Shown: positions 1-64,000, counted from the first letter of the stretch. The stretch is 64,000 nucleotides of DNA from an uncultured delta proteobacterium (GCA_963760795.1 CAVXEP010000029.1:224001-288000), one strand, 5' to 3'. Translations and numbers: made by a program. Notes: generated by a model not told the origin, from the sequence alone.

Positions 1-607
1 CGTGGACGATGCGCTCCGGAATGCGCTCATGGTCAAAATGGGTGATCTTCTCGCGCAGAATAAAATCTTGGAGCAGCGCCGGGCCGCGAAATCCGGCTTT
101 GAGCGAGTTTTGGTTATCAGCGATTGGGACACCCTGATTCGTGGTCAGCGCTTGTTCGCTGGAATCTACACGTACCCGATCCAATGGAGAGCTCGTTGGA
201 TTGCTGCCTAATTGCGGTTTGCCGGCACCGGCTTTGTCGGAGGGAGTGGTTTCGGTTAACGTGCTGCCGGTAGCGGACGGGTTTGAGGGAGTCACCGTCT
301 GACCCGGCTGAGGCTGCGTCGCAAATTCGCCATGCTCGAGCGGCTTGTTCACGTTATACGGCATATCGGCAGCGAGCTTCTGAGTCGCGGCGAATTTATC
401 GGTTAGGGCGTCCCCTCTATTATCTCCCGAATCACCGCGACGCGCGGGGCCGCTAACGGTTGAACGCGAACTGGACTTCGGCACCGGGCCAGCGGGCGCT
501 TGGTTAACGATATCTTTATTGTTGCGCGCGATGACAGGCGGCACCGGCCGGGTTTTGGGTTTCTCTTTGGTAGTCCGGGAAGAGCGAGATTTTTTTTTGG
601 TTGCCAT
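1..607 (-). CDS. katE: Monofunctional heme catalase, large-subunit (HPII) type; N-terminal part, runs off the window edge
   Basis: Manual translation from ATG at 607: [10 protein letters not shown]...[49 protein letters not shown] (catalase distal-His motif). Not in the ORF track because its stop lies outside the window. Confidence 0.95.
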
Positions 608-656
608 GATGGTCCTTTTTAATAGTCAAAATTCATAACCGAGACGACCGGTTTAG

Positions 657-1268
657 TTACGCCGATTTTTTAATCACAGGCGGCAGCAGGCGCGCCGCTT
701 CGGCTTTGGCCGCGCCTATGGCAGTTTGAACGTTCTTTACTTCTTCCGGTGGTGGCAGGACCGCTGTCATACCCAAGGCTTCGATCCAGAGTTCCCTTGC
801 CCATCCTTTAGTATGGTACAGATGCTCGTCTTCTTGATTCTCTATTTCGTCATATGCCTCTTGCAGGGCAAGCGCCTCGTTTTCTTCCATCTGTTCTGCG
901 CACTGGCCGATCAGTGCCCAATCCATGTGGTCTTTGGTTTCGGCCAGAACTACGCACTCGCAAGCGACCAATTGCGCAGCATCCGGCTTGCCGGCCTTAA
1001 GCGCCATTTCCATCGCCTGGACCAAAGAGGCGCCTATATGGCGGACGATTTGCTGGCCCGGCGTGTCTTGTTCGGGTTTCAAACCGATCTTCGTGCATAG
1101 CGTAGTCAGAACTTTAACGTGGTTGCGGGTTTGTTCCAGGTACTCTTGCCAATCCTCTCGCAGATCAGGGTTGATGACGCACTTCAGAGCCGTCTCGTAA
1201 ATTTTGACCCCGCCTTTTTCATGCTCGAAGGATTGCAATATTAATTCTTTCAACTGATCTAGCTTCAT
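657..1268 (-). CDS. Ferritin-like (di-metal four-helix bundle) stress protein
   Basis: EHEKGG..YE, EQTRNH, ETKDH and EDEH carboxylate/His pattern; AGGAG RBS; directly upstream of katE on the same strand. Confidence 0.75.
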   Translation of the reverse strand: MKLDQLKELILQSFEHEKGGVKIYETALKCVINPDLREDWQEYLEQTRNHVKVLTTLCTKIGLKPEQDTPGQQIVRHIGASLVQAMEMALKAGKPDAAQLVACECVVLAETKDHMDWALIGQCAEQMEENEALALQEAYDEIENQEDEHLYHTKGWARELWIEALGMTAVLPPPEEVKNVQTAIGAAKAEAARLLPPVIKKSA

Positions 1269-1503
1269 GTAATCTCCTAATTCTCTATCATTCAGACGAA
1301 TTTACGGACGCTGCCCACCAGCGGCGTTTCCAGAGTGACTGTATGGCCGCCGGCCGCACCAGTTAAGGACCGCCAATAATGAACTGCGAACGGCTGCGTC
1401 CATTACGCCTACTAGGACGCGCCGATAGTGAATCCAAATTATAATGCACTTCGGAAACGTCGCTTCTCTCCTGACCCAATCCTGTTAACGTTTATTCGAT
1501 GGG

Positions 1504-1519
1504 AGCAACTAGCGTGCCG
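1504..1519 (-). promoter_or_regulatory. Sigma-54 -24/-12 promoter for the ferritin-like/katE operon
   Basis: CGGCACGCTAGTTGCT on the minus strand (GG-N10-GC, GGCAC-N5-TTGC). Confidence 0.7.
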
Positions 1520-1620
1520 CTAAACTGTGGACCTACTCCGCTGCTGCCATCAGCTAGAGCATCAAATCTGTTTCAAACTTAGGATAAGGTGGAGCGCCGG
1601 TGTCCCGATTCTAATTACTC
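1504..1620 (-). repeat. Copy 1 of a duplicated ~117-bp promoter module (copy 2 at 10263-10379, inverted)
   Basis: Near gap-free alignment by eye: AGAAT..GACACCGGC..AAGTTTG.AACA.A.TTGAT.CTCTAGC..AGGTC.A.AGTTTAGCGGCACG(C/T)TAGTTGC. Confidence 0.8.
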
Positions 1621-2172
1621 GCATTGCGCAAACGCGAGCGGAGTCCAAGTGATTAGTCGAAATCCATCGGGTGTGCGATCGACTGCAGAGCCGCGTCGGT
1701 TTTGTTGATTGCGATCCAGTAAGAATCGTCGAGGCGTCGGGGCATTTCAGTGAAACGCCAGTTTCCCTTGCCTCAGAGGCTTTGACTGTGCTCACCGGTT
1801 AATTGCTTCTTGACCCCACTGGTTGAAAAAAATAAACCGGGATGTAATTTCGTGCTGAAGTGGGTCGGGGTCCACACTTTTAATCGAGTAGTCCTATTTG
1901 TGGGGATAATTTTAGTGCGTTGTCTCGTATCTGCATTCGGCGCCAGGGACGCAGTAGGGCAGGAGCGCAGCTCCGGTATTCGTATGCTGGACTGAAGAGG
2001 ATCGCTCCGGCTACAAGGTACAGTCAAAGCTCTCTGGTTACTTCGATCGTCACTTGCAGTTTCGAGGAGCTCAGTTGGGTAGAGGATTAATTTTAAGTCC
2101 CGACAGATTGCCCGCTTGGAGGTCAACCACGTCAAATCGATTCAATGTGAACCAACCAAAATTCAAACAGTC

Positions 2173-2203
2173 CAATCAGAGGGAAAAGCTTTCCCTCTGA
2201 TTG
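2173..2203. terminator. Hairpin terminator downstream of the hsp20 pair
   Basis: CAATCAGAGGGAAA-AGC-TTTCCCTCTGATTG perfect inverted repeat. Confidence 0.7.
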
Positions 2204-2233
2204 TTGTTAGCTTCGCCCTTAACGACAGCTATC

Positions 2234-2632
2234 TTATGCTACTTTAACCTCGATCTTTCGCGGCTTGACTTCCTCAGCCTTCGGCAAATACAAGGTCAAG
2301 ACTCCGTGCTTGAGCTCGGCGGAGATCTTGCTCTGGTCGACCTTCTCGTTCAACTCGAATTGGCGAAAGAAATTTACCAAACCGTATTCCCGATAAACCG
2401 GACCGCCGGCCGCCGCATGCGCCGCTCTGCCGCGAATGGTCAGTAGATTGTTCTCCACGCGCATGTCCAGACCATCTTTAGCAACGCCCGGTAAATCGGC
2501 GGTCACCACCAGCCCATTGGTGGTCTCGTATATATCTACGGGCGGCGTGATATATCTTTCCTGACTTCGGGTTTCTTCTCGGCTTGACGAGGCCTTTTCT
2601 TGCGCGCGAGTCGCTACAGTTCTTTCGGCCAT
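2234..2632 (-). CDS. Hsp20/alpha-crystallin small heat shock protein
   Basis: PPVDIYET..ADLPGV..AELKHGVLTLYLPKAEE motif; AGGAGG RBS. Confidence 0.93.
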   Translation of the reverse strand: MAERTVATRAQEKASSSREETRSQERYITPPVDIYETTNGLVVTADLPGVAKDGLDMRVENNLLTIRGRAAHAAAGGPVYREYGLVNFFRQFELNEKVDQSKISAELKHGVLTLYLPKAEEVKPRKIEVKVA

Positions 2633-2659
2633 GGCTATATCCCTCCTTGTCGTGAGTTA

Positions 2660-3118
2660 TCAGGCGATTTTAACGGTGATTTGTTTGGGCTTGGCTTTCT
2701 CGGCTTTTGGTAAAGTCACCACCAGCAGCCCGTTTTTGTATTCTGCCTCGATGCCGGTCTCGTCGATCTCGACAGGCAAGTCGATGGTGCGAACAAACTT
2801 CCCACTGGCTCGCTCATTTCTATGAAATGCTTCCGGCTTGATGTCTCCGGGGATGCCACTCTTCTCTCCCGCTAAGGTCAGACGATTTTGCAACGCGTTG
2901 AGATTGATGGATTGAGGATCAACGCCGGGAGTCAACGCTTCGACGTAAATGTTATCCTTATCTTCGAGTAAATTTACCAACGGATATCGCCGCGGTTCGC
3001 GGCCGGGAAGAAAAGCGACGCGATGAGGCTGCCCTTGTTCAAAGCCAAAATCTTCAAAAGCTCGGCCGATTTCTCGCCGCAAGGCTTCCACGTCAGCGAC
3101 GGAATTCCACTCTGCCAT
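2660..3118 (-). CDS. Hsp20/alpha-crystallin small heat shock protein
   Basis: HRNERASGKFVRTIDLP..AEYKNGLLVVTLPKAE motif; GTG start with AGGAGG RBS. Confidence 0.93.
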   Translation of the reverse strand: MAEWNSVADVEALRREIGRAFEDFGFEQGQPHRVAFLPGREPRRYPLVNLLEDKDNIYVEALTPGVDPQSINLNALQNRLTLAGEKSGIPGDIKPEAFHRNERASGKFVRTIDLPVEIDETGIEAEYKNGLLVVTLPKAEKAKPKQITVKIA

Positions 3119-3169
3119 AGTCCTGTACCTCCTTTATTTATTGTTTCCCGACGAACCAATTTCGACGGT

Positions 3170-3197
3170 AAGTTAGTCACGCGCGCAGGCTTGTCAA
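3170..3197 (-). promoter_or_regulatory. Sigma-70-type promoter for the hsp20 pair
   Basis: TTGACA-N16-TAACTT about 50 nt upstream of the start codon. Confidence 0.5.
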
Positions 3198-3337
3198 GAT
3201 GGATAATATCAAAATTAGTTCTCGGGATGGGATTTTTTATGTTCGTTGGTCACCCCCACTGCGGTTTTCAAGATCTGGCGAAATAGCGGAATACTTGACA
3301 AGTCGCACACCCATACATAAACGCCTTCGAAATATAA

Positions 3338-3365
3338 AAAGGGGAAGCGGCTAAGCTTTCCCTTT
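3338..3365 (+). terminator. Hairpin, possible intrinsic terminator
   Basis: AAAGGGGAAGC-GGCTAA-GCTTTCCCTTT. Confidence 0.45.
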
Positions 3366-3545
3366 CGTGACTGAAGAGGGTTTATTAGGTGAACGCTGGG
3401 CCAGGCAGTACATCCTGCTGGCGGTCAAGCAGAGCCGGCGTGCCTTTGCCGTTAAGGGTTGGTACCAATACACCAGCGCCAAGATCATTGAATCAACCTT
3501 GAACTTAATGAAGTGGTTAAAGTCCGCTCCCGGGGAAACAGATTG

Positions 3546-3809
3546 ATGAGTATGCTCATAAAGTTGTACCGAACCGATGTCGATTGTTTAATCGAGCATG
3601 TAGCGCCCGGTTCAGGTCTGCGCCAAAAACTTTGCAGTTCAAGGCTTCTGATCCCCAAAGAATCGCCTATCGAAACACCCGCTACCGCAATTGTCTGCAC
3701 CGAGGCTGAGGCACGCGAATTATTGTTAATTGCCAAAGAGCGCTGTTTTCACGGGGCGGTTCTGGAAATACAAAGGGGGATGACGCTCTGCGGTTGCAAT
3801 AGCTCTTGA
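3546..3809 (+). CDS. Small hypothetical protein
   Basis: GGGGA RBS-like site before ATG; protein-like composition (IVCTEAEARELLLIAKERC..AVLEIQ). Confidence 0.5.
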   Translation: MSMLIKLYRTDVDCLIEHVAPGSGLRQKLCSSRLLIPKESPIETPATAIVCTEAEARELLLIAKERCFHGAVLEIQRGMTLCGCNSS

Positions 3810-4564
3810 GCGATCCATCTGACCACATTCTATTTGTGATCGGCTCGGTTTACCCTTCCATGACGGCTCTTTTTCGCGATGGTCCGATCTATCCCGCGGC
3901 GCGCAAAACTGAGGCAAACAACTAGGTACACAAAGAATCAAAGTGAATCCTTGTCCGATTCACGGGATAGCGTGTAGGCAGAATCTCGTGCATGGAACAC
4001 TGAGCGACAAAAAGCTTTTCAGCTCGCGACCTGATAGTCTCTTATACCTTTGCGACTATAGTCCCAACACTGAGATTTGAATTCCGAATATGGTGCCACA
4101 GTTGAGACGAATTCTACGCTAAATCGGAACGACCGGGCTGCTTGGAAACGTAAAAAACACTCAGAACTCACTAATTATTTGCTTTTTTTTCAACCGTCAG
4201 GCGACCTCGACCCCGATATCTTTGTGTCCGATTCGCTCGCCTCTTGCCGACTCAATCGATGCAAGTTGAAAGGTGACAGCGGAACAATCGCGTTCAGTTC
4301 ACTCTTAACCTTGGCCATAGCCAGGATCAGGATTCCGTTACCGAATGTAGCGCCTCGTGGACGGCCAGGAGGGGGACCCAATCGTCCGACATTAGAGACT
4401 AAACGCGGGGCGAAATTGTCCCACGTGAAAATACATTGCCCTGCGCAGCGCGTCGCCCTACTTTTGGTGCCATGGAGTTGACGTAAATCGTACTCCGATA
4501 TGATGAGTGACTGCTGGCCACTTCAATCAGTCTGTGGCGTCCCGTCGCTCAGCCTGTGGCGTAC

Positions 4565-4580
4565 TGGACTAACAATTGCA
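4565..4580 (+). promoter_or_regulatory. Putative sigma-54 promoter
   Basis: TGGACTAACAATTGCA (GG-N10-GC) about 30 nt before the ATG at 4612. Confidence 0.5.
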
Positions 4581-4611
4581 TTTTCAGCTTGCCGCCGGAC
4601 GGGGGTGATCA

Positions 4612-6138
4612 ATGCGCAGGAACGTTATTGTCTTTAGTGTGATCCTATTTATTTGGTCGGTTATCTTGTTCTACGGCTCAATGGGAGTCAGTCAGCAGCG
4701 AACCCCGCCGGAGGCGGTCGAGGACGCTCAAACTCCCCGCTCAGTCCAATCGAAACGGCCTGAGCAGCAAAAGACCTCGCATGACCAGGCTGACGTATTC
4801 TCCGGTTCCAACGCTCCCCCTTCCTCGCCGGTTTTTAGGAATCAACCGGATGAAGGCAAAGCATTGGGTTTTGATTTTGCGCGAGATCCTTTTAACGCAA
4901 AACAGCCGATGCAATCAGGCGATGAAATCATGAAGAACGATATCGCCGAGAAACCAAAAGTGACCGCCGCCCAACAGCAGTTACTGACGCAACGTTATGA
5001 CCTAACCCCTCGGCTAGACGCCACGGCCAAGATGTCGCGGGGCAAACCATTACCGGTTGGCCCTACTGCTCGCCTCTCTGGAGGGGCAAGCTGGCAAAGT
5101 CTAGCGCAAATGACTGCGGAAGAGATTCGCAAGCGCAACGGTTTTCCCTATCCCTCGCTTCCTCACCCTAAGCACGCTGCCGGCGGAATGGTCTTCCCGC
5201 AAGCCCAGATTGAGATGTTTCCTCGCCTGGAACGATTTGATGTAGAGTTCGATATCCCGGAAGCATTTCTACCGGAATTCCCGCCAGCCATTTTTCTGCA
5301 AAACCGCCCCGAGTTAGGAGACGTTTCCCGCGGCGAGGTTGTTTCTATTAATAACTTTTATCGACTGTTCAAAGATCTCCTGACCCCCGTGCAACTCGAT
5401 GGCTTGCAGTTTTTGGTGACTCCGTTCCCTCAAGAGGAGTTCAATCCAACCGATGATCGAAAAACGCGGCAGCCCAGTCTCGGCGTTTCGTGTTTCGACT
5501 GCCATGTTAACGGTCATACTACGGGCCAGTTTCACCTCAATCCTGACAACCGGCCGCAGCATCGCCGCTTTCGGCTCGACACTACGAGCCTACGGGGAAT
5601 GTTTGCACAGCAAATACATGGCTCCAAGCGAAGCCTGCGCTCCGTCGAAGATTTCACGGAATTCGAACAGCGGACCGCGTACTTCAACGGCGATCCTATC
5701 CGGGCGATGAAAAAAGGGATCAATATTTTGGATAGGGTCCGTGTAAGCCATATGGCGCAGCTCCAAAATATGCTCAACTTTCCACCTGCGCCTAAATTGA
5801 ATGTCCAAGGTCGGCTCGATCCGACCAAAGCGACGCAGAGTGAAACACGGGGGCAAAATCTCTTTTTTGGCAAAGGTCAGTGCTCCACCTGCCATGTGCC
5901 GCCATTTTATCTTGATGATAGAATGCACGACCTGCAAGTGGAACGATTCGTCAACGAGCCGCCAGACGGGCCGATAAAAACCTTCACTCTGCGCGGGATC
6001 AAAGACAGTCCACCTTACCTTCACGACGGGCGCTTGCTGACGCTGGAAGATACGGTTGAGTTTTTCAATCTTATTCTCGGGCTGAAGTTAAATGAGCAGG
6101 AAAAGTTAGACTTGGTGGCTTTCATGCGGGTGCTCTAA
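4612..6138 (+). CDS. Exported diheme cytochrome c, bCcP/MauG superfamily
   Basis: N-terminal signal/TM segment; CFDCH and CSTCH; KTFTLRGIKDSPPYLHDGRLLTLEDTV peroxidase-family C-terminal motif. Confidence 0.85.
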   Translation: MRRNVIVFSVILFIWSVILFYGSMGVSQQRTPPEAVEDAQTPRSVQSKRPEQQKTSHDQADVFSGSNAPPSSPVFRNQPDEGKALGFDFARDPFNAKQPMQSGDEIMKNDIAEKPKVTAAQQQLLTQRYDLTPRLDATAKMSRGKPLPVGPTARLSGGASWQSLAQMTAEEIRKRNGFPYPSLPHPKHAAGGMVFPQAQIEMFPRLERFDVEFDIPEAFLPEFPPAIFLQNRPELGDVSRGEVVSINNFYRLFKDLLTPVQLDGLQFLVTPFPQEEFNPTDDRKTRQPSLGVSCFDCHVNGHTTGQFHLNPDNRPQHRRFRLDTTSLRGMFAQQIHGSKRSLRSVEDFTEFEQRTAYFNGDPIRAMKKGINILDRVRVSHMAQLQNMLNFPPAPKLNVQGRLDPTKATQSETRGQNLFFGKGQCSTCHVPPFYLDDRMHDLQVERFVNEPPDGPIKTFTLRGIKDSPPYLHDGRLLTLEDTVEFFNLILGLKLNEQEKLDLVAFMRVL

Positions 6139-6315
6139 TTCAAGATACGCTGCGAAGAAAGGGTATCTCTCAAAACGAAAATCGTCACTGCTAACTTTAC
6201 TAACGTGCGTGAAAGAATTTGTCGCATTATCGAGACTAAATCCTGGTTTTGATTCACTCCTGAGAGAATGAGCAGCTACAGTCAGATAACTTTACATTAA
6301 ATTTATTCCAGCGGG

Positions 6316-6331
6316 TGGTACTATCTTTGCA
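6316..6331 (+). promoter_or_regulatory. Putative sigma-54 promoter
   Basis: TGGTACTATCTTTGCA about 40 nt before the ATG at 6373. Confidence 0.65.
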
Positions 6332-6372
6332 CTAGTCCATCTTAAGTTTACCAAATTAAACAGGGCGGTCTT

Positions 6373-6642
6373 ATGGGCATTATAGGATGGATATTTTTCG
6401 GGTTGGTAGTGGGCGTGGTTGGAAAGTTCTTAATGCCGGGACGTGATCCCGGGGGATGGGTCATTACTATATTGTTGGGAATAGGCGGGGCGCTAATCGG
6501 CGGGTTTGTCGGCCAATCGCTAGGCTTTTATCGTGAGGGTGAGCCTGCCGGATTTATCATGGCCGTAATCGGATCTATTCTGCTCTTGGTTATATATCGA
6601 ATGTTTGCCGGCAAACGAACGATCGCGGATCGGCAGTATTAA
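6373..6642 (+). CDS. GlsB/YeaQ/YmgE family (transglycosylase-associated) stress membrane protein
   Basis: WIFFGLVVGVVGKFLMPGRDPGG..TILLGIGGALIGG signature. Confidence 0.92.
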   Translation: MGIIGWIFFGLVVGVVGKFLMPGRDPGGWVITILLGIGGALIGGFVGQSLGFYREGEPAGFIMAVIGSILLLVIYRMFAGKRTIADRQY

Positions 6643-6658
6643 ATCCAAACTCGTCAAT

Positions 6659-6692
6659 ATAGAAGCCCGCTAACTCATTAGCGGGCTTCTAT
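6659..6692 (+). terminator. Intrinsic terminator
   Basis: ATAGAAGCCCGCTAA-CTCA-TTAGCGGGCTTCTAT followed by a T-rich tract. Confidence 0.8.
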
Positions 6693-6857
6693 GTTGTTTG
6701 GTATCCCAGTCAATTACCCCTGACCCCTCAGCAATAATGCTTTCAAGCTCGCGGCCTGTTTTCTAATGTCGAGAGTTTACCGCTCTGGCGACACTAAAGT
6801 GTCGTGAGTTAGCGTTGTTTTTTGGATTTTGCAATACATTTCGGAGGCCAATCAACG

Positions 6858-7088
6858 GTGAAGCGAACAAAAGAAGAATCTAATATTGAAATTGTACTCA
6901 GACAGGAATCCTCACCCAAGGTCGAAATAATTCTGAAAAGCGGGACAACGAGCCTATTTAGGACAACACTCTCATTTCCTAATATGGCAATGGCGGAAGA
7001 ATATGCCCAGTATATGGCTCGGGGCATGGGAGTCTCATATGATGATATTGTCTACTATTCCTACGCCTGTGCGAAAAATCCCGGCTAA
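6858..7088 (+). CDS. Small hypothetical protein
   Basis: GGAGG upstream of the GTG at 6858; no recognised domain. Confidence 0.4.
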   Translation: MKRTKEESNIEIVLRQESSPKVEIILKSGTTSLFRTTLSFPNMAMAEEYAQYMARGMGVSYDDIVYYSYACAKNPG

Positions 7089-7743
7089 CCACAGAGGGTT
7101 TCTCGCATGGATGTCTCCCCCTTCTGTAAACTGGCGATAAGAGCTTAAAGGAACGCGCAGGTCGCAAGAAAATCTTTCGCTGGAAGAATGTTCATCGCGA
7201 CCGCAAGAGCGGTACCCCTGACGAAGTTCTAGCCAAGACGCCGGATAAGGCCGGCCGATGGGGTCAAACCAAATTGCCAAACTTTTCAGAAATATACTTG
7301 TAATCGAAAATTGTCTCCAACGCTTGGACTCTTCGACCTTTACACTAACGAACTCGCGAAGATCGCTTTAGCGAAGACCTGCCGGTTGACTGCGCCACGC
7401 CTGATCAGCGCTGTAAAGAGGCTCTGAGTGTGGTGTCAAGCGTTTGAAACGATTGAAGTAAGTATTCGGTAGTCGTTATCGCGGTCCGTACTTGTTAGTG
7501 CCCAGGGGTTCAGCTGCGGCGTGTCTTTGCGACTCCCATTCAATCTTCATAGCCGCGTTGCGTAAGCCCAGCCGCAATTTGCGGTGCGTCTTATCCCATC
7601 GATGTTTAGAAAGTGGCGCATAGATATGTCTCGCGGTTGCCGAGCGCTCATTCACTATATCTGTCGATCGATTCTCCCCGTCCCGCGGCGGGCCGGAGTT
7701 TCTCGGACCACAGTCGGTCGTCCGGCTCTAGTGCAACGAGATC

Positions 7744-8001
7744 TTATCCACTCAACAGGGGATTTTGTATAGGCACCTCGATAACGGGCTTACCATTATC
7801 GATCCACTTTCTCCCAGTTCGTATCGCCCACAAATCGGCTTTCTCTTCACTTCCGAAGCCGTCGCCAGGACTATCAAAATATTGAGTTCTAAGAGTAGCG
7901 CCTTCATTCCATTGCACGATCACCTTAGATCGCCATTTCCTGCTGTTAGGTATCCGCCACGGAATGGTCCCGAGTGAGTGACCCTTGTAAGAAAGCAACA
8001 T
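7744..8001 (-). CDS. Small hypothetical protein
   Basis: GGGGGA RBS; YKGH..W..W..F..EEKA..GRKWIDNGKP pattern suggests a compact alpha/beta orphan family. Confidence 0.6.
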   Translation of the reverse strand: MLLSYKGHSLGTIPWRIPNSRKWRSKVIVQWNEGATLRTQYFDSPGDGFGSEEKADLWAIRTGRKWIDNGKPVIEVPIQNPLLSG

Positions 8002-8103
8002 GATTCCCCCAAAATTGTCACGCTGCGAATAACGACGCTGCTTTTATGATCTGTATTAACAAAGGTTCACAGGCTATTCTGCTCCTTCGGCGAGGCACGA
8101 TAT

Positions 8104-8367
8104 TTATTTCTTTTGTTCCGGTTTCGCTGGGCTTTCCAACTTGCCTGTACGCATGCTGCTAATCTCTTGAACTGGCTGTATTTGCGCTTCACGGAATTCC
8201 GGTAAATCGAATTTGCGCAGGATGTTGCTTCCGGGCGGCGGCGGTTGGTTTGAGATCACCAGCTTGCCTTGGGCATCTTTGTAAATGTAATGGTCTTCGG
8301 ATTGGCTATATGCCGTTAGGAAAAACAAGAACGTAAATATCAGCGCTGCTGTCGTGATGATTTTCAC
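8104..8367 (-). CDS. DUF4124-like exported protein
   Basis: Signal peptide followed by YIYKDAQGKLVISNQPPP; AGGAG RBS. Confidence 0.7.
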   Translation of the reverse strand: MKIITTAALIFTFLFFLTAYSQSEDHYIYKDAQGKLVISNQPPPPGSNILRKFDLPEFREAQIQPVQEISSMRTGKLESPAKPEQKK

Positions 8368-9410
8368 AGGTGAACTCCTTTGTTACACAGCTCAGCATGT
8401 ACGCCCCAGGCGAGTTTCCAGTGAAGGGACCCACGCTCCTAAAATTGTGCGGGAAGAAGTGAGTGCAACATGAAATCGCCTCCGTCTAGATATTTTACTA
8501 GCAACCGGAGTGTCCACATTGGCATTTGTTTGAAGCCACCGATGGAGCATTGGCGCATCGATCACTACAGTATGTGTTCGCGCCTTTGGAAACGCCTTTG
8601 CCCTGTTCCACTTTACAGTTGCACCCATTATGAGCACAGTTCTGGTCGGCCATTCGAGTTCACCTCCTTTTAGTCGATAGATTCGGACCTAATCTAATTT
8701 AAGTCTAGCGAGCTTTACCCAACTCATCCCAACATCGAGAACGTGCTCGGTAACGACCGCATGACGTCTGCGGCAAACTAAAATGCAATTGTCAGTCCAG
8801 TAAAAAGCTTGAGTCCGACAGAGGATGAGCGTCACGTAGCCAATAACCGCCAACAATTTTCATGGGCACGGGAAGTTGAAAGAGACTTGGGCCGGTGTTT
8901 CAAAGTAGAAGCATGGCAAGAGCGGGTTCGTCTCCATGGTTGGAGCCCATGAAGTGGATTACTGAAGGAAAGCCAAACTCCCCGCATAGAAAACTTGTGG
9001 TGAGGGGCAGCTTCCAAAACCTAAATGATTCTTACGAAATTGGTGGTTACTTGGTGTGAGTGTTACAAGCTGGCACTGCTCTATTAGTTTGTTTGAACCG
9101 CATCAACCAATAATTGCGTCTCAACCTTGGCATTATCTTCGTGATCTATGTCTCAGTTTCGGGACGCCAATCACAAGAATCGTTTCGGTGCATGCTGCAT
9201 GGTTTGAAGTCGTCCTGCTGGCACATCTTTTGAGTTCCTGCTTTTTAACCCCCCGCAATCAGTCCGATCTGACGATTGTCGCGGGCCCGCTGACTTATAA
9301 AATGGCCGCACCAAGCTGCTCATGACCACATGCCCGCTCCTAAATATTTCATCTCAATGGTTGTTCTTACTGTGGCGGGCTTTTTCAGCTTGCTTTTGGA
9401 GTAAAAATTA

Positions 9411-10082
9411 ATGATCACCTCGGTCATATTCGATATCGATGGCACCTTAGTGGATTCGGTCGATTTACATGCCGAGGCTTGGCGAGAGGCCCTTGAGCGA
9501 TTCGGCAAGAAAGTCTCTTTCGCAGAGGTTCGTCGGCAAATCGGCAAGGGCGGAGATCAGTTGATGCCCGTTTTTCTATCGCGAGAGGAGTTGCAGAATT
9601 TCAGCGACGAACTCGAACAGTACCGCAGTGACCTTTTTAAAAAAGAGTTTCTGCCTCGTGTAAAAGCCTTTCCCGACGTTCGGCAATTGTTTCAGAGAAT
9701 CAGCGAAGATGACAAGCGTATCGCGCTGGCGTCTTCGGCAAAGGGCGACGAACTCAAGACTTATAAAGCTATCGCCGGCATCGAGGATCTCGTCGAGACC
9801 GAAACCTCGTCGGATGACGCCGACAGGTCAAAACCGTATCCGGACATCTTTCAGGCCGCGCTTGCCCAGTTGGGCGATGTAAGACCCGATAATGTGGTGG
9901 TGGTCGGCGATACTATCTATGATGCAGAGGCCGCCGGCAAAGCCCACTTGCGGACAATCGGTGTCATGTGTGGGGGCTGGAGCGAGGAAGACTTGCGCCG
10001 AGCCGGATGCATCGCGGTCTACCGCGATCCCGCGGATTTGCTCAACGGATACGATGCGTCTCCGATTAGCCGAGGTGGATAG
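9411..10082 (+). CDS. HAD-superfamily hydrolase/phosphatase
   Basis: Motif I FDIDGTLVDS, motif II LASS, motif III/IV KPYPD..VGDTIYD. Confidence 0.93.
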   Translation: MITSVIFDIDGTLVDSVDLHAEAWREALERFGKKVSFAEVRRQIGKGGDQLMPVFLSREELQNFSDELEQYRSDLFKKEFLPRVKAFPDVRQLFQRISEDDKRIALASSAKGDELKTYKAIAGIEDLVETETSSDDADRSKPYPDIFQAALAQLGDVRPDNVVVVGDTIYDAEAAGKAHLRTIGVMCGGWSEEDLRRAGCIAVYRDPADLLNGYDASPISRGG

Positions 10083-10262
10083 CGGCTAGACTTCCTTACA
10101 CCAGGCCTGTGCGCTACAGCTTGGGATCATTTTTAACGATTGTGTTTGAATGAGCGTCTTACACGCGAGCAAGCGCTCTGACGCCGCGGCAATCGTTTTT
10201 CCGTGCTGAGCATCGCGCCAAGCTCGATTACCAACCCTACATCTACCCGAACTCACTGCTTA

Positions 10263-10379
10263 GGATGAATCAGAATTGTGACACCGGCATACTAAATTTC
10301 CCAAGTTTGGAACAAAGTTGATTCTCTAGCCGCTAGCAACGGGCTATCAGGTCTATAGTTTAGCGGCACGTTAGTTGCG
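10263..10379 (+). repeat. Copy 2 of the duplicated promoter module, ending in the sigma-54 site CGGCACGTTAGTTGCG (10364-10379)
   Basis: Aligns to the reverse complement of 1504-1620. Confidence 0.8.
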
Positions 10380-10549
10380 AATTATTCGGGAGCAGGCTTT
10401 CCGAAGCGCATCATTATCTGAATTTACTTTCGGCGTCCTTTGACCGCCTGAGTTTTTGAATAGGATGAATGAACTGAATGCAACGGCGAGTATTGGCAAT
10501 AGAAATAGCAATCACGGCACGAGGACGATCGAGATTTTCTACAAGTCGA

Positions 10550-10617
10550 ATCCGTAGAGCAGACGCGCACTGAGCGTATCGCCGACGCCATCACGGGTTT
10601 CTTCGGCAGCATCTAAC
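10550..10617 (+). pseudogene. Relic of a DUF1003-like membrane protein gene
   Basis: Reads QTRTERIADAITGFFGSI*, resembling the start of DUF1003 domains, then stops. Confidence 0.4.
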
Positions 10618-10619
10618 TT

Positions 10620-10811
10620 ATGAAACCGACCCCATCTGAACCCCATCTTCCTACTCTAACGAACGGTTTAACCGTGGCACCCCGAATCACCAACCGGTCC
10701 GTCTATTGCTGTCGCTGTAAAAAACTCTCCTTCTTCGATTACCTCACCAACTGGGCCTACTGCACATACTGCGACATAACTTTTTCACTCCGGGAGCAGC
10801 ATAATAACTGA
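10620..10811 (+). CDS. Possible small zinc-ribbon protein
   Basis: 63 aa with CCRC and CTYC pairs separated by 14 residues; weak RBS. Confidence 0.4.
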   Translation: MKPTPSEPHLPTLTNGLTVAPRITNRSVYCCRCKKLSFFDYLTNWAYCTYCDITFSLREQHNN

Positions 10812-11038
10812 GCACGGAGGGCTAGGTTGATCGATGTGACCTAGGATGCCAAAAGCCGCATCGCGCCCGTGTATGTATCGATGGGCTCATCGGCCTAGCG
10901 CTATGGGAGCGTCGGAAGCCATCAAGATCTGATTCGCAACGCGGAATACGGCAGCGGGTTAATAAAAACAGTAAGGCGGGCAGGCCCAAACAGCGCCCGC
11001 AGCTCTCTCGATCTAATTGACGCGAACGGAATCCTACG

Positions 11039-11749
11039 ATGACACAAGCTCGCGCGGCAGCTTTTCGTCAGCAAAAAAAAACCGGCAAGGTACGCCGGTT
11101 TTTCTATGAGAACGGCCTTTCCATAGTCCTATTCAGTTGCTTCTTGGCTTTCTGGGCAGGCCAGGCTTTGACCGGTCATCGTCAGCATAATGAAGACCTG
11201 AAAGAGCACGGGCAATCCAGCATCGCTTTGTCAGAGTACCTGCGCAGCGACCATTTCCTGGAAGCAACCGCGGAGAATTGGGAAAGCGAGTTTGTGCAGA
11301 TGTTTGCCTACGTGTTGTTTACCGTGTTTCTCTATCAAAAAGGCTCATCGGAATCGAAAAAGCCCGGTGAATTAGAAGCGGTTGACAGAGAAGCGAAACG
11401 ATCGAGTAAAAATGTCCCTTGGCCGGTGCGAAAGGGCGGGGTGATTTTGAAACTCTATGAGAATTCGCTATCGCTGGCGTTTCTCTTGCTCTTCCTTATT
11501 GCATTCTCACTGCACGCAACAGCCGGTGCTAAACTTTACAGTGAAGAACAACAGTTGCATGGCAGCCCGCCGGTTTCAGTTTCTCAATATCTGGGCACTT
11601 CACGCTTCTGGTTTGAGGCGCTGCAAAACTGGCAAAGTGAATTCCTAGCGATCGGATCGATGGTAGTCCTGTCTATTTTTCTGCGCCAGAAAGGCTCGCC
11701 TGAATCCAAGCCGGTTGATAGCCCGCATGCTCAGACCGGAACGGATTAG
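11039..11749 (+). CDS. DUF6766-like membrane protein with an internal two-fold repeat
   Basis: ENGLS..ENWESEF..QKGSSESK repeated as ENSLS..QNWQSEF..QKGSPESK. Confidence 0.8.
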   Translation: MTQARAAAFRQQKKTGKVRRFFYENGLSIVLFSCFLAFWAGQALTGHRQHNEDLKEHGQSSIALSEYLRSDHFLEATAENWESEFVQMFAYVLFTVFLYQKGSSESKKPGELEAVDREAKRSSKNVPWPVRKGGVILKLYENSLSLAFLLLFLIAFSLHATAGAKLYSEEQQLHGSPPVSVSQYLGTSRFWFEALQNWQSEFLAIGSMVVLSIFLRQKGSPESKPVDSPHAQTGTD

Positions 11750-11774
11750 GCTCTGGTTAGGTCGCCCGTCACAA

Positions 11775-12257
11775 TTAAGAATTTTTGCCTAGCGCCTCGA
11801 CTGCGGATTCCAGCCTGAGAGTCTCCGCGCGGCTACGTTGTTCGATGGCCCTTTGAATAAGACGATTATAGTCGGCGCAACGAAGCTGCGGAGAAACCTC
11901 CGCAGCGGCTTTCAGCGCGTCCCATAATCCTAGTTTACCTGCGATGCCCAGTGACAAAAATTCGAGACATTCAAACAGGCGCAAGGGTCCATCGGCACTG
12001 TCGTCGAGGCGCATTTTTAGCGCAGTAGCCTGCTCTGCAACCCAGCCGCCGATTTTGCGCGCTCGGCTTTCGCCGACATCCAGCCTTGACATCAGCGCCT
12101 GGAGATCTAGCCGGTCTGCTTCGATATCCGCGCGCAGAGCCGACAATTGCGGCCGGAGCTCGTCATACAACTCCTCCAACGACTCCAGAAGTCGCACTGC
12201 CGCCACTGCGCCCGCCAGGTGATCGTTCAAATAAGTGGCCACGCGTTTGTTGACCAT
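11775..12257 (-). CDS. Ferritin-like fold hypothetical protein
   Basis: YLNDHLAGA, DIEADR and LEFLSLGIAGK.LW pattern; GGAGG RBS. Confidence 0.7.
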   Translation of the reverse strand: MVNKRVATYLNDHLAGAVAAVRLLESLEELYDELRPQLSALRADIEADRLDLQALMSRLDVGESRARKIGGWVAEQATALKMRLDDSADGPLRLFECLEFLSLGIAGKLGLWDALKAAAEVSPQLRCADYNRLIQRAIEQRSRAETLRLESAVEALGKNS

Positions 12258-12432
12258 AACCTGGCCTCCTTCTTATGGTAGCATTTAACTTGTAGTGAAG
12301 CCGAAAGTCGCCGCTACCGCAAAGCGTTGGAAAATTTTGCGACGGTCTTCCGGAGACTTATCTAAAACATTTAATTGCGAATCTGGCCGCGTGAATATCC
12401 CCTAGAGGAATTTTCACCGCCCGAATGCGACG

Positions 12433-13050
12433 TCATGGTCGCGTGGACGCCGTGGTTTGTGCGCCGGCAGGGAAACAGATCTCGGGCGAGGGTTTAATAT
12501 CTGCCTTGAGCACACGTTGCATAAGGGAAAGGACTCGCCGGTTTTCCTCTGGGTCCTCGGAGGCTATGCAATCACGCGGTACCAGAAGTCTAAGGTCACG
12601 CATATAAGCGTCGTTAGCGGTAAATAGCACGCAGATATCGCCGGCGATTCCCGTGACGATCACCGTCTCGACACCGAGATATTTCAGCAAAGTATCCAGA
12701 TTTGTCTGGTAAAACGCGGAGTGTTTCGGCTTAAGAATAAAGTAGTCATCTGGTTCCGGGGCAAGGCGCTGGACTAGAGGTTTTCCCCGAATGCCTTCAC
12801 CGAGGCAATACTGCACCAGTTTGGGAAAATCCGACCGCCAGCGGCCGAAGTTATCGTTGGCATAAATCGCCGGGATGCCCGCCTGTTTCGCCCTCAATTT
12901 AAACTCGCGCAGGGCGTCAGCCGTAGGCAAAGCGTGCTTCAGGAGCTTTTCACCGCCTGGGAACTCTAGATCGTTGATCACGTCGACGAGTAGTAACGCA
13001 ATCGGCGAGTTATCCGGCGCGTGCGCTAATCCGTCCCGCTGGTTCTCCAT
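12433..13050 (-). CDS. Isochorismatase-family cysteine hydrolase
   Basis: Asp-Lys-Cys triad: LVDVIND, LKPKHSAF, GIAGDICV. Confidence 0.92.
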   Translation of the reverse strand: MENQRDGLAHAPDNSPIALLLVDVINDLEFPGGEKLLKHALPTADALREFKLRAKQAGIPAIYANDNFGRWRSDFPKLVQYCLGEGIRGKPLVQRLAPEPDDYFILKPKHSAFYQTNLDTLLKYLGVETVIVTGIAGDICVLFTANDAYMRDLRLLVPRDCIASEDPEENRRVLSLMQRVLKADIKPSPEICFPAGAQTTASTRP

Positions 13051-13127
13051 ACCCGTGCGTTTGCCTCTGCCTCACCATTACTTAACTCGGGAAAACCAGT
13101 GTGCCGCCAAGCAACTTGTAGGGCGGG

Positions 13128-13159
13128 CAGGGAGGGATTTATTAAAAAATCCCTCCCTG
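13128..13159 (-). terminator. Hairpin downstream of the hemerythrin gene
   Basis: CAGGGAGGGATTT-ATTAAA-AAATCCCTCCCTG. Confidence 0.7.
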
Positions 13160-13182
13160 TGTCGTGGGGTCTTGTGGAATGA

Positions 13183-13626
13183 TTAGCTGGCTTTGCGTTG
13201 CCGCTGACCCTTTGCTGCTTCGAGGTCCGCGCCGAGCTGTTCAAGCTTTTGTTTGCCCATAATTTGGCGAAGTTTGGGAAACATTTTCCCTTCTTCTTCT
13301 TCTTCCGCGTGGTGCTCTACGTTCTCCATCAGCACCTTTAGTTTGGGCTCAAATTTTTCGCTGTCCGAGGCCAAACTGTCCATTTCGCGCAGCAGCGTCT
13401 TGATCTGTTTATGTTCTTCCAGCGACTCGAGCACCATGTCTTTGAGCTCTTCATGCTCTTGTACCGCGGGGTAGAAGACGGTCTCCTCGATACGCGCATG
13501 GGTTTCGAGCTCGGTTTTGATCTCCTCGAAGACTTCTTGCTGATCTTCTCCTTCGGTATCTTCGGCCTGTTCGAAGAGCTCTTTAACCTTTTGATGATCC
13601 TGTTTAAGTAGTTCTAAAGCGTCCAT
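13183..13626 (-). CDS. Hemerythrin/HHE cation-binding protein
   Basis: DH, HARIEE..FYP, EEH and HHAEEEE motifs. Confidence 0.92.
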   Translation of the reverse strand: MDALELLKQDHQKVKELFEQAEDTEGEDQQEVFEEIKTELETHARIEETVFYPAVQEHEELKDMVLESLEEHKQIKTLLREMDSLASDSEKFEPKLKVLMENVEHHAEEEEEGKMFPKLRQIMGKQKLEQLGADLEAAKGQRQRKAS

Positions 13627-13663
13627 TTGATTTATCTCCTTAATCGATTTTCAAGTTGTATAG

Positions 13664-13679
13664 AGCAAATGATAGACCA
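13664..13679 (-). promoter_or_regulatory. Putative sigma-54 promoter
   Basis: TGGTCTATCATTTGCT about 37 nt upstream of the hemerythrin ATG. Confidence 0.6.
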
Positions 13680-13862
13680 CACGATAAATGATAGATTGCG
13701 CGGTATTACGCCGCTGGATTGTCCCGGTCCTAGGATTTGACAACGATGCCGCGGTCAACGATGGGACACGCGTGAAATATCAAGGAGGTAATTGCCGGGA
13801 AAAAATTCAGAAAACGTGGGCGCCCGAATTCTCAAAAGAAGGATCTTAGAATCTCCCATCGT

Positions 13863-14105
13863 TCAACTATTGTCATCTTCGTTTTTCTTGACGCCGCGGA
13901 TGTTTAATCCGACTAGGCAAACTTGCAAGACCACCATCGCCCACGCCTGAGCGTGCCAGCCCCAGATTACCCAAAGAATGTTACCGGCTAGAAAACAGTA
14001 AAAACCAATTTTTCGGCGCAGTTCTCGCTGGGAAGCGATTAACCAAGCGGCGAGGACATTGGTCACCATTGCGGGCCACTGTAAGAGGTCGAGCCAATTT
14101 AGCAT
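13863..14105 (-). CDS. Small three-TM membrane protein
   Basis: LQWPAM..AAWLIAS.RRKIGF..NILWVIWGWH hydrophobic pattern; start site uncertain. Confidence 0.7.
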   Translation of the reverse strand: MLNWLDLLQWPAMVTNVLAAWLIASQRELRRKIGFYCFLAGNILWVIWGWHAQAWAMVVLQVCLVGLNIRGVKKNEDDNS

Positions 14106-14229
14106 CTGATCGGCACCAGTCGCGTAGGTCGTTCGTCTCTGGGTCAAATGAACCTGTTGGCCTTAGACAAGCCGAGCGCTACTTTGGAATAGAAGCGAAG
14201 AGAACCACGAAAACGAAAACTGTCGGTGT

Positions 14230-14502
14230 TTACCAGCCGCGCGTCAGATAATCGGCGAAGACAAAAGTCATTAGCAGGGCGAGCCAGAGCACTCCGGCGC
14301 CGGCAAACAGCAACGTGAGCCGCTGGCTGTGGCGCAGGTGCATGAAATAGGTCGCCACCAGCAGCGCTTTGACGATGGCGATGGTGAGCCCGACGATGGT
14401 GTTCCACCGGGCGCCAAGATCGACGAACGCTGCGCCGGTGGTGGCCAAAGTCAATGCCAGCAAGGCGGCGAAAACGACGTAGTAAGTTTTTACCGCGATC
14501 AT
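14230..14502 (-). CDS. ctaF: Cytochrome c oxidase (caa3) subunit IV
   Basis: [12 protein letters not shown] motif; ATGA overlap with the subunit III stop. Confidence 0.88.
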
Positions 14503-15146
14503 AGGTGGCGGCCGAGCAGATAAAACAGCGGAAACAAAAAAATCCAAATGATATCGACGAAGTGCCAGTACAGACCGGCGATCTCCACCGGCGTATGGTA
14601 GATGCTGTTGTAACGGCCGCGGCGCGCGGCGACGACCAGCCATGCGAAGATCGCGATGCCGATAATCATGTGCAGGGCATGCATCCCGGTCATGGCGAAG
14701 TAAAAAGAAAAGAATAGCGCCGCCTGCCGCGGGTTTTGGCCGGTATATGAGAAATTGACTCCGGGGACAAGGTTCTCATGGAACTTGTGCAAGTATTCGG
14801 TGGATTTGATGCCGAGAAATACCAGGCCCAATAAAATCGTCAGTACTAGCAGTTGCACCAGAGCGTGGCGCCGGTCCTGTTGCGCTGCATGCACGGCGAG
14901 CACCACGGTCAAGCTGCTGGCGATCAGCACCACGGTGTTGATCATGCCGAGAAGGATATCCATGTGGTTGCTGGCCTGGGTGAACGCTTCGGGGTAGAGA
15001 GAGCGATAGACCGCATAGCCTAAAAACATGCCGCCGAAAAATAAAATCTCAGTGGCAAGAAAAGCCCACATGCCGAGATTGGCGGCGTCGTGCTGCTGCT
15101 CGAGATCGTCGAATTGGTGCGCTAGGACTTCAGGAGTTGGCGCCAC
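14499..15146 (-). CDS. ctaE: Cytochrome c oxidase subunit III
   Basis: [16 protein letters not shown] and GLYWHFVD motifs. Confidence 0.95.
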
Positions 15147-16725
15147 GGTCTTGCTCCGATGGGTAGGTATAAACCTCGCAGGTCACCACTGGGGTAACGG
15201 CGAAATTTTCCGTGGGCGGCGGCGACGCGGTCTGCCATTCCAAGCCGCTCGCGCCAAATGGATTGGCGCTCGCCGGCGGGCCGTAGCGCATCGACCAGAT
15301 GAAATAAACCATCGGAATGAGATAGCCGACGCCGAGGATCGAGGCGCCCGCCGAGGACATGACGTTCAATACCTGAAACTCGTCGGGGTAAGCGTAGTAG
15401 CGCCGCGGCATGCCCAAATAGCCCAGTAAAAACTGCGGGAAAAAAGTCAGATTGAAACCGACAAAAATTACCAAGGCGGCAAACTTCGCCCAGCCTTCCG
15501 GATACAGCCGGCCGGAAATTTTCGGCCACCAAAAGTGCAGCCCGCCGAGATAGCCCATGATAGTGCCGCCGACCATGATGTAGTGAAAGTGCGCGACGAC
15601 GAAATAGGTGTCGTGAACGTGCACATCGACGGCCAGAGTCGCGAGAAAAAGGCCGGTCAAGCCGCCGATGGTGAACAGGCCGATAAAGCCGAGGGCGTAG
15701 AGCAGAGGGGTCTGCCAGGACACCGAACCTTTGTACAGAGTCGCCGTCCAGTTAAAAACTTTGATCGCCGAGGGGATCGCCACGAACATGCTCAAAAAGG
15801 AAAACACCATGCCGGCATACACCGATTGGCCGCTGACGAACATATGGTGGCCCCAGACGAAAAAGCCCAGCACTGCGATGGCGATGCTGGAGAAAGCGAC
15901 GAACGGATAACTGAAGATGCGTTTGCGCGAAAAGGTCGTGATCAGCTCGCTGATCACTCCCATGGCGGGGAGAATCATGATGTAAACCGCCGGATGGGAA
16001 TAAAACCAGAACAGGTGTTGAAAGAGAATCGGATCGCCGCCCAGAGCGGGATTGAAAATCCCCAAGCCGAGCAACCGCTCGAGGGCCAACAGCACGATGG
16101 TGATCGCCAGCACCGGGGTGCCGAGCAATATAATGACGCTGGTCGCATAATGCGACCAGATAAACAGCGGCAAACGAAACCAGGTCTGCCCAGGGGCGCG
16201 CATGGTGTGGATGGTCACGACGAAATTGAGCCCGGTCATGATCGAGGAAAAACCGACGATGAAGGCGCCGAGGGCGGTAGCGATGACATAGCTGTTGCTG
16301 TAGACCGTGCTGTAGGGCGTGTAGAACGTCCATCCGGTATCGACGCCGCCGGCGAGCATGGCGCCCAGAAGGAAGAGCCCGCCGGTGACAAACACGTACC
16401 AGCTCGCCAGATTTAACCGGGGAAAGGCGAGATCGCGCGCGCCCAACATCATCGGCACCAGGAAATTTCCCAAGACTGCCGGAATGGCCGGGATCAAAAA
16501 CAAAAAAATCATGACGATGCCGTGCATGGTGAACAGCTTGTTGTAAGTCTCGGCCTGCACCAGATCGCCCTGAGGGGTCAAGAGCTCGATGCGAAAGATC
16601 ACCGCCGCCGCGCCGCCGATGAAAAAGAACAGCGTCACCGCGCCTAGATACAAAAGCGCGATGCGCTTGTGATCTCTGGTCAGCAACCAGGACTTCACGC
16701 CGTAGTTGACGTTGAGATAGTTCAT
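15130..16725 (-). CDS. ctaD: Cytochrome c oxidase subunit I, type A2
   Basis: YSHPAVY (A2 YS motif), WGHH, AHFH; D-channel N/D/N/N and K-channel Lys (PSAIKV) intact. The ATG at 16725 overlaps the corrected subunit II stop. Confidence 0.96.
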
Positions 16726-17737
16726 TTCAGACAAACTCGTCCAAATCCTTTAATGAAGTTAGCCTTTTTTAAGGGCCTTGATGTACGCCAACAGCTGCAT
16801 CAGCTCCTCTTCGTTTACTCTGTCCCTGAAACGACGGCATTAACGCTTGGAATCCGGCGGTGATTTTCGCTTGCGGTTGAAGGATCGACTCGCGGATGTA
16901 GCTTTCGTTCGCCAGCGTGGTGCGGCCGTCTTGCAAACGCACCGGGTTGCCGAAGACGCCGTTCAACAACGGCCCGATGCCTTGACGGTCTGGCAGGTGG
17001 CAGCTGGCGCAACCGAGTTGTTGAAACAGGCGGTGGCCGCGGTCGGCGACCGATCCTTCGGCACGCGACAGCGTCGATGCCGCCATAGCCGAACCGGGGG
17101 CCGCGGTGTCGCCACTCAGCCAAGCGGCGTACTGCACCGGTTCGAGCACCACGATGCGGCCGATCATGCCCGAGTGTTGCGTGCCGCAATACTCGGCGCA
17201 GAACATGTGAAATCGGCCGGTCTTGGTGGCCTCGAACCAGACGGTGGTGTAGCGGCCAGGCACCGCGTCTTGCTTGACCCGAAACGCCGGCACGTAAAAA
17301 CTGTGAATCACATCTTCGCTGGCGATGACCAGCTTCACGGGCTGCCCGAGGGGCACATGAAGCTCGTTGATCTCACGCTGGCCGTCGGGGTGCTGGAACT
17401 TCCACATCCACTGGCGGCCGACGACGAATATTTCCAGCGAATCATTGGGCGGGCGGGACATCGAAAAGTAAACTTTCGCGCCCCAGACAAACATGACCAT
17501 GGTCAAAGCGAGTGGGACCACCGTCCAAACGATTTCCAACGTAAGATTGTCGTTGACCAGGGCGGGGGCATGTTCTTCGCCGGCCCGGTGATGATACTTA
17601 ATGGCAAAGTAAATGACCGCGCCGAAAATGAGCAGCGAAAAAAATCCGCTGATCATTACGAGAAAAAAATAAATCGCATCGACGCGGCCGGCTAAAGTAG
17701 ATGCCTGTTCGGGGAATAGGGGAAAGTTGGACCGCAT
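16722..17737 (-). CDS. ctaC: Cytochrome c oxidase subunit II with fused cytochrome c (caa3); +1 frameshift near 16818
   Basis: [21 protein letters not shown] CuA site, CASCH. Removing one base gives ..[17 protein letters not shown].. ending in an ATGA overlap with ctaD. Confidence 0.93.
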
Positions 17738-17751
17738 AACTAGATCAAAAC

Positions 17752-17862
17752 GCGTTCAAGCTGGTCAACCACTTCGTTCCGTTCAAGCGGTTCAAGCCGT
17801 CTAGGAGGGCGCGACAGTTGAAACCTCCGCAGCGCTTGAACGGTCGGACGAGTTCAAGCGGT
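17752..17862. repeat. GTTCAA-family inverted intergenic repeat (copy A)
   Basis: GTTCAAGC/GTTCAAGCCG units followed by TTGAACGG. Confidence 0.7.
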
Positions 17863-18636
17863 TTTCCGCCGCTCGCGCAGTAACATGATCGCGATAAATC
17901 CGCCGACGGCGGCCACCGTGATCAGCGCCGAGACGCGCAGGATGTTGAGGATCGCCAGCGTGTAGCGGCCCTGGGCGGGATCGTACCGATAACAGAGCAT
18001 CAGCAGATGGTCGAGGGGTGAGCCGATGCGGTTGCCGGAGGCTTCGATGAGCGCGAAGCGCAACTCTTTGGGCGGAAAGTCGATGGTTGAAAAGTAGCGC
18101 GAAATTCTTCCCTCCGGCGTGAGCACCAGAGTATTGGCTGCATGGATGAAACTTTCTCGCCCGGCGTTTTGGCTCGGGCGATAGCGAAAGCCCGCGGCTT
18201 GGGTCAGCGCTTCGATGGTTTGGGCCGAGGCGGTGAGAAAATGCCAGCTCGCCGCGCCGTGGATCGCTTTTTTCTTGCGCGCGGCCAGCGCCGCGGTTTC
18301 GGCTGGATCGATGCTCACCGCAACTACTTGATAATCCTCGCCGGCCAGGCGCAACACGCGCAAGCTGCGCCCGAGTCCCTCCAAGACCAGCGGGCAGAGC
18401 TGCGGGCAGTCGTAGTAAACGAAAGCCAGGAGCACCGGCTTGCCGTTGAAATAATGTCGTAGTGACACCGCCGCGCCGGTTTCGTCGCGCAGCGCGAGAT
18501 CCAAGGGCAGCTGGTTGTTCAAGCGTTCCTCGATGGTGACCGATTCCAGTAACGCTTTCTGGCGATCGCCGTCGTGGGCGAGAGCCGGGGAAACCAGAAC
18601 AAACGCTATTAGGGCAATAATAATGAGACTTGGCAT
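17854..18636 (-). CDS. SCO1/SenC copper chaperone
   Basis: Signal peptide, CPQLC, conserved His (FIHAA), C-terminal TM segment. Confidence 0.9.
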   Translation of the reverse strand: MPSLIIIALIAFVLVSPALAHDGDRQKALLESVTIEERLNNQLPLDLALRDETGAAVSLRHYFNGKPVLLAFVYYDCPQLCPLVLEGLGRSLRVLRLAGEDYQVVAVSIDPAETAALAARKKKAIHGAASWHFLTASAQTIEALTQAAGFRYRPSQNAGRESFIHAANTLVLTPEGRISRYFSTIDFPPKELRFALIEASGNRIGSPLDHLLMLCYRYDPAQGRYTLAILNILRVSALITVAAVGGFIAIMLLRERRKTA

Positions 18637-18651
18637 CTTATTGGTTTTAGG

Positions 18652-18771
18652 GTTCCAATCGTTCAATCGCTGCGCTTCGTTCAAGCCGTTCAAACCGTCT
18701 CGGAGGTTACAACAGTTTAGAGCTCTTTGAAGAGGAAGATGGAGCGTAGCGATTGAACGGTTTGAACGGCT
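18652..18771. repeat. GTTCAA-family inverted intergenic repeat (copy B)
   Basis: Left arm GTTCAATCGCTGCGCTTCGTTCAAGCCGTTCAAACCG; right arm AGCGTAGCGATTGAACGGTTTGAACGG. Confidence 0.85.
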
Positions 18772-19167
18772 TTATTTTTTCCGCGCCGGCAGGCCGCGCT
18801 GCGCCGTCAGTTCCATGGCGCGTTCGATGGGGATGCGAACAATGCCTTTTTGCTGATCGATCCAACCGTAGCTATGCAAGATTTTGTCTTCGGCGGCGCG
18901 CATTTCTGCCATCTCGCTACGCGGCGATATTTGCAGGGGCGGGCCGGTGGTTTGCGGCGTGCTTTGCCGGATGCCGACCGGATCATGGCCAAGCCGGCTT
19001 TCCCGCGTGCTGAAAAAATTGAATAGCCAAAAGAGAAACACCAGAATCAGCACCACGGCGGCGGCCAAACCGACACCCCAATAAGTGATACGGCGCAGAT
19101 CGACATCGCTGCTTTCGTGGCTGACCGCCGGATTGTCCTGCCGCGGCGCGTCGGTGTGCTCAACCAT
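18772..19167 (-). CDS. ACIII-associated single-TM protein (ActG-like position)
   Basis: HESSDVD, TM helix, PPLQ..YGWID..G.VRIPIERAM; lies between actF and SCO. Confidence 0.75.
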   Translation of the reverse strand: MVEHTDAPRQDNPAVSHESSDVDLRRITYWGVGLAAAVVLILVFLFWLFNFFSTRESRLGHDPVGIRQSTPQTTGPPLQISPRSEMAEMRAAEDKILHSYGWIDQQKGIVRIPIERAMELTAQRGLPARKK

Positions 19168-20339
19168 GGTCGATGGCCTCGCGGGCGTAGGGATCGCGCA
19201 ACGGCCATAGCGGTCCGCTGGCGCAAATTGCGCAAGAACATGGCTAGCCAGATGCCGCCGAGGCCCACGGGCGCGGCAATATCCATCCAGTGAATTGTCA
19301 AACGACCGGGGTTAAAGGCCGGGGCGGTGTACCAGAAAATATCGATCATGCGCATGATGATGATGGCGCCGGCGACCGCGGCTAATGCGGGCGCCGGCCG
19401 TTTGACTTTGCGCGACAACAGCAACAGGAAGGGCACGATAAAATGGAAGACGACCAAGGCGATGACGACCCACTGCCAACCGCCGCGGTTGCGGCGCAGG
19501 TACCACGAGATCTCCTCGGGCAAGTTGCCCGACCAGATTATGATCCACTGTGAATAGGCGAAGTAAGCCCAGAGCATGACGAAGGCGAGGAGCAAATTGC
19601 CGAGGTCGCGAAAATGCGACGGCGTAACCATTGCCGTGACCGGCGCATGTCGTGCCAGCACAATGGCGACGAGAATGGTAAAGGCGAACCCCGCCAATCC
19701 GTGGCCGCCAAAAAAATGCACACCATAAATAGTCGAATACCAGTGCGGCTCGAGGGACATGGTCCAATCCATGGATGCAAACGTGACGGTCAGGCCATAG
19801 AGCAATAAACCCGGCGCGCTGGCCATGCGCTGACGCGCGATAAGGTGGGCATCGGCGCTGCGGTCATGGTGATCCGACCAGCGTCCCAGAAAAAATGACC
19901 CGCCGGCCCAAATCGCAAAATAAAGCGCGGCGCGGGTGACGAAGAATGGCACGTTCAAATAAGCCGCTTTGTGGCGCAGCAATGCATCGTGCGCCAAAGC
20001 CTCCGGGCGAGCCCACTCATAGAGGCTGTGCAGTCCGAACAATAGGGGGACGTATAGCAAAGCCATCAACGGCAGCGTTTTCATTGCCGACTCCAGCGGG
20101 CGACGGATGACCATGCCCCAGGCGCCGCCGGAAAGATTGTGCAGCATGACGATGCCCAGGCAGCCGAGCGCGATGCCGAGCCAGAAAACATACGCGAAAA
20201 GATAGGATTGAAAAAACTGCTGGCGGCTAAACCAGGCGCCGACGAGACACAGCGTTAAACCGGCGATGCCGACGATCAGGGAAACGCGCTGAAAAGTTTC
20301 CCAGCCCTCGAAGGTGCGCGGCTCGTTCGCGGTGGCCAT
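19160..20339 (-). CDS. actF: Alternative complex III subunit F; +1 frameshift near 19215
   Basis: Polytopic; DWTMSLEPHWYSTIYG and WSGNLPEE motifs. Corrected end reads RQRPLWPLRDPYAREAIDHG*. Confidence 0.88.
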
Positions 20340-21020
20340 CAGGGCTTACTCCCGGTGAGCTGGTCGCGCTGGGTTGCCGGAACGTCGTCGAGCTTTGCGT
20401 TCTGGCTCAATTGCAAAGCCTTTATGTAGGCGATAATCGCCCAACGATCCTGGGCGGTGATCTGGACGCCGTAGCCGGGCATAGCGCCGATACCCTGAGT
20501 GATGACGCGAAATAAATGGCCCACCGGCTGCTTATTCAAAATTTCGCTATGCAAAGAGGGCGGCCGGGAGTAGCCGCGGCGCACGATCATGCCGTTACCG
20601 CTGCCGGTCCGGTCGTGACAGGGCGTGCAATATATCTCGTAGCGCTCCTGGCCGCGGTGCAGCACTTCGATGGTCACCGGCAAAGGAAACTCCGTGGCGA
20701 CAGCCGTGTCGGTGCCGCCGTTAAAAAACTGCTCGTCATCCCTCAGCTGCGCCGCGTGCCACAGTGCCTTCGACCAGCGGCCGGGCCGACTGGCCGTCCG
20801 GAAAAAATTTGCTCGCTTCGAGCGGATCGTAGCGCGGTTGATCGGCCATCTCCTGGCGGCAGGCGGTCATCATAACGAATATCGCGGCGATCGTTGTAAG
20901 AAGAAGCCAATTCAGGGGTCGAGGATGGAGAATCGCGGATGGAGGATGGCAGAGAATCGCCAGACGTCCGGCGATCCAAAATAAAAACCGCCGTGCAATC
21001 TTTCGATCCTCGATGCTCAA
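20339..21020 (-). CDS. actE: Alternative complex III subunit E, monoheme lipoprotein; +1 frameshift near 20750; start uncertain
   Basis: Lipobox TAC-RQEMADQP, GTVARG, YCTPCH, MPGYG..DRWAIIAY across ORFs 20736-21020 and 20339-20683. Confidence 0.88.
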
Positions 21021-21037
21021 TCCTCGATCCTCAATCT
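20920..21037. repeat. Inverted heptamer tandem repeat (GAGGATG / ATCCTCG)
   Basis: GAGGATGGAGAATCGCGGATGGAGGATG ... GATCCTCGATGCTCAATCCTCGATCCTCAAT. Confidence 0.75.
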
Positions 21038-21039
21038 TT

Positions 21040-21564
21040 TTAGAATTCCACTTCGCTCACCGAGCGCGGCTCCATGCGATCTAAAAAGCGCCATGTGTCG
21101 TCGCGCACGAATTTAGGGTCCGCCGCTTCGATGCAGAGAAAGAACCGGTCGCGGCTGGCTAGGGCGAAGCGTGGCGCGTTGAATACCGGGTGATGCGGCA
21201 TGGGCAGTCCATTTAGGGCCAGCATGCCTAAGACGGCGAAGAGGCCCGCGCAAAGAATGGTCAGCTCAAAAGTCACCGGGATGAAAGCCGGCCAACTGTG
21301 CAGCGGACGGCCGCCGATGTTCAACGGATAGTCGATCACCGCGATGTAGTATTGCATGAGATAGCCGACGAGGGCGCCGGTGATGCCGCCGATCAACACC
21401 ATCGCTGCCACGCCTGTGTGCTCAAGCCCCAAGGCTTCGTTCAATTCTTCGACAGGAAAGGGCGTGTATGCATCCATCCGGCGATAGCCCGCGGCATGGG
21501 CTTCGCGCGCCGCGGCGACAAGAGCGCTCGGATTGTCGAATTCGGCCATCAAACCGTAGATCAT
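21040..21564 (-). CDS. actD: Alternative complex III subunit D (DUF3341)
   Basis: MDAYTPFP, YPLNIGGRP..FIPVTFELTIL motifs. Confidence 0.92.
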   Translation of the reverse strand: MIYGLMAEFDNPSALVAAAREAHAAGYRRMDAYTPFPVEELNEALGLEHTGVAAMVLIGGITGALVGYLMQYYIAVIDYPLNIGGRPLHSWPAFIPVTFELTILCAGLFAVLGMLALNGLPMPHHPVFNAPRFALASRDRFFLCIEAADPKFVRDDTWRFLDRMEPRSVSEVEF

Positions 21565-21576
21565 AAAATTCCAAGC

Positions 21577-21752
21577 GCGTTCAAACCGTTCAAGCGCTTT
21601 GCTCCGTTCAATCGCTCACGCTCCGTTCAAACCGTGCCTTCCCGAAGCGAGAAGCGGGCGCGCTTCGCCGCGCGGCGTTTTCTTTCCCCGCGACGCGGAG
21701 TAGGGGCTTGAGCGATTTGAACTAAGCGTAGCGATTGAACGATTTGAACCGG
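21577..21752. repeat. GTTCAA-family inverted intergenic repeat (copy C)
   Basis: GTTCAAACCGTTCAAGCG..GTTCAATCGCT..GTTCAAACCG, GC-rich palindromic core, then AGCGTAGCGATTGAACGATTTGAACC. Confidence 0.85.
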
Positions 21753-23130
21753 TTAAGGTTCTTCTTTGATTTCCGCCTGCGGCAACAGCGTGCGCATCTC
21801 GAATATCGAAATCATCGGCAGGAAACGGATGAACAGAAATACCAGGCTGAGGAATAAACCGATGGTGCCGGCGAAAGTCGCAACATCCCATACCGTCGGT
21901 AGATAATTACCCCACGACGAGGGCAGGAAGTCGCGATGCAGACTGGTGATGACGATGACGAAGCGTTCGAGCCACATGCCGATGTTGACGATGATCGCGA
22001 TGACGAACAGCAAGATCGGGTTGGCGCGGACGCGAGCCGACCAAAGCGCCTGGGGCACGATCACGTTGCATAGTATCAACGCCCAGTAAGCTGGCGCGTA
22101 GGGGCCGAGCATACGATTTTTCGTCATGTACATTTCAAATTCGTTAGCGCTGTACCAGGAGGCGAACAGCTCCATGAAATAGCCATAGGCGACGATCAAG
22201 CCGGTGGCGAGCATAATTTTCGCCATGTTTTCCAGGTGCCGTGCGCGTGATGAAATCTTGCAAGCCATAGGCCGCGCGTAGCGGGATCGCCAGGGTCAGC
22301 ACCATGGCGAAGCCCGAATAAATCGCGCCGGCGACGAAGTAGGGCGGAAAAATCGTCGTGTGCCACCCGGGCACGATGGCGACGGCAAAATCCAGACTGA
22401 CCACCGTGTGCACCGAAACGACCAGCGGCGTGGCGATTCCAGCGAGCAGGAGATAAGCGGCTTCGTAACGCTGCCAATGGCGCGCCGAGCCGCGCCAACC
22501 CATGGCGAGAATGCCGTAAACCACTCGCCCGGCGCGGCTCTGCGAACGATCGCGCAGCGTGGCGAGATCGGGGATCAAACCGACAAACCAAAAGAGCAGC
22601 GAAATCGTCAGATACGTCGATACCGCAAAGACATCCCATACTAATGGACTGCGAAACTGCGGCTGCAGCCCTAGGGTATTGGGATAAGGGAATAGCCAAT
22701 AGAAAAGCCACGGCCGGCCGAGATGCAGTATCGGATATAATCCCGCGCAGGCGACGGCGAACAGGGTCATCGCTTCGGCGAAACGGTTGATCGAAGTGCG
22801 CCATTCCTGGTGCAGCAACAACAGAACTGCGGAAATTAGCGTGCCGGCGTGGCCGATGCCGATCCACCAGACGAAGTTGACGATGGCGAAGCCCCACGCC
22901 ACGGGAGCATTGACACCCCAGATGCCGACGCCTCTGACGAATAAGTAAGCGACGGCGAACAGCAACAGCATGAGCAGAGAAAAAGCGGCGCCAAAGCCGG
23001 CCCACCAGCGCATGCCGGTGGGTTGCTGCAGAACGATGGCGCCGATTTTGTCGCTGACCGAGGCGAAGCTGTGGCCGGGAGCGATGAATGGAGAATTCGT
23101 TTCAGCAGATTGGCGATCGGTCGACTGCAT
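21753..23130 (-). CDS. actC: Alternative complex III subunit C (NrfD/PsrC family); +1 frameshift near 22245
   Basis: [38 protein letters not shown]; one-base removal restores DFITARHLE. Confidence 0.93.
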
Positions 23131-23154
23131 TGTTTTATTCGAACAGGTTCACGG

Positions 23155-23443
23155 TTAGCCACGCTGGCTTACGTTTTCATGAGACTCAAATAAGACCGAA
23201 AGAATAAGCAAGGTGAGCGCGGCCAATTGGAGCACGAAGCGGATGGCATGACCGGTTTCCCAACTCGACCGCAACTCCATCCAGTTGGCAGGAACAGAAG
23301 TCGTCGTGGCGGCGCGGAAAGCTTCATTTGCCGGCGCCGTCGTAAACCATTTTGGCCGGGCGTTCTAGCACGTGGGCAAACGCCAAACCGGTCAGGAGAG
23401 CGACCGTTAAGAGAGTGATGAAACGGTAAATGTTAATTAGCAT
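23155..23443 (-). pseudogene. DUF1772-like membrane protein gene with an internal deletion
   Basis: MLINIYRFITLLTVALLTGLAFAHVLERPAKMVYDGA is joined out of frame to APANEAF..VPANWMELRSSWETGHAIRFVLQL..; the central helices expected in the family are absent. Confidence 0.7.
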
Positions 23444-23517
23444 AGGCGCTAATTGACCTGCGACGCCTGACGTGGTGGCTGGCTTAAGCGGGGAAGCGCG
23501 CCGACCAATTTCTCAAG

Positions 23518-24009
23518 TTAAGTTTCTACATTCGCTTGGCTAGTGGCCGCGTGGGACAGCTCGGTCTGTGACCGAACCCCGGACCACCAGACCAGGGCGA
23601 TGAAGAGCACCTGAAGCGCGACTCTCGGTATCAGCGGTGTCGCAGGCGCGCCACGGAGCGTGACGCCCGACTGTGCAGCGTAAATGTTTGCCGGCAACAC
23701 GGCGACGAGAAACAGCACTAGCGCCACCGCAGCAAGGCGACGTGTCTGTGGCACGAGGAGGCCGATGGCACCGAGTATCTCGCAAAATCCTGTAAATGAG
23801 ACGATGAATTCGGCATTGGGCACCTGGGGCGGCACCATCCGTATCAGGTCAGGCCGCATGCTGTTGAAGTGCGCAGCGGCGGTAAAGCAGAACATTACTG
23901 CCAGGCCGACTCTTGTAGCGGTGGCCCAATCCCGCAGCGCTGTCACGCCAAGCTGGCCGATTAATCGCGCGAGTACAGTGACGACGATCAGAATGATCAG
24001 CGGTGCCAT
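23518..24009 (-). CDS. DoxX-family membrane protein
   Basis: AAHF..MVPP..TGFCEILGAIGLL..LPANI motif. Confidence 0.85.
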   Translation of the reverse strand: MAPLIILIVVTVLARLIGQLGVTALRDWATATRVGLAVMFCFTAAAHFNSMRPDLIRMVPPQVPNAEFIVSFTGFCEILGAIGLLVPQTRRLAAVALVLFLVAVLPANIYAAQSGVTLRGAPATPLIPRVALQVLFIALVWWSGVRSQTELSHAATSQANVET

Positions 24010-24154
24010 GATCTGGTTGCGAATCTTTCTTTCTCGGTCTGAACAAAGATAGCAAACTTCTCACTGGAAAACGCCGGTGGAAACCAGCGGACTGGCGGTC
24101 ACGGCGAGCGTGCCTTTGCAGGATATTGCGGGTGCCACTTGCGCAGTTAAAAGC

Positions 24155-27100
24155 TTACTCTTTGGAGCTGCCCTTTTTGAGTTGCGGATTCGGATTGCGC
24201 AGTGCGGCCAGATAGGTTGTCCGCGGACGGGTGTTGAGTTCTTCGAGCAAGCTGTAATTGCGCGGATCGGCTTTTAGGGCCGCGACTTTGCTCTTCGGAT
24301 CGTTGAGATCGCCGAAGACGATGGCCTCGGCGGGACAGGCTTGCTGGCAGGCGGTGACGATCTCGCCGTCCTTGACCCGCCGCCCTTCTTTCTCGGCTTC
24401 GATCTTGCCCTGGTTGATGCGCTGCACGCAGTAGGTGCATTTTTCCATGACGCCGCGGCTGCGCACGGTGACATCCGGGTTGCGCTGCGCTTTCAAACTC
24501 TCGATGTTCCAGTCGGAAAATTGCAAAAAATTAAAGCGCCGCACTTTGTACGGACAGTTGTTCGAGCAATAGCGCGTGCCGACGCAGCGATTGTAGACCA
24601 TGTCGTTGAGTCCTTCGGCGCTGTGCGCCGTCGCAGCCACCGGGCAGACCACTTCGCAGGGCGCATTCTCGCAATGCATGCACGGCACCGGTTGGACAAA
24701 GGTTTGCGGATCGTCCGGTGTGCCTGTGAAATAGGTATCGATTCGCAGCCAGTGCATTTCCCGCGAGCGCAGCACCTGGTCTTTGCCCACCACCGGAATA
24801 TTATTTTCCGACTGGCAAGCCACCACGCAGGCATTGCAGCCGAGGCAGGCGTTGAGATCGATGGACAGGCCCCACTTGTAGCCGTTGTACTCGTACTGCG
24901 GATAAAGCGAGGGGTGTTCCGACTCGCCCTGGGCAAAGTTGGGCTTGGCGACAAACTCCTCGAGGGTTGCCGCGCGGACGATGTCGCGTCCCTCGAGAGC
25001 GTGGTGAATCTGCGTCGCCGCCAGTGCCAAGCGCTCGCCGGATTTGCCGATCTCGGCGCCGCGCGCCGACCACAGCGCGTCGGCGGTGCGCAAGCGGTAA
25101 GCATCGAAGCCCACGCCGCGGCCCACCGGACCGACGCGGCTGCGGCCGTAGCCCAGCTGCAATTCTATCGTATCCTCGGCCTGTCCCGGGACAATCCATA
25201 CCGGCGCGCGCACCGTGCGGCGGTTCAATCTGACCTCGATCACGTCGGCATCGACGTTGCCGCCGCGCAAGCCGACAGCGGTATTGAGCCCCAATCGATT
25301 TGCCGTGGCGGGACTCAGATAGGCGGCGTTGTCCCAGGTGAGCTTGGTGAGCGGCTTGGGCAGCTCCTGCAACCAGCCGTTGTTGGCAAATCGGCCGTCG
25401 AAGAGGCCCGGGTCGGGCCGGAACACGAGTTCCAGAGACTTGGGATTTTGCCGTTGCGCATCGGCGGCGTCGGCAGATTTTGAATTTTGCATTGGTAATT
25501 TGCCATCCGCGCTCTCGCCCCCTGGCAAATTGCGCAACTGAGGATTGGGACGAGGCAACAGCGCTCGCAGCCAGCTTTGGCGTCAGCGGTTTTGCTGCAA
25601 ACGCGCTATCTTCGACAAGGCCGTCGTGCAGACTCTTGCGCCACCAGCGCGTGAAATCGCCTTCGGCTTTGCCTGTCTGTTTGCGCCAGTGCTCCCTGAC
25701 AATGTCGTAGCCGGACTGTGCCGGCTGCGCACTCAACGCGGCAAGCAATTCATGGGCGGTTCGGCCTTGGTAGAGGGGCGCGATGAGCGGTTGTAAAATC
25801 GTCGCCGTGCCGTCATAGGCGCGCGCGTCGCTCCACGATTCGAGATAATGCGCGGCAGGGATATGCCACTGGCAAAGCGCGGAGGTCTGATTGATCTCGG
25901 AGCTCAGATGGACGCGCAGCGCGACTTTGGCCAGGCCTGCGGCAAAATCAAGATCGGCCGGCGCGGTATAGACCGGATCGCCCTCGATAATAATCAACGT
26001 CGACACCGCGCCACGCGTCATATCTTGCGTCAGTTCGCGCAACGAAGCGATTTCGTTCACCGGATCCGCTTGCACCGGTTCCGTGTACACGACCGTCTGT
26101 CCGACATTACCTAAAGAATGGTTGATGGCGTGGGCGAGGGCGTGCACGGCGATCGGTTGCGCTTCGCTAACCAAGACGAGACTCTTGCCGCGATGCTGCT
26201 GCAAATCGGCCGCGACCGCGCTGAGCCAGCGCTCATGGTCGGTCGTAAGCTGGCCGCCGCTGGCGCCCAATCGCGCCGCCAAGGCACGCGCGAAGGGTTC
26301 CATCGCGCTGGGCGGTAGCGCGAGCCGGTGATCGGCCTGGGCGCCAGCGCTGCTTGGGCTCGATTCAATCGCATACAAACGATTCATTGCCGGCGCGCCA
26401 CCGCCGACGCGGCGCCGCCGGGCGAAGTCATGAGCGTAGCGCAAATAACCGGGACTGCATGACAACAGATCGGCGCCGAAAGCAAGGATGATATCGGCTT
26501 TGTCCAAACGATACTGGGTTTGCGCATAGCTACCGAAGGCGAGCAGAGCGCCGGCGCGGGTATGGTGGCAGCCTGCGGGTTCCCACTGATGCCATCTTGC
26601 CGCCGGGTACTCTTTTAAAAGCCCGCGCAACTGCTCGGCTAAAGTCGGCGAGCTGACGGCGCCGGTGAGGATTCTCAAGCCCCGGCCTTGAGTTTTTTTC
26701 TCCTGTTCAAGGACCGCGCGCAGGGCTACGACAAAGGCGTCCCACGGCCGGATTTTCCCCCCATAGGTGGGGGTTTGTGCGCGCGCCGGGTCCCACAGAT
26801 CGAGCACCGATGCCTGGGCATAAACATCGGTGGCGCCGAGACTGGCGGGATGCAGTGGATTGCCTTCGACCTTGGTCGGCCGGCCCATGTGGCTTTCGAC
26901 CAATAACCCTGTGGCCAAACCGGCGAGCGGCATGGCGGTGGCAAAATACAACGGTTGGCCGGGGACGATTTCTTCCGGTTGGCGAACGTAGGGCACGATG
27001 GTCTCGGTCGGCGCGCGGGCGCAGCCGGCGATTCCGGCCAGTGCCAGCGAAGCACCCATGAGTTTCAAGAAGCGGCGCCGGCTCACCGGATCGAGCGCGA

Positions 27101-27191
27101 CGTCGACCTGGCTGGAATATTCGCGCCGGATAAATTCGCGAAACTCTTCGGTATCGGCAAATTCTTCTAGCGTGCGCCAGTAGTTATTCAT
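24155..27191 (-). CDS. actB: Alternative complex III subunit B (Tat-exported molybdopterin-oxidoreductase-like domain plus Fe-S domain); +1 frameshift in the 25440-25560 linker
   Basis: SRRRFLK Tat motif, GRPTKVEGNPLHP, CLGCNAC..C, CMHCENAPC..C, CVGTRYC..C, KCTYC..C. Confidence 0.93.
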
Positions 27192-27232
27192 CGTCGTACG
27201 CGATTGAACGGTTTCAACCGGGCCAGAAAGTA

Positions 27233-27892
27233 TTATCTGTGACAGGTCGAGCAGCTGGTCAGCTCACGCGGGTTGCGGATGTTGTATTGCTTGACCAATT
27301 GCCGTCCGAGTACGCGTTGTTCGCGGTCCGGTCGCCAATTCATGTTGAAAACCTGCTCGCGCGGGCGCAGGTATTGTTCCGGCGCACGATGGCAGTTGAG
27401 GCACCATTCCATCTGCAGAGTTTGGTCCTGCCACATGAGCGGCATGCGATCGACAGGGCCATGGCAGGTGACGCAGCCGACGCCCTTCCATACATGGATA
27501 CTGTGATTGAAATAAACGAAGTCGGGAAGGTTGTGCACTCGGGTCCAGCGGATCGGCGTACCGGTTTGAAAACTATCGCGCAGCGGTTTCAAGACATCGC
27601 TGCCGGACCAGATTTGCGAGTGACAGTTCATGCAGGTTGCGGTGGGCGGTATGCCGGCGAACGACGAAACTTCTACCGCCGTGTGGCAGTAACGGCAGTC
27701 GATGCCCAAACCGGCGACGTGATGCTCGTGGCTAAACGGCACCGGTTGCGCGCGCACGACATCGGTCTCGGTAATATAAGAAGAACGGGAAATAGCCGCG
27801 ATCAGCCAAAGGACCGCGCCAAGCAAAAACACCAAACCAAAAATACTTAAGCGGGCGATGGTGTTAGTGCTGCGATGAAAAATTTGAGACAT
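27233..27892 (-). CDS. actA: Alternative complex III subunit A, pentaheme cytochrome c
   Basis: N-terminal TM; five CxxCH (CRYCH, CMNCH, CVTCH, CLNCH, CSTCH). Confidence 0.95.
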   Translation of the reverse strand: MSQIFHRSTNTIARLSIFGLVFLLGAVLWLIAAISRSSYITETDVVRAQPVPFSHEHHVAGLGIDCRYCHTAVEVSSFAGIPPTATCMNCHSQIWSGSDVLKPLRDSFQTGTPIRWTRVHNLPDFVYFNHSIHVWKGVGCVTCHGPVDRMPLMWQDQTLQMEWCLNCHRAPEQYLRPREQVFNMNWRPDREQRVLGRQLVKQYNIRNPRELTSCSTCHR

Positions 27893-27963
27893 CGAAGCGG
27901 TGCAAAATTGCGGGCAAACTTCCGTCTATCGTGCATGCATAACGCCGCACCGTAGGTGAGGTC

Positions 27964-27979
27964 AGCAACGTATGTGCCA
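27964..27979 (-). promoter_or_regulatory. Sigma-54 promoter of the ACIII-caa3 operon
   Basis: TGGCACATACGTTGCT, a perfect TGGCAC-N5-TTGC consensus about 70 nt upstream of actA. Confidence 0.8.
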
Positions 27980-28397
27980 GTATGGAACGATGCGCTGGTC
28001 GGGATGTTTAGGCCAAGCGCTGCAGGGTCATTGGAATTGCTCGCTAAATAAAATACCGGGTCGGCATCCGGAAAAAGGTAGATCTTCATATATGTTGCGA
28101 TCGAGCCGCACAATTGCCGGCTTGCTTATTTAATCACTGCAAGAGTGCGCAGCGATATCGGCTCCTGCTTGTCGTCATCGGCGGCGGTCGGTCTATTTCC
28201 CGGTCTCTTAGCAACACTGAGAAAAACAAAGTTTTTTGTTTCGCTCCTGGGACACGGCATTTAGTGGCCGGGCCAGCCGTGGGTGGTTTAACCCATGAAT
28301 ATCCCATCGGTGAGACGTGGACTGTAGCCATTGTCCGAGGGTCGCAACAAAATGGCAAGCCGTTCGAATGTTTTACGCCGTTTTGCTTGTGCAGCGG

Positions 28398-28413
28398 TGG
28401 TACACGCTTTGCG
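28398..28413 (+). promoter_or_regulatory. Sigma-54 promoter of ku-ligD
   Basis: TGGTACACGCTTTGCG about 50 nt upstream of ku. Confidence 0.7.
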
Positions 28414-28462
28414 ATTATACTCTGGGTCAGCTACTTGACGGCGCGTACAACCTGGAGTGAGC

Positions 28463-29344
28463 ATGGCGAAAACCGCTACCAAAAAAAAGCCACGGAGAAA
28501 GACCAGAGAGCACCCGTCCACGCGGTCGATCTGGAAAGGCACCATCAGCTTCGGCTTGGTTAATATCCCCGTCGCGATGTATTCCGCTGAAAACGAAGAA
28601 AAGCTGAGTTTTCGGCTCCTTGACCGCCGCGATCTTGCGCCGGTGCGCTATCGGCGGGTTAACGAAAAGACCGGCAAAGAAGTGCCCTGGAACGAAATCG
28701 TCAAGGGTTATGAACACGAGAAAAATGAATATGTCGTGCTCAGCGATAGCGATTTCGAGCGCGCCAATGTCGAGGCAAGCCAAACTATTGCCATCGCCGA
28801 GTTTGTCGACGCCAAGGAAATCAGCCCGGTTTATTTCGATAAACCTTATTATCTTGCGCCGTTGAAACATGGGGAAAAAGGTTACGCGCTGTTGCGCGAG
28901 GTCATGCGCCGCACGGCCAAAGCCGGCATCGCTCGGATGGTGTTACGATCGCGCGAATATCTCGCCGCCATTTTGGTCCATGGCGAGGTTTTAGTGGTGA
29001 ATCTTTTGCGCTTCGCCCACGAGCTGCGCGGGGCGCAACCCCTCGACGTGCCCGGCAAAGACCTAAAAAAACTAAAAATCACCGACCGAGAAGTGACCAT
29101 GGCGAAGGATCTGGTGGAGACGCTCGAAGAACCCTGGCGTCCCGAGCAGTTCCACGAACAATATTATGACGATTTGATGAAGATCATCGCGGCAAAAATC
29201 AAAAGCGGCAAAACCAAGACGATCGAGGAGGAACACGATCGCCCGGCGGCGCCGAAGTCGAGCAAGGTGGTGGATATCACAAAGCTATTGAAGCGCAGCT
29301 TAGAGCAGGCGCAACAGCCGGCGCGGCGCCGTAAAGCCGGCTGA
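28463..29344 (+). CDS. ku: Non-homologous end-joining protein Ku
   Basis: RSIWKGTISFGLVNIPV, IVKGYE, YFDKPYYLAP; basic C-terminal tail. Confidence 0.96.
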   Translation: MAKTATKKKPRRKTREHPSTRSIWKGTISFGLVNIPVAMYSAENEEKLSFRLLDRRDLAPVRYRRVNEKTGKEVPWNEIVKGYEHEKNEYVVLSDSDFERANVEASQTIAIAEFVDAKEISPVYFDKPYYLAPLKHGEKGYALLREVMRRTAKAGIARMVLRSREYLAAILVHGEVLVVNLLRFAHELRGAQPLDVPGKDLKKLKITDREVTMAKDLVETLEEPWRPEQFHEQYYDDLMKIIAAKIKSGKTKTIEEEHDRPAAPKSSKVVDITKLLKRSLEQAQQPARRRKAG

Positions 29345-29355
29345 CGGAACTCGCC

Positions 29356-30954
29356 ATGGCGCTTGAAATCTACCGTGACAAACGTAATTTTCGCCGTACT
29401 CCCGAGCCGCGCGGTGTGGCCGGAAAAAGTCGCGGCACGAGCTTTGTCATTCATAAACATGCGGCGCGCCGGCTGCACTACGATTTTCGTTTGGAGCACG
29501 ACGGCGTGCTCGTCAGTTGGGCGGTCCCCAAAGGCCCAAGCCTGGATCCCGGCGAGCGCCGATTAGCAGTCAAAGTCGAAGACCATCCCCTCGATTACGG
29601 CGCTTTCGAAGGTAACATCCCCGAGGGCGAATACGGCGCCGGCGCGGTAATTATCTGGGACCAGGGTCGCTGGATTCCCGAGGGCGATCCGGCCGCCGGC
29701 TTGCGCAAGGGTCATTTGCGCTTCCGTCTGGAAGGAAAAAAACTAGCCGGCGAGTGGTCGCTGGTGCGCATGGGAAAGGCCGCCGCTAAAGCCGGCAAAG
29801 AAAACTGGCTGTTGATCAAGGGCCGCGATCGAAACGCTCGAACGAAGGATATTCTCGCTGACAAACCGAAGAGCGCGGTCTCGGGCAAAACCATTGAAGA
29901 AGTTCGCGCCGGCGAACCGGCTAAACTGCGAAATTTAAAATCTGACATTCAAGATTTAAACATGGCACCGCGCGCTTCACGGTCCAAACTGCGCAAAACA
30001 AAAACTACAATCCGAAAATCCAGCTCTGTCCTGATTTCCCAACCGAACCAGGGTGCCGATACCGAGGAGGATAAGATCGCTGGCGTTCGCCTTACCCATC
30101 CGGAACGGGTTCTCTATCCCGAACAAGGGATCACCAAGCGCGACCTGGCGCTTTACTACGCAGAAATTGCCGATTGGATTTTGCCCCATTTGAAAGATCG
30201 ACCATTGACCTTGGTGCGATGTCCGGAGAGTTACGACCAGGAATGTTTCTATCAGCGCCATGCCAACGATATGCTGGATGAATCTGTGCTCCGGCTGCGC
30301 ATGAAGGAAAAAGGCCGGGGGCGCGACTATATCGCCGTCGATTCGTTGAAAGGCGTGATGGCGCTGGTGCAGGCGGGTGTCCTCGAGCTGCACACCTGGG
30401 GCGCGCGCCGCGACCGGCTCGATCGTCCCGATCGTTTAACTTTCGATCTCGACCCCGATCCATCGCTGCCTTGGCGCGCGGTGGCCGAGGCGGCGCGCCA
30501 GCTGCGCGCGCGCCTGGCGGATTTCGGGCTTGGCGCTTTCTTGAAAACCACCGGCGGCAAGGGACTGCATGTGGTGGTGCCGATCGCGCGTACCATCGGC
30601 TGGGACGAAACTAAAGCATTCGCCAAAGCGATTGCCCAGGGCATGGCCGCCGAAGAGCCAAAAAAATATCTGGCGGTGATGTCAAAAGCTAAGCGGCAGG
30701 GAAGGATTTTCATCGATTACTTGCGCAATGGCTGGGCCGCCACCGCGGTGGCGGCTTTTTCGACGCGCGCCCGCGCCGGCGCGCCAGTGTCCGCGCCGTT
30801 ATTCTGGCACGAACTCGACAGCTGCCGCGGCGATACTTTCAATCTGAAAAATATCGGCGCGCGGCTGGCGCGCTTGAAAAGCGATCCTTGGGCCGATTAT
30901 GAAGCGGCGCGCCGGCCGCTGACGGCGGCGCTGCGAAAAAAAATAGCTGCGTGA
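29356..30954 (+). CDS. ligD: LigD-type protein with 3'-phosphoesterase and primase/polymerase domains only (no ligase domain)
   Basis: PE: HAARRLHYDFRLE, SWAVPKGPS. Pol: FDLDP, KTTGGKGLHV, IFIDYLRN. The ~60-aa linker has no room for a ligase domain and no KxDG motif. Confidence 0.88.
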   Translation: MALEIYRDKRNFRRTPEPRGVAGKSRGTSFVIHKHAARRLHYDFRLEHDGVLVSWAVPKGPSLDPGERRLAVKVEDHPLDYGAFEGNIPEGEYGAGAVIIWDQGRWIPEGDPAAGLRKGHLRFRLEGKKLAGEWSLVRMGKAAAKAGKENWLLIKGRDRNARTKDILADKPKSAVSGKTIEEVRAGEPAKLRNLKSDIQDLNMAPRASRSKLRKTKTTIRKSSSVLISQPNQGADTEEDKIAGVRLTHPERVLYPEQGITKRDLALYYAEIADWILPHLKDRPLTLVRCPESYDQECFYQRHANDMLDESVLRLRMKEKGRGRDYIAVDSLKGVMALVQAGVLELHTWGARRDRLDRPDRLTFDLDPDPSLPWRAVAEAARQLRARLADFGLGAFLKTTGGKGLHVVVPIARTIGWDETKAFAKAIAQGMAAEEPKKYLAVMSKAKRQGRIFIDYLRNGWAATAVAAFSTRARAGAPVSAPLFWHELDSCRGDTFNLKNIGARLARLKSDPWADYEAARRPLTAALRKKIAA

Positions 30955-30981
30955 AACTCCAAAAACAAGGAGGAAAACATT

Positions 30982-31446
30982 ATGGGGGCGACAATTGCCA
31001 AACATCCGATCCATCCGATGCTCGTTGTGTTTCCCATCGGACTGTGGATTTTCTCGCTGGTGTGCGATCTGGTTTATCTCTTCGGTCCCGCTAATCCTTT
31101 GTGGCGTGACATGGCGTTCTACACCATGGCGGGCGGCTGGATCGGCGCACTGGCCGCGGCGGTGCCCGGCTTAATCGACTATTTCGGCATGAGCCCGGGC
31201 GCAGCCAAGCGCACTGCTACGACCCACATGACGCTCAATCTCGTCGTCGTCACGCTCTATGCCATCAATCTGTGGATTCGTTGGGCAGGGGACGGAGCCG
31301 GCGGCTGGCCAGTGGGGTTATCGGTGGTTGCGGTGCTGCTGATGGCGGCCGCCGGCTGGCTCGGCGGCGAGCTAGTCTACGTCCACGGGGCCGAAGAAAA
31401 GCCTCAAGCGGCCCGGCCGCAGCGCGATCGGCGCCGGGTGGCATGA
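30982..31446 (+). CDS. DUF2231 membrane protein
   Basis: HPIHPMLVVFPI, AVPGLID, GWLGGELVYVHG. Confidence 0.9.
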   Translation: MGATIAKHPIHPMLVVFPIGLWIFSLVCDLVYLFGPANPLWRDMAFYTMAGGWIGALAAAVPGLIDYFGMSPGAAKRTATTHMTLNLVVVTLYAINLWIRWAGDGAGGWPVGLSVVAVLLMAAAGWLGGELVYVHGAEEKPQAARPQRDRRRVA

Positions 31447-31497
31447 TCGCTGCACGCCAGATTGGTTCACTCAATAATCCAGAAAGGAGGACGGAAC

Positions 31498-31755
31498 ATG
31501 GAATTTATCGGCTGGATTTTTTTCGGGTTGATCGTCGGTGTCATCGGAAAACTGCTGATGCCGGGTCGAGATCCCGGCGGATTCGTGGTCACGATTCTGC
31601 TCGGCATCGCGGGCGCATTATTGGGCGGGTTTCTCGGTCGGTCGTTGGGGCTGTACCGAGAAGATGATCCGGTGGGATTCATCATGGCTGTAATCGGTTC
31701 GATCATCTTACTAATGATCTACCGGTTCGCGGTCGGGCGACGCCATACGGTTTAA
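31498..31755 (+). CDS. GlsB/YeaQ/YmgE family stress membrane protein (second paralog)
   Basis: Same signature as 6373-6642; AGGAGG RBS before the ATG at 31498. Confidence 0.92.
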   Translation: MEFIGWIFFGLIVGVIGKLLMPGRDPGGFVVTILLGIAGALLGGFLGRSLGLYREDDPVGFIMAVIGSIILLMIYRFAVGRRHTV

Positions 31756-31812
31756 TCGCCCAGATGAATCCCAGCGGCTAGTCGCCGGGAAATATTCGCC
31801 GGCGGCAAATAG

Positions 31813-31851
31813 GGCCGGACACGGGCTCCGAGGGGAGCGCGTGTCCGGTCC
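31813..31851 (+). terminator. GC-rich hairpin after the ku operon
   Basis: GGCCGGACACG.GCTCC-GAGG-GGAGC.CGTGTCCGGTC; no U-tract. Confidence 0.45.
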
Positions 31852-32098
31852 GCGAAAATTATCAGGGTAAAAGTACCGCCTTATTCAGAATCGATTTGCC
31901 ATACGAAAATGATCCTACCCAACAACCTGCCAAGTGAAGAACAAGAGAGAAGCATCGAAGTCGATAACGGCACAGTCAACATCGCGTGAATCGTACTTCG
32001 GCGGCGATCGAATGAGGCCTAGCGAACAACAGACTTTATCGTTTTATACTTATTAAATTTAACTGTGAATTGCAGTGGGGCAATGAGGAAAACAGGCA

Positions 32099-33848
32099 AT
32101 GGCCAATACCGCAGCTGATATTCTGCTCGATACGATATCCGATTGGGGCGTGGAAGTTATTTTCGGACTTCCCGGCGATGGTATCAACGGGATCATGGAA
32201 GCTCTGCGCAAACGCAAAGATAAAATCCGTTTCATTCAGGTGCGCCACGAGGAATCGGCGGCATTCATGGCCTGCGCCTATGCCAAGTACACCGGCAAAC
32301 TCGGAGTGTGCCTAGCGACTTCCGGCCCAGGCGGCATTCATTTGTTGAATGGCCTATATGACGCCAAGCTCGACGGCCAGCCGGTGCTGGCGATCACCGG
32401 TCATCATTTTCACGATTTGATCGATACTCATGCCCAGCAAGATGTCAGTCTTGACCGCCTATTCATGGATGTTGCGGTTTACAACACGCGCGTGATGGGA
32501 GCGGCCCATGTCGAAAATATCGCCGATCTCGCCTGCCGCACCGCGCTGGCTTATCGCGGCGTCGCGCACATAAATTTTCCCGTCGATCTTCAAGAACAGG
32601 AAGCCGGTGAACGCTCGAAGCGCAATGTGCCGGGCCATACCTCGGATCGCTGGGCGCGCCATGCCCAACTGCCGGCCCAAGCGGATCTCGATCGTGCTGC
32701 CGAAGTTCTCAACGGCGGCAAGAAGGTGGCGATTTTATGCGGGCGCGGCGCTCTCGATGCCACCGACGAGTTGGAAGAGATGGCGGAAAAACTAGCCGCG
32801 CCGATCATTAAGGCTCTGCTCGGCAAAGCGGCGGTGCCGGACGACAGCACTTATACTACCGGCGGTATCGGCCTGCTCGGCACCAAACCGTCGCAGGATG
32901 CGATGGAAAGCTGCGATACGCTGCTGATGGTCGGAACATCGTTTCCGTACATCGAATTCTTACCCAAGCCGGGTCAGGCGCGCGCCGTGCAGATCGATCT
33001 TGACCCGGTGCGCATCGGGCTTCGTTATCCGGTGGATGTCGGCTTAGTCGGCGACAGCCGGCGCACGTTGCGGGCGTTGATAGCCAGCTTGCAGCGCCAA
33101 GAAGATCGCAGCTTTCCTCGAAAAGGCGCGCGCCGGCATGGCGGAGTGGTGGAAGCTGATGGAAGAGCGCGGCAGCCGCGCCGACCGGCCGATGAAACCG
33201 CAGGTCGTCGCCTGGGAGCTCGGCAAGCGGCTCGCCGATAACGCCATCGTCTCATGCGATTCGGGAACGGTGGCGACATGGTTTGCGCGCCAGATCCGCG
33301 CCCGGCGCGGGCAGATGTATTCGCTGTCGGGTAACTTGGCGAGTATGGCTAACGGTCTGCCTTACGCCATCGCGGCGCAGATCGCTTATCCGGAGCGGCA
33401 ATCTATCGCTTTCGTCGGTGACGGAGGGTTTTCCATGCTGATGGCCGAATTTGTCACAGCGGTAAAATATCGCTTGCCGATCAAAGTTGTGGTCATCAAA
33501 AATAACACCTTGGGCATGATCAAATGGGAGCAGATGGTTTTTCTCGGCAACCCCGAATATGGCTGCGAGCTCGAGCCCATCGATTTCGCCAGTTTTGCCC
33601 GCGCTTGCGGCGCCCAGGGATTTACCATCGACGATCCGGCGCAGTGCGGCGCGATCCTCGATCAGGCTCTCGAAACGCCCGGCCCGGTATTGATCGAAGC
33701 GGTGGTCGATCCGTTCGTGCCGCCGATGCCGGCCAAGGTCACCCTCGAGCAAGCGGCTCATTTTGCCGAGTCCCTCGCGCGCGGCGAACCCAACCGCAGC
33801 AAAATTGCCTGGACGGTGCTGTCGGACAAGGTGCGCGAGCTAGTTTAA
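32099..33848 (+). CDS. Pyruvate oxidase/dehydrogenase (ThDP/FAD, PoxB family); +1 frameshift near 33117
   Basis: FGLPGDG, VRHEESAAF, TSGPG, GDGGFSM..NN ThDP motif, split over two ORFs. Confidence 0.9.
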
Positions 33849-33896
33849 GGAATAAGTTTGAAAGCGAACTTTTATATAAATGATTGGAGAAACCCC

Positions 33897-34574
33897 ATGC
33901 CGGACTCAGTGACTCGCGAGGAGGTCCAAACGTTGGTTCGCAACGGCTCGCAGTTGATCGAGGTCTTGGGCGCGCACCAGTATGCCCAAGCCCATTTAGC
34001 CGGCGCGATTAACATTCCCTTGGCGCACATCGATCACAAAAGTACCGCGACGCTCAGCCACGAAAGGCCGGTGATCGTCTATTCCAACGATTTTCTATGT
34101 GACTTGAGCCCGCGGGCCGCGTGGCGGCTCGAAAGCTTGGGTTTCGCCAACGTCTGCGATTATGTCGCTGGGAAGGAGGATTGGCTGGCTTACGGTTTGC
34201 CGATCGAAGGCGAATTAGCCGAGGCCGTAACCGTGGGTAAGCTAGCCGATCGCGAGGTGCCGGTGTGCCGCTTCGATGATAAATTAGCCGATTTGGCACA
34301 ACGGCTACGCCCGACCCGCTGGAGCGAATGCGTGGTCGTCAACGAACCGGGCATCGTTCTCGGGCTGTTGCGAAAATCGATGTGGGAACACGCCGCCGAC
34401 GATATGACGGCAGAACAGGTGATGGAATCGGGGCCGATCACTTTTCGTCCCCATGTGGGGCGCGACGAAATGGTGTCCTATTTGCAAGAGAAAAAAATGC
34501 CAAGCGTGCTGGTGACCACTTCGGATGGAAAGTTAGTCGGACTGGTGCGGCGCAAGGATCTGGAAGAAGAGTGA
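33897..34574 (+). CDS. Rhodanese plus tandem CBS domain protein
   Basis: HLAGAINIP, IVYSNDFLCDLSPRAAWRLESLGF..GKEDW, then a CBS pair. Confidence 0.85.
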   Translation: MPDSVTREEVQTLVRNGSQLIEVLGAHQYAQAHLAGAINIPLAHIDHKSTATLSHERPVIVYSNDFLCDLSPRAAWRLESLGFANVCDYVAGKEDWLAYGLPIEGELAEAVTVGKLADREVPVCRFDDKLADLAQRLRPTRWSECVVVNEPGIVLGLLRKSMWEHAADDMTAEQVMESGPITFRPHVGRDEMVSYLQEKKMPSVLVTTSDGKLVGLVRRKDLEEE

Positions 34575-34590
34575 CCGAAAGGAGAAAATC

Positions 34591-35082
34591 GTGAGCAAGA
34601 ACTTCGTAGCTCGAGCCACAGCTTCGATTGAAGCGCCAAAGAGTAAGGTTTGGCAGGCGCTTGTCACCCCGGACGCGATCAAGCAATACCTGTTCGGCGC
34701 TCAGGTTGAATCGGACTGGAGTGAAGGAAGCGCGATCACATGGAAGGGCGAAATGAAAGGCCAGATATACCAGGACAGGGGTGTCATTCTAAAAATCGAA
34801 CCCGAGCAAATTCTCCAGTACAGTCATTTCAGCCCGCTATCCGGGAAACCTGACAAATTTGAAAACTATCACATCATTACAATCCATCTTTTTGGCAGTG
34901 GCAACAAAACCGAGGTATTGCTTTCTCAGGATAATAACGCCGATGACGAGGCGCGCAGAGAATCGGCGAAGAAGTGGCGAACGATGCTTGCAGGTCTGAA
35001 GAGATACGTCGAAAAGCCGTCGGGCACCTCGCAATGCATTCGAGCGGAAGCCGATTCGGAGCCCGCCGAATTCGGCCGTTAG
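34591..35082 (+). CDS. SRPBCC/AHSA1 domain protein
   Basis: KVWQALVTPDAIKQYLFG..W..MLAGLKRYVE. Confidence 0.88.
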   Translation: MSKNFVARATASIEAPKSKVWQALVTPDAIKQYLFGAQVESDWSEGSAITWKGEMKGQIYQDRGVILKIEPEQILQYSHFSPLSGKPDKFENYHIITIHLFGSGNKTEVLLSQDNNADDEARRESAKKWRTMLAGLKRYVEKPSGTSQCIRAEADSEPAEFGR

Positions 35083-35385
35083 CGTCGCAACCAACGGCGG
35101 CTCATCGCCTGGAGCGACACGTTGAAAACCTTTCAGGTGAAACGCGCATGGCCGGCGAATTTAAAATTCACATGAAAGGGCACCCGGCGGCGCTCGGGCA
35201 CATGAAACCGATCATGGAGATCGCTAAGTTCGATGCTCGCCTTTATGAAGTCATGGAGACGATCGCTGTCTAGCCGGAGAAAGCCAACCAACCGTGGTGT
35301 TTCGTGAACAATCGCGATGGTTGCTAGACTATAAAGAGCGCCCTTATAACCAAAGCGTAAGAAACCAGGAGAAGGAGACACTTTT

Positions 35386-35853
35386 ATGACCGCCAAAGTA
35401 AATCCAATTCCCGACGAATATCGCGGCGCAACGCCGTACCTGTGCGTGACGGACGGAACGCGAGCTATCGAGTTCTACAAGAAGGCGTTCGGCGCGCGCG
35501 AGGTGATGCGCATGGCGGGGCCCGACGGCAAACTCGGCCACGCCGAACTTAGAATCGGCGACGCTCCGATCATGCTTGCCGACGAGCAGCCGGAGATGAA
35601 CTTTCGCAGTCCACAATCGCTCGGCGGATCGCCAGTGAATATTGTCGTTTATGTCAATGACGTGGACGCGCTGGTGAAACAGGCCGAGGCCAACGGCGTG
35701 AAGGTACTCAGGCCGCCGGCGGATCAGTTTTACGGCGACCGCATGGCGACGCTGGAAGATCCATTCGGCCATTCGTGGTCCTTCGCCACGCACGTTGAAG
35801 ATGTTCCGCCCGAGGAAATGCACAAGCGCGCAGCGGCGGCCCATCATAGCTAG
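35386..35853 (+). CDS. VOC/glyoxalase (PhnB-like) protein
   Basis: TPYL..AIEFYKKAFGA..HAELRIGD..QFYGDR..DPFGHSW. Confidence 0.92.
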   Translation: MTAKVNPIPDEYRGATPYLCVTDGTRAIEFYKKAFGAREVMRMAGPDGKLGHAELRIGDAPIMLADEQPEMNFRSPQSLGGSPVNIVVYVNDVDALVKQAEANGVKVLRPPADQFYGDRMATLEDPFGHSWSFATHVEDVPPEEMHKRAAAAHHS

Positions 35854-35905
35854 CCGATGATGTGTCGCCGAGCATACCAGGCGCACAGTGTTGAGGAGAA
35901 GCGCC

Positions 35906-36175
35906 ATGGACACCGATCTTGACCGAATGTCACGTGAGCAACTCATAGAAGAGCTCAAGAGGCTGCGAAATGGCATCCGCGCGCACCGCGATGCCACGCG
36001 GCATGAACTTTGTTGGCATCAGCCAGCACTGTGGGGGCTACTGCCGGAGAAAACCGATCCACTGCCCGTAGTGCCGAATTGGCCTCAGTTCATCGAAGGT
36101 TGTGTGAAGTACCGACAGTCCCTTGAGCAACAAGCGGCGCGCGCGCCACGAACGGATGATCCTTACCAGGAATAA
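35906..36175 (+). CDS. Hypothetical protein
   Basis: GAGGAG RBS; HRD..HELCWH..LWGLLPE..GCVKYR pattern suggestive of metal binding. Confidence 0.7.
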   Translation: MDTDLDRMSREQLIEELKRLRNGIRAHRDATRHELCWHQPALWGLLPEKTDPLPVVPNWPQFIEGCVKYRQSLEQQAARAPRTDDPYQE

Positions 36176-36320
36176 ATATCTGCCGCCCGGCTCTGAATGA
36201 GGTTTATTCCTATTGATACTCACGGCGCGCACCCTGGGTGGAGCCGCCCTCCAAGAGCCGGGCCGTTCGGGGAGATTGAATATCAAACTTTACCGAGCGG
36301 CCCGGGCGAAACGGCAGGTC

Positions 36321-36797
36321 TTATTGGTGTTTGTGTCGCGCGATGAAATAGAGCAAGCCGGCGCCGATCAACGTCGATTGGAGCGGGTATTTGCGCACCA
36401 AACCGACGAGATCCGCCGCCATATTTTCCAGGTCGTTGGTTTTCAGATAAGAGCCGGCGGTTTCAAATCCACCGGCGACTTCAGCTTGAGCTTCGCGCGC
36501 TTTGCTTGCCGCACTAGCACCAAACTCGTATGCCTTGTCTTTCAGCTCACCCACCGCCGCGATCGCGCCGGACAATTTACCTGCGGCCGCGCTATCCGCC
36601 TCCCTGAATCGTTGCTCAACCTCTCTTTGGGCGGTCTCCCGGGAGTAGCCGTATTTCTCTTGAATTTTACCGATCAGTTTATCTTTTTGACCGCCGATCT
36701 GTTCGAAGTCATCGTCACTTAAGGAACCCCACCAAGACTTCAGGGTGCCTCTCATTTGCTTCCATTGGCCGGCAAAAGTATCTTCGTTCACGGTCAA
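36321..36797 (-). CDS. CsbD-family stress protein with an ElaB/YqjD-like C-terminal membrane anchor
   Basis: GQWKQMRG..WG.LSDDD..L.GKIQEKYG followed by VRKYPLQSTLIGAGL. Confidence 0.88.
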   Translation of the reverse strand: MTVNEDTFAGQWKQMRGTLKSWWGSLSDDDFEQIGGQKDKLIGKIQEKYGYSRETAQREVEQRFREADSAAAGKLSGAIAAVGELKDKAYEFGASAASKAREAQAEVAGGFETAGSYLKTNDLENMAADLVGLVRKYPLQSTLIGAGLLYFIARHKHQ

Positions 36798-36859
36798 GTC
36801 CTCCTATGATTAAGGGTTGGTTCGGATCTCTGGACAAATTTACTAGGCTAGATAGCCAA

Positions 36860-36937
36860 TTAGCGTAGGCCCAGGTAGCCGAGAATGAACAATACGACAA
36901 CCACCACTCCGATAATGTAAAAAATGTTAGATCCCAT
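36860..36937 (-). CDS. 25-aa single-TM small protein
   Basis: MGSNIFYIIGVVVVVLFILGYLGLR*, GGAG RBS, between the BON and CsbD genes on the same strand; below the ORF-track cutoff. Confidence 0.75.
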   Translation of the reverse strand: MGSNIFYIIGVVVVVLFILGYLGLR

Positions 36938-37003
36938 ATGGCTATTTCTCCAATGACGGTTCTGTCAACTCTTTAATTTGCGCAAAGTCGCCGTTCGCTA
37001 AGG

Positions 37004-37333
37004 TTATTTTTTCTGGATTTGCAGGTTGTTATTGACGCCTTTAACGCCGTCGACCTGACGAGTAAGAGACTCTACCCGCGCTCGTGTTTCGGCATTTTCG
37101 GCCACGCCGTTTAGCGATACCACTCCTCTAATCGTATCGACTTCGACACGCGTGACGGTTGACAGCTTCTCGCCAGCAAGTTTAGTCTTGACCGATGCGG
37201 TGATTGTGGAATCGTCGATGTTCTGGCCGGCGGTGCTGCCGGTCATAGATTGGCAACCCGACACGAGCGCGACAATCACGACGAGCCCAATGAGAGCAGG
37301 ACGAAGCTTCAATAATATGTTGCTGAACATCAT
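37004..37333 (-). CDS. BON-domain (OsmY-like) lipoprotein
   Basis: Lipobox VSGC; DDSTITASVKTKL..GVVSLNG..VDGVKGVNNNL. Confidence 0.92.
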   Translation of the reverse strand: MMFSNILLKLRPALIGLVVIVALVSGCQSMTGSTAGQNIDDSTITASVKTKLAGEKLSTVTRVEVDTIRGVVSLNGVAENAETRARVESLTRQVDGVKGVNNNLQIQKK

Positions 37334-37416
37334 AATCTCCTTTTCTTTTGCTGATTAATAATCGTCGATTTTTTTTGCGACTTATTGATTTCCCTCATCG
37401 ATAATCCGCTGATAAA

Positions 37417-37432
37417 AGCAAAGGCCATTCCA
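37417..37432 (-). promoter_or_regulatory. Putative sigma-54 promoter of BON-sORF-CsbD
   Basis: TGGAATGGCCTTTGCT. Confidence 0.6.
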
Positions 37433-37622
37433 ACGCAAGCGGCTATTTTATTCTACCATTAGTCATATTCCGTCTGTAGTCATTTCCGTCCTAACTTCGG
37501 GATTATGCGCGGTGATTTCGTCCCGAACTTGATACAGCCAACCGCAAATGTTTTGGGAAAGCTCGCTGCAACGGCTTCGGACTACAGATCGCAGCCATTA
37601 TAGTTTGTGTCCTGCCATTACT

Positions 37623-39710
37623 TTAGTAAGGCAAGATCCCCGTCTCGAGAGCCGGCGCACGCGGCAGCCCGGTGACGTCGAGGATCTCCTGCTCGTTGAG
37701 GGTTTCGCGCGCCAGCAGGGCTTCGACTAGCGCGTCGAGTTGCTTGCGGTGCGCGCCCAGGAGGCGCTTGGCCTGGTCGTGGCTCTCACCGATGATCTTG
37801 AGTATTTCGCTATCGATAGCTTCGGCGGTGTTCTCGCTAAACTGCCGCGCGCCTGCGTAACCGTTCGAGCTACTCAGGTAGGGGTTTTCCCGGGGCGCGA
37901 GCTGGACCAACCCGAGCCGCTCGCTCATGCCCCAGCGCGTGACCATCTGGCGCGCCAGCCCAGTCGCCTGTTCGATATCGCTTTCGGCTCCAGTCGTTTT
38001 AGTGCCGTAGACAATCTCCTCGGCCGCCCGGCCTCCGAGCATGCCGACGATCCGCGCGCGCAGGTATGCTTCGGGATAGTTGTAGCGCTCGCTATCCGGC
38101 CGCTGATAAGTCACGCCGAGCGCCTGGCCCCGCGGCACGATGCTCACTCGGTTCACCGGGTCGGCGCCGGGCACCACCAGACCCAGGATGGCGTGTCCGC
38201 CCTCGTGATAGGCGATGCGTTCCTTATCGGCGCGGCTCAAAAGGAGCGGGCGCTCGGGGCCGAGCACGATCTTCTCCAGCGCATCGAGGAAGTCTTTGTG
38301 ACGGACCTCGTTCTGCTCGCGCCGGGCCGCCAGCAGCGCCGCCTCGTTGACCAGATTTTTCAAATCCGCCCCCGAAAGTCCCGGCGTCGCGGCGGCGATC
38401 TCCGCCAAGCTGGCATCCTTCGCGAGCGGCACGGCGCGAGTGTGGACTTTGAGGATCGCCTCGCGACCGGTCTTATCCGGCAGGTTAACCACTACTCGCC
38501 GGTCGAAACGTCCGGGACGCAGCAGCGCTTTGTCGAGCACCTCCGGCTGATTGGTCGCCGCTAATACGATGATGCCCTCGCGGCTGGAGAAGCCGTCCAT
38601 TTCAGTGAGAATTTGGTTCAGGGTCTGCTCCTGCTCGCTCGAGCCGCCGATCGCTATCTGCCCGCGCGCGCGGCCGATGGCGTCGAGCTCGTCGATGAAG
38701 ACGATCGCCGGCGCTTGCTCGCGTGCTTGTTTGAACAGGTCTCGCACCCGCGCCGCGCCCACGCCGACGATCATCTCGACGAACTCGGCCGCGCTCATCG
38801 AGAAGAACGGCACCCCCGCCTCTCCCGCGACCGCCTTCGCGAGCAAGGTTTTCCCTGTGCCCGGCGCGCCTATCAGCAAGACGCCTTTCGGAGCGGCGCC
38901 GCCGAGACGGGTGTACTTCTTTGGGTCTTTGAGAAAATCGACGATCTCGACCAATTCGTTCTCGGCTTCATCGATTCCGGCGACGTCGTTGAAGGTGATT
39001 TTTATATCCTTGTCCTGGTCGTAGCGGCGCGCCTTGCTCTTGCCGATGCCCATGAGCCCGCCGCCGATTCCCCCGCCCTGTTGCGCCGCTCGCCGGAAGA
39101 GCCAGACATAAAAGCCGATGAGGAGCAGGGCCGGGCCAAAGCCGAAAAGGAACGTCGCCCACGGACTGCCGCCGTCGTCGATCGGTTCGGCGCTGATCTC
39201 CACGCCGCTATCGATCAAAAATTTTTCCAAACCGGGGTCGACGAAAGTAGGCAGGGTAGTCGTAAAGTTGCTCACCGTTTTGGCCACGGCGTCGGGCGCC
39301 GGCTTGGCAGTCTTTTGCGGCTCAGCGCTTGGCGTCGCGCCCTTTTTGTCCGTTGACGCGTAGGCGACACTCGTCTTGAAGCGGCCCGTGATAGTCTCGC
39401 CCTGGCTATAGATCGCCGCGACGTTACCCTTGCCGACTTCTGCTTTAAACAACGTATAGGGCACCGTAATCGGCGCTTCCGGTGGAAAGATGAGCCTGAC
39501 GAGCAAGTAGTTGGCGAGCAACGCACCCAAGAACCACAGCCAGGTTTGGCTCGGCGGCATCTTGGCCTTTTCCGAACCCTTGGCAGCTCCAGGACGACTC
39601 AGGTCTGGAGGTAACCGGCCAGGCGGTGCGGCGTCGGAATCCCGTTGTAGCTTTCGTCTGATGAATTTCATTCTCAGCTCCTCAGAGGCGCGGTGGGCGA
39701 TATCAGGCAA
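37623..39710 (-). CDS. ftsH: ATP-dependent zinc metalloprotease FtsH paralog (start uncertain)
   Basis: Two TMs, Walker A GAPGTGKT, Walker B IVFIDE, RPGRFDR, HEGGH. Confidence 0.95.
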   Translation of the reverse strand: MPDIAHRASEELRMKFIRRKLQRDSDAAPPGRLPPDLSRPGAAKGSEKAKMPPSQTWLWFLGALLANYLLVRLIFPPEAPITVPYTLFKAEVGKGNVAAIYSQGETITGRFKTSVAYASTDKKGATPSAEPQKTAKPAPDAVAKTVSNFTTTLPTFVDPGLEKFLIDSGVEISAEPIDDGGSPWATFLFGFGPALLLIGFYVWLFRRAAQQGGGIGGGLMGIGKSKARRYDQDKDIKITFNDVAGIDEAENELVEIVDFLKDPKKYTRLGGAAPKGVLLIGAPGTGKTLLAKAVAGEAGVPFFSMSAAEFVEMIVGVGAARVRDLFKQAREQAPAIVFIDELDAIGRARGQIAIGGSSEQEQTLNQILTEMDGFSSREGIIVLAATNQPEVLDKALLRPGRFDRRVVVNLPDKTGREAILKVHTRAVPLAKDASLAEIAAATPGLSGADLKNLVNEAALLAARREQNEVRHKDFLDALEKIVLGPERPLLLSRADKERIAYHEGGHAILGLVVPGADPVNRVSIVPRGQALGVTYQRPDSERYNYPEAYLRARIVGMLGGRAAEEIVYGTKTTGAESDIEQATGLARQMVTRWGMSERLGLVQLAPRENPYLSSSNGYAGARQFSENTAEAIDSEILKIIGESHDQAKRLLGAHRKQLDALVEALLARETLNEQEILDVTGLPRAPALETGILPY

Positions 39711-39992
39711 CGATTCAGCAGCATATAGAAACGGCTACCACTCGCGCCTCTGCACAACAAGATTAAGCATAAACAGATCACCGGCTCATACCATGGCAGA
39801 ACGCTGGATCGGAACCGGACCATCGCTTGGTCATTTTTCGGACAGGCAGTCGCATAGCGATAGCATTTCTCGCTTGGAATCGTCCGCCAAAGACTTACTT
39901 CTTCAACCGGGTTATGGTTAGTTATTGTGCCAATGTTACTGTCCTTGTTACGGCGTAGGGGCAGGCAAGATGCCGTCAGCACATATAAGCAC

Positions 39993-40075
39993 CGGGGGTT
40001 CGATCATCATTGGGTCAAGCCCGCCGATTTCACGCAGGTGAAACAAATCTTGGCGACGGTCGCCGAGCACACGAC
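39993..40075 (+). pseudogene. C-terminal relic of a receiver domain
   Basis: RGFDHHWVKPADFTQVKQIL matches the GFxxHxVKP end of the REC domains in neighbouring kinases; no N-terminal part is present. Confidence 0.55.
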
Positions 40076-40093
40076 GCGACCTTGGAGGAATAG

Positions 40094-41485
40094 ATGGCAT
40101 CCAGTTTCGATGAAACTAACCAAGATCGTCCGCTTGTTATCGCCCGAGTGGAACGATCGATGGTTCGTACTCAAAAAGCCGCTGAACAGCTCATGGCCCT
40201 GGCTGGGCACCTGGCTGCCAGGCGGTCAGCGATTTTGCAAGCCTGGCGCGAGTCCGTGCAGGCCGATCCGGAATTGACCGTCGTTACTGCGCTGCCGCGC
40301 ACGCAGTTCAACGACCACATCCCCCAAGTGTTGGACTCGTTCGAGCGCAAGTTGCGCCTCTGGAGCGGCCAGGAGAGCGCCGCAGCGCAAGAGCAGCGGA
40401 GAGAGGACTCTGCCACCCACGGCTTGCAGCGCTGGCAGCAGGGCTACCGCCTGCGCGAAGTGACCCGTGAATGGGGTCATTTGCAGTTGTGCTTGGTGAC
40501 CGAGTTGGAAAATTACACTGCCGCGGAGACCGAGCTGGAGCCGGGCGTGAGGGCGACCGCAATACTGGCGGTGACGGAACTGTGCAACGAAGGCATCGGC
40601 GAAAGCACGACGCGCTACTTCCAGCTGCAGCAACTCGAGGCCGAGGGGGAAGTCCGCGACCTGCAAGAAACACTGAAAGAAGTCAAAGAACTCGACCGCC
40701 GTCGTACGGAACTCTTCCAACAGGCCGCTCATGACCTGCGCGGCAATGTCGGCGTGGTTCGGAACGTCACCTCGGGGCTGACGGGGAATGACATCCCGGA
40801 AACAATGCGGGATGAGTTTCTTCGGCTCCTGCAAAAAAGCGTGTCGTCCCTGCATTCAATGTTGGACGAGGTGCTCGATCTGGCACGCCTGCAAGCCGGC
40901 CACGAGCTGCGCGAAGTAAAGCCGTGCGACGTCGCCGCACTGTTGAGGGACTTGTGTGACAATTTGCGGCCCCTCGCGACTGACCGTGGCTTATTTTTGC
41001 AGGCGGAGGGGCCGGCCACCCTATTGGTGGAGGGGGATGCCGTTAAGATCCGGCGCATAGCTCAGAACTTGCTGCTCAATGGGTTGAAATACACTCGATC
41101 GGGCGGCGTGAACGTGGCATGGGGAGACAGCCGGGACAATGATCCCAAACGCTGGATGCTGTTTGTCCAAGACACCGGCCCTGGCTTCAATGCCGGAGTG
41201 AACTCTCCAGTGGCGGAGGCATTGAAAGACGCCACCGCAGAGTCACGGCAGATCGATGAAAAATCATCCCAAGCCAACCACGATCCCGCCCTTGCCGAAC
41301 CCATCGCGCCGGTTGTCGCTGCGCCGGAACACCGGCCGGCCCACCAGGAGGGCGGTGAGGGCATTGGCCTGTCGATCGTCAAACGGCTGTGCGATCTGCT
41401 GGAGGCGAGTATCGAACTGGAGTCCAACGCCGGCGAAGGCACGACCTGGCGCGTCATGTTCCCGCGGCATTACGATGTCGCCTAA
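40094..41485 (+). CDS. Cytoplasmic histidine kinase with an RsbRD_N-like sensor domain
   Basis: ILQAW..DHIPQVLD..HGLQRWQQGY..E; H-box AAHDLRG, N-box NLLLNGLKY, DTGPG, GEGIGL. Confidence 0.88.
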   Translation: MASSFDETNQDRPLVIARVERSMVRTQKAAEQLMALAGHLAARRSAILQAWRESVQADPELTVVTALPRTQFNDHIPQVLDSFERKLRLWSGQESAAAQEQRREDSATHGLQRWQQGYRLREVTREWGHLQLCLVTELENYTAAETELEPGVRATAILAVTELCNEGIGESTTRYFQLQQLEAEGEVRDLQETLKEVKELDRRRTELFQQAAHDLRGNVGVVRNVTSGLTGNDIPETMRDEFLRLLQKSVSSLHSMLDEVLDLARLQAGHELREVKPCDVAALLRDLCDNLRPLATDRGLFLQAEGPATLLVEGDAVKIRRIAQNLLLNGLKYTRSGGVNVAWGDSRDNDPKRWMLFVQDTGPGFNAGVNSPVAEALKDATAESRQIDEKSSQANHDPALAEPIAPVVAAPEHRPAHQEGGEGIGLSIVKRLCDLLEASIELESNAGEGTTWRVMFPRHYDVA

Positions 41486-41746
41486 CTCGACAGCTTGCTT
41501 TATGAAGCGGAAAAGCACTTGCGTTCATTCGATCAAGATGATCGCCAAGTGTACGCAAAAGTTGCGATGACCCGCCGCACGGCTCAGGTTTAGAAAAGTT
41601 CTTCCCCTTCGCGGCTGCGCCTGGCGGCAGCGGGCGGCATAGACAATGATCGTGGAAAATCGCTTCAAGGGAAACAGTGGATAGCCGGCATTGGGTCCAG
41701 TTCAATTCGGCGCTCTACTTGCGGGTCTTTCACTGAGAATTACGCG

Positions 41747-42868
41747 CTATAACGCCGCGCTCTTTGCGCGCACAAGCTCGGGCTTGTCGACAGCCGGCCG
41801 CTGTTTTGTTTGCTTAAGCGACGGTCTCTGGGATTGCCGCAGATATTGGATTTTCACCGGTTTCCTGCGTTTTGCCGAACGATACAGCGCTTCGATAACG
41901 CGCACGTCCGCGATTCCCTCCTGTCCCGAGGGTTCCGGAGTCCGGTTGTTAAGAATACAGTTGGAGAAATAATCCAACTCGGGGGCAAACTGATCACGCT
42001 TGCGAAAGGTTTGCTTGCGGCTTTTACCCTTGACCGTGACATAAAGATCGATCGGATAAACATATTCGTAAGCTTGATCGAGCCGCACATCACCTTTGGT
42101 GCCGACGATACGATAGCTGGCGACGTCGGCTGCCCCGAAACTTGAAGTAAATTCCGCCAATCGACCGTCTGGAAAGCGCAGCAGCGCCCCGGTCATTTCG
42201 TCGATTTCTTTGAACCGCTCGTCCTTCTTGCTCGTGCTGGTGAAAGCAAAAACCTCCGTGGGTTCTGCGCCGAAGAGATAGCGGGCAGCATTGATGCAAT
42301 AAATGCCAATATCGTAAAGTGTGCCGCCGCCTTTTTCCTTATCGGTGCGAATATTGTCCGGGCGCACCTGCATGGAAAAAGACGAGGTGAAGAAGCGCGG
42401 ATCACCGAGTTTTCCCGAGCGGATAATTTGTACGGCCGTCATATTCGCTGCTTCGAAATGAAGCCGATAGGCGATCATCAGCTTGACCCCGGCGCGTTCC
42501 GCGGCGCGAATCATCGCCCGGCAGTCTTTCTCGGTGACCGCCATCGGCTTTTCGCACAGAACGTGAATGCCTGCCCGTGCCGCTTCAATGCTGTATGGCG
42601 CATGGAGATGATTGGGTAATGCAATATAAACCGCATCGACCATGCCGCTGCGTAAGCAATCGCCATATTCCCGGTAAGAAAAGAGCTGATCGACGTGATA
42701 ACGTCGCCCAAGGACTTTTAGTTTTTGCGGATCATCGGATACCAAAGCCGCCAGTTGAGAATTTGCCCGCGCATGGGCGAACGCCGGGAGCACGGCGACT
42801 TGGGCGATATGTCCCAATCCGACCACCGCGTAGCGGATGATCCGCCGACGATCTTTAGAATTAGTCAT
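41747..42868 (-). CDS. Gfo/Idh/MocA oxidoreductase (glucose-fructose oxidoreductase-like)
   Basis: VVGLGHIA, CEKPMA, AYRLHF, GGGTLYDIGIYC. Confidence 0.93.
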   Translation of the reverse strand: MTNSKDRRRIIRYAVVGLGHIAQVAVLPAFAHARANSQLAALVSDDPQKLKVLGRRYHVDQLFSYREYGDCLRSGMVDAVYIALPNHLHAPYSIEAARAGIHVLCEKPMAVTEKDCRAMIRAAERAGVKLMIAYRLHFEAANMTAVQIIRSGKLGDPRFFTSSFSMQVRPDNIRTDKEKGGGTLYDIGIYCINAARYLFGAEPTEVFAFTSTSKKDERFKEIDEMTGALLRFPDGRLAEFTSSFGAADVASYRIVGTKGDVRLDQAYEYVYPIDLYVTVKGKSRKQTFRKRDQFAPELDYFSNCILNNRTPEPSGQEGIADVRVIEALYRSAKRRKPVKIQYLRQSQRPSLKQTKQRPAVDKPELVRAKSAAL

Positions 42869-42893
42869 ATTGGTATTTTCGCATCTGACCGCT

Positions 42894-43058
42894 TTAACCA
42901 ACGTCCAGCTGGCGAAGCTGCGCCGCCGCGTCTTCGATTGTCCGCTGATTAGCCGCGATCAACAAATCGATGTCTTCATCCGCGCCGCATGGGTCGAGCT
43001 CAAAACCGATACCGGTCGATGCAGCAGTGACAATTGCTAATGGCAAACAATCCGTCAT
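42894..43058 (-). pseudogene. Truncated short-chain dehydrogenase (SDR) relic
   Basis: MTDCLPLAIVTAASTGIGFEL..DLLIAA..IEDAAAQLRQL* (54 aa); degenerate TGxxxGIG; AGGAGAGG RBS and ATGA overlap with the upstream gene. Confidence 0.7.
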
Positions 43059-43618
43059 CTGGTTCCTCTCCTTGAGTTTCTTTGCGGCAATGCCGCTGAA
43101 TTGGCTGGGCTCTCAGGATCAAAGTCTGATTGCTGGAGCCGGTTAGGCTCTGCGGCAGATTGAGTCAGGTAAGTCGCTAGCGAGGCGAGGGAAAAATTCA
43201 GGTCGCCCAAAGCGCTTATTGACGTTCCAATATGACTTTTAAGGATTCGGTAAACCAGCCGGCAAAAAGCAGGATTGTCAAATACCAGAACTCCGACATA
43301 ACGTTCCGCTTCATGCTCGATGACCAGATAACATTGCGTCGAAACACGACTATCCCCATTCACTTGCCTTAAAATTCCGACTTCACCGGATGTGCTTTTA
43401 TCGCGTCCCGTTCCCGCCTGCGTCCACATCGGAGGCCAGTTCGCCGCTCCACGATACTGCATCTGCGGATGATCTCGCAGCGCCAGATAGTCAGAGGCGC
43501 GCTTCGACTCAACGGCACGGGTCCGCGTCCGATTGGGGCGCGTCTCTAAGTTAAAACGCTCTGGATTATTATTTGCTTTTGGCACAGACTTCTTTCTGGG
43601 TCTGTTCCGCCAGGGCAA
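43055..43618 (-). CDS. Hypothetical protein (LRDHP..NWPPxW..GEVGIL family); start uncertain
   Basis: Globular core LRDHPQMQYRGAANWPPMW..GEVGILRQV..YVGVLVFDNPAFC..LGDL. Confidence 0.7.
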   Translation of the reverse strand: MPWRNRPRKKSVPKANNNPERFNLETRPNRTRTRAVESKRASDYLALRDHPQMQYRGAANWPPMWTQAGTGRDKSTSGEVGILRQVNGDSRVSTQCYLVIEHEAERYVGVLVFDNPAFCRLVYRILKSHIGTSISALGDLNFSLASLATYLTQSAAEPNRLQQSDFDPESPANSAALPQRNSRRGTR

Positions 43619-43904
43619 GATACTTCTTCAATACGAACGGAATAAAAATTTTGGCCTTGCCCACTTAGCTTTATTACCTGGCTAAAGGACTCGCGACTCA
43701 AAAACTGTGCCAGTTTAGCGGACCATAAGTGTTTAAGAATACCGGCGAAACTCCGCTGAACAGTCCCAACGGTGATACATAGATTACTGTAACGGTACCG
43801 GAGTCGGGACTGCTTTATTGCGATTCCAATTGGACGGCTATCTATGTCTGGCCGGGATTGACGACACCTGCGTGAGCCTGTGGTGGCGCAGAAGCTTTAA
43901 TTCA

Positions 43905-45887
43905 TCAGCGCGGCTCTTTGCCATCGATGATGAGGTGCAGCCGCTCGTGATCGATCGGCTTGACGAAATGATGGTTGAAACCGGCGGCGCGCGAGCGCTC
44001 GCGATCTTCGTCGCGGCCCCAGCCGGTCTGGGCAATCAATATCGTATTATTAAAGCGTGGCTGGGCGCGAATTTGCCGCGCCAGATCGTGGCCGCTCATG
44101 CCGTGCGGCAGGCCAAGATCGATGAGCGCAAAATCAGGAATGAAGTCCTTTAGTATCGCCAGCGCGCTCGGGCCGTCAAGAGCAACTTTGACTTCGTGGC
44201 CGCTATACTCCAGCAGCAAGCCCAGCGACTTGGTCTGCACGCGGTTGTCGTCCACCACGAGAATACGTTTTCCACCGGCGGCGATACTCACGGTGCTCTC
44301 ATTGCCACGATCTTCGACGACTTCTTCGTCGACCGCGGCGGCGATCGGTAAGCGCACGATGAAATCACTGCCTTTGCCGACACCTTCACTGCGCGCTTCG
44401 ACGCTCCCTCCATGCAGCTCCACCAGACCGCGCACCAGAGCGAGACCGATGCCGAGCCCGTCTTGCGAGCGGTGCGAAACCGCACCGACCTGAGAGAACA
44501 GCTCGAATATCCGCGGCAGATGCTCGGCGGCGATGCCAATACCGGTGTCCTTCACAGAGAGGATCAAAATCTTCTCTGTTTCGACCGCGGCTTTGATCTC
44601 AATGCTGCCGTTGTTCTCGCTGTACTTGCACGCGTTGTTGATCAGGTTCGAAACCACTTGCGCGAGCCGCATGGGGTCGCCCTCGATATGGATAGGGCTG
44701 AGCGGCAACGACAGTGAAACTCGGTGGCCCGCGGCGTCCACATGCGGCTGTGAGTTTTGCAGTGCTTGATCGACAATCGATTTGACGGTGACCCGTTGCT
44801 TGCGCAGTTGGACCTTGCCGCTGCTGATGCGGCTGATATCCAAAAGGTCGTCAACCAAGCGCACCATTTGGTTCAGCTGACTCTCGGTGATCCTACGCGC
44901 GATCTGGAAATCCTCGGCCGTCAGATTGGGTCGCTTCAAAATCTCGACGGCGTTACGGATCGGCGCCAGGGGATTTCTCAGTTCGTGCGCCAAGGTCGCG
45001 AGAAACTCGTTCTTGCGCTGATCGGCTTGTTTCAATTGCTCGGCGTAGTCGCGCAGCGCGTTGCGCGCCTGTACCTCGGCGGAAATATCGCGGAAGTAGC
45101 ACACCACGCCATAGCGGCCGTCCGCCAGAGTAATGCGACTGAGCCGCCATTCGTAATACTCGGTCGTACCGCGGTCGTTGCGGAGTTCGCCGCGCTCGGG
45201 AGCGATATAGGGATCGCCGGTGTCGAGCGTGTGACGGAAGAGGGCGACAATTTCGTCGGCAAAGCGCTTGTGCCAAACTCTATGGATAACTTCGTCGAAG
45301 TCGCGGCCGATCAAATCGGAAATATCGCCGAAGACCGGCCGCGCCAGCGGATTTACTTCTCTGATGCGAAAGTCAGAGTCGACCAAGTACACGCCAAGAG
45401 GCGATTGATTGAGCAAGGTCTCGAACTGCGCATGCCGATGGCGCAGCGCGACCTCCGCCTGCCTGCGCTCGGTAATATCGCGCGCGATCTTCGAGGCGCC
45501 GACAATGCGGCCGTCGCCGGATGTGATGGGTGAGATGGTTAGCGATATATGCACCCGTGATCCGTCTTTTCGCATCCGGATGGTTTCAAAGTGATCGACG
45601 CGCTCGCCGCGCTTGAGCTGGTCGAGAATCCTCGGCTCTTCGTCGAGACGATCCGGCGGGATAAGCAGCGTGACCGGACGCCCGACTATTTCGTCGGCTG
45701 TGTAGCCGAACAGCCGCTCGGCGCTCTTGTTCCAACTGGTAATGACGCCATTAAGATCCTTGCTGATGATGGCATCGTCGGAGGAATCAACAATCGCTTT
45801 CAGCAACGCGGCTGACCGCCAGGCATCCGGCCCGACCGCTGCCTGAAGATCAGGCTTACTTTCCGAAAGCGGGTCGAAAGAAGACAC
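43905..45887 (-). CDS. Hybrid sensor kinase: PAS-PAS-HisKA-HATPase-REC
   Basis: IVDSSDDAIISKDLNG..WN, LAHELRNPL, NACKY, GLGIGL, ILVVDDN..DLGLP..VKP. Confidence 0.94.
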   Translation of the reverse strand: MSSFDPLSESKPDLQAAVGPDAWRSAALLKAIVDSSDDAIISKDLNGVITSWNKSAERLFGYTADEIVGRPVTLLIPPDRLDEEPRILDQLKRGERVDHFETIRMRKDGSRVHISLTISPITSGDGRIVGASKIARDITERRQAEVALRHRHAQFETLLNQSPLGVYLVDSDFRIREVNPLARPVFGDISDLIGRDFDEVIHRVWHKRFADEIVALFRHTLDTGDPYIAPERGELRNDRGTTEYYEWRLSRITLADGRYGVVCYFRDISAEVQARNALRDYAEQLKQADQRKNEFLATLAHELRNPLAPIRNAVEILKRPNLTAEDFQIARRITESQLNQMVRLVDDLLDISRISSGKVQLRKQRVTVKSIVDQALQNSQPHVDAAGHRVSLSLPLSPIHIEGDPMRLAQVVSNLINNACKYSENNGSIEIKAAVETEKILILSVKDTGIGIAAEHLPRIFELFSQVGAVSHRSQDGLGIGLALVRGLVELHGGSVEARSEGVGKGSDFIVRLPIAAAVDEEVVEDRGNESTVSIAAGGKRILVVDDNRVQTKSLGLLLEYSGHEVKVALDGPSALAILKDFIPDFALIDLGLPHGMSGHDLARQIRAQPRFNNTILIAQTGWGRDEDRERSRAAGFNHHFVKPIDHERLHLIIDGKEPR

Positions 45888-46141
45888 GTGGTACCCTCCG
45901 ATGAATTCGCGCCCCAGCCGTGGCCGCAGCCGGCGGTCGCAGAGAACTTTGGCAATCTATGCCATCCGCATTAATACAGCTAACGCCGTTTTGCACAAGC
46001 TGTGGGTGACTAGCGGTTAGTGACTTGCACAACGGAATAGAAAAAAAAACGCTACGCGATATGCGCCTGAGTTGCCGGTCGGTTTTAGCGTGGTTTAGAA
46101 ATGGCATAGGTCGCTTGATGAATTAGCCGGATGTTCGATAT

Positions 46142-49100
46142 TCACCTGCGCGGCTCTTTGCCGTCGAGAATGCGGTGCAGTCGCTCGTGATCGATCGGCT
46201 TGACTAAATGATAGTCGAAACCGGCGGCGCGCGAGCGCTCACGGTCTTCGTCGCGGCCCCAGCCGGTTTGGGCGATCAAAACAGTCTTTGGCAAAGCGCG
46301 GCTGCTCGCGTATCTGACGGGCGACATCGTAGCCGCTCATGCCGTGCGGCAAACCGATATCGATGAGCGCGTAGTCAGGCACGAAGTCCGCCAGTACCGC
46401 CAGCGCCTCTGGCCCATCGTTGGCGGTTTTGACTTCATGGCCGTCGAGCTCCAGCAGCATGGACAGCGACGTGGCCTGCATCTTGTTATCGTCGACGATG
46501 AGAAGTTTTTTGTGCTGCTGCGCCGGCCGGGGTTCAGCCTCCGGCTTGCGCTTCCGCTGGCAGCGGAGCTTGCGTCATCAGCGGCAGCCGGACGATGAAT
46601 ACGCTGCCGCGATTAATTCCCTCGCTATGCGCCTGGACGCTGCCGCCGTGCAGATCGACCAGATTTTTGACCAGAGTTAGGCCGATGCCGAGGCCGCCGC
46701 CCTCGGTGGTGCGCTCTCCCTGGCTGAACATTTCAAATGCGCGGCGCAATAGTTCGTTAGACATGCCGACGCCGTCGTCGCTCACGCTGACGACGACCTG
46801 GCCCTGCTCCCTTTCCGCGGCGATGCGGATGGCGCCGCCTTCGCGGGTAAATTTGGCGGCATTGATCAGCAGGTTGGAAAACACTTGCTCGAGCCGGGCG
46901 CGGTCGGCCTCCACCCAGAGTGGGTCATCGGGCAAGTCTACTTGCAGGCGATGATGCTTTTCATCGAGATAGGGTTGGCTGGTTTCGATCGCTTCACCGA
47001 TGATTTGGGCGAGCTCAAGCGGCTGCTTGCGCAAGGCGAGACGGTTGCGCGTCAGCCGGCTGACGTCAAGGAGATCTTCCAACATGCGCGCCATTTGTTG
47101 CACCTCGCGGCCGATGATATTCAAGCTCGTCTGGAATTTGGGCTCGGCGTTGCTGAAGCTACGCAGGATTTCCACCGCATTGCTGATCGGCGCCAGCGGA
47201 TTGCGCATTTCGTGGGCGAGCAACGCGACAAACTCGTTTTTCTGACGGTCGGCTTCTTTGAGCTCTGCGACGCGATCCTCTAACGCGGCTGCGGTTTGCT
47301 TCTGAGTGCTGATATCGAAGCAGACTCCGCTAAGGTATGCCGGCGCGCCCGCGCCATCGGTGACAACTTTGGCCGTCGTCAAAAGCCAGCAGATCGCGCC
47401 GTCGGCGCGCAAGAAACGCAACTCCTCGGAAAAAACGCCGGTTTCCAACGCCTGGCGCCGGGCGGCGCGCAGCTTTTCCCGATCGTCCGGATGAATCCGG
47501 CTGAAGAATCCCTCGCCGTTGCTGCCCGGTTCCGCCGGCAGACCAAGCAGCGCATGGATTCTTTCGTCCCAATGCAAGCGATCGGTCTTGAGATCGCAAT
47601 ACCAGGTGCCGAGGGAGCCGCCTTCGAGCGCCAGACGCAAGCGTTCTTCTTTTTCACGCAGCGCCTGCTCGGCATTTTTCATATCGGTGATATCGATGGC
47701 GGAGCCGACGTAGCCCAAAAAGTCGCCGGCGTCGGAGAGGCGCGGCACGCCGAGGGAATTCATCCAGCGGTATTCACCGTCATGGCGGCGCAAACGAAAG
47801 TTGGCTTCGAACGGAACGCGCTGGTTCATCGCGCGTGCGTAATTGTCGACAAGCGCATCATGATCTTCGGGATGGATGTAACGCGACCAGACTTCGCCCT
47901 GCAACTCGGCTGCGCTGCCGGCGCCGACAAATTGTCTGAAGGCTTTATTGACGGATTCACCGCCGTCAACGCCCTTGAGCCAGATGATTACCGGCGCGCT
48001 TTCGGCAAGCAGGCGGAAACGCGCTTCGCTTTCGCGGATCGCTTCGGCGCTCTTTTTGATATCGTCGATATCGATCAAAAGCATTACCGCGCCTTCGATC
48101 TTGCCATCGGCGGTGCGGTAGGGATGGATCCGCAGGCGATGCCAGCGCCCGTCGGCATCGCGCACTTCGCGCTCGCGCACCTGCACTTGATTGATGACTT
48201 CACGGATCAAATTATCGAGGTCGGCGATGTCGATGTTGGTCTTTAAATCGCTGAGCGGGCGGCCGATGTCGTTGGCGCGCAGGTTAATCGACCGGCACGC
48301 GGCTTCGGTATAGCGCCGGATGCGCAGGTCGGGACCGACCATGACCATCGGAATGGCCATGCTGGCGAGCAGGTTGGTCAAATCGTTGTTGACCTCGTTG
48401 AGCTCGAGATTGCGAGTGTGCAGCTGCTCGTTGACCGTCGTCAGTTCTTCATTGGTGGACTGCAGCTCCTCCTTGGCGGTTTCGAGCTCCTCGTTGGTGC
48501 TTTGCAATTCTTCGTTGCTGGAGAGAATTTCCTCGTTGGCCGAGCGCAGCTCTTCGTTGGCGGCGTCTTGCTGTTCGAGCAGTGACTGCAAGTATTCTTT
48601 GATCGCGACGAGCTCGCGGCGCAGTTGCACGACCTCGCGTTCTTCTTCAATCAGAGCTGCCTGAGACAGAGGCTGGCGCGCATCGCCATGGGTATCCGCG
48701 GCGCGCCCCGACCCCGGTGTCTCATTGAACAAAACCAGAAAACAGGTTTCGTGGCTGCCCGGCGGCCGCACCGGTACCACCTCGAGATCGATGCTGCGGC
48801 TGTGCGCCATCGACACGCAGGCGCACTCCCTGGCGGCGCACCGATCGATGTTGCTTGCGCACCTCTTCGATGGCGCTGCGCAGTTCCAGGAATAATCCTT
48901 CGCGCGCCATCTTGAGCAAATTGGTGGTGGGCTCGCCGGAAGGCAACTCCAGATATTCCCCGGTGCGGCCGCGAAACTGGAGGATGTCGAGATTGTCATT
49001 GACGAGCACGCCGGGCGGCGCATAGCGCCCGAGCAGAAGCCGGTCGACTTCGCGATGAAAATCCAGCGGCGTCGACGCCGGCGCCAGGCTGCGCTTCTCG

Positions 49101-50662
49101 GTCAAATGGCCGATGTGGCGAAAATCGTCCGGCGCGAAATTAATAATCGGCCGGTTCGCCGTCGGTCTTTTGGCGTAAATTTTGTTCGTTCGGTCGGTGA
49201 CATCGAATAGATCGAGGTGGTCGCCGATCGATTCGGAGCTGCCGAGCACGAGAAAGCCGGGCGAGTTGAGGGCGTAATGAAACGTCGGCAAAACCCGCTT
49301 TTGCAGCGGCGGCGACAGATAGATCAGCACGTTGCGGCAACTCACGATATCGACATGGGAAAAGGGCGGGTCCAAGGTCAGGTTCTGGCGCGCAAAGACG
49401 CACAGATCGCGCAGCGATTTGTCGATTCGGTAGACATGCTCCTCCTTTTGAAAAAAACGTCTCAAGCGCTCGGGACTGACCTCGGCTTCGATACTATCGG
49501 GATAAATGCCGGCGCGCGCTTTGTCGAGGGACGTCGGCTCGCTGATATCGGTGGCGAAGATCTGAATCGGCGGCCGGCTCGGTTTATTATCGAAGTACTC
49601 GAGCAAGCTCATGGCGATGGAATAGGCTTCCTGGCCAGTGGAGCAACCCGGAACCCACACGCGTATGGTCGCTAACGGTGGCTTGCCATTGATGATTTCC
49701 GGGTAAACTCGCTCTTTCAAGGCATCGAACAAAGCCGGATCGCGAAAAAAACTGGTGACGTTAATTAAAAGATCGTGGTAAAGCGCCTTGACCTCTTCCG
49801 GGTCTTTCTCCAGGCGCGGGATATAGTCGCCAAGGCTGTCGTGGGTATGCAGCGCCATGCGCCGCATGATGCGCCGTTTGATCGTCGTGTCGCGATACAA
49901 CGTGAAATCGACGCCGGTGACAGCGCGCACCCGGGTTAAAATTTTTCGGTATTGGCTTTCGCCATCCTCGTCGATAATCGGCGCGGTGGTTGGGCAGATC
50001 AGATAGGGGTGGGTGCGGATCTGCGCCAACCGGCGGGCGATTTCCTGGGGCTCCAGGATCAGATCGGCGCAGCCGCTCTCGGCGGCGCTGTGCGGCATGC
50101 CGCTAAACTTGGCCGAGCGCTCGTCTTGCGCGAAAGTGATGCCGCCCATCGCCTTGATCTCGCAAACCCCTTGGGCGCCGTCGGATCCGGTGCCGGATAG
50201 AACGATGCCCACGGCATATGTCTTTTGGTCTTCCGCCAGGGAGCGAAAGAAAAAATCGATGGGCAGATGGAGCCCGCGTGTCTCGGCGCGCGGCGATACT
50301 TGAAGCTTTCCCTCGACGATCGCCAGATTCACATTGGGCGGAATAATATAGACGTGATTGGGCTCGACTTTTTGCGCGTGTGCCGCTTCGCTGACCGGCA
50401 TTTGCGTAAAGCGAGCCAATAAATCGACGAGCCGGCTTTCATGATGGGGATCGAGATGTTGGATCAAGACGAACGCCATGCCGGTGTCGTCCGGAAGATG
50501 CGTGAGCAGTTGCTGATAGGCTTCGAGACCGCCCGCCGACGCGCCGATGCCGACGATCGGAAACGAGCCGTTGCCGTTATCGGCATCGGTGACCGCGCCT
50601 TTGTCGTGCATTTCCGGCACCGGAAATGACGACTCAGGATCGTTAGGATTACTCGAAGTCAA
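46142..50662 (-). CDS. CheB-CheR-coiled coil-PAS(x3)-HisKA-HATPase-REC fusion; three +1 frameshifts (near 48805, 46545, 46292)
   Basis: CheB GASAGG/QHL/GSDG; Che[24 protein letters not shown]; NEELQST heptads; AHEMRNPL; REC split across the last two ORFs. Confidence 0.9.
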
Positions 50663-50881
50663 AACCGTGCTCCTTGAGGAAAAAGTCGTGCGTGCATGCT
50701 GTTGCTTGCCGGAGTGTTGTGAAAATTACTTTTCCGAACGCGCGGTGTCATCTGGCGCATGCGTCTTTGGGCCCGCGCTACCGTCCCATAACACTATCTG
50801 AAAAAGTCGCGATTGGGAGACATTAATTTTTTATCCCGGCAACGGCTCGCAAGGTGATCGAAAGTTTAGGCCAACTGTTTT

Positions 50882-50897
50882 TGGCACGAGCGTTGCT
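50882..50897 (+). promoter_or_regulatory. Sigma-54 promoter
   Basis: TGGCACGAGCGTTGCT, perfect consensus about 75 nt upstream of the ATG at 50973. Confidence 0.8.
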
Positions 50898-50972
50898 CAC
50901 ACTTAAAGATTCAATTATTAGGCCAAAGTTAGAGCGCTGGTAAGAGGAGACCGCGTCGGTAGGGAGGGCCCA

Positions 50973-51329
50973 ATGGTTCATCAGCAGGAGAAGGTCAATC
51001 ACAATATTGAAGATTGCATCGAAAACTGTGTCGACTGCCACCGGGTTTGCTTGGAGACGATCCAGTATTGCCTGCGCATGGGCGGCAAACATGCTGAGGA
51101 AAAGCATATTCGCCTATTAACCGACTGCGCGCAGATTTGTCAAATCAGTGCCGACTTCATGATACGCGGCTCGGAAATGCACCATGAAACCTGCGCTGCC
51201 TGCGCGGAAGTGTGTGGGCGCTGCGCCGATGATTGTACCGCGCTGGGCGCCGACGACGAGCAGATGCAAGAGTGCGCCGAATGGTGCGGGCGCTGTGAGG
51301 AGAGTTGTGCCGAGATGGCGGGAGAGTGA
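50973..51329 (+). CDS. Cys-rich four-helix-bundle copper storage protein (Csp3/YhjQ, DUF326)
   Basis: 16 Cys in CxxxC/CxxC spacing within 118 aa; no signal peptide. Confidence 0.9.
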   Translation: MVHQQEKVNHNIEDCIENCVDCHRVCLETIQYCLRMGGKHAEEKHIRLLTDCAQICQISADFMIRGSEMHHETCAACAEVCGRCADDCTALGADDEQMQECAEWCGRCEESCAEMAGE

Positions 51330-51582
51330 ATCGACCATCGGAGATGCTGGACCATGATAATCAAACTTAATTGACGGTCCATATTCGCTTCGGCGTCGCC
51401 ACTTTCGGCGGCAGTCTTCAATTGGCTGGTAATTTTCTGTCCGAACTATGGGACAGATCGAGCGCCATGTGTCTCGATTTAAGTACATTCAGGCAAGGTT
51501 CTGCGATCATAAATTTTGCTAATCTGCGAGATGACATCGTTAGATTTTAACTATCACAACACTATTCTAGGAGAACAAATCT

Positions 51583-52224
51583 ATGTTGACAAAGCGCTGG
51601 ATCGCGGGCTGTCTGGTTTTTTTTCTCAGCTATTACGGCTCCGCCGCAATCGCCCAAGAAAGTCAGACGGCTAACGAGGACGCCAAGCGGCCGACCGCGG
51701 CCAAGCAGTTGCGTTCGCCGGACGTGGTCTACGTGCCAACTCCAGTTGAAGTGGTCGATGCCATGCTCAAAGTAGCCAAAGCGGGCAAGGGCGATGTGCT
51801 GTTCGACTTAGGTTCCGGGGACGGGCGTATTCCAATCATGGCGGTGGAAAAATATGGCGTAACCCGCGCTGTCGGCATCGAGATCAATCCGGATCGCATC
51901 GCCGAGGCGGAAGCCAATCGCGCCAAGGCGGGCGTTCGCGACCGCGTGCGATTTCTCAACGAAGATTTATTCGAAGCGAAGATCAGTGATGCCACGGTGG
52001 TGACGTTATATTTGTTAAATACACTCAATCTTAAGTTGTTGCCCAAGCTGCTGAATGATTTAAAGCCGGGCACCCGGGTCGTGTCGCATGCGTTCGATAT
52101 GGGCAGCTGGAAGCCGCAGCAAACACTCACAATCGATGGACGGTCGGTTTATTTCTGGACGATTCCGGCGAAGGGCACCCCGGAACACAGCGCGGCGCTG
52201 GCCGCGGCGGCTGCAAGCCGGTAG
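51583..52224 (+). CDS. Class I SAM-dependent methyltransferase with a signal-peptide-like N-terminus
   Basis: DVVYVPTP, DLGSGDGRI, ATVVTLYLL, RVVSHAF; N-terminal KR, hydrophobic core, AIA-Q. Confidence 0.88.
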   Translation: MLTKRWIAGCLVFFLSYYGSAAIAQESQTANEDAKRPTAAKQLRSPDVVYVPTPVEVVDAMLKVAKAGKGDVLFDLGSGDGRIPIMAVEKYGVTRAVGIEINPDRIAEAEANRAKAGVRDRVRFLNEDLFEAKISDATVVTLYLLNTLNLKLLPKLLNDLKPGTRVVSHAFDMGSWKPQQTLTIDGRSVYFWTIPAKGTPEHSAALAAAAASR

Positions 52225-52265
52225 GAAAAGAAGGGCCGAAAAACACAAAAAAGATTTGGCGTGAG

Positions 52266-52290
52266 GTAGGGGCGGGTTCAAACCCGCTCT
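52266..52290 (+). repeat. GTAG-type REP-like palindrome
   Basis: GTAG-GGGCGGGTT-CA-AACCCGCTC. Confidence 0.65.
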
Positions 52291-52313
52291 CCGCGGTTGA
52301 GCTCGAACGCGAA

Positions 52314-53444
52314 ATGAAAACTAATTTACTTCGCCTGTTTTTTTTACTATGCGCCGTTCCGCATGCCGCCGGTCAGGCGCCGAGTTCGCCGCAACCGAAG
52401 CCGGTTGAAGGCGGGTTGCGGGTGACGACTGTCGCCAAAGGATTGGAACATCCCTGGGCTCTCGAATTTCTACCCGACGGACGCATGCTCGTCAGTGAAC
52501 GGCCGGGACGCTTGCGCGTCATCGATCGTAACGGGCGCGTTGCCGAGCCGTTGGCCGGCGTGCCCAAAGTGGTCGCGCGCCGGCAGGGCGGGCTGCTCGA
52601 TATCGCGCTATCGCCTAGCTTCGCCCAGGACCGGCTCATTTATTTTTCCTTTGCCGAAGAGGGCGAGGGCGGCGCCGGCACTGCGGTGGCGCGTGGTGTT
52701 TTGGCCGAGCGGGCGCTGGAAAAAGTCCAGGTGATCTGGCGCCAGCTGCCTAAAGTCAAGGGTGATAATCATTTCGGCTCGCGTCTGCTGTTCGGCCGCG
52801 ATGGCAATTTATTCGTTACTTTGGGCGATCGCTTCGCTTACCGTGATCAGGCGCAGAATCTGGCGGCCACGTTGGGCAAAATAGTCAGAATCCAACCGGA
52901 TGGCGGCATTCCGAAAGACAATCCATTTGTCGGGCGCGAAGGCGTGCGGCCGGAGATCTGGTCCTATGGCCATCGTAACGTGCAAGCGGCGACGCTCCAC
53001 CCGGAGACCGGACAACTGTGGACCGTCGAGCATGGCGCGCGCGGCGGTGACGAGCTGAATCAGCCGCAGCCGGGCAAAAATTATGGCTGGCCGGTGATTA
53101 CCTATGGTGTCGATTACTCCGGGGCCAAAATCGGCGAAGGCACCAGCAAGCCGGGCATGGAACAACCGGTTTATTATTGGGACCCGGTGATCGCGCCGTC
53201 GGGGGCATTGTTTTACACCGGCAAAGCGTTCCCGCAATGGAACGGTAATCTGCTGATCGGTTCGTTGCAGCCGGGCCAGTTGGTGCGGCTGGAAATGACC
53301 GCCGGGCGCGTTAGCAACGAGTATCGTTACGCCGGCGACCTGGGCGCGCGAATACGCGACGTGCAGCAAGCGCCGGACGGCGCGATCTACGTCATCACTG
53401 ACGAGAACAACGGCAGAATTCTGCGCGTCGAACCGGCGAAGTAA
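52314..53444 (+). CDS. PQQ-dependent soluble aldose sugar dehydrogenase (YliI/Asd family)
   Basis: Signal peptide; LEHPW, QGGLLD, HFGSRL, SYGHRNVQ, EHGARGGDELN, GKNYGWP, RIRDV. Confidence 0.94.
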   Translation: MKTNLLRLFFLLCAVPHAAGQAPSSPQPKPVEGGLRVTTVAKGLEHPWALEFLPDGRMLVSERPGRLRVIDRNGRVAEPLAGVPKVVARRQGGLLDIALSPSFAQDRLIYFSFAEEGEGGAGTAVARGVLAERALEKVQVIWRQLPKVKGDNHFGSRLLFGRDGNLFVTLGDRFAYRDQAQNLAATLGKIVRIQPDGGIPKDNPFVGREGVRPEIWSYGHRNVQAATLHPETGQLWTVEHGARGGDELNQPQPGKNYGWPVITYGVDYSGAKIGEGTSKPGMEQPVYYWDPVIAPSGALFYTGKAFPQWNGNLLIGSLQPGQLVRLEMTAGRVSNEYRYAGDLGARIRDVQQAPDGAIYVITDENNGRILRVEPAK

Positions 53445-53455
53445 CCAAAGAAAAG

Positions 53456-53500
53456 GCCGTTCAAATCGTTCAAACCGTTTCAAGCAGTTCAAGTCGTTGT
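53456..53500. repeat. GTTCAA-family repeat (copy E, left arm)
   Basis: CCGTTCAAATCGTTCAAACCGTTTCAAGCAGTTCAAGTCG. Confidence 0.75.
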
Positions 53501-53586
53501 CGGAACAAGATCGGCACCGGACAAGCTGAAGGCGATAGAAGTAGAAATTTAACCACCGGCATCGTCGATATGCATGAAGGTTTTTT

Positions 53587-54843
53587 GTGGCATGCAAAAT
53601 TTCCTCTGCTAACACGCTCTGGCGCTGCACATTTGAGCGGCCGTGTTGCCCGCACGCTCCGATAAATCCCTTTACTATTTTTGCGTTCTTTGCGGCTAAT
53701 ATTCCGTTCCGGATCTTTTTCGGTTTCGTTTTCGCGCTGAGTAGTTGGAGCTGCGATGGACCGCAGTCGGCGCTCGACCCGGCCGGTCACGGCGCCCAGT
53801 GGATTGCCGATATTTTCTGGTGGATGACCGGTTCGGCGACAGTTATCTGGTTCGGGGTTATCATCCTAGCGATCTGGGCGGCGCGCAGCGCGCCGGAAAA
53901 GCAAAACCGGCGGCGCACTAATATAATGATCATTGGCGGCGGCGCCGTAGTGCCCACCCTGGCGCTGGCGCTGCTGCTGCTTTATGGCCTGGCGCCGATA
54001 CCGGCGTTACTCGCCCCCGCGCCTCCGGGCAGCCTGCAAATCGATGTCTCCGGCGAGCAGTGGTGGTGGCGCGTGCATTACCGCCCGCCCGGCGCCGCCG
54101 TTGTGACCGTCGCCAACGAAATCCGTCTTCCGGTCGGCGCGCCGGTGCAGTTTCATCTAGCAAGTCCCGATGTCGTCCATTCCTTTTGGATACCGCCGTT
54201 GGGCGGCAAGATCGACATGATTCCCGGCCGTGTCACGCGCCTGGTTCTGACGCCCACACGCAGCGGAACTTTTCGCGGCGCCTGTGCCGAGTACTGCGGC
54301 ACCTCCCACGCGCTGATGGCGTTTCCAGTCGTGGTGATGGAACCCGCGGACTTTGCCCGCTGGCTGACGGCGCAAGCCCTGCCGGCGCAGGCGCCCACGA
54401 CCGCGCTCGCTGCGCGCGGATTGGCGGCGTTTTTGGAAAGCGGCTGCGGCGCTTGCCACAGCATCCGTGGCACATCCGCCGCCGGCGTCATCGGGCCTGA
54501 TCTCACCCATGTCGGCAGCCGGTTGAGTCTCGGCGCAGGAATTTTGCCGAACACGCCGGAGGCGTTCGTGCGCTGGCTCAAGCATGCGGATAAGTTAAAA
54601 CCCGGAGTGCACATGCCGGTTTTTGGCATGCTGCCCGAACCCGAGTTGCAGGCAGTGGCGGCGTATCTGGACGGACTTAGAATGATGAACACGTTCAAAT
54701 CGTCCAAGCCGTTCAATCGCTGCGCTCCGTTCAAGCCGTTGTCGGAGGTTGCAATAGTTAAACCATCTTGCCAACTCGTTCTTCGTCCCGTTCTTCCGCG
54801 TATTAAACAGAGCGAAGCGGTTGAACGAAGCGTTAGCGATTGA
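53587..54843 (+). CDS. coxB: Second heme-copper oxidase subunit II with fused cytochrome c (start and C-terminal tail uncertain)
   Basis: QWWW, HSFW..CAEYCGTSHALM CuA site, CGACH..GPDLTH..M. The last ~50 codons run through repeat copy F. Confidence 0.92.
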   Translation: MACKISSANTLWRCTFERPCCPHAPINPFTIFAFFAANIPFRIFFGFVFALSSWSCDGPQSALDPAGHGAQWIADIFWWMTGSATVIWFGVIILAIWAARSAPEKQNRRRTNIMIIGGGAVVPTLALALLLLYGLAPIPALLAPAPPGSLQIDVSGEQWWWRVHYRPPGAAVVTVANEIRLPVGAPVQFHLASPDVVHSFWIPPLGGKIDMIPGRVTRLVLTPTRSGTFRGACAEYCGTSHALMAFPVVVMEPADFARWLTAQALPAQAPTTALAARGLAAFLESGCGACHSIRGTSAAGVIGPDLTHVGSRLSLGAGILPNTPEAFVRWLKHADKLKPGVHMPVFGMLPEPELQAVAAYLDGLRMMNTFKSSKPFNRCAPFKPLSEVAIVKPSCQLVLRPVLPRIKQSEAVERSVSD

Positions 54844-54848
54844 ACCGT
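54690..54848. repeat. GTTCAA-family inverted repeat (copy F)
   Basis: 54711-54740 matches 18661-18690 at 29/30 nt; right arm GCGTTAGCGATTGAACCG. Confidence 0.85.
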
Positions 54849-54857
54849 GTTGCAATC

Positions 54858-57393
54858 ATGAAGAGACCCGATCCTCAACCGTTAGCCGAACCATTGCCCG
54901 TCGAACAGCGGCGGGCGCAAGCCGAGCGACTGATGCGTACCTGGGAGACGCCCTGCCGGTTGGCGCTATTGGTCGTCGGTCAACAATCAGGACGTTGGTT
55001 TGTGGTACACCGGGCTGACGTTTATCTTCCTGCTCTTCGGCGGCGCGCTGGCGCTGTTGATGCGTATCCAGCTCGCCGTGCCCGATAACGATTTTCTTGC
55101 CGCCGAAACCTACAACCAAGCATTCACCGTGCATGGCTCGGTGATGATGTTCTTGTTCGCGATTCCGATCTTCGAAGCGATCGCGGTGTTGTTTTTGCCG
55201 CAAATGCTCGGCGCGCGCGACTTGCCGTTTCCGCGTCTTTCGGCATTTGGCTTTTGGTGTTTTCTGCTCGGCGGCGTGTTTCTTTGCGGGTCGATCTTCT
55301 TCGATGCCGCGCCGCGCGGCGGCTGGTTCATGTATCCGCCGCTCACTTCCAAGTATCAGCCCGACATCGGCGCGGATATTTGGCTATTGGGGTTTTCTTT
55401 CATCGAGATCGCCGCCATCGCCGCCGCCGTCGAGATGATCGTCGGCTCGCTCAAGACCCGACCGCCCGGCATGCGCCTTAATTTAATGCCGCTGTATGTT
55501 TGGTATGTGCTGGTCGCCGCGGTGATGATCGTCTTCGCTTTTCCGCCGTTGATCGCCGGCAGCATGCTGCTCGAGCTCGAACGCGCTTTTGACTGGCCGT
55601 TCTTCAATCCCGAGCGCGGCGGCGATCCGCTGCTCTGGCAACATTTGTTCTGGCTCTTCGGCCATCCCGAAGTCTACATCATTTTTTTGCCCTCGGTGGC
55701 GCTGATCGCGATGATCGTGCCGACTTTCGCGCAGCGCCCGATAGTCGGCTACAGCTGGATCGTGCTGGCCGCGGTGGGCACCGGGTTTCTGAGTTTCGGC
55801 CTGTGGGTGCATCACATGTTTACCACCGGACTGCCGGGCATCACTCTCGGAATATTTGCCGCCGCCTCGCAGGCGGTGGCGCTGCCCACCGGCGTGCAGA
55901 TTTTCTGCTTCATCGCCACCCTCGCCGCCGGGCGAGTGGTGCCGTCGGTGCCGATGCTCTGGGCCTTCGGCAGCCTGGTGATTTTCGTGCTCGGCGGCTT
56001 GACCGGCGTGATGGTGGCAGTGGCGCCTTTCGATTTTCAAGCTCACGACACGTTTTTCGTCGTCGCGCATTTACATTACGTCTTGATCGGCGGCGCGCTG
56101 TTTCCGATCTTTGCCGGTTGCTATTATTTTTACCCCTTGATCAGCGGCAAGCTGCTCTCCGATAAATTGGCCAAGATCGCTTTCTGGCTGGCATTTATCG
56201 GATTCAATATTGCGTTTCTGCCGATGCATGTGACCGGCCTGCGCGGCATGCCGCGACGGGTTTTTACTTACCCCGCGGGAATGGGTTTCGATGGGCTGAA
56301 TCTGGCCTCGACCATCGGCGCATTTATTCTCGCCGCCGGCGTCGCGCTGATCTTCTGGGATCTATTCCGGCCAAAGCGCCATCAACCCTATGCGGAGCGC
56401 AACCCGTGGCGCGCCGGGACCATCGAGTGGACTCAAGAAATGCCAGCCCAGCCCTGGGGCATTCGCTCGATTCCGGAAATCGATAGCCGATATCCATTGT
56501 GGGACCAGGCGAATTTCATTCGCGACATCGACGAGGGCAGATTTTATTTGCCGGATGCGGAGGAAGGCCGGCGCGAAACGATCATCACCTCGGTGCTCGA
56601 TGCCGAGCCGCAACAATGCGCGCGCCTGCCGGGGTCCACTTTCATCACGTTATGGGCGGCGCTTGGCACCGGCGGTTTTTTTATTTTTGGCACTTATCAT
56701 TGGTGGACCGCGGCGCTGATCAGTCTGATGGCCGGGCTGGTGGTGATTATCTTCTGGTTATGGACGGGCACCGGGCAAATTCCCGAGAAAGAAAGCAAAG
56801 ACGTCGGTCTCGGATTGACCTTGCCGCTATATCTCTCGGGGCGGGAGTCGGTGGGCTGGTGGGCGATGTTCATCACCATGCTGGCGCTGTTCACGGCCTT
56901 TATCTGTCTGGTCTTCGGTTATTTCTTCTACTGGACGGTGCGCGACGACTTTCCACCCGAACCGACCCACGGCCCAGGGGTTTTCTGGCCGGTCGTCGCA
57001 GCGGCGGCGATGCTTGGCTCCTGGGCGTTAACGCTTTTGAGCGTGCGCTGGAATCGTCTCGACAACGCCCCGGCCTTTTACCTGGGCCTCGGGTTGGCGA
57101 TTTTTTTAAGCGCCGCCGGCGCAGCGGCGCTGCTCGCGGGTCCGTGGCGCACCGGCCTTGACCCGGCGAGCCATGTCTATGGTGCAACCGTTTGGATCCT
57201 GGTGATCTGGGCCGCGGTGCAGGCGCTGCTCGGCATCATCATGCAGCTTTACTGCATAGCGCGCCGCCTCGCCGGACGCATGACCGCGCGCTACGACATG
57301 GACATTCACAACGTGGCACTGTACTGGCATTTCACCGCGCTGACGGCGGCGATCACGGTGGCGGTGATTGCCGGATTTCCGCTACTCTTATGA
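54858..57393 (+). CDS. coxA: Second heme-copper oxidase, subunit I fused to a subunit III-like domain; +1 frameshift near 54953
   Basis: TVHG, GHPEVY, WVHH, HDT..AHLHY, GMPRR; C-terminal GWWAM..ALYWHF; corrected N-terminus WETPAGWRYWSSVNN. Confidence 0.92.
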
Positions 57394-57395
57394 TG

Positions 57396-57555
57396 AATTT
57401 TGGATTTTCGATTTTGGATTAAAGAATAACTATGATGAGGCGAACAGCGTGCAATTACTCGGTCTTTGAATGCCATGGAGCCACGACTTTCTGGCAGATT
57501 CGCTTGCTCGCGGTATTTCCGATAATCCAAAATCCAAAATCTAAAATCCAAAATT
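57396..57555. repeat. Inverted heptamer tandem repeat (ATTTTGG / CCAAAAT)
   Basis: AATTTTGGATTTTCGATTTTGGATT (57396-57420) and AATCCAAAATCCAAAATCTAAAATCCAAAATT (57524-57555). Confidence 0.85.
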
Positions 57556-57579
57556 GTTCAATGGTGCAGAGCAAAACCA

Positions 57580-57963
57580 ATGGCGACCAAAGACTTTCCA
57601 GAGCACAAAGATAACATTTTACTGCTCACCCTGGGGCCGCTGATCTGGGCGGCGCACTTGCTGTTGAGCTACGGCACGGCGTCGATCTGGTGCGGCAAGA
57701 TGGTTGAGACCGGCGGTTCTCTTGGCGCCGTTCGCGGCGCGATTGTTGTGTACACGTTGGCCGGACTTGCGGCGACTGCCGTGGTCGCCTGGATGGGCTA
57801 TCGCCGGCATCGCACCGGCGCGGCTAGTTTGCCGCACGACGACGATTCACCGGAAGACCGTTATCGTTTTATCGGTTATGCAACTTTTTTGCTGGCTTGT
57901 TTAAGCTTCGCAGCGATCGCTTACGCCGGCTCGATCACGCTGTTTTTTCGGAGTTGTTATTAG
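57580..57963 (+). CDS. Three-TM membrane protein of the second oxidase operon
   Basis: GPLIWAAH..Y...C, PHDDD..DRYRF; position suggests an accessory or subunit IV-like role. Confidence 0.75.
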   Translation: MATKDFPEHKDNILLLTLGPLIWAAHLLLSYGTASIWCGKMVETGGSLGAVRGAIVVYTLAGLAATAVVAWMGYRRHRTGAASLPHDDDSPEDRYRFIGYATFLLACLSFAAIAYAGSITLFFRSCY

Positions 57964-57975
57964 ATGGAAGACAAG

Positions 57976-58145
57976 GCCGTTCAAAACGTTCAACCGCTGC
58001 GCTCCGTTCAAGCCTTCAAACCCCCACCTGTGTCCTCCCCCGCGGCCGCGGGGGAGGAAGGGATCGGGAGGTTAAAACCTCATAGACTGACGGAGCGTTA
58101 GCGTTTGAACGGAACGAAGTGATTGAACGAGACGAAGTAATTGAA
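57976..58145. repeat. GTTCAA-family inverted repeat (copy G) with a nested CCTCCCCCGC/GCGGGGGAGG palindrome
   Basis: GTTCAACCGCTGCGCTCCGTTCAAGCC ... GAGCGTTAGCGTTTGAACGG..GATTGAACG. Confidence 0.85.
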
Positions 58146-58808
58146 ATGACCCGGCCAATTATTTTCATCATCGCTGTGCTCACGCTTGCGGCTCTCTGGT
58201 TGACGCCTTGGGCTTCGTTGGGCATGGCGCCGTTTAGCGCGCATATGGTCGTGCATATGGGGATCGTCGCCGTGGCGGCGCCGCTGTTGGCGCTTGGGGT
58301 TGCCGGCAGCGCTGTCGATCCGGTAGCGCGCTTGCCCGCGCTGTTTCCGCCGATTCCGGTGTCGCTGGTGGAATTTATCGTCGTGTGGGCTTGGCACACG
58401 CCCGCGCTGCATCACGCCGCGCGCCACCCCGGTCTCGCGTCGCTTGCCGAGCAGGGCATGTTTTTACTCGCCGGGCTCTGGCTCTGGCTGGCGGTTTTCG
58501 GCGGTACTGGCGACGAGCGCCGCGGCCGGGCTGGCAGCGGAGTGATTGCGCTGCTGCTGACTTCCATGCACATGACCCTGCTTGGCGCGCTCTTGGCTCT
58601 GGCGCCGCGGCCGCTATTCACACATGGCACGGCGGATGCGACGCTCATGGCCCAAGATGCCCTAGATACCATAGCTGCGCTCGCTGACCAGCATCTGGGC
58701 GGCGCCATCATGCTGCTGGTCGGTGGCGTTGCCTATCTCGCCGGCGGGCTGTGGCTGACGGCGGGGTTATTGCGCAGGGTGGATTATCGGCGGAGGGCAA
58801 GGGCATGA
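58146..58808 (+). CDS. ctaG: caa3-type oxidase assembly factor (Caa3_CtaG)
   Basis: FSAHMVVH..APLL, WAWHTP, DQHLGGAIM. Confidence 0.85.
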   Translation: MTRPIIFIIAVLTLAALWLTPWASLGMAPFSAHMVVHMGIVAVAAPLLALGVAGSAVDPVARLPALFPPIPVSLVEFIVVWAWHTPALHHAARHPGLASLAEQGMFLLAGLWLWLAVFGGTGDERRGRAGSGVIALLLTSMHMTLLGALLALAPRPLFTHGTADATLMAQDALDTIAALADQHLGGAIMLLVGGVAYLAGGLWLTAGLLRRVDYRRRARA

Positions 58809-59909
58809 AAACCTGGCTGTGGCGTGGCGCGCTCGTGCTTACGCTGCTTGGCATGTTGGGAGGTCTCGTCATGCTCTCCGGGATCGTGCCGATCAAAGCC
58901 AGCTCGGGCCACTGGGCGATTACCGCCTGGCTGCTGGATTTTTCCAAACAACGCTCGGTCAGCACGCATACTCTTGGCGTGAAGCCGCCGCCGCTTGACG
59001 ATCCGCGCATGGTGGTCAAGGGCGGTGCTTACTACGATATCGGCTGCCGTCCTTGCCATGGCGGCCCGGAGTTGCGCCAGCCGAGAATCGCGGCGCGGAT
59101 GACGCCCCCTCCGGTCTATCTGCCGCCGCGCATCGCCAACTGGGAAGCCGAGGAGCTTTTTTACATGATCAAACACGGCATCAAGTTCACCGGCATGCCC
59201 GCCTGGCCCGCGCCCGGTCGCGACGATGAGGTCTGGGCGATCGTCGCGTTCCTCAAGCGCCTGCCGATTTTGAATGCCGCAGAGTACGCGCGCGTGACAC
59301 GGGGTGAAACCGCGGACGACGGCATGGACGCGCCGCTGCGCGCGCTGGCAGCCCAAATCGGTTGCGGCGCGCCGCGCAGTGAGCGAAAACTGTTCGCGCT
59401 GTCACGGCGCCGACGGGATGGGCAGGGACGGCGCCTCGCCGGTTATCGCCGGTCAACAGGCAGCGTATATTTTCGCGACTCTCGACGCCTATGGGCGCGG
59501 CCGACGCCACAGCGGCATGATGGAACCGATCGCCGCCGGTTTGAGCGCGCAAACGATGAGCGAACTTGCGCATTTTTACGCCGGGCTTGCGCCCGCTTCG
59601 CGATCCGCCAGTCCCGACAGCGCCGCCATCGCGCGCGGGCGGGCAATCGCCCTGGGCGGCGTGGCGCAAAACAAAGTCCCCCCTTGTGCGGAGTGTCATG
59701 GTCCGGGCGCGCGCCGCCGCAATCCATTCTATCCCGATCTTGCCGGACAGCATGGCGATTATTTGGTACTTCAATTGCAGCTCTTCAAAGCCGGCAAACG
59801 TGGCGGCACCGCTTACGCGCACCTGATGCAACATGTCGCGCCGCACTTGAGCGAAGCGCAAATGCGCGACGTGGCGGCATATTATAGTGTTGGGAATAGC
59901 AAGGATTAG
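58805..59909 (+). CDS. Membrane-anchored triheme class I cytochrome c; +1 frameshift near 59350
   Basis: CRPCH..GIKFTGMPAW in the first ORF; CSRCH and CAECH (c4-like pair) in the second. Confidence 0.85.
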
Positions 59910-60136
59910 GAATCAAAAACTTAGAAAAACCGTGATGGCTGATGCCGCCTGAAATGTAGTGAACGTCCTAGCTGTCCTGTTATTGGGACAGAATCCGGCT
60001 TGGTGCCTCTTAATGTATTGCGAGTTTTGTCTTGCGGACAGGATTTGTTTTGATAGTAATAGAATTCTTTCGGCGCGAGATATCGTTCGAGTGAGCGCTC
60101 GGCGATCGCAACTCGTCGGTGGAGCGTTTAACGGTT

Positions 60137-61958
60137 ATGGCAAAGCGAATGAACCAATCTAAAGCAGCCTTTACCGGCGCTGGCCAAGGCACCCACCGGT
60201 ATCGGCGGTTTGGACGAAATCACCGGCGGCGGCTTGCCGCGCGGCCGCACCTCGCTTATCGCCGGCACCGCCGGCGCCGGCAAAACTCTTTTCGGCATGG
60301 AGTTTATCTACCGCGGCGCCACCGCAGTTCGGCGAGCCCGGCGTGGTCATGGCCTTCGAGGAGAGCGAAACCGAGTTGATCGAGAACGTCGCCAGTCTCG
60401 GCTTTGATTTCGACGCGACTGATCAAACGCAACCAGCTGGCGATCGATTTTGTCCGGGTCGAGCGCAGCGAGATCGAAGAGACCGGCGAATACGATCTCG
60501 AAGGATTGTTTATCCGCCTGGGCCACGCCATCGATAAAGTAAAAGCCAAGCGCGTCTTGCTCGACACCATCGAAGCGCTGTTCGCAGCCTTGCCCAACGA
60601 AGGTGTCTTGCGCGCCGAGTTGCGCCGGCTGTTTCGCTGGCTCAAAGAGCGCGGCGTCACCGCCGTAATCACCGCCGAACGCGGCGGCGGCGCGCTAACC
60701 CGCCACGGCTTGGAAGAGTATGTTTCGGACTGCGTCATTTTGCTCGACCATCGGGTGATCGAACAGGTGTCGACCCGGCGTCTGCGTGTGGTCAAGTACC
60801 GCGGCACGACTCACGGCACCAACGAGTATCCGTTCCTGATCGATGCCGGCGGGATCTCGGTATTGCCGGTGACGTCGCTTGGTTTAAATCATGAGGCTCC
60901 CACCGAGCGCATCTCTTCGGGAATCGCCCGGCTCGACGCCATGCTTGATGGGCAAGGGCTACTACCGCGGCGGCAGTGTGCTGATTTCCGGCACGCCCGG
61001 CTCGGGCAAGAGTTCGCTCTCGGCGCACTTTATCGAGGCCGCGTGCGCGCGCGGCGAGCGCTGCATGTATTTTCCCTTTGAAGAATCGCAGCAGCAGATC
61101 GTGCGCAATATGGGCTCCATCGGCATCGATCTCGGCCGCTGGGTCGAGCGCGGCTTGTTGCGTTTCCACCCGGCGCGGCCGCAAGTTCAAGGCTTGGAGT
61201 CGCACCTGGCGCTGATGCTCAAGCAGATCGGCGATTTCGATCCCGCGGTGGTGGTGATCGATCCGGTGACCACTCTCACCGAAATCGGCAGCTCGCTGGA
61301 AGCCAAAACCATGCTCGTGCGCCTGGTGGATTTTTTGAAATCGCGGAAGATTACCGCGCTGTTGACCAGTCTGACCAGCGATCAAGACAATCCGGAAAAG
61401 ACCGAGGTTGGCATCTCGTCGTTGATGGACACCTGGCTCTTGTTACGCAATCTGGAAATGAACGGCGAGCGCAATCGCGGCCTGTATATTTTAAAGTCCC
61501 GCGGCATGCCGCACTCCAATCAGATCCGCGAGTTTACGTTGACCAACCACGGCGCCCAATTGCGCGAAGTCTACGCGGGAGTCGCCGGCGTCCTGGCCGG
61601 CACCGCGCGGGTGGCGCAAGAGGCGCGCGAGCGCGCCGAAGCGCTGGCGCAGCAGCAGGAGATCGAGCGCAAACAGCGCGAACTCGAAAGCAAGCGTTTA
61701 GCCATGGAAGCGCAAATCGCTTCACTGCGCGCTGCCTTTACCAGCGAGTCCGCTGAGATCGAGAAAGCCGTGAACGATATGCGCATTGCTGAAGACCTCA
61801 TGACTGGAACGCGCGCTGTGCTCGCCGGTTTGCGCGGCGCCGATGCTGATGGAAAGTCCGGCAAACCTCGAAGGAAAGGAGTAAACCATGGCGGTGAACG
61901 AAGAAACGGCGGTAAAGCGAACGGGCGCAAAGACCGGCGCGGCACCCTCGTCGAATAA
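60137..61958 (+). CDS. kaiC: KaiC (double RecA-like ATPase) with a C-terminal coiled coil; four +1 frameshifts (near 60170, 60324, 60410, 60952)
   Basis: [45 protein letters not shown]; [24 protein letters not shown]. Confidence 0.92.
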
Positions 61959-62232
61959 GCAGTGGCAACTGCGCCTCTATGTGGCCGGGCAGACGCCGAA
62001 GTGTTTGACTGCCTTGGCTAACTTAAAAAAAATCTGCGAGGAGAATCTGGCGGGGGAGTATGTGATCGAAATCATCGATCTGCTCGAGCGGCCGCAATTG
62101 GCGCGCGGCGATCAAATCCTGGCGATCCCGACCCTGGTGCGCAAGCTTCCCGAGCCGATTCACAAAATCATCGGCGATCTGTCCAACACCGAGCGCGTGC
62201 TCGTCGGCTTGGATTTGCGGCCCGCGGGCTAG
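61888..62232 (+). CDS. kaiB: Circadian clock protein KaiB
   Basis: [42 protein letters not shown]. Confidence 0.95.
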
Positions 62233-62307
62233 CGAGTTTCGCGAGGTTTAAATTTCCTTCGACGGGGTCACTAGTTCGGAGCGATTAGGACAACCGGAGT
62301 ACGGCGA

Positions 62308-62664
62308 ATGAGTATTCAATTGGCAAAACGAAAAAATAAATCCGCAGAATTCGAACCGGCGGCGAACGGTGAATCTCAGGTTTATCTGTTGAAGCTGTGC
62401 ATCAGCGGCATGACGCCGCGCTCGCGCCAGGCGTTGATTAACCTCAAGAGCCTTTGCGACAAGTACCTCGCCGGCAATTATGCGCTCGAGGTCATCGATC
62501 TTTACCAGCAACCGGAGCTAGCCGCGCGCCATCGCATTATCGCCACGCCGACACTGCTGAAAAACCTGCCGCCACCGGTGCGCCAGATGTTCGGCGATCT
62601 TTCCGACACGAAAACCATCTTGCGCCGTCTCGGTATCGCCATCGAAGAGGATGAGCTCGCATGA
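62308..62664 (+). CDS. kaiB: Second KaiB paralog
   Basis: LKLCISGMTPRS..VIDLYQQPELA..IIATPTLLK.LPPP..GDLS. Confidence 0.92.
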   Translation: MSIQLAKRKNKSAEFEPAANGESQVYLLKLCISGMTPRSRQALINLKSLCDKYLAGNYALEVIDLYQQPELAARHRIIATPTLLKNLPPPVRQMFGDLSDTKTILRRLGIAIEEDELA

Positions 62665-64000
62665 CTTCGCAGGCGCAAAGCAACGATCATTTGCTGGTGG
62701 AGAATCACGAGCTGCGAACGCGTCTGGAAGAGGCGGAAGAGTTACTGACTGCGATTCGCGCCGGCAACGTCGACGCGCTGGTGATCGAAGGACCCCAAGG
62801 ACCCCAGGTCTACACGCTCCAAGGGGCCGATCAACCCTATCGCACCTATGTCGAGACCATGAACGAAGGCGCGGTGACGCTTTCGCAAGATGGCACCATT
62901 CTCTACTCTAATCGGCAATTCGCCGAGTTGACCGCAGCTTCCATTGAAGAGACCATCGGCGGATCGTTTTTCGCTTTCATTGCCGGTCCCGACCAGGATG
63001 CGGTCGCCGCGCTGTTACGCGCGGGCGACGGCGGCAGCGGCCGGGTTGAAATCGCACTTGAAGATCGCGCCGGCACGCCCATCCCGGTGCGGATTTCGGC
63101 GCGGCGCACGCGGGTCGGCAGCGACGAATTTATCTGCCTGGTGGTGACGGATCTGCGCGGCCAGAAGCTCCAGGATCAATTGCGCGAAGCCGACCAGCGC
63201 AAGAACGAATTTCTCGCCATACTGGGACATGAACTGAGAAATCCTCTGGCGATCATTCACAATCTGCTGCAAGTTATGCGCAAAAAATTTGGCGCGGACG
63301 CGTCGGCCGACATGCGCGAGATGATCGAGGAACAAACGCGCCAAATGGGGCGGCTGATCGACGACCTGCTCGACGTCTCGCGCATTACCACCGGCAAGAT
63401 ACGCCTGGAGTTGACGTGTTTCGATGTCGCCGAGGTGCTGGCGGAGACGGTGCAAAGCTACCGCGACACTCTCGAAGCCAACGGCTTGAGGCTCATTCTC
63501 GAACTGCCAAACCGGCAGTTATTCGTCAATGGCGACAAAACCCGGATCGCGCAGGTGATTGGTAATTTGCTGCATAATGCGAGCAAGTTTACCGATGGCG
63601 ACGGCCAGGTGACGGTGGCTTTGAGCGCAGATTCTGGCGACAATTCAGCGTTGATTCGCGTCCGCGATACCGGGATGGGCATGGACAATGAAACTTTGCA
63701 GAGTGTGTTCGACAGCTTCGCCCAGGCGGACCGCAGTATCGCGCGCAGCCGCGGCGGCCTTGGTTTGGGGCTGGCGCTGGTCAAAGGGCTGGTCGAGCTT
63801 CATGGCGGCGAAGTGACGGGGGCGAGCGCCGGCCCAGGACAGGGTTCCGAATTTATCATTCGCTTGCCCATCGAAAAGGCTCCGTTAGTAGCCTCTGCCG
63901 AAAAAGTAGCGAGCGTTGGACGAACGCGCTGCTTCCGTATTCTCATCATAGAAGACAACCAAGCCGGCGCCTTGAGCATGCAATTGTTGTTAAAGCAGCT
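62661..64000 (+). CDS. Kai-associated hybrid kinase (coiled coil-PAS-HisKA-HATPase-REC), truncated by the window edge
   Basis: Manual translation from ATG 62661 (ATGA overlap with kaiB): ELRTRLEEAEELLTAIRAGNVDALV..MNEGAV..GHELRNPL..NASKF..GLGLGL..ILIIEDN. Not in the ORF track. Confidence 0.92.
   Translation, partial: MTSQAQSNDHLLVENHELRTRLEEAEELLTAIRAGNVDALVIEGPQGPQVYTLQGADQPYRTYVETMNEGAVTLSQDGTILYSNRQFAELTAASIEETIGGSFFAFIAGPDQDAVAALLRAGDGGSGRVEIALEDRAGTPIPVRISARRTRVGSDEFICLVVTDLRGQKLQDQLREADQRKNEFLAILGHELRNPLAIIHNLLQVMRKKFGADASADMREMIEEQTRQMGRLIDDLLDVSRITTGKIRLELTCFDVAEVLAETVQSYRDTLEANGLRLILELPNRQLFVNGDKTRIAQVIGNLLHNASKFTDGDGQVTVALSADSGDNSALIRVRDTGMGMDNETLQSVFDSFAQADRSIARSRGGLGLGLALVKGLVELHGGEVTGASAGPGQGSEFIIRLPIEKAPLVASAEKVASVGRTRCFRILIIEDNQAGALSMQLLLKQ

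Follow-up and report, generated by a model that had tools for sequence, protein, structure and literature searches.

A widespread five-gene cassette encoding a caa3-type A-family oxidase with exchanged residues in both proton channels

[quoted passage not shown] In canonical enzymes, loss of K362 nearly abolishes turnover. The A family is recognised by six His residues and the Tyr-I of helix VI; in Paracoccus denitrificans (Pd) numbering, its D-channel comprises D124, N199, N113, N131, Y35, S134, S193 and E278 (PMC3084760, Table 2) and its K-channel K354, T351, S291 and Y280 (PMC3084760). The substitutions N131D/N139D and N199D/N207D (Pd/Rhodobacter sphaeroides) uncouple pumping in canonical enzymes while activity is kept, as an earlier sequence-only reading of this DNA had cited, and the combination D132N/N139D regains pumping (PMC7196763). 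A carboxylate in the channel neck therefore does not by itself predict uncoupling.

Loss of the K-path within the A family is already in print (Degli Esposti et al.). In acidophilic iron oxidisers and relatives such as Thioclava, A-type enzymes have K354 and E78 of subunit II replaced (Degli Esposti, 10.1101/2020.03.01.968255, PMC8239418), the Lys by a hydrophobic residue such as Ile, and their D-channel is described as 'essentially conserved' (Degli Esposti, bioRxiv 10.1101/2020.03.01.968255). The B (ba3) and C (cbb3) families are Lys-less and resemble enzymes with a single input channel (PMC3084760, PMC11214002), keeping the K-type path and lacking the D-channel. Nitric oxide reductases lack the cross-link Tyr, and their active site either has a Glu ligand on FeB or is altered in another way (PMC11214002).

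The window analysed here is a stretch of 64,000 nucleotides from an uncultured delta proteobacterium. Five genes on its plus strand encode, in this order, subunit II with a fused cytochrome c domain (CoxII-c, 53587–54843), subunit I with a subunit-III-like domain (54859–57393), a membrane protein of 127 aa and three helices that belongs to no known family (57580–57963), a Caa3-type CtaG, the CuB insertion factor (58119–58808), and a membrane-anchored trihaem cytochrome c (58805–59909). Among the matches listed, the identical order with all five parts was found in 71 of 80 species genomes of many phyla, with 63–85% identity across phyla. The carriers number at least 80 species genomes, spread over more than 10 phyla, and the protein database holds more than 8000 relatives by score. 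Beyond the five genes no conserved flank was found among the matches listed, the commonest flank family occurring at 9 of 80 loci, and the PQQ sugar dehydrogenase located upstream in the window was not seen at these 80 loci. The cassette of five genes travels as a unit.

Subunit I matches Pfam COX1 (1.5e-141) and TIGR02891 (680.1 bits, cut-off 670.75). The gene opens with an ATG at 54859 (MKRPDPQP...RTWETP), and its main frame is open from 54934 to the stop at 57393; residue numbers given here count from the TTG at 55000. Homologues are 842–856 aa long, with N-termini of the form ...WETPAGWRYWSSVNN. The AF2 model (pLDDT 85.6) has subunit I+III of Thermus caa3 as its best structural match in Foldseek (2yev_A, E 1.9e-39, TM 0.85/0.87, 812 columns). 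The I–III fusion proposed earlier is borne out by this match and by that of the C-terminal domain profile to COX3 chains (E 6.6e-07); Pfam COX3 gave no match on this domain. The metal sites had been described as intact, and every residue was read directly at its codon: the six His that ligate haem a, haem a3 and CuB (H45, H222, H271, H272, H357 and H359), the motif HPEVY (55663–55677) with the CuB ligand H222, E224 (= E286) and the cross-link Tyr Y226 (= Y288), the Mg-site HD of HDT (H349-D350-T), and RR (R419-R420). All 201 of the close homologues have each of these, and the longer motif FGHPEVY as well.

Along the D-type path, the entry residue is kept as D74 (= D132; 55219–55221; D in 183 and E in 18 of 201), together with E286 and the residue equivalent to Pd Y35 (199/201). 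The position of N121 (Pd N113) is occupied by V63 (FEAIAVLF, 55186–55188; V in 125 and I in 76 of 201, N in canonical references), that of N139 (Pd N131) by S81 (FPRLSAF, 55240–55242; 194/201), that of S142 (Pd S134) by G84 (55249–55251; 198/201), those of S200 and S201 by A138 and A139 (for Pd S193, A in 141 and S in 60), and that of N207 (Pd N199) by E145 (AAAVEMI, 55432–55434), which is Glu in 201/201 and Asn in 38/38 canonical sequences. There are two further Glu residues. E59 of helix II (FEAIA, 55174–55176), four residues before the N121 position, is found in 201/201 homologues and 21/21 deep representatives, where canonical rows have G23/A9/T2; E136 of helix IV (IEIAA, 55405–55407), nine residues before the N207 position and three before that of S201, is found in 201/201, where 37/38 canonical sequences have Gly.

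In the K-channel, T297 (= T359) is kept in 200/201 and the Tyr in 201/201, and K362 (Pd K354) is replaced by Q300 (in PTGVQIF, with the CAG codon at 55897–55899; T297 to Q300 span 55888–55899), which is Gln in 201/201 homologues and 21/21 deep representatives versus Lys in 38/38 canonical sequences. The S299 equivalent (Pd S291), absent from the earlier list, is also lost: A237 (55708–55710) is Ala in 197/201, the position being Ser in 37/38 canonical sequences. In the 21 deep representatives with the Glu trio and Gln (EEEQ), this position is S in 13, A in 4 and a gap in 2 among those shown.

The four substitutions reported by the sequence-only reading (K362 to Q, N139 to S, N121 to V and N207 to E) thus have the codons claimed and align opposite K, N, N and N, and its two extra Glu were likewise found. 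The register was checked against the two canonical COX1 of the host and 38 canonical representatives, with no gap at these sites save one 1-residue deletion in helix II. The R. sphaeroides equivalences rest on alignment to canonical sequences and on known motifs; the Pd-to-R. sphaeroides offset, which we take to be 8, is supported in part by PMC7196763. The proposed comparison of homologues gave no sign of local decay, the residues at 362, 207 and 139 being conserved as given above, and the signature of Glu trio and Gln reaches representatives as distant as about 38% identity (n=21). Judged from these sequences, it is a family trait, not decay. E59 and E136 would occupy channel-facing helix positions that hold Gly in canonical enzymes, if the helix geometry is preserved, and alignment to known channel positions suggests that the three Glu have their side chains in the channel lining. 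With D132 and E286 kept and three invariant Glu in place of Gly/Asn, the D-type path seems to have been rebuilt and not lost. The invariant Gln at 362 suggests that the K-site still does something.

Subunit II matches Pfam COX2 (5.4e-18) and Cytochrom_C (4.3e-07) in one ORF, and NCBIfam CoxB with 155.5 bits (cut-off 147.7). The CuA ligands H198, C233, E235, C237, H241 and M244 and the haem c site (CGACH/M343) are kept in 77–78 of 78 sequences. In TM2, the site of the K-channel entry Glu (E101; canonical LEIVW) reads IIGGGAVVP (53929–53955), and the loss of this Glu, as read earlier, holds in 78/78. The GG is almost invariant (72 and 77 of 78), and the seven columns that hold NDNLTLE in the A2-type subunit II of the window are empty in all family sequences (0/78). 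The K-path losses involve both subunits, namely K362 and S299 in subunit I and the entry Glu in subunit II. Over 797 codons, comparison with a same-genus orthologue gives a dN/dS of 0.083, and by this measure the cassette oxidase is under purifying selection. The argument that coordinated changes in two subunits are not base-call errors is upheld by this ratio and by the conservation in 201/201 subunit I and 78/78 subunit II sequences.

Sequence, fold and the CuA subunit II place the enzyme in the A family and not in the B or C families, its best solved relatives all being A-type, and the six His and Tyr-I are present in 201/201 each (the feature given in PMC3084760). Two of the three residue sets of that source differ: the D-channel and K-channel sets are kept only in the residues listed above. 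Both fusions of Thermus caa3 (2YEV), I+III and II-cytochrome c, are present, and the sequence match on the subunit I part is 2.5e-109; identity is only 29%, and the window enzyme differs in having E286, Gln for Lys and the Glu ladder. It is not of the A2 subtype, which has YS for the helix VI Glu, since FGHPEVY is found in 201/201. With the A1-type aa3 of R. sphaeroides and P. denitrificans it shares HPEVY, D132, the ligands, RR and HD; in contrast, N121, N139, N207, S142, S200/S201, K362, S299 and E101 of subunit II are replaced, and two further Glu, fused subunits, the 127-aa protein and a caa3-type CtaG are added. The iron-oxidiser enzymes share the absence of the subunit II Glu and differ in their hydrophobic residue at 362 and conserved D-channel, as opposed to the invariant Gln and re-lined D-channel of the Glu-lined family. 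Compared with B and C enzymes, it is the D-type path that looks functional here. The features of nitric oxide reductases (cNOR/qNOR and newer NOR) are absent, Tyr-I and the three CuB His being found in 201/201 and CuA being present.

The window contains another oxidase (15130–16734, minus strand), stated earlier to keep every one of the canonical residues. This is correct for N, D, N, N, K and the subunit II Glu and fails for E286, because the enzyme is A2-type (YSHPAVY); aligned to 2yev_A, it presents the same YS/Asn/Lys pattern.

The phylogenetic tree separated the family by a branch with SH-aLRT 99. One side includes all 19 EEEQ rows and 15 derived rows, none of the 34 with Lys, and the opposite side includes all 38 canonical rows. 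In this K-less clade, rows with the full Glu trio have E/D at 286 in 18/20, the remaining 2 being alignment gaps, and D/E at 132 in 19/20, while rows without the trio have a non-acidic 286 in 9/14; the association is counted over related, non-independent sequences. Since the full trio was never seen with a non-acidic 286, a working D-type path is suggested. A group of 7 rows in which 362 is I/L/M/A and the Asn residues are intact falls on the canonical side, apart from the Glu-lined family, and presumably corresponds to the published iron-oxidiser K-less enzymes.

The gene of the 127-aa protein lies right behind subunit I in 78 of 80 loci among the matches listed. No Pfam family was found above noise (E up to 10), nor any NCBIfam family (E up to 0.01), and in the protein atlas it matches solely 'hypothetical protein' clusters. 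W23, Y31, C38, S109 and C126 are invariant in 42 sequences, and an acidic loop, PHD.DT..DR, is conserved. Complex prediction with subunit I gave a score of 0.75, against 0.00 for the best of three controls, a level attained by 58/80 solved complexes and 2/110 mismatched pairs; contact agreement between runs was at least 96% and partner pLDDT at least 65, and one of the three runs scored 0.18. The predicted contacts are with helices VII/VIII (residues 247–296, of which 295–296 adjoin T297) and the N-side loops 151–162. The protein is probably an extra oxidase subunit. CtaG (Pfam Caa3_CtaG 1.9e-26) is found in 73 of 80 loci among the matches listed. The trihaem cytochrome (Pfam Cytochrome_CBB3 and Cytochrom_C) has its haem motifs at 59045–59059 (CRPCH), 59391–59405 (CSRCH) and 59685–59699 (CAECH). 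It had been named the oxidase's own donor; its gene is indeed a member of the cassette, and the donor role is proposed from gene order.

The trihaem cytochrome c would hand electrons to haem c in subunit II, which would pass them by way of CuA and haem a to the haem a3/CuB site of O2 reduction. The Asn, Ser and water lining of the D-path would be replaced by a carboxylate ladder of D74, E145, E59 and E136 leading to E224 (= E286), and the K-path, with Gln for Lys, Ala for Ser299 in the close family and a subunit II without the entry Glu, would no longer be textbook-like. A single carboxylate-lined D-type channel may admit most or all of the protons, both those for chemistry and those for any pumping, and would be the mirror image of the sole K-type channel of the B and C families. 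That the cassette represents a deep, widespread and biochemically unstudied branch of caa3-type A-family cytochrome c:O2 oxidoreductases with such a single entry is a classification to which we give about an even chance. The fuller model, in which all proton traffic uses a carboxylate-relay D-type channel, the Gln of the K-path is structural and a subunit with two invariant Cys clamps helices VII/VIII, is put forward tentatively, as somewhat doubtful. The observation of the sequence-only reading is confirmed, and its interpretation is partly supported: in the natural, coordinated changes of two subunits, the I–III fusion and the trihaem cytochrome gene, and not in the non-pumping O2/electron sink for stress.

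Alternatively, two channels could operate, with a Lys-less K-type path through Y226, T297, Q300 and waters, entered on the cytoplasmic side from the acidic loop of the 127-aa protein in place of subunit II. The invariance of Q300 is not random, the K-type paths of B and C enzymes work without Lys (PMC3084760), and the small protein is predicted on helices VII/VIII. We consider this arrangement unlikely, as Gln cannot act as a proton carrier, Ala predominates at the S299 position, and one of the complex runs scored low.

There is also little likelihood that the enzyme is uncoupled, reducing O2 with uptake of substrate protons and no pumping, as a sink for electrons or O2. E145 is a natural carboxylate at the position of the engineered N207D/N199D, which, like N139D, uncouples canonical enzymes (PMC7196763), and the cassette appears accessory, the host genome having two further COX1 genes and only 7 of 24 same-genus genomes carrying it. 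Against this, the elements above the haems on which pumping models depend (RR, HD and E286) are all kept in 201/201 each; the restored pumping of D132N/N139D indicates that context matters (PMC7196763); three invariant buried Glu exceed what an uncoupling change needs; and no link to a stress regulon was seen among the flanks of the matches listed.

The assembly contains three single-base insertions, absent from the earlier reading, which break the frames of the subunit II end, subunit I and the trihaem cytochrome. In subunit II, an extra base near 54676–54679 lets the ORF run on for 55 codons to 54843, while homologues end just past ...YL.GL[EK], at about 54681, where TGATGA follows in the +1 frame. 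In subunit I, the extra base is at 54951–54955, near codon 33, and in the trihaem cytochrome at 59349–59354; homologues of the latter are single ORFs of 408–459 codons stop-to-stop, and its N and C parts share one frame in 76/76 loci among the matches listed. Contigs of near relatives have one base fewer at 54951 in 4/4 runs and at 59352 in 3/4; these relatives are other strains, 90–97% alike, whose contigs cover the stretch in part. In a same-genus genome (G003), none of the three extra bases (54676, 54955 and 59349) occurs. The insertions are probably assembly errors, and the copy in the window is probably intact in the organism. A recently inactivated pseudogene cluster, with real frameshifts, is quite improbable: three independent insertions do fall within a 6.3-kb operon, and none of the runs found contained this exact strain (at most 0.28 of the sampled words in any of them), but G003 also lacks isolated extra bases inside unrelated neighbouring genes (60327, 60416, 60952 and 62656), the TPP enzyme and KaiC genes of the window are split likewise, dN/dS is low, and the frame 54934–57393 has no stop apart from the break near codon 33. 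Same-strand overlapping ORF pairs, counted genome-wide as a frameshift load, gave 161 per Mb in the host genome, 150 in a complete same-order genome and 160 in a same-genus genome; this measure was dropped as non-discriminating because neighbouring genes also satisfy it.

Conduction or binding of another cation such as Na+ by the carboxylate ladder, which would make the enzyme a differently coupled pump, is highly improbable: the buried carboxylates are several, record titles mark some carriers (Billgrantia, Fulvimarina, Rhodopirellula) as marine or halophilic, and a CaCA-like antiporter gene lies nearby in 9 of 80 loci among the matches listed, but most carriers listed are soil or freshwater lineages by title, and a bo3 reported as Na+-pumping was later found to pump protons (PMC6423279).

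No description of a Glu-lined branch was found in the literature searched, and the supplementary trees of Degli Esposti may list the family among K-less COX1; in the accessible text of PMC4013037 and PMC6431628, operon types and fusions are covered and channel residues are not. The debate on how protons are gated between chemistry and pumping still draws on few model enzymes and point mutants. Here, a large natural family has long kept its catalytic core and exchanged residues called essential by mutant studies, which offers a natural test of proton movement in haem-copper oxidases. If the single D-type entry is true, it would be a third solution to proton delivery, opposite to the single-K design, and would provide a natural exception to the rule that pumping is killed by a carboxylate in the D-channel neck. 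Cultured, tractable carriers by record title include Stutzerimonas stutzeri, Mesorhizobium, Sinorhizobium and Fulvimarina pelagi, which puts H+/e- ratios, single-turnover kinetics and a structure within reach. The genes are currently annotated as plain 'cytochrome c oxidase subunit I', and models of energy yield in soil bacteria may count these enzymes as textbook pumps.

The intergenic spacer at 54690–54858 (unstranded) contains a short repeat with inverted arms (CGTTCAA-type), and similar spacers are at 57394–57579 and 57964–58118, with 20, 45 and 24 short genome matches. Summed contig depth, without a peak in run X4, reached 31–121 at the spacers in runs X1–X3, where neighbouring bins were mostly below 15.

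The operon at 53587-59909, on the plus strand of the window, comprises five genes, according to gene calls and Pfam/NCBIfam domains. The first encodes a CuA-bearing subunit II that ends in a cytochrome c domain; the second encodes subunit I with an additional membrane domain fused to it; the third encodes a 127-aa membrane protein with no family; the fourth encodes a caa3-type CtaG; and the fifth encodes an N-terminally anchored cytochrome c with three CxxCH motifs. The source assembly (6.58 Mb, 35 contigs, 88.9% complete, 6.2% contaminated) also carries two other COX1 genes, one of which lies in an earlier part of the window. Pfam COX3 gave no match to the C-terminal domain of subunit I. A profile of its C-terminal 280 residues matched solved subunit III chains (9fks_i, 6.6e-07; 1m56_C, 1.4e-06), which bears out the I-III fusion named by the sequence-only reading. 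The AlphaFold2 model of subunit I+III (pLDDT 85.6, pTM 0.88) superposes on the I+III chain of the Thermus caa3 oxidase (2yev_A) over 812 columns, with TM scores of 0.85/0.87 and 29% identity, and the window enzyme shares the caa3 architecture of 2YEV. It also has the A1 helix VI motif.

Direct reading of the codons placed all residues named by the sequence-only reading where it had reported them, including the six His ligands, HPEVY, HDT and RR of subunit I, and Q300 (CAG, 55897-55899). Its by-eye alignment was also in register: in MAFFT alignments with two canonical COX1 of the same genome and 38 canonical representatives, V63, S81, E145 and Q300 (counted from the TTG at 55000) stand opposite N, N, N and K, and the critical motifs are gap-free, save one single-residue deletion in helix II. 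We take these columns to be N121, N139, N207 and K362 by comparison with R. sphaeroides motifs. Two sources, the P. denitrificans residue list of Sousa et al. 2011 (PMC3084760) and the P. denitrificans/R. sphaeroides equivalences in PMC7196763, support this naming.

The Gln at 362 and the additional Glu residues are a conserved family signature, and chance or decay is set aside by their retention across 201 close sequences, made up of the window sequence, 80 loci in species-representative genomes (63-85% identity) and 120 database proteins (76-94%). All 201 have Gln at 362, Glu at the N207 position, the extra Glu residues E59 and E136, Val or Ile at the N121 position and an intact HPEVY; Ser replaces N139 in 194, and D132 is Asp in 183 and Glu in 18. 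The S299 position, to which the earlier reading had not referred, is Ala in 197 of the 201. In subunit II, the reported lack of the entry Glu also held, as the Glu-bearing segment occurs in none of 78 sequences and is replaced by a near-invariant GG; the motifs for CuA and haem c are retained in 77-78 of these sequences. Subunit I+III presents a dN/dS of 0.083 against G003, another genome of the genus (132 synonymous and 40 non-synonymous differences in 797 codons). These sequences show an O2-reducing A-type enzyme whose catalytic core is complete and subject to selection.

Three single extra bases, also absent from the earlier reading, disturb the operon frames in this assembly. The first lies just 5′ of the subunit II stop, where homologues end in GL[EK] and the window ORF runs on for 55 codons, with TGATGA in the +1 frame; the second follows codon 32 of subunit I (between RTWETP and AGWRYW); and the third falls between the first and second haem domains of cytochrome c, whose N and C parts share one frame in all 76 other loci. 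Near-relative contigs (90-99% alike, from four soil-metagenome runs of two studies) have one base fewer at 54951 in four of four runs and at 59352 in three of four, the listed contig of the fourth run beginning at 59353. The syntenic stretch of G003 is without the extra bases at 54676, 54955 and 59349, and also without isolated extra bases of the window at 60327, 60416 and 60952, in KaiC-like sequence, and at 62656. The three breaks are therefore probably insertion errors of the assembly, a reading that the low dN/dS of subunit I+III also supports. Frames are also split in a TPP-dependent enzyme (32099-33241 and 33138-33848), whose N and M Pfam domains lie in one ORF and whose C domain lies in an overlapping one, and in a KaiC-like ATPase found in two or three pieces at 60119-61958 (Pfam KaiC at 60404-61081 and 60891-61958); in addition, the ORF of a CheB/CheR protein shares about 300 nt with that of a PAS histidine kinase (46534-50662). 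This pattern and the isolated extra bases suggest that insertion errors occur across the whole assembly.

A search of 1.84 billion cluster representatives retrieved additional I+III fusions, at 38-48% identity, with Glu at the same three positions and Gln at 362. A quick maximum-likelihood tree of 82 rows, unrooted and biased in sampling since the rows are the best matches to the window query, split at a branch with an SH-aLRT of 99. One side includes 34 rows, the 19 with the full signature and 15 derived ones, none with Lys at 362; the other includes 48 rows, among them all 38 canonical enzymes. Of the Lys-less rows with the full Glu trio, 18 of 20 have E/D at 286 (the other two are alignment gaps) and 19 of 20 have D/E at 132; in the rows without the trio, 286 is non-acidic in 9 of 14, and several also lack CuB ligands or the Tyr. 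As the rows are kin, this association may be taken only as a hint.

Other variants were found in the alignment. In P0146, P0189, P0234 and P0261, relatives in the Lys-less clade, the CuB His ligands and/or the cross-link Tyr are lost (e.g. AGAAPAH or GGIPQVA where FGHPEVY is expected), and the ladder positions are Q/V/L/G/A, except for Glu at the E136 position of P0261 and at the N207 position of P0234; these are probably oxidase-like membrane proteins that no longer reduce O2. P0225 and P0238, which branch near the base of this clade, have Gln at 362 but retain the Asn residues of positions 121 and 207; D132 and N139 are present as well in P0238, where P0225 has R and Q. They may represent an intermediate in which the loss of Lys preceded the gain of the Glu ladder. 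Another uncharacterised COX1 variant is formed by P0138, P0159, P0162, P0193 and P0213, with Trp for E286 (HPWVY) and no Lys at 362; the D-channel Asn residues are kept in those rows that cover the region.

We infer that the K-path cannot operate in the textbook manner, since it has lost Lys, the subunit II Glu and, in the close family, Ser299. The D-path would keep both ends (D132 and E286) and lose its Asn/Ser lining, with Glu gained at three sites that are Asn or Gly in canonical enzymes, namely at N207, one turn above N121, and near S200/S201. Helix periodicity suggests that these three Glu face the channel, from which a carboxylate ladder D74-E145-E59-E136-E224 could result. We favour a single carboxylate-relay input channel, to which we would give an even chance. 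Against it stand the invariance of Gln at 362 and the uncoupling of canonical enzymes by N139D and N207D (PMC7196763).

A K-type path surviving without Lys and fed by the small 127-aa subunit is unlikely. The 127-aa protein has three predicted helices, the invariant residues W23, Y31, C38, S109 and C126, and a conserved loop PHD.DT..DR. Its complex prediction with subunit I scored 0.75 (best of three controls, 0.00), a level that 58 of 80 solved complexes attain, as do 2 of 110 mismatched pairs, this calibration being only rough here as custom alignments were supplied. Contact agreement between runs was at least 96% and partner pLDDT at least 65, and one of the three runs scored 0.18. The models support binding at a predicted interface of helices VII/VIII (residues 247-296) and loop 151-162 of subunit I. 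Improbable too is the uncoupled sink that the sequence-only reading had proposed, to be weighed with the N139D and N207D phenotypes on one side and a Glu trio kept in every close sequence on the other. Another coupling ion is highly improbable. The relay channel and its alternatives can be tested by experiment in cultured carriers of the cassette.

In the scheme of Pereira and Sousa (PMC3084760), the window enzyme fails both the D-channel and the K-channel lists. Loss of the A-type K-path in both subunits has already been described for acidophilic iron oxidisers and relatives (bioRxiv 10.1101/2020.03.01.968255, PMC8239418); in those enzymes Lys gives way to hydrophobic residues and the D-channel is retained, unlike in the window family. 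A group of seven rows with that pattern lies on the canonical side of our tree, and we infer that it is the published group. No description of the Gln and Glu-ladder branch was found in the full-text literature searched, which covers a minority of the subscription journals, and database names of the family proteins are generic. The family is of clear interest to oxidase bioenergetics.

By record title, the carriers (at least 80 loci) belong to Binatia, Acidobacteriota, Planctomycetota, Verrucomicrobiota, Gemmatimonadota, Myxococcota, Acidimicrobiia, Bacteriovoracaceae, Rhodothermales, and gamma- and alphaproteobacteria, and include cultured strains, for instance Stutzerimonas stutzeri 4C29 and a Mesorhizobium strain. 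The six query parts follow the order of the window in 71 of 80 loci; two others reach the contig edge right after subunit I, five are without a CtaG match to this query, and two are without the last cytochrome part, one of them cut at the contig end. No flanking gene is conserved across the 80 loci, the best flank family occurring in nine. At E <= 1e-150, matches were found in 7 of 24 other genomes of the genus (six at 81-97% identity, one at 47%) and in none of 16 genomes from two other families of the order. The cassette is therefore an accessory, mobile unit, and the high identity that it shows between phyla fits lateral transfer under strong constraint. In 9 of 80 loci it is adjoined, at a median of 99 nt, by a membrane protein resembling CaCA-type cation antiporters (e.g. 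L019:3624-4817). In the window, a secreted PQQ-type glucose/sorbosone dehydrogenase (52314-53444; Pfam GSDH, 2e-144) immediately precedes the operon; G003 has it in synteny, and a search of the 80 other loci found none next to the cassette.

The operon spacers at 54690-54858, 57394-57579 and 57964-58118 contain short repeats with inverted arms, of a CGTTCAA type in the first and third and a TTTTGGA/TCCAAAA type in the second; the rest of the genome holds 20, 45 and 24 short matches to them, respectively. Summed contig depth over them is 31-121 in three metagenome runs (X1-X3), against mostly <15 in neighbouring bins, and shows no peak in the fourth (X4). In other phyla the cassette genes are tightly packed. 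The spacers may belong to a family of small elements, mobile or REP-like, in this lineage.

The first oxidase of the window (COX1 at 15130-16734, minus strand) was said to retain all the residues at issue; its Asn residues, Lys and subunit II Glu are in place, but it is an A2 enzyme (YSHPAVY) and E286 is missing. Its region (14499-27892, minus strand) includes subunit II at 16769-17737 and adjoining genes that carry NrfD (22144-23130) and 4Fe-4S (24155-25558) domains, a layout known from oxidase operons that are attached to alternative complex III.
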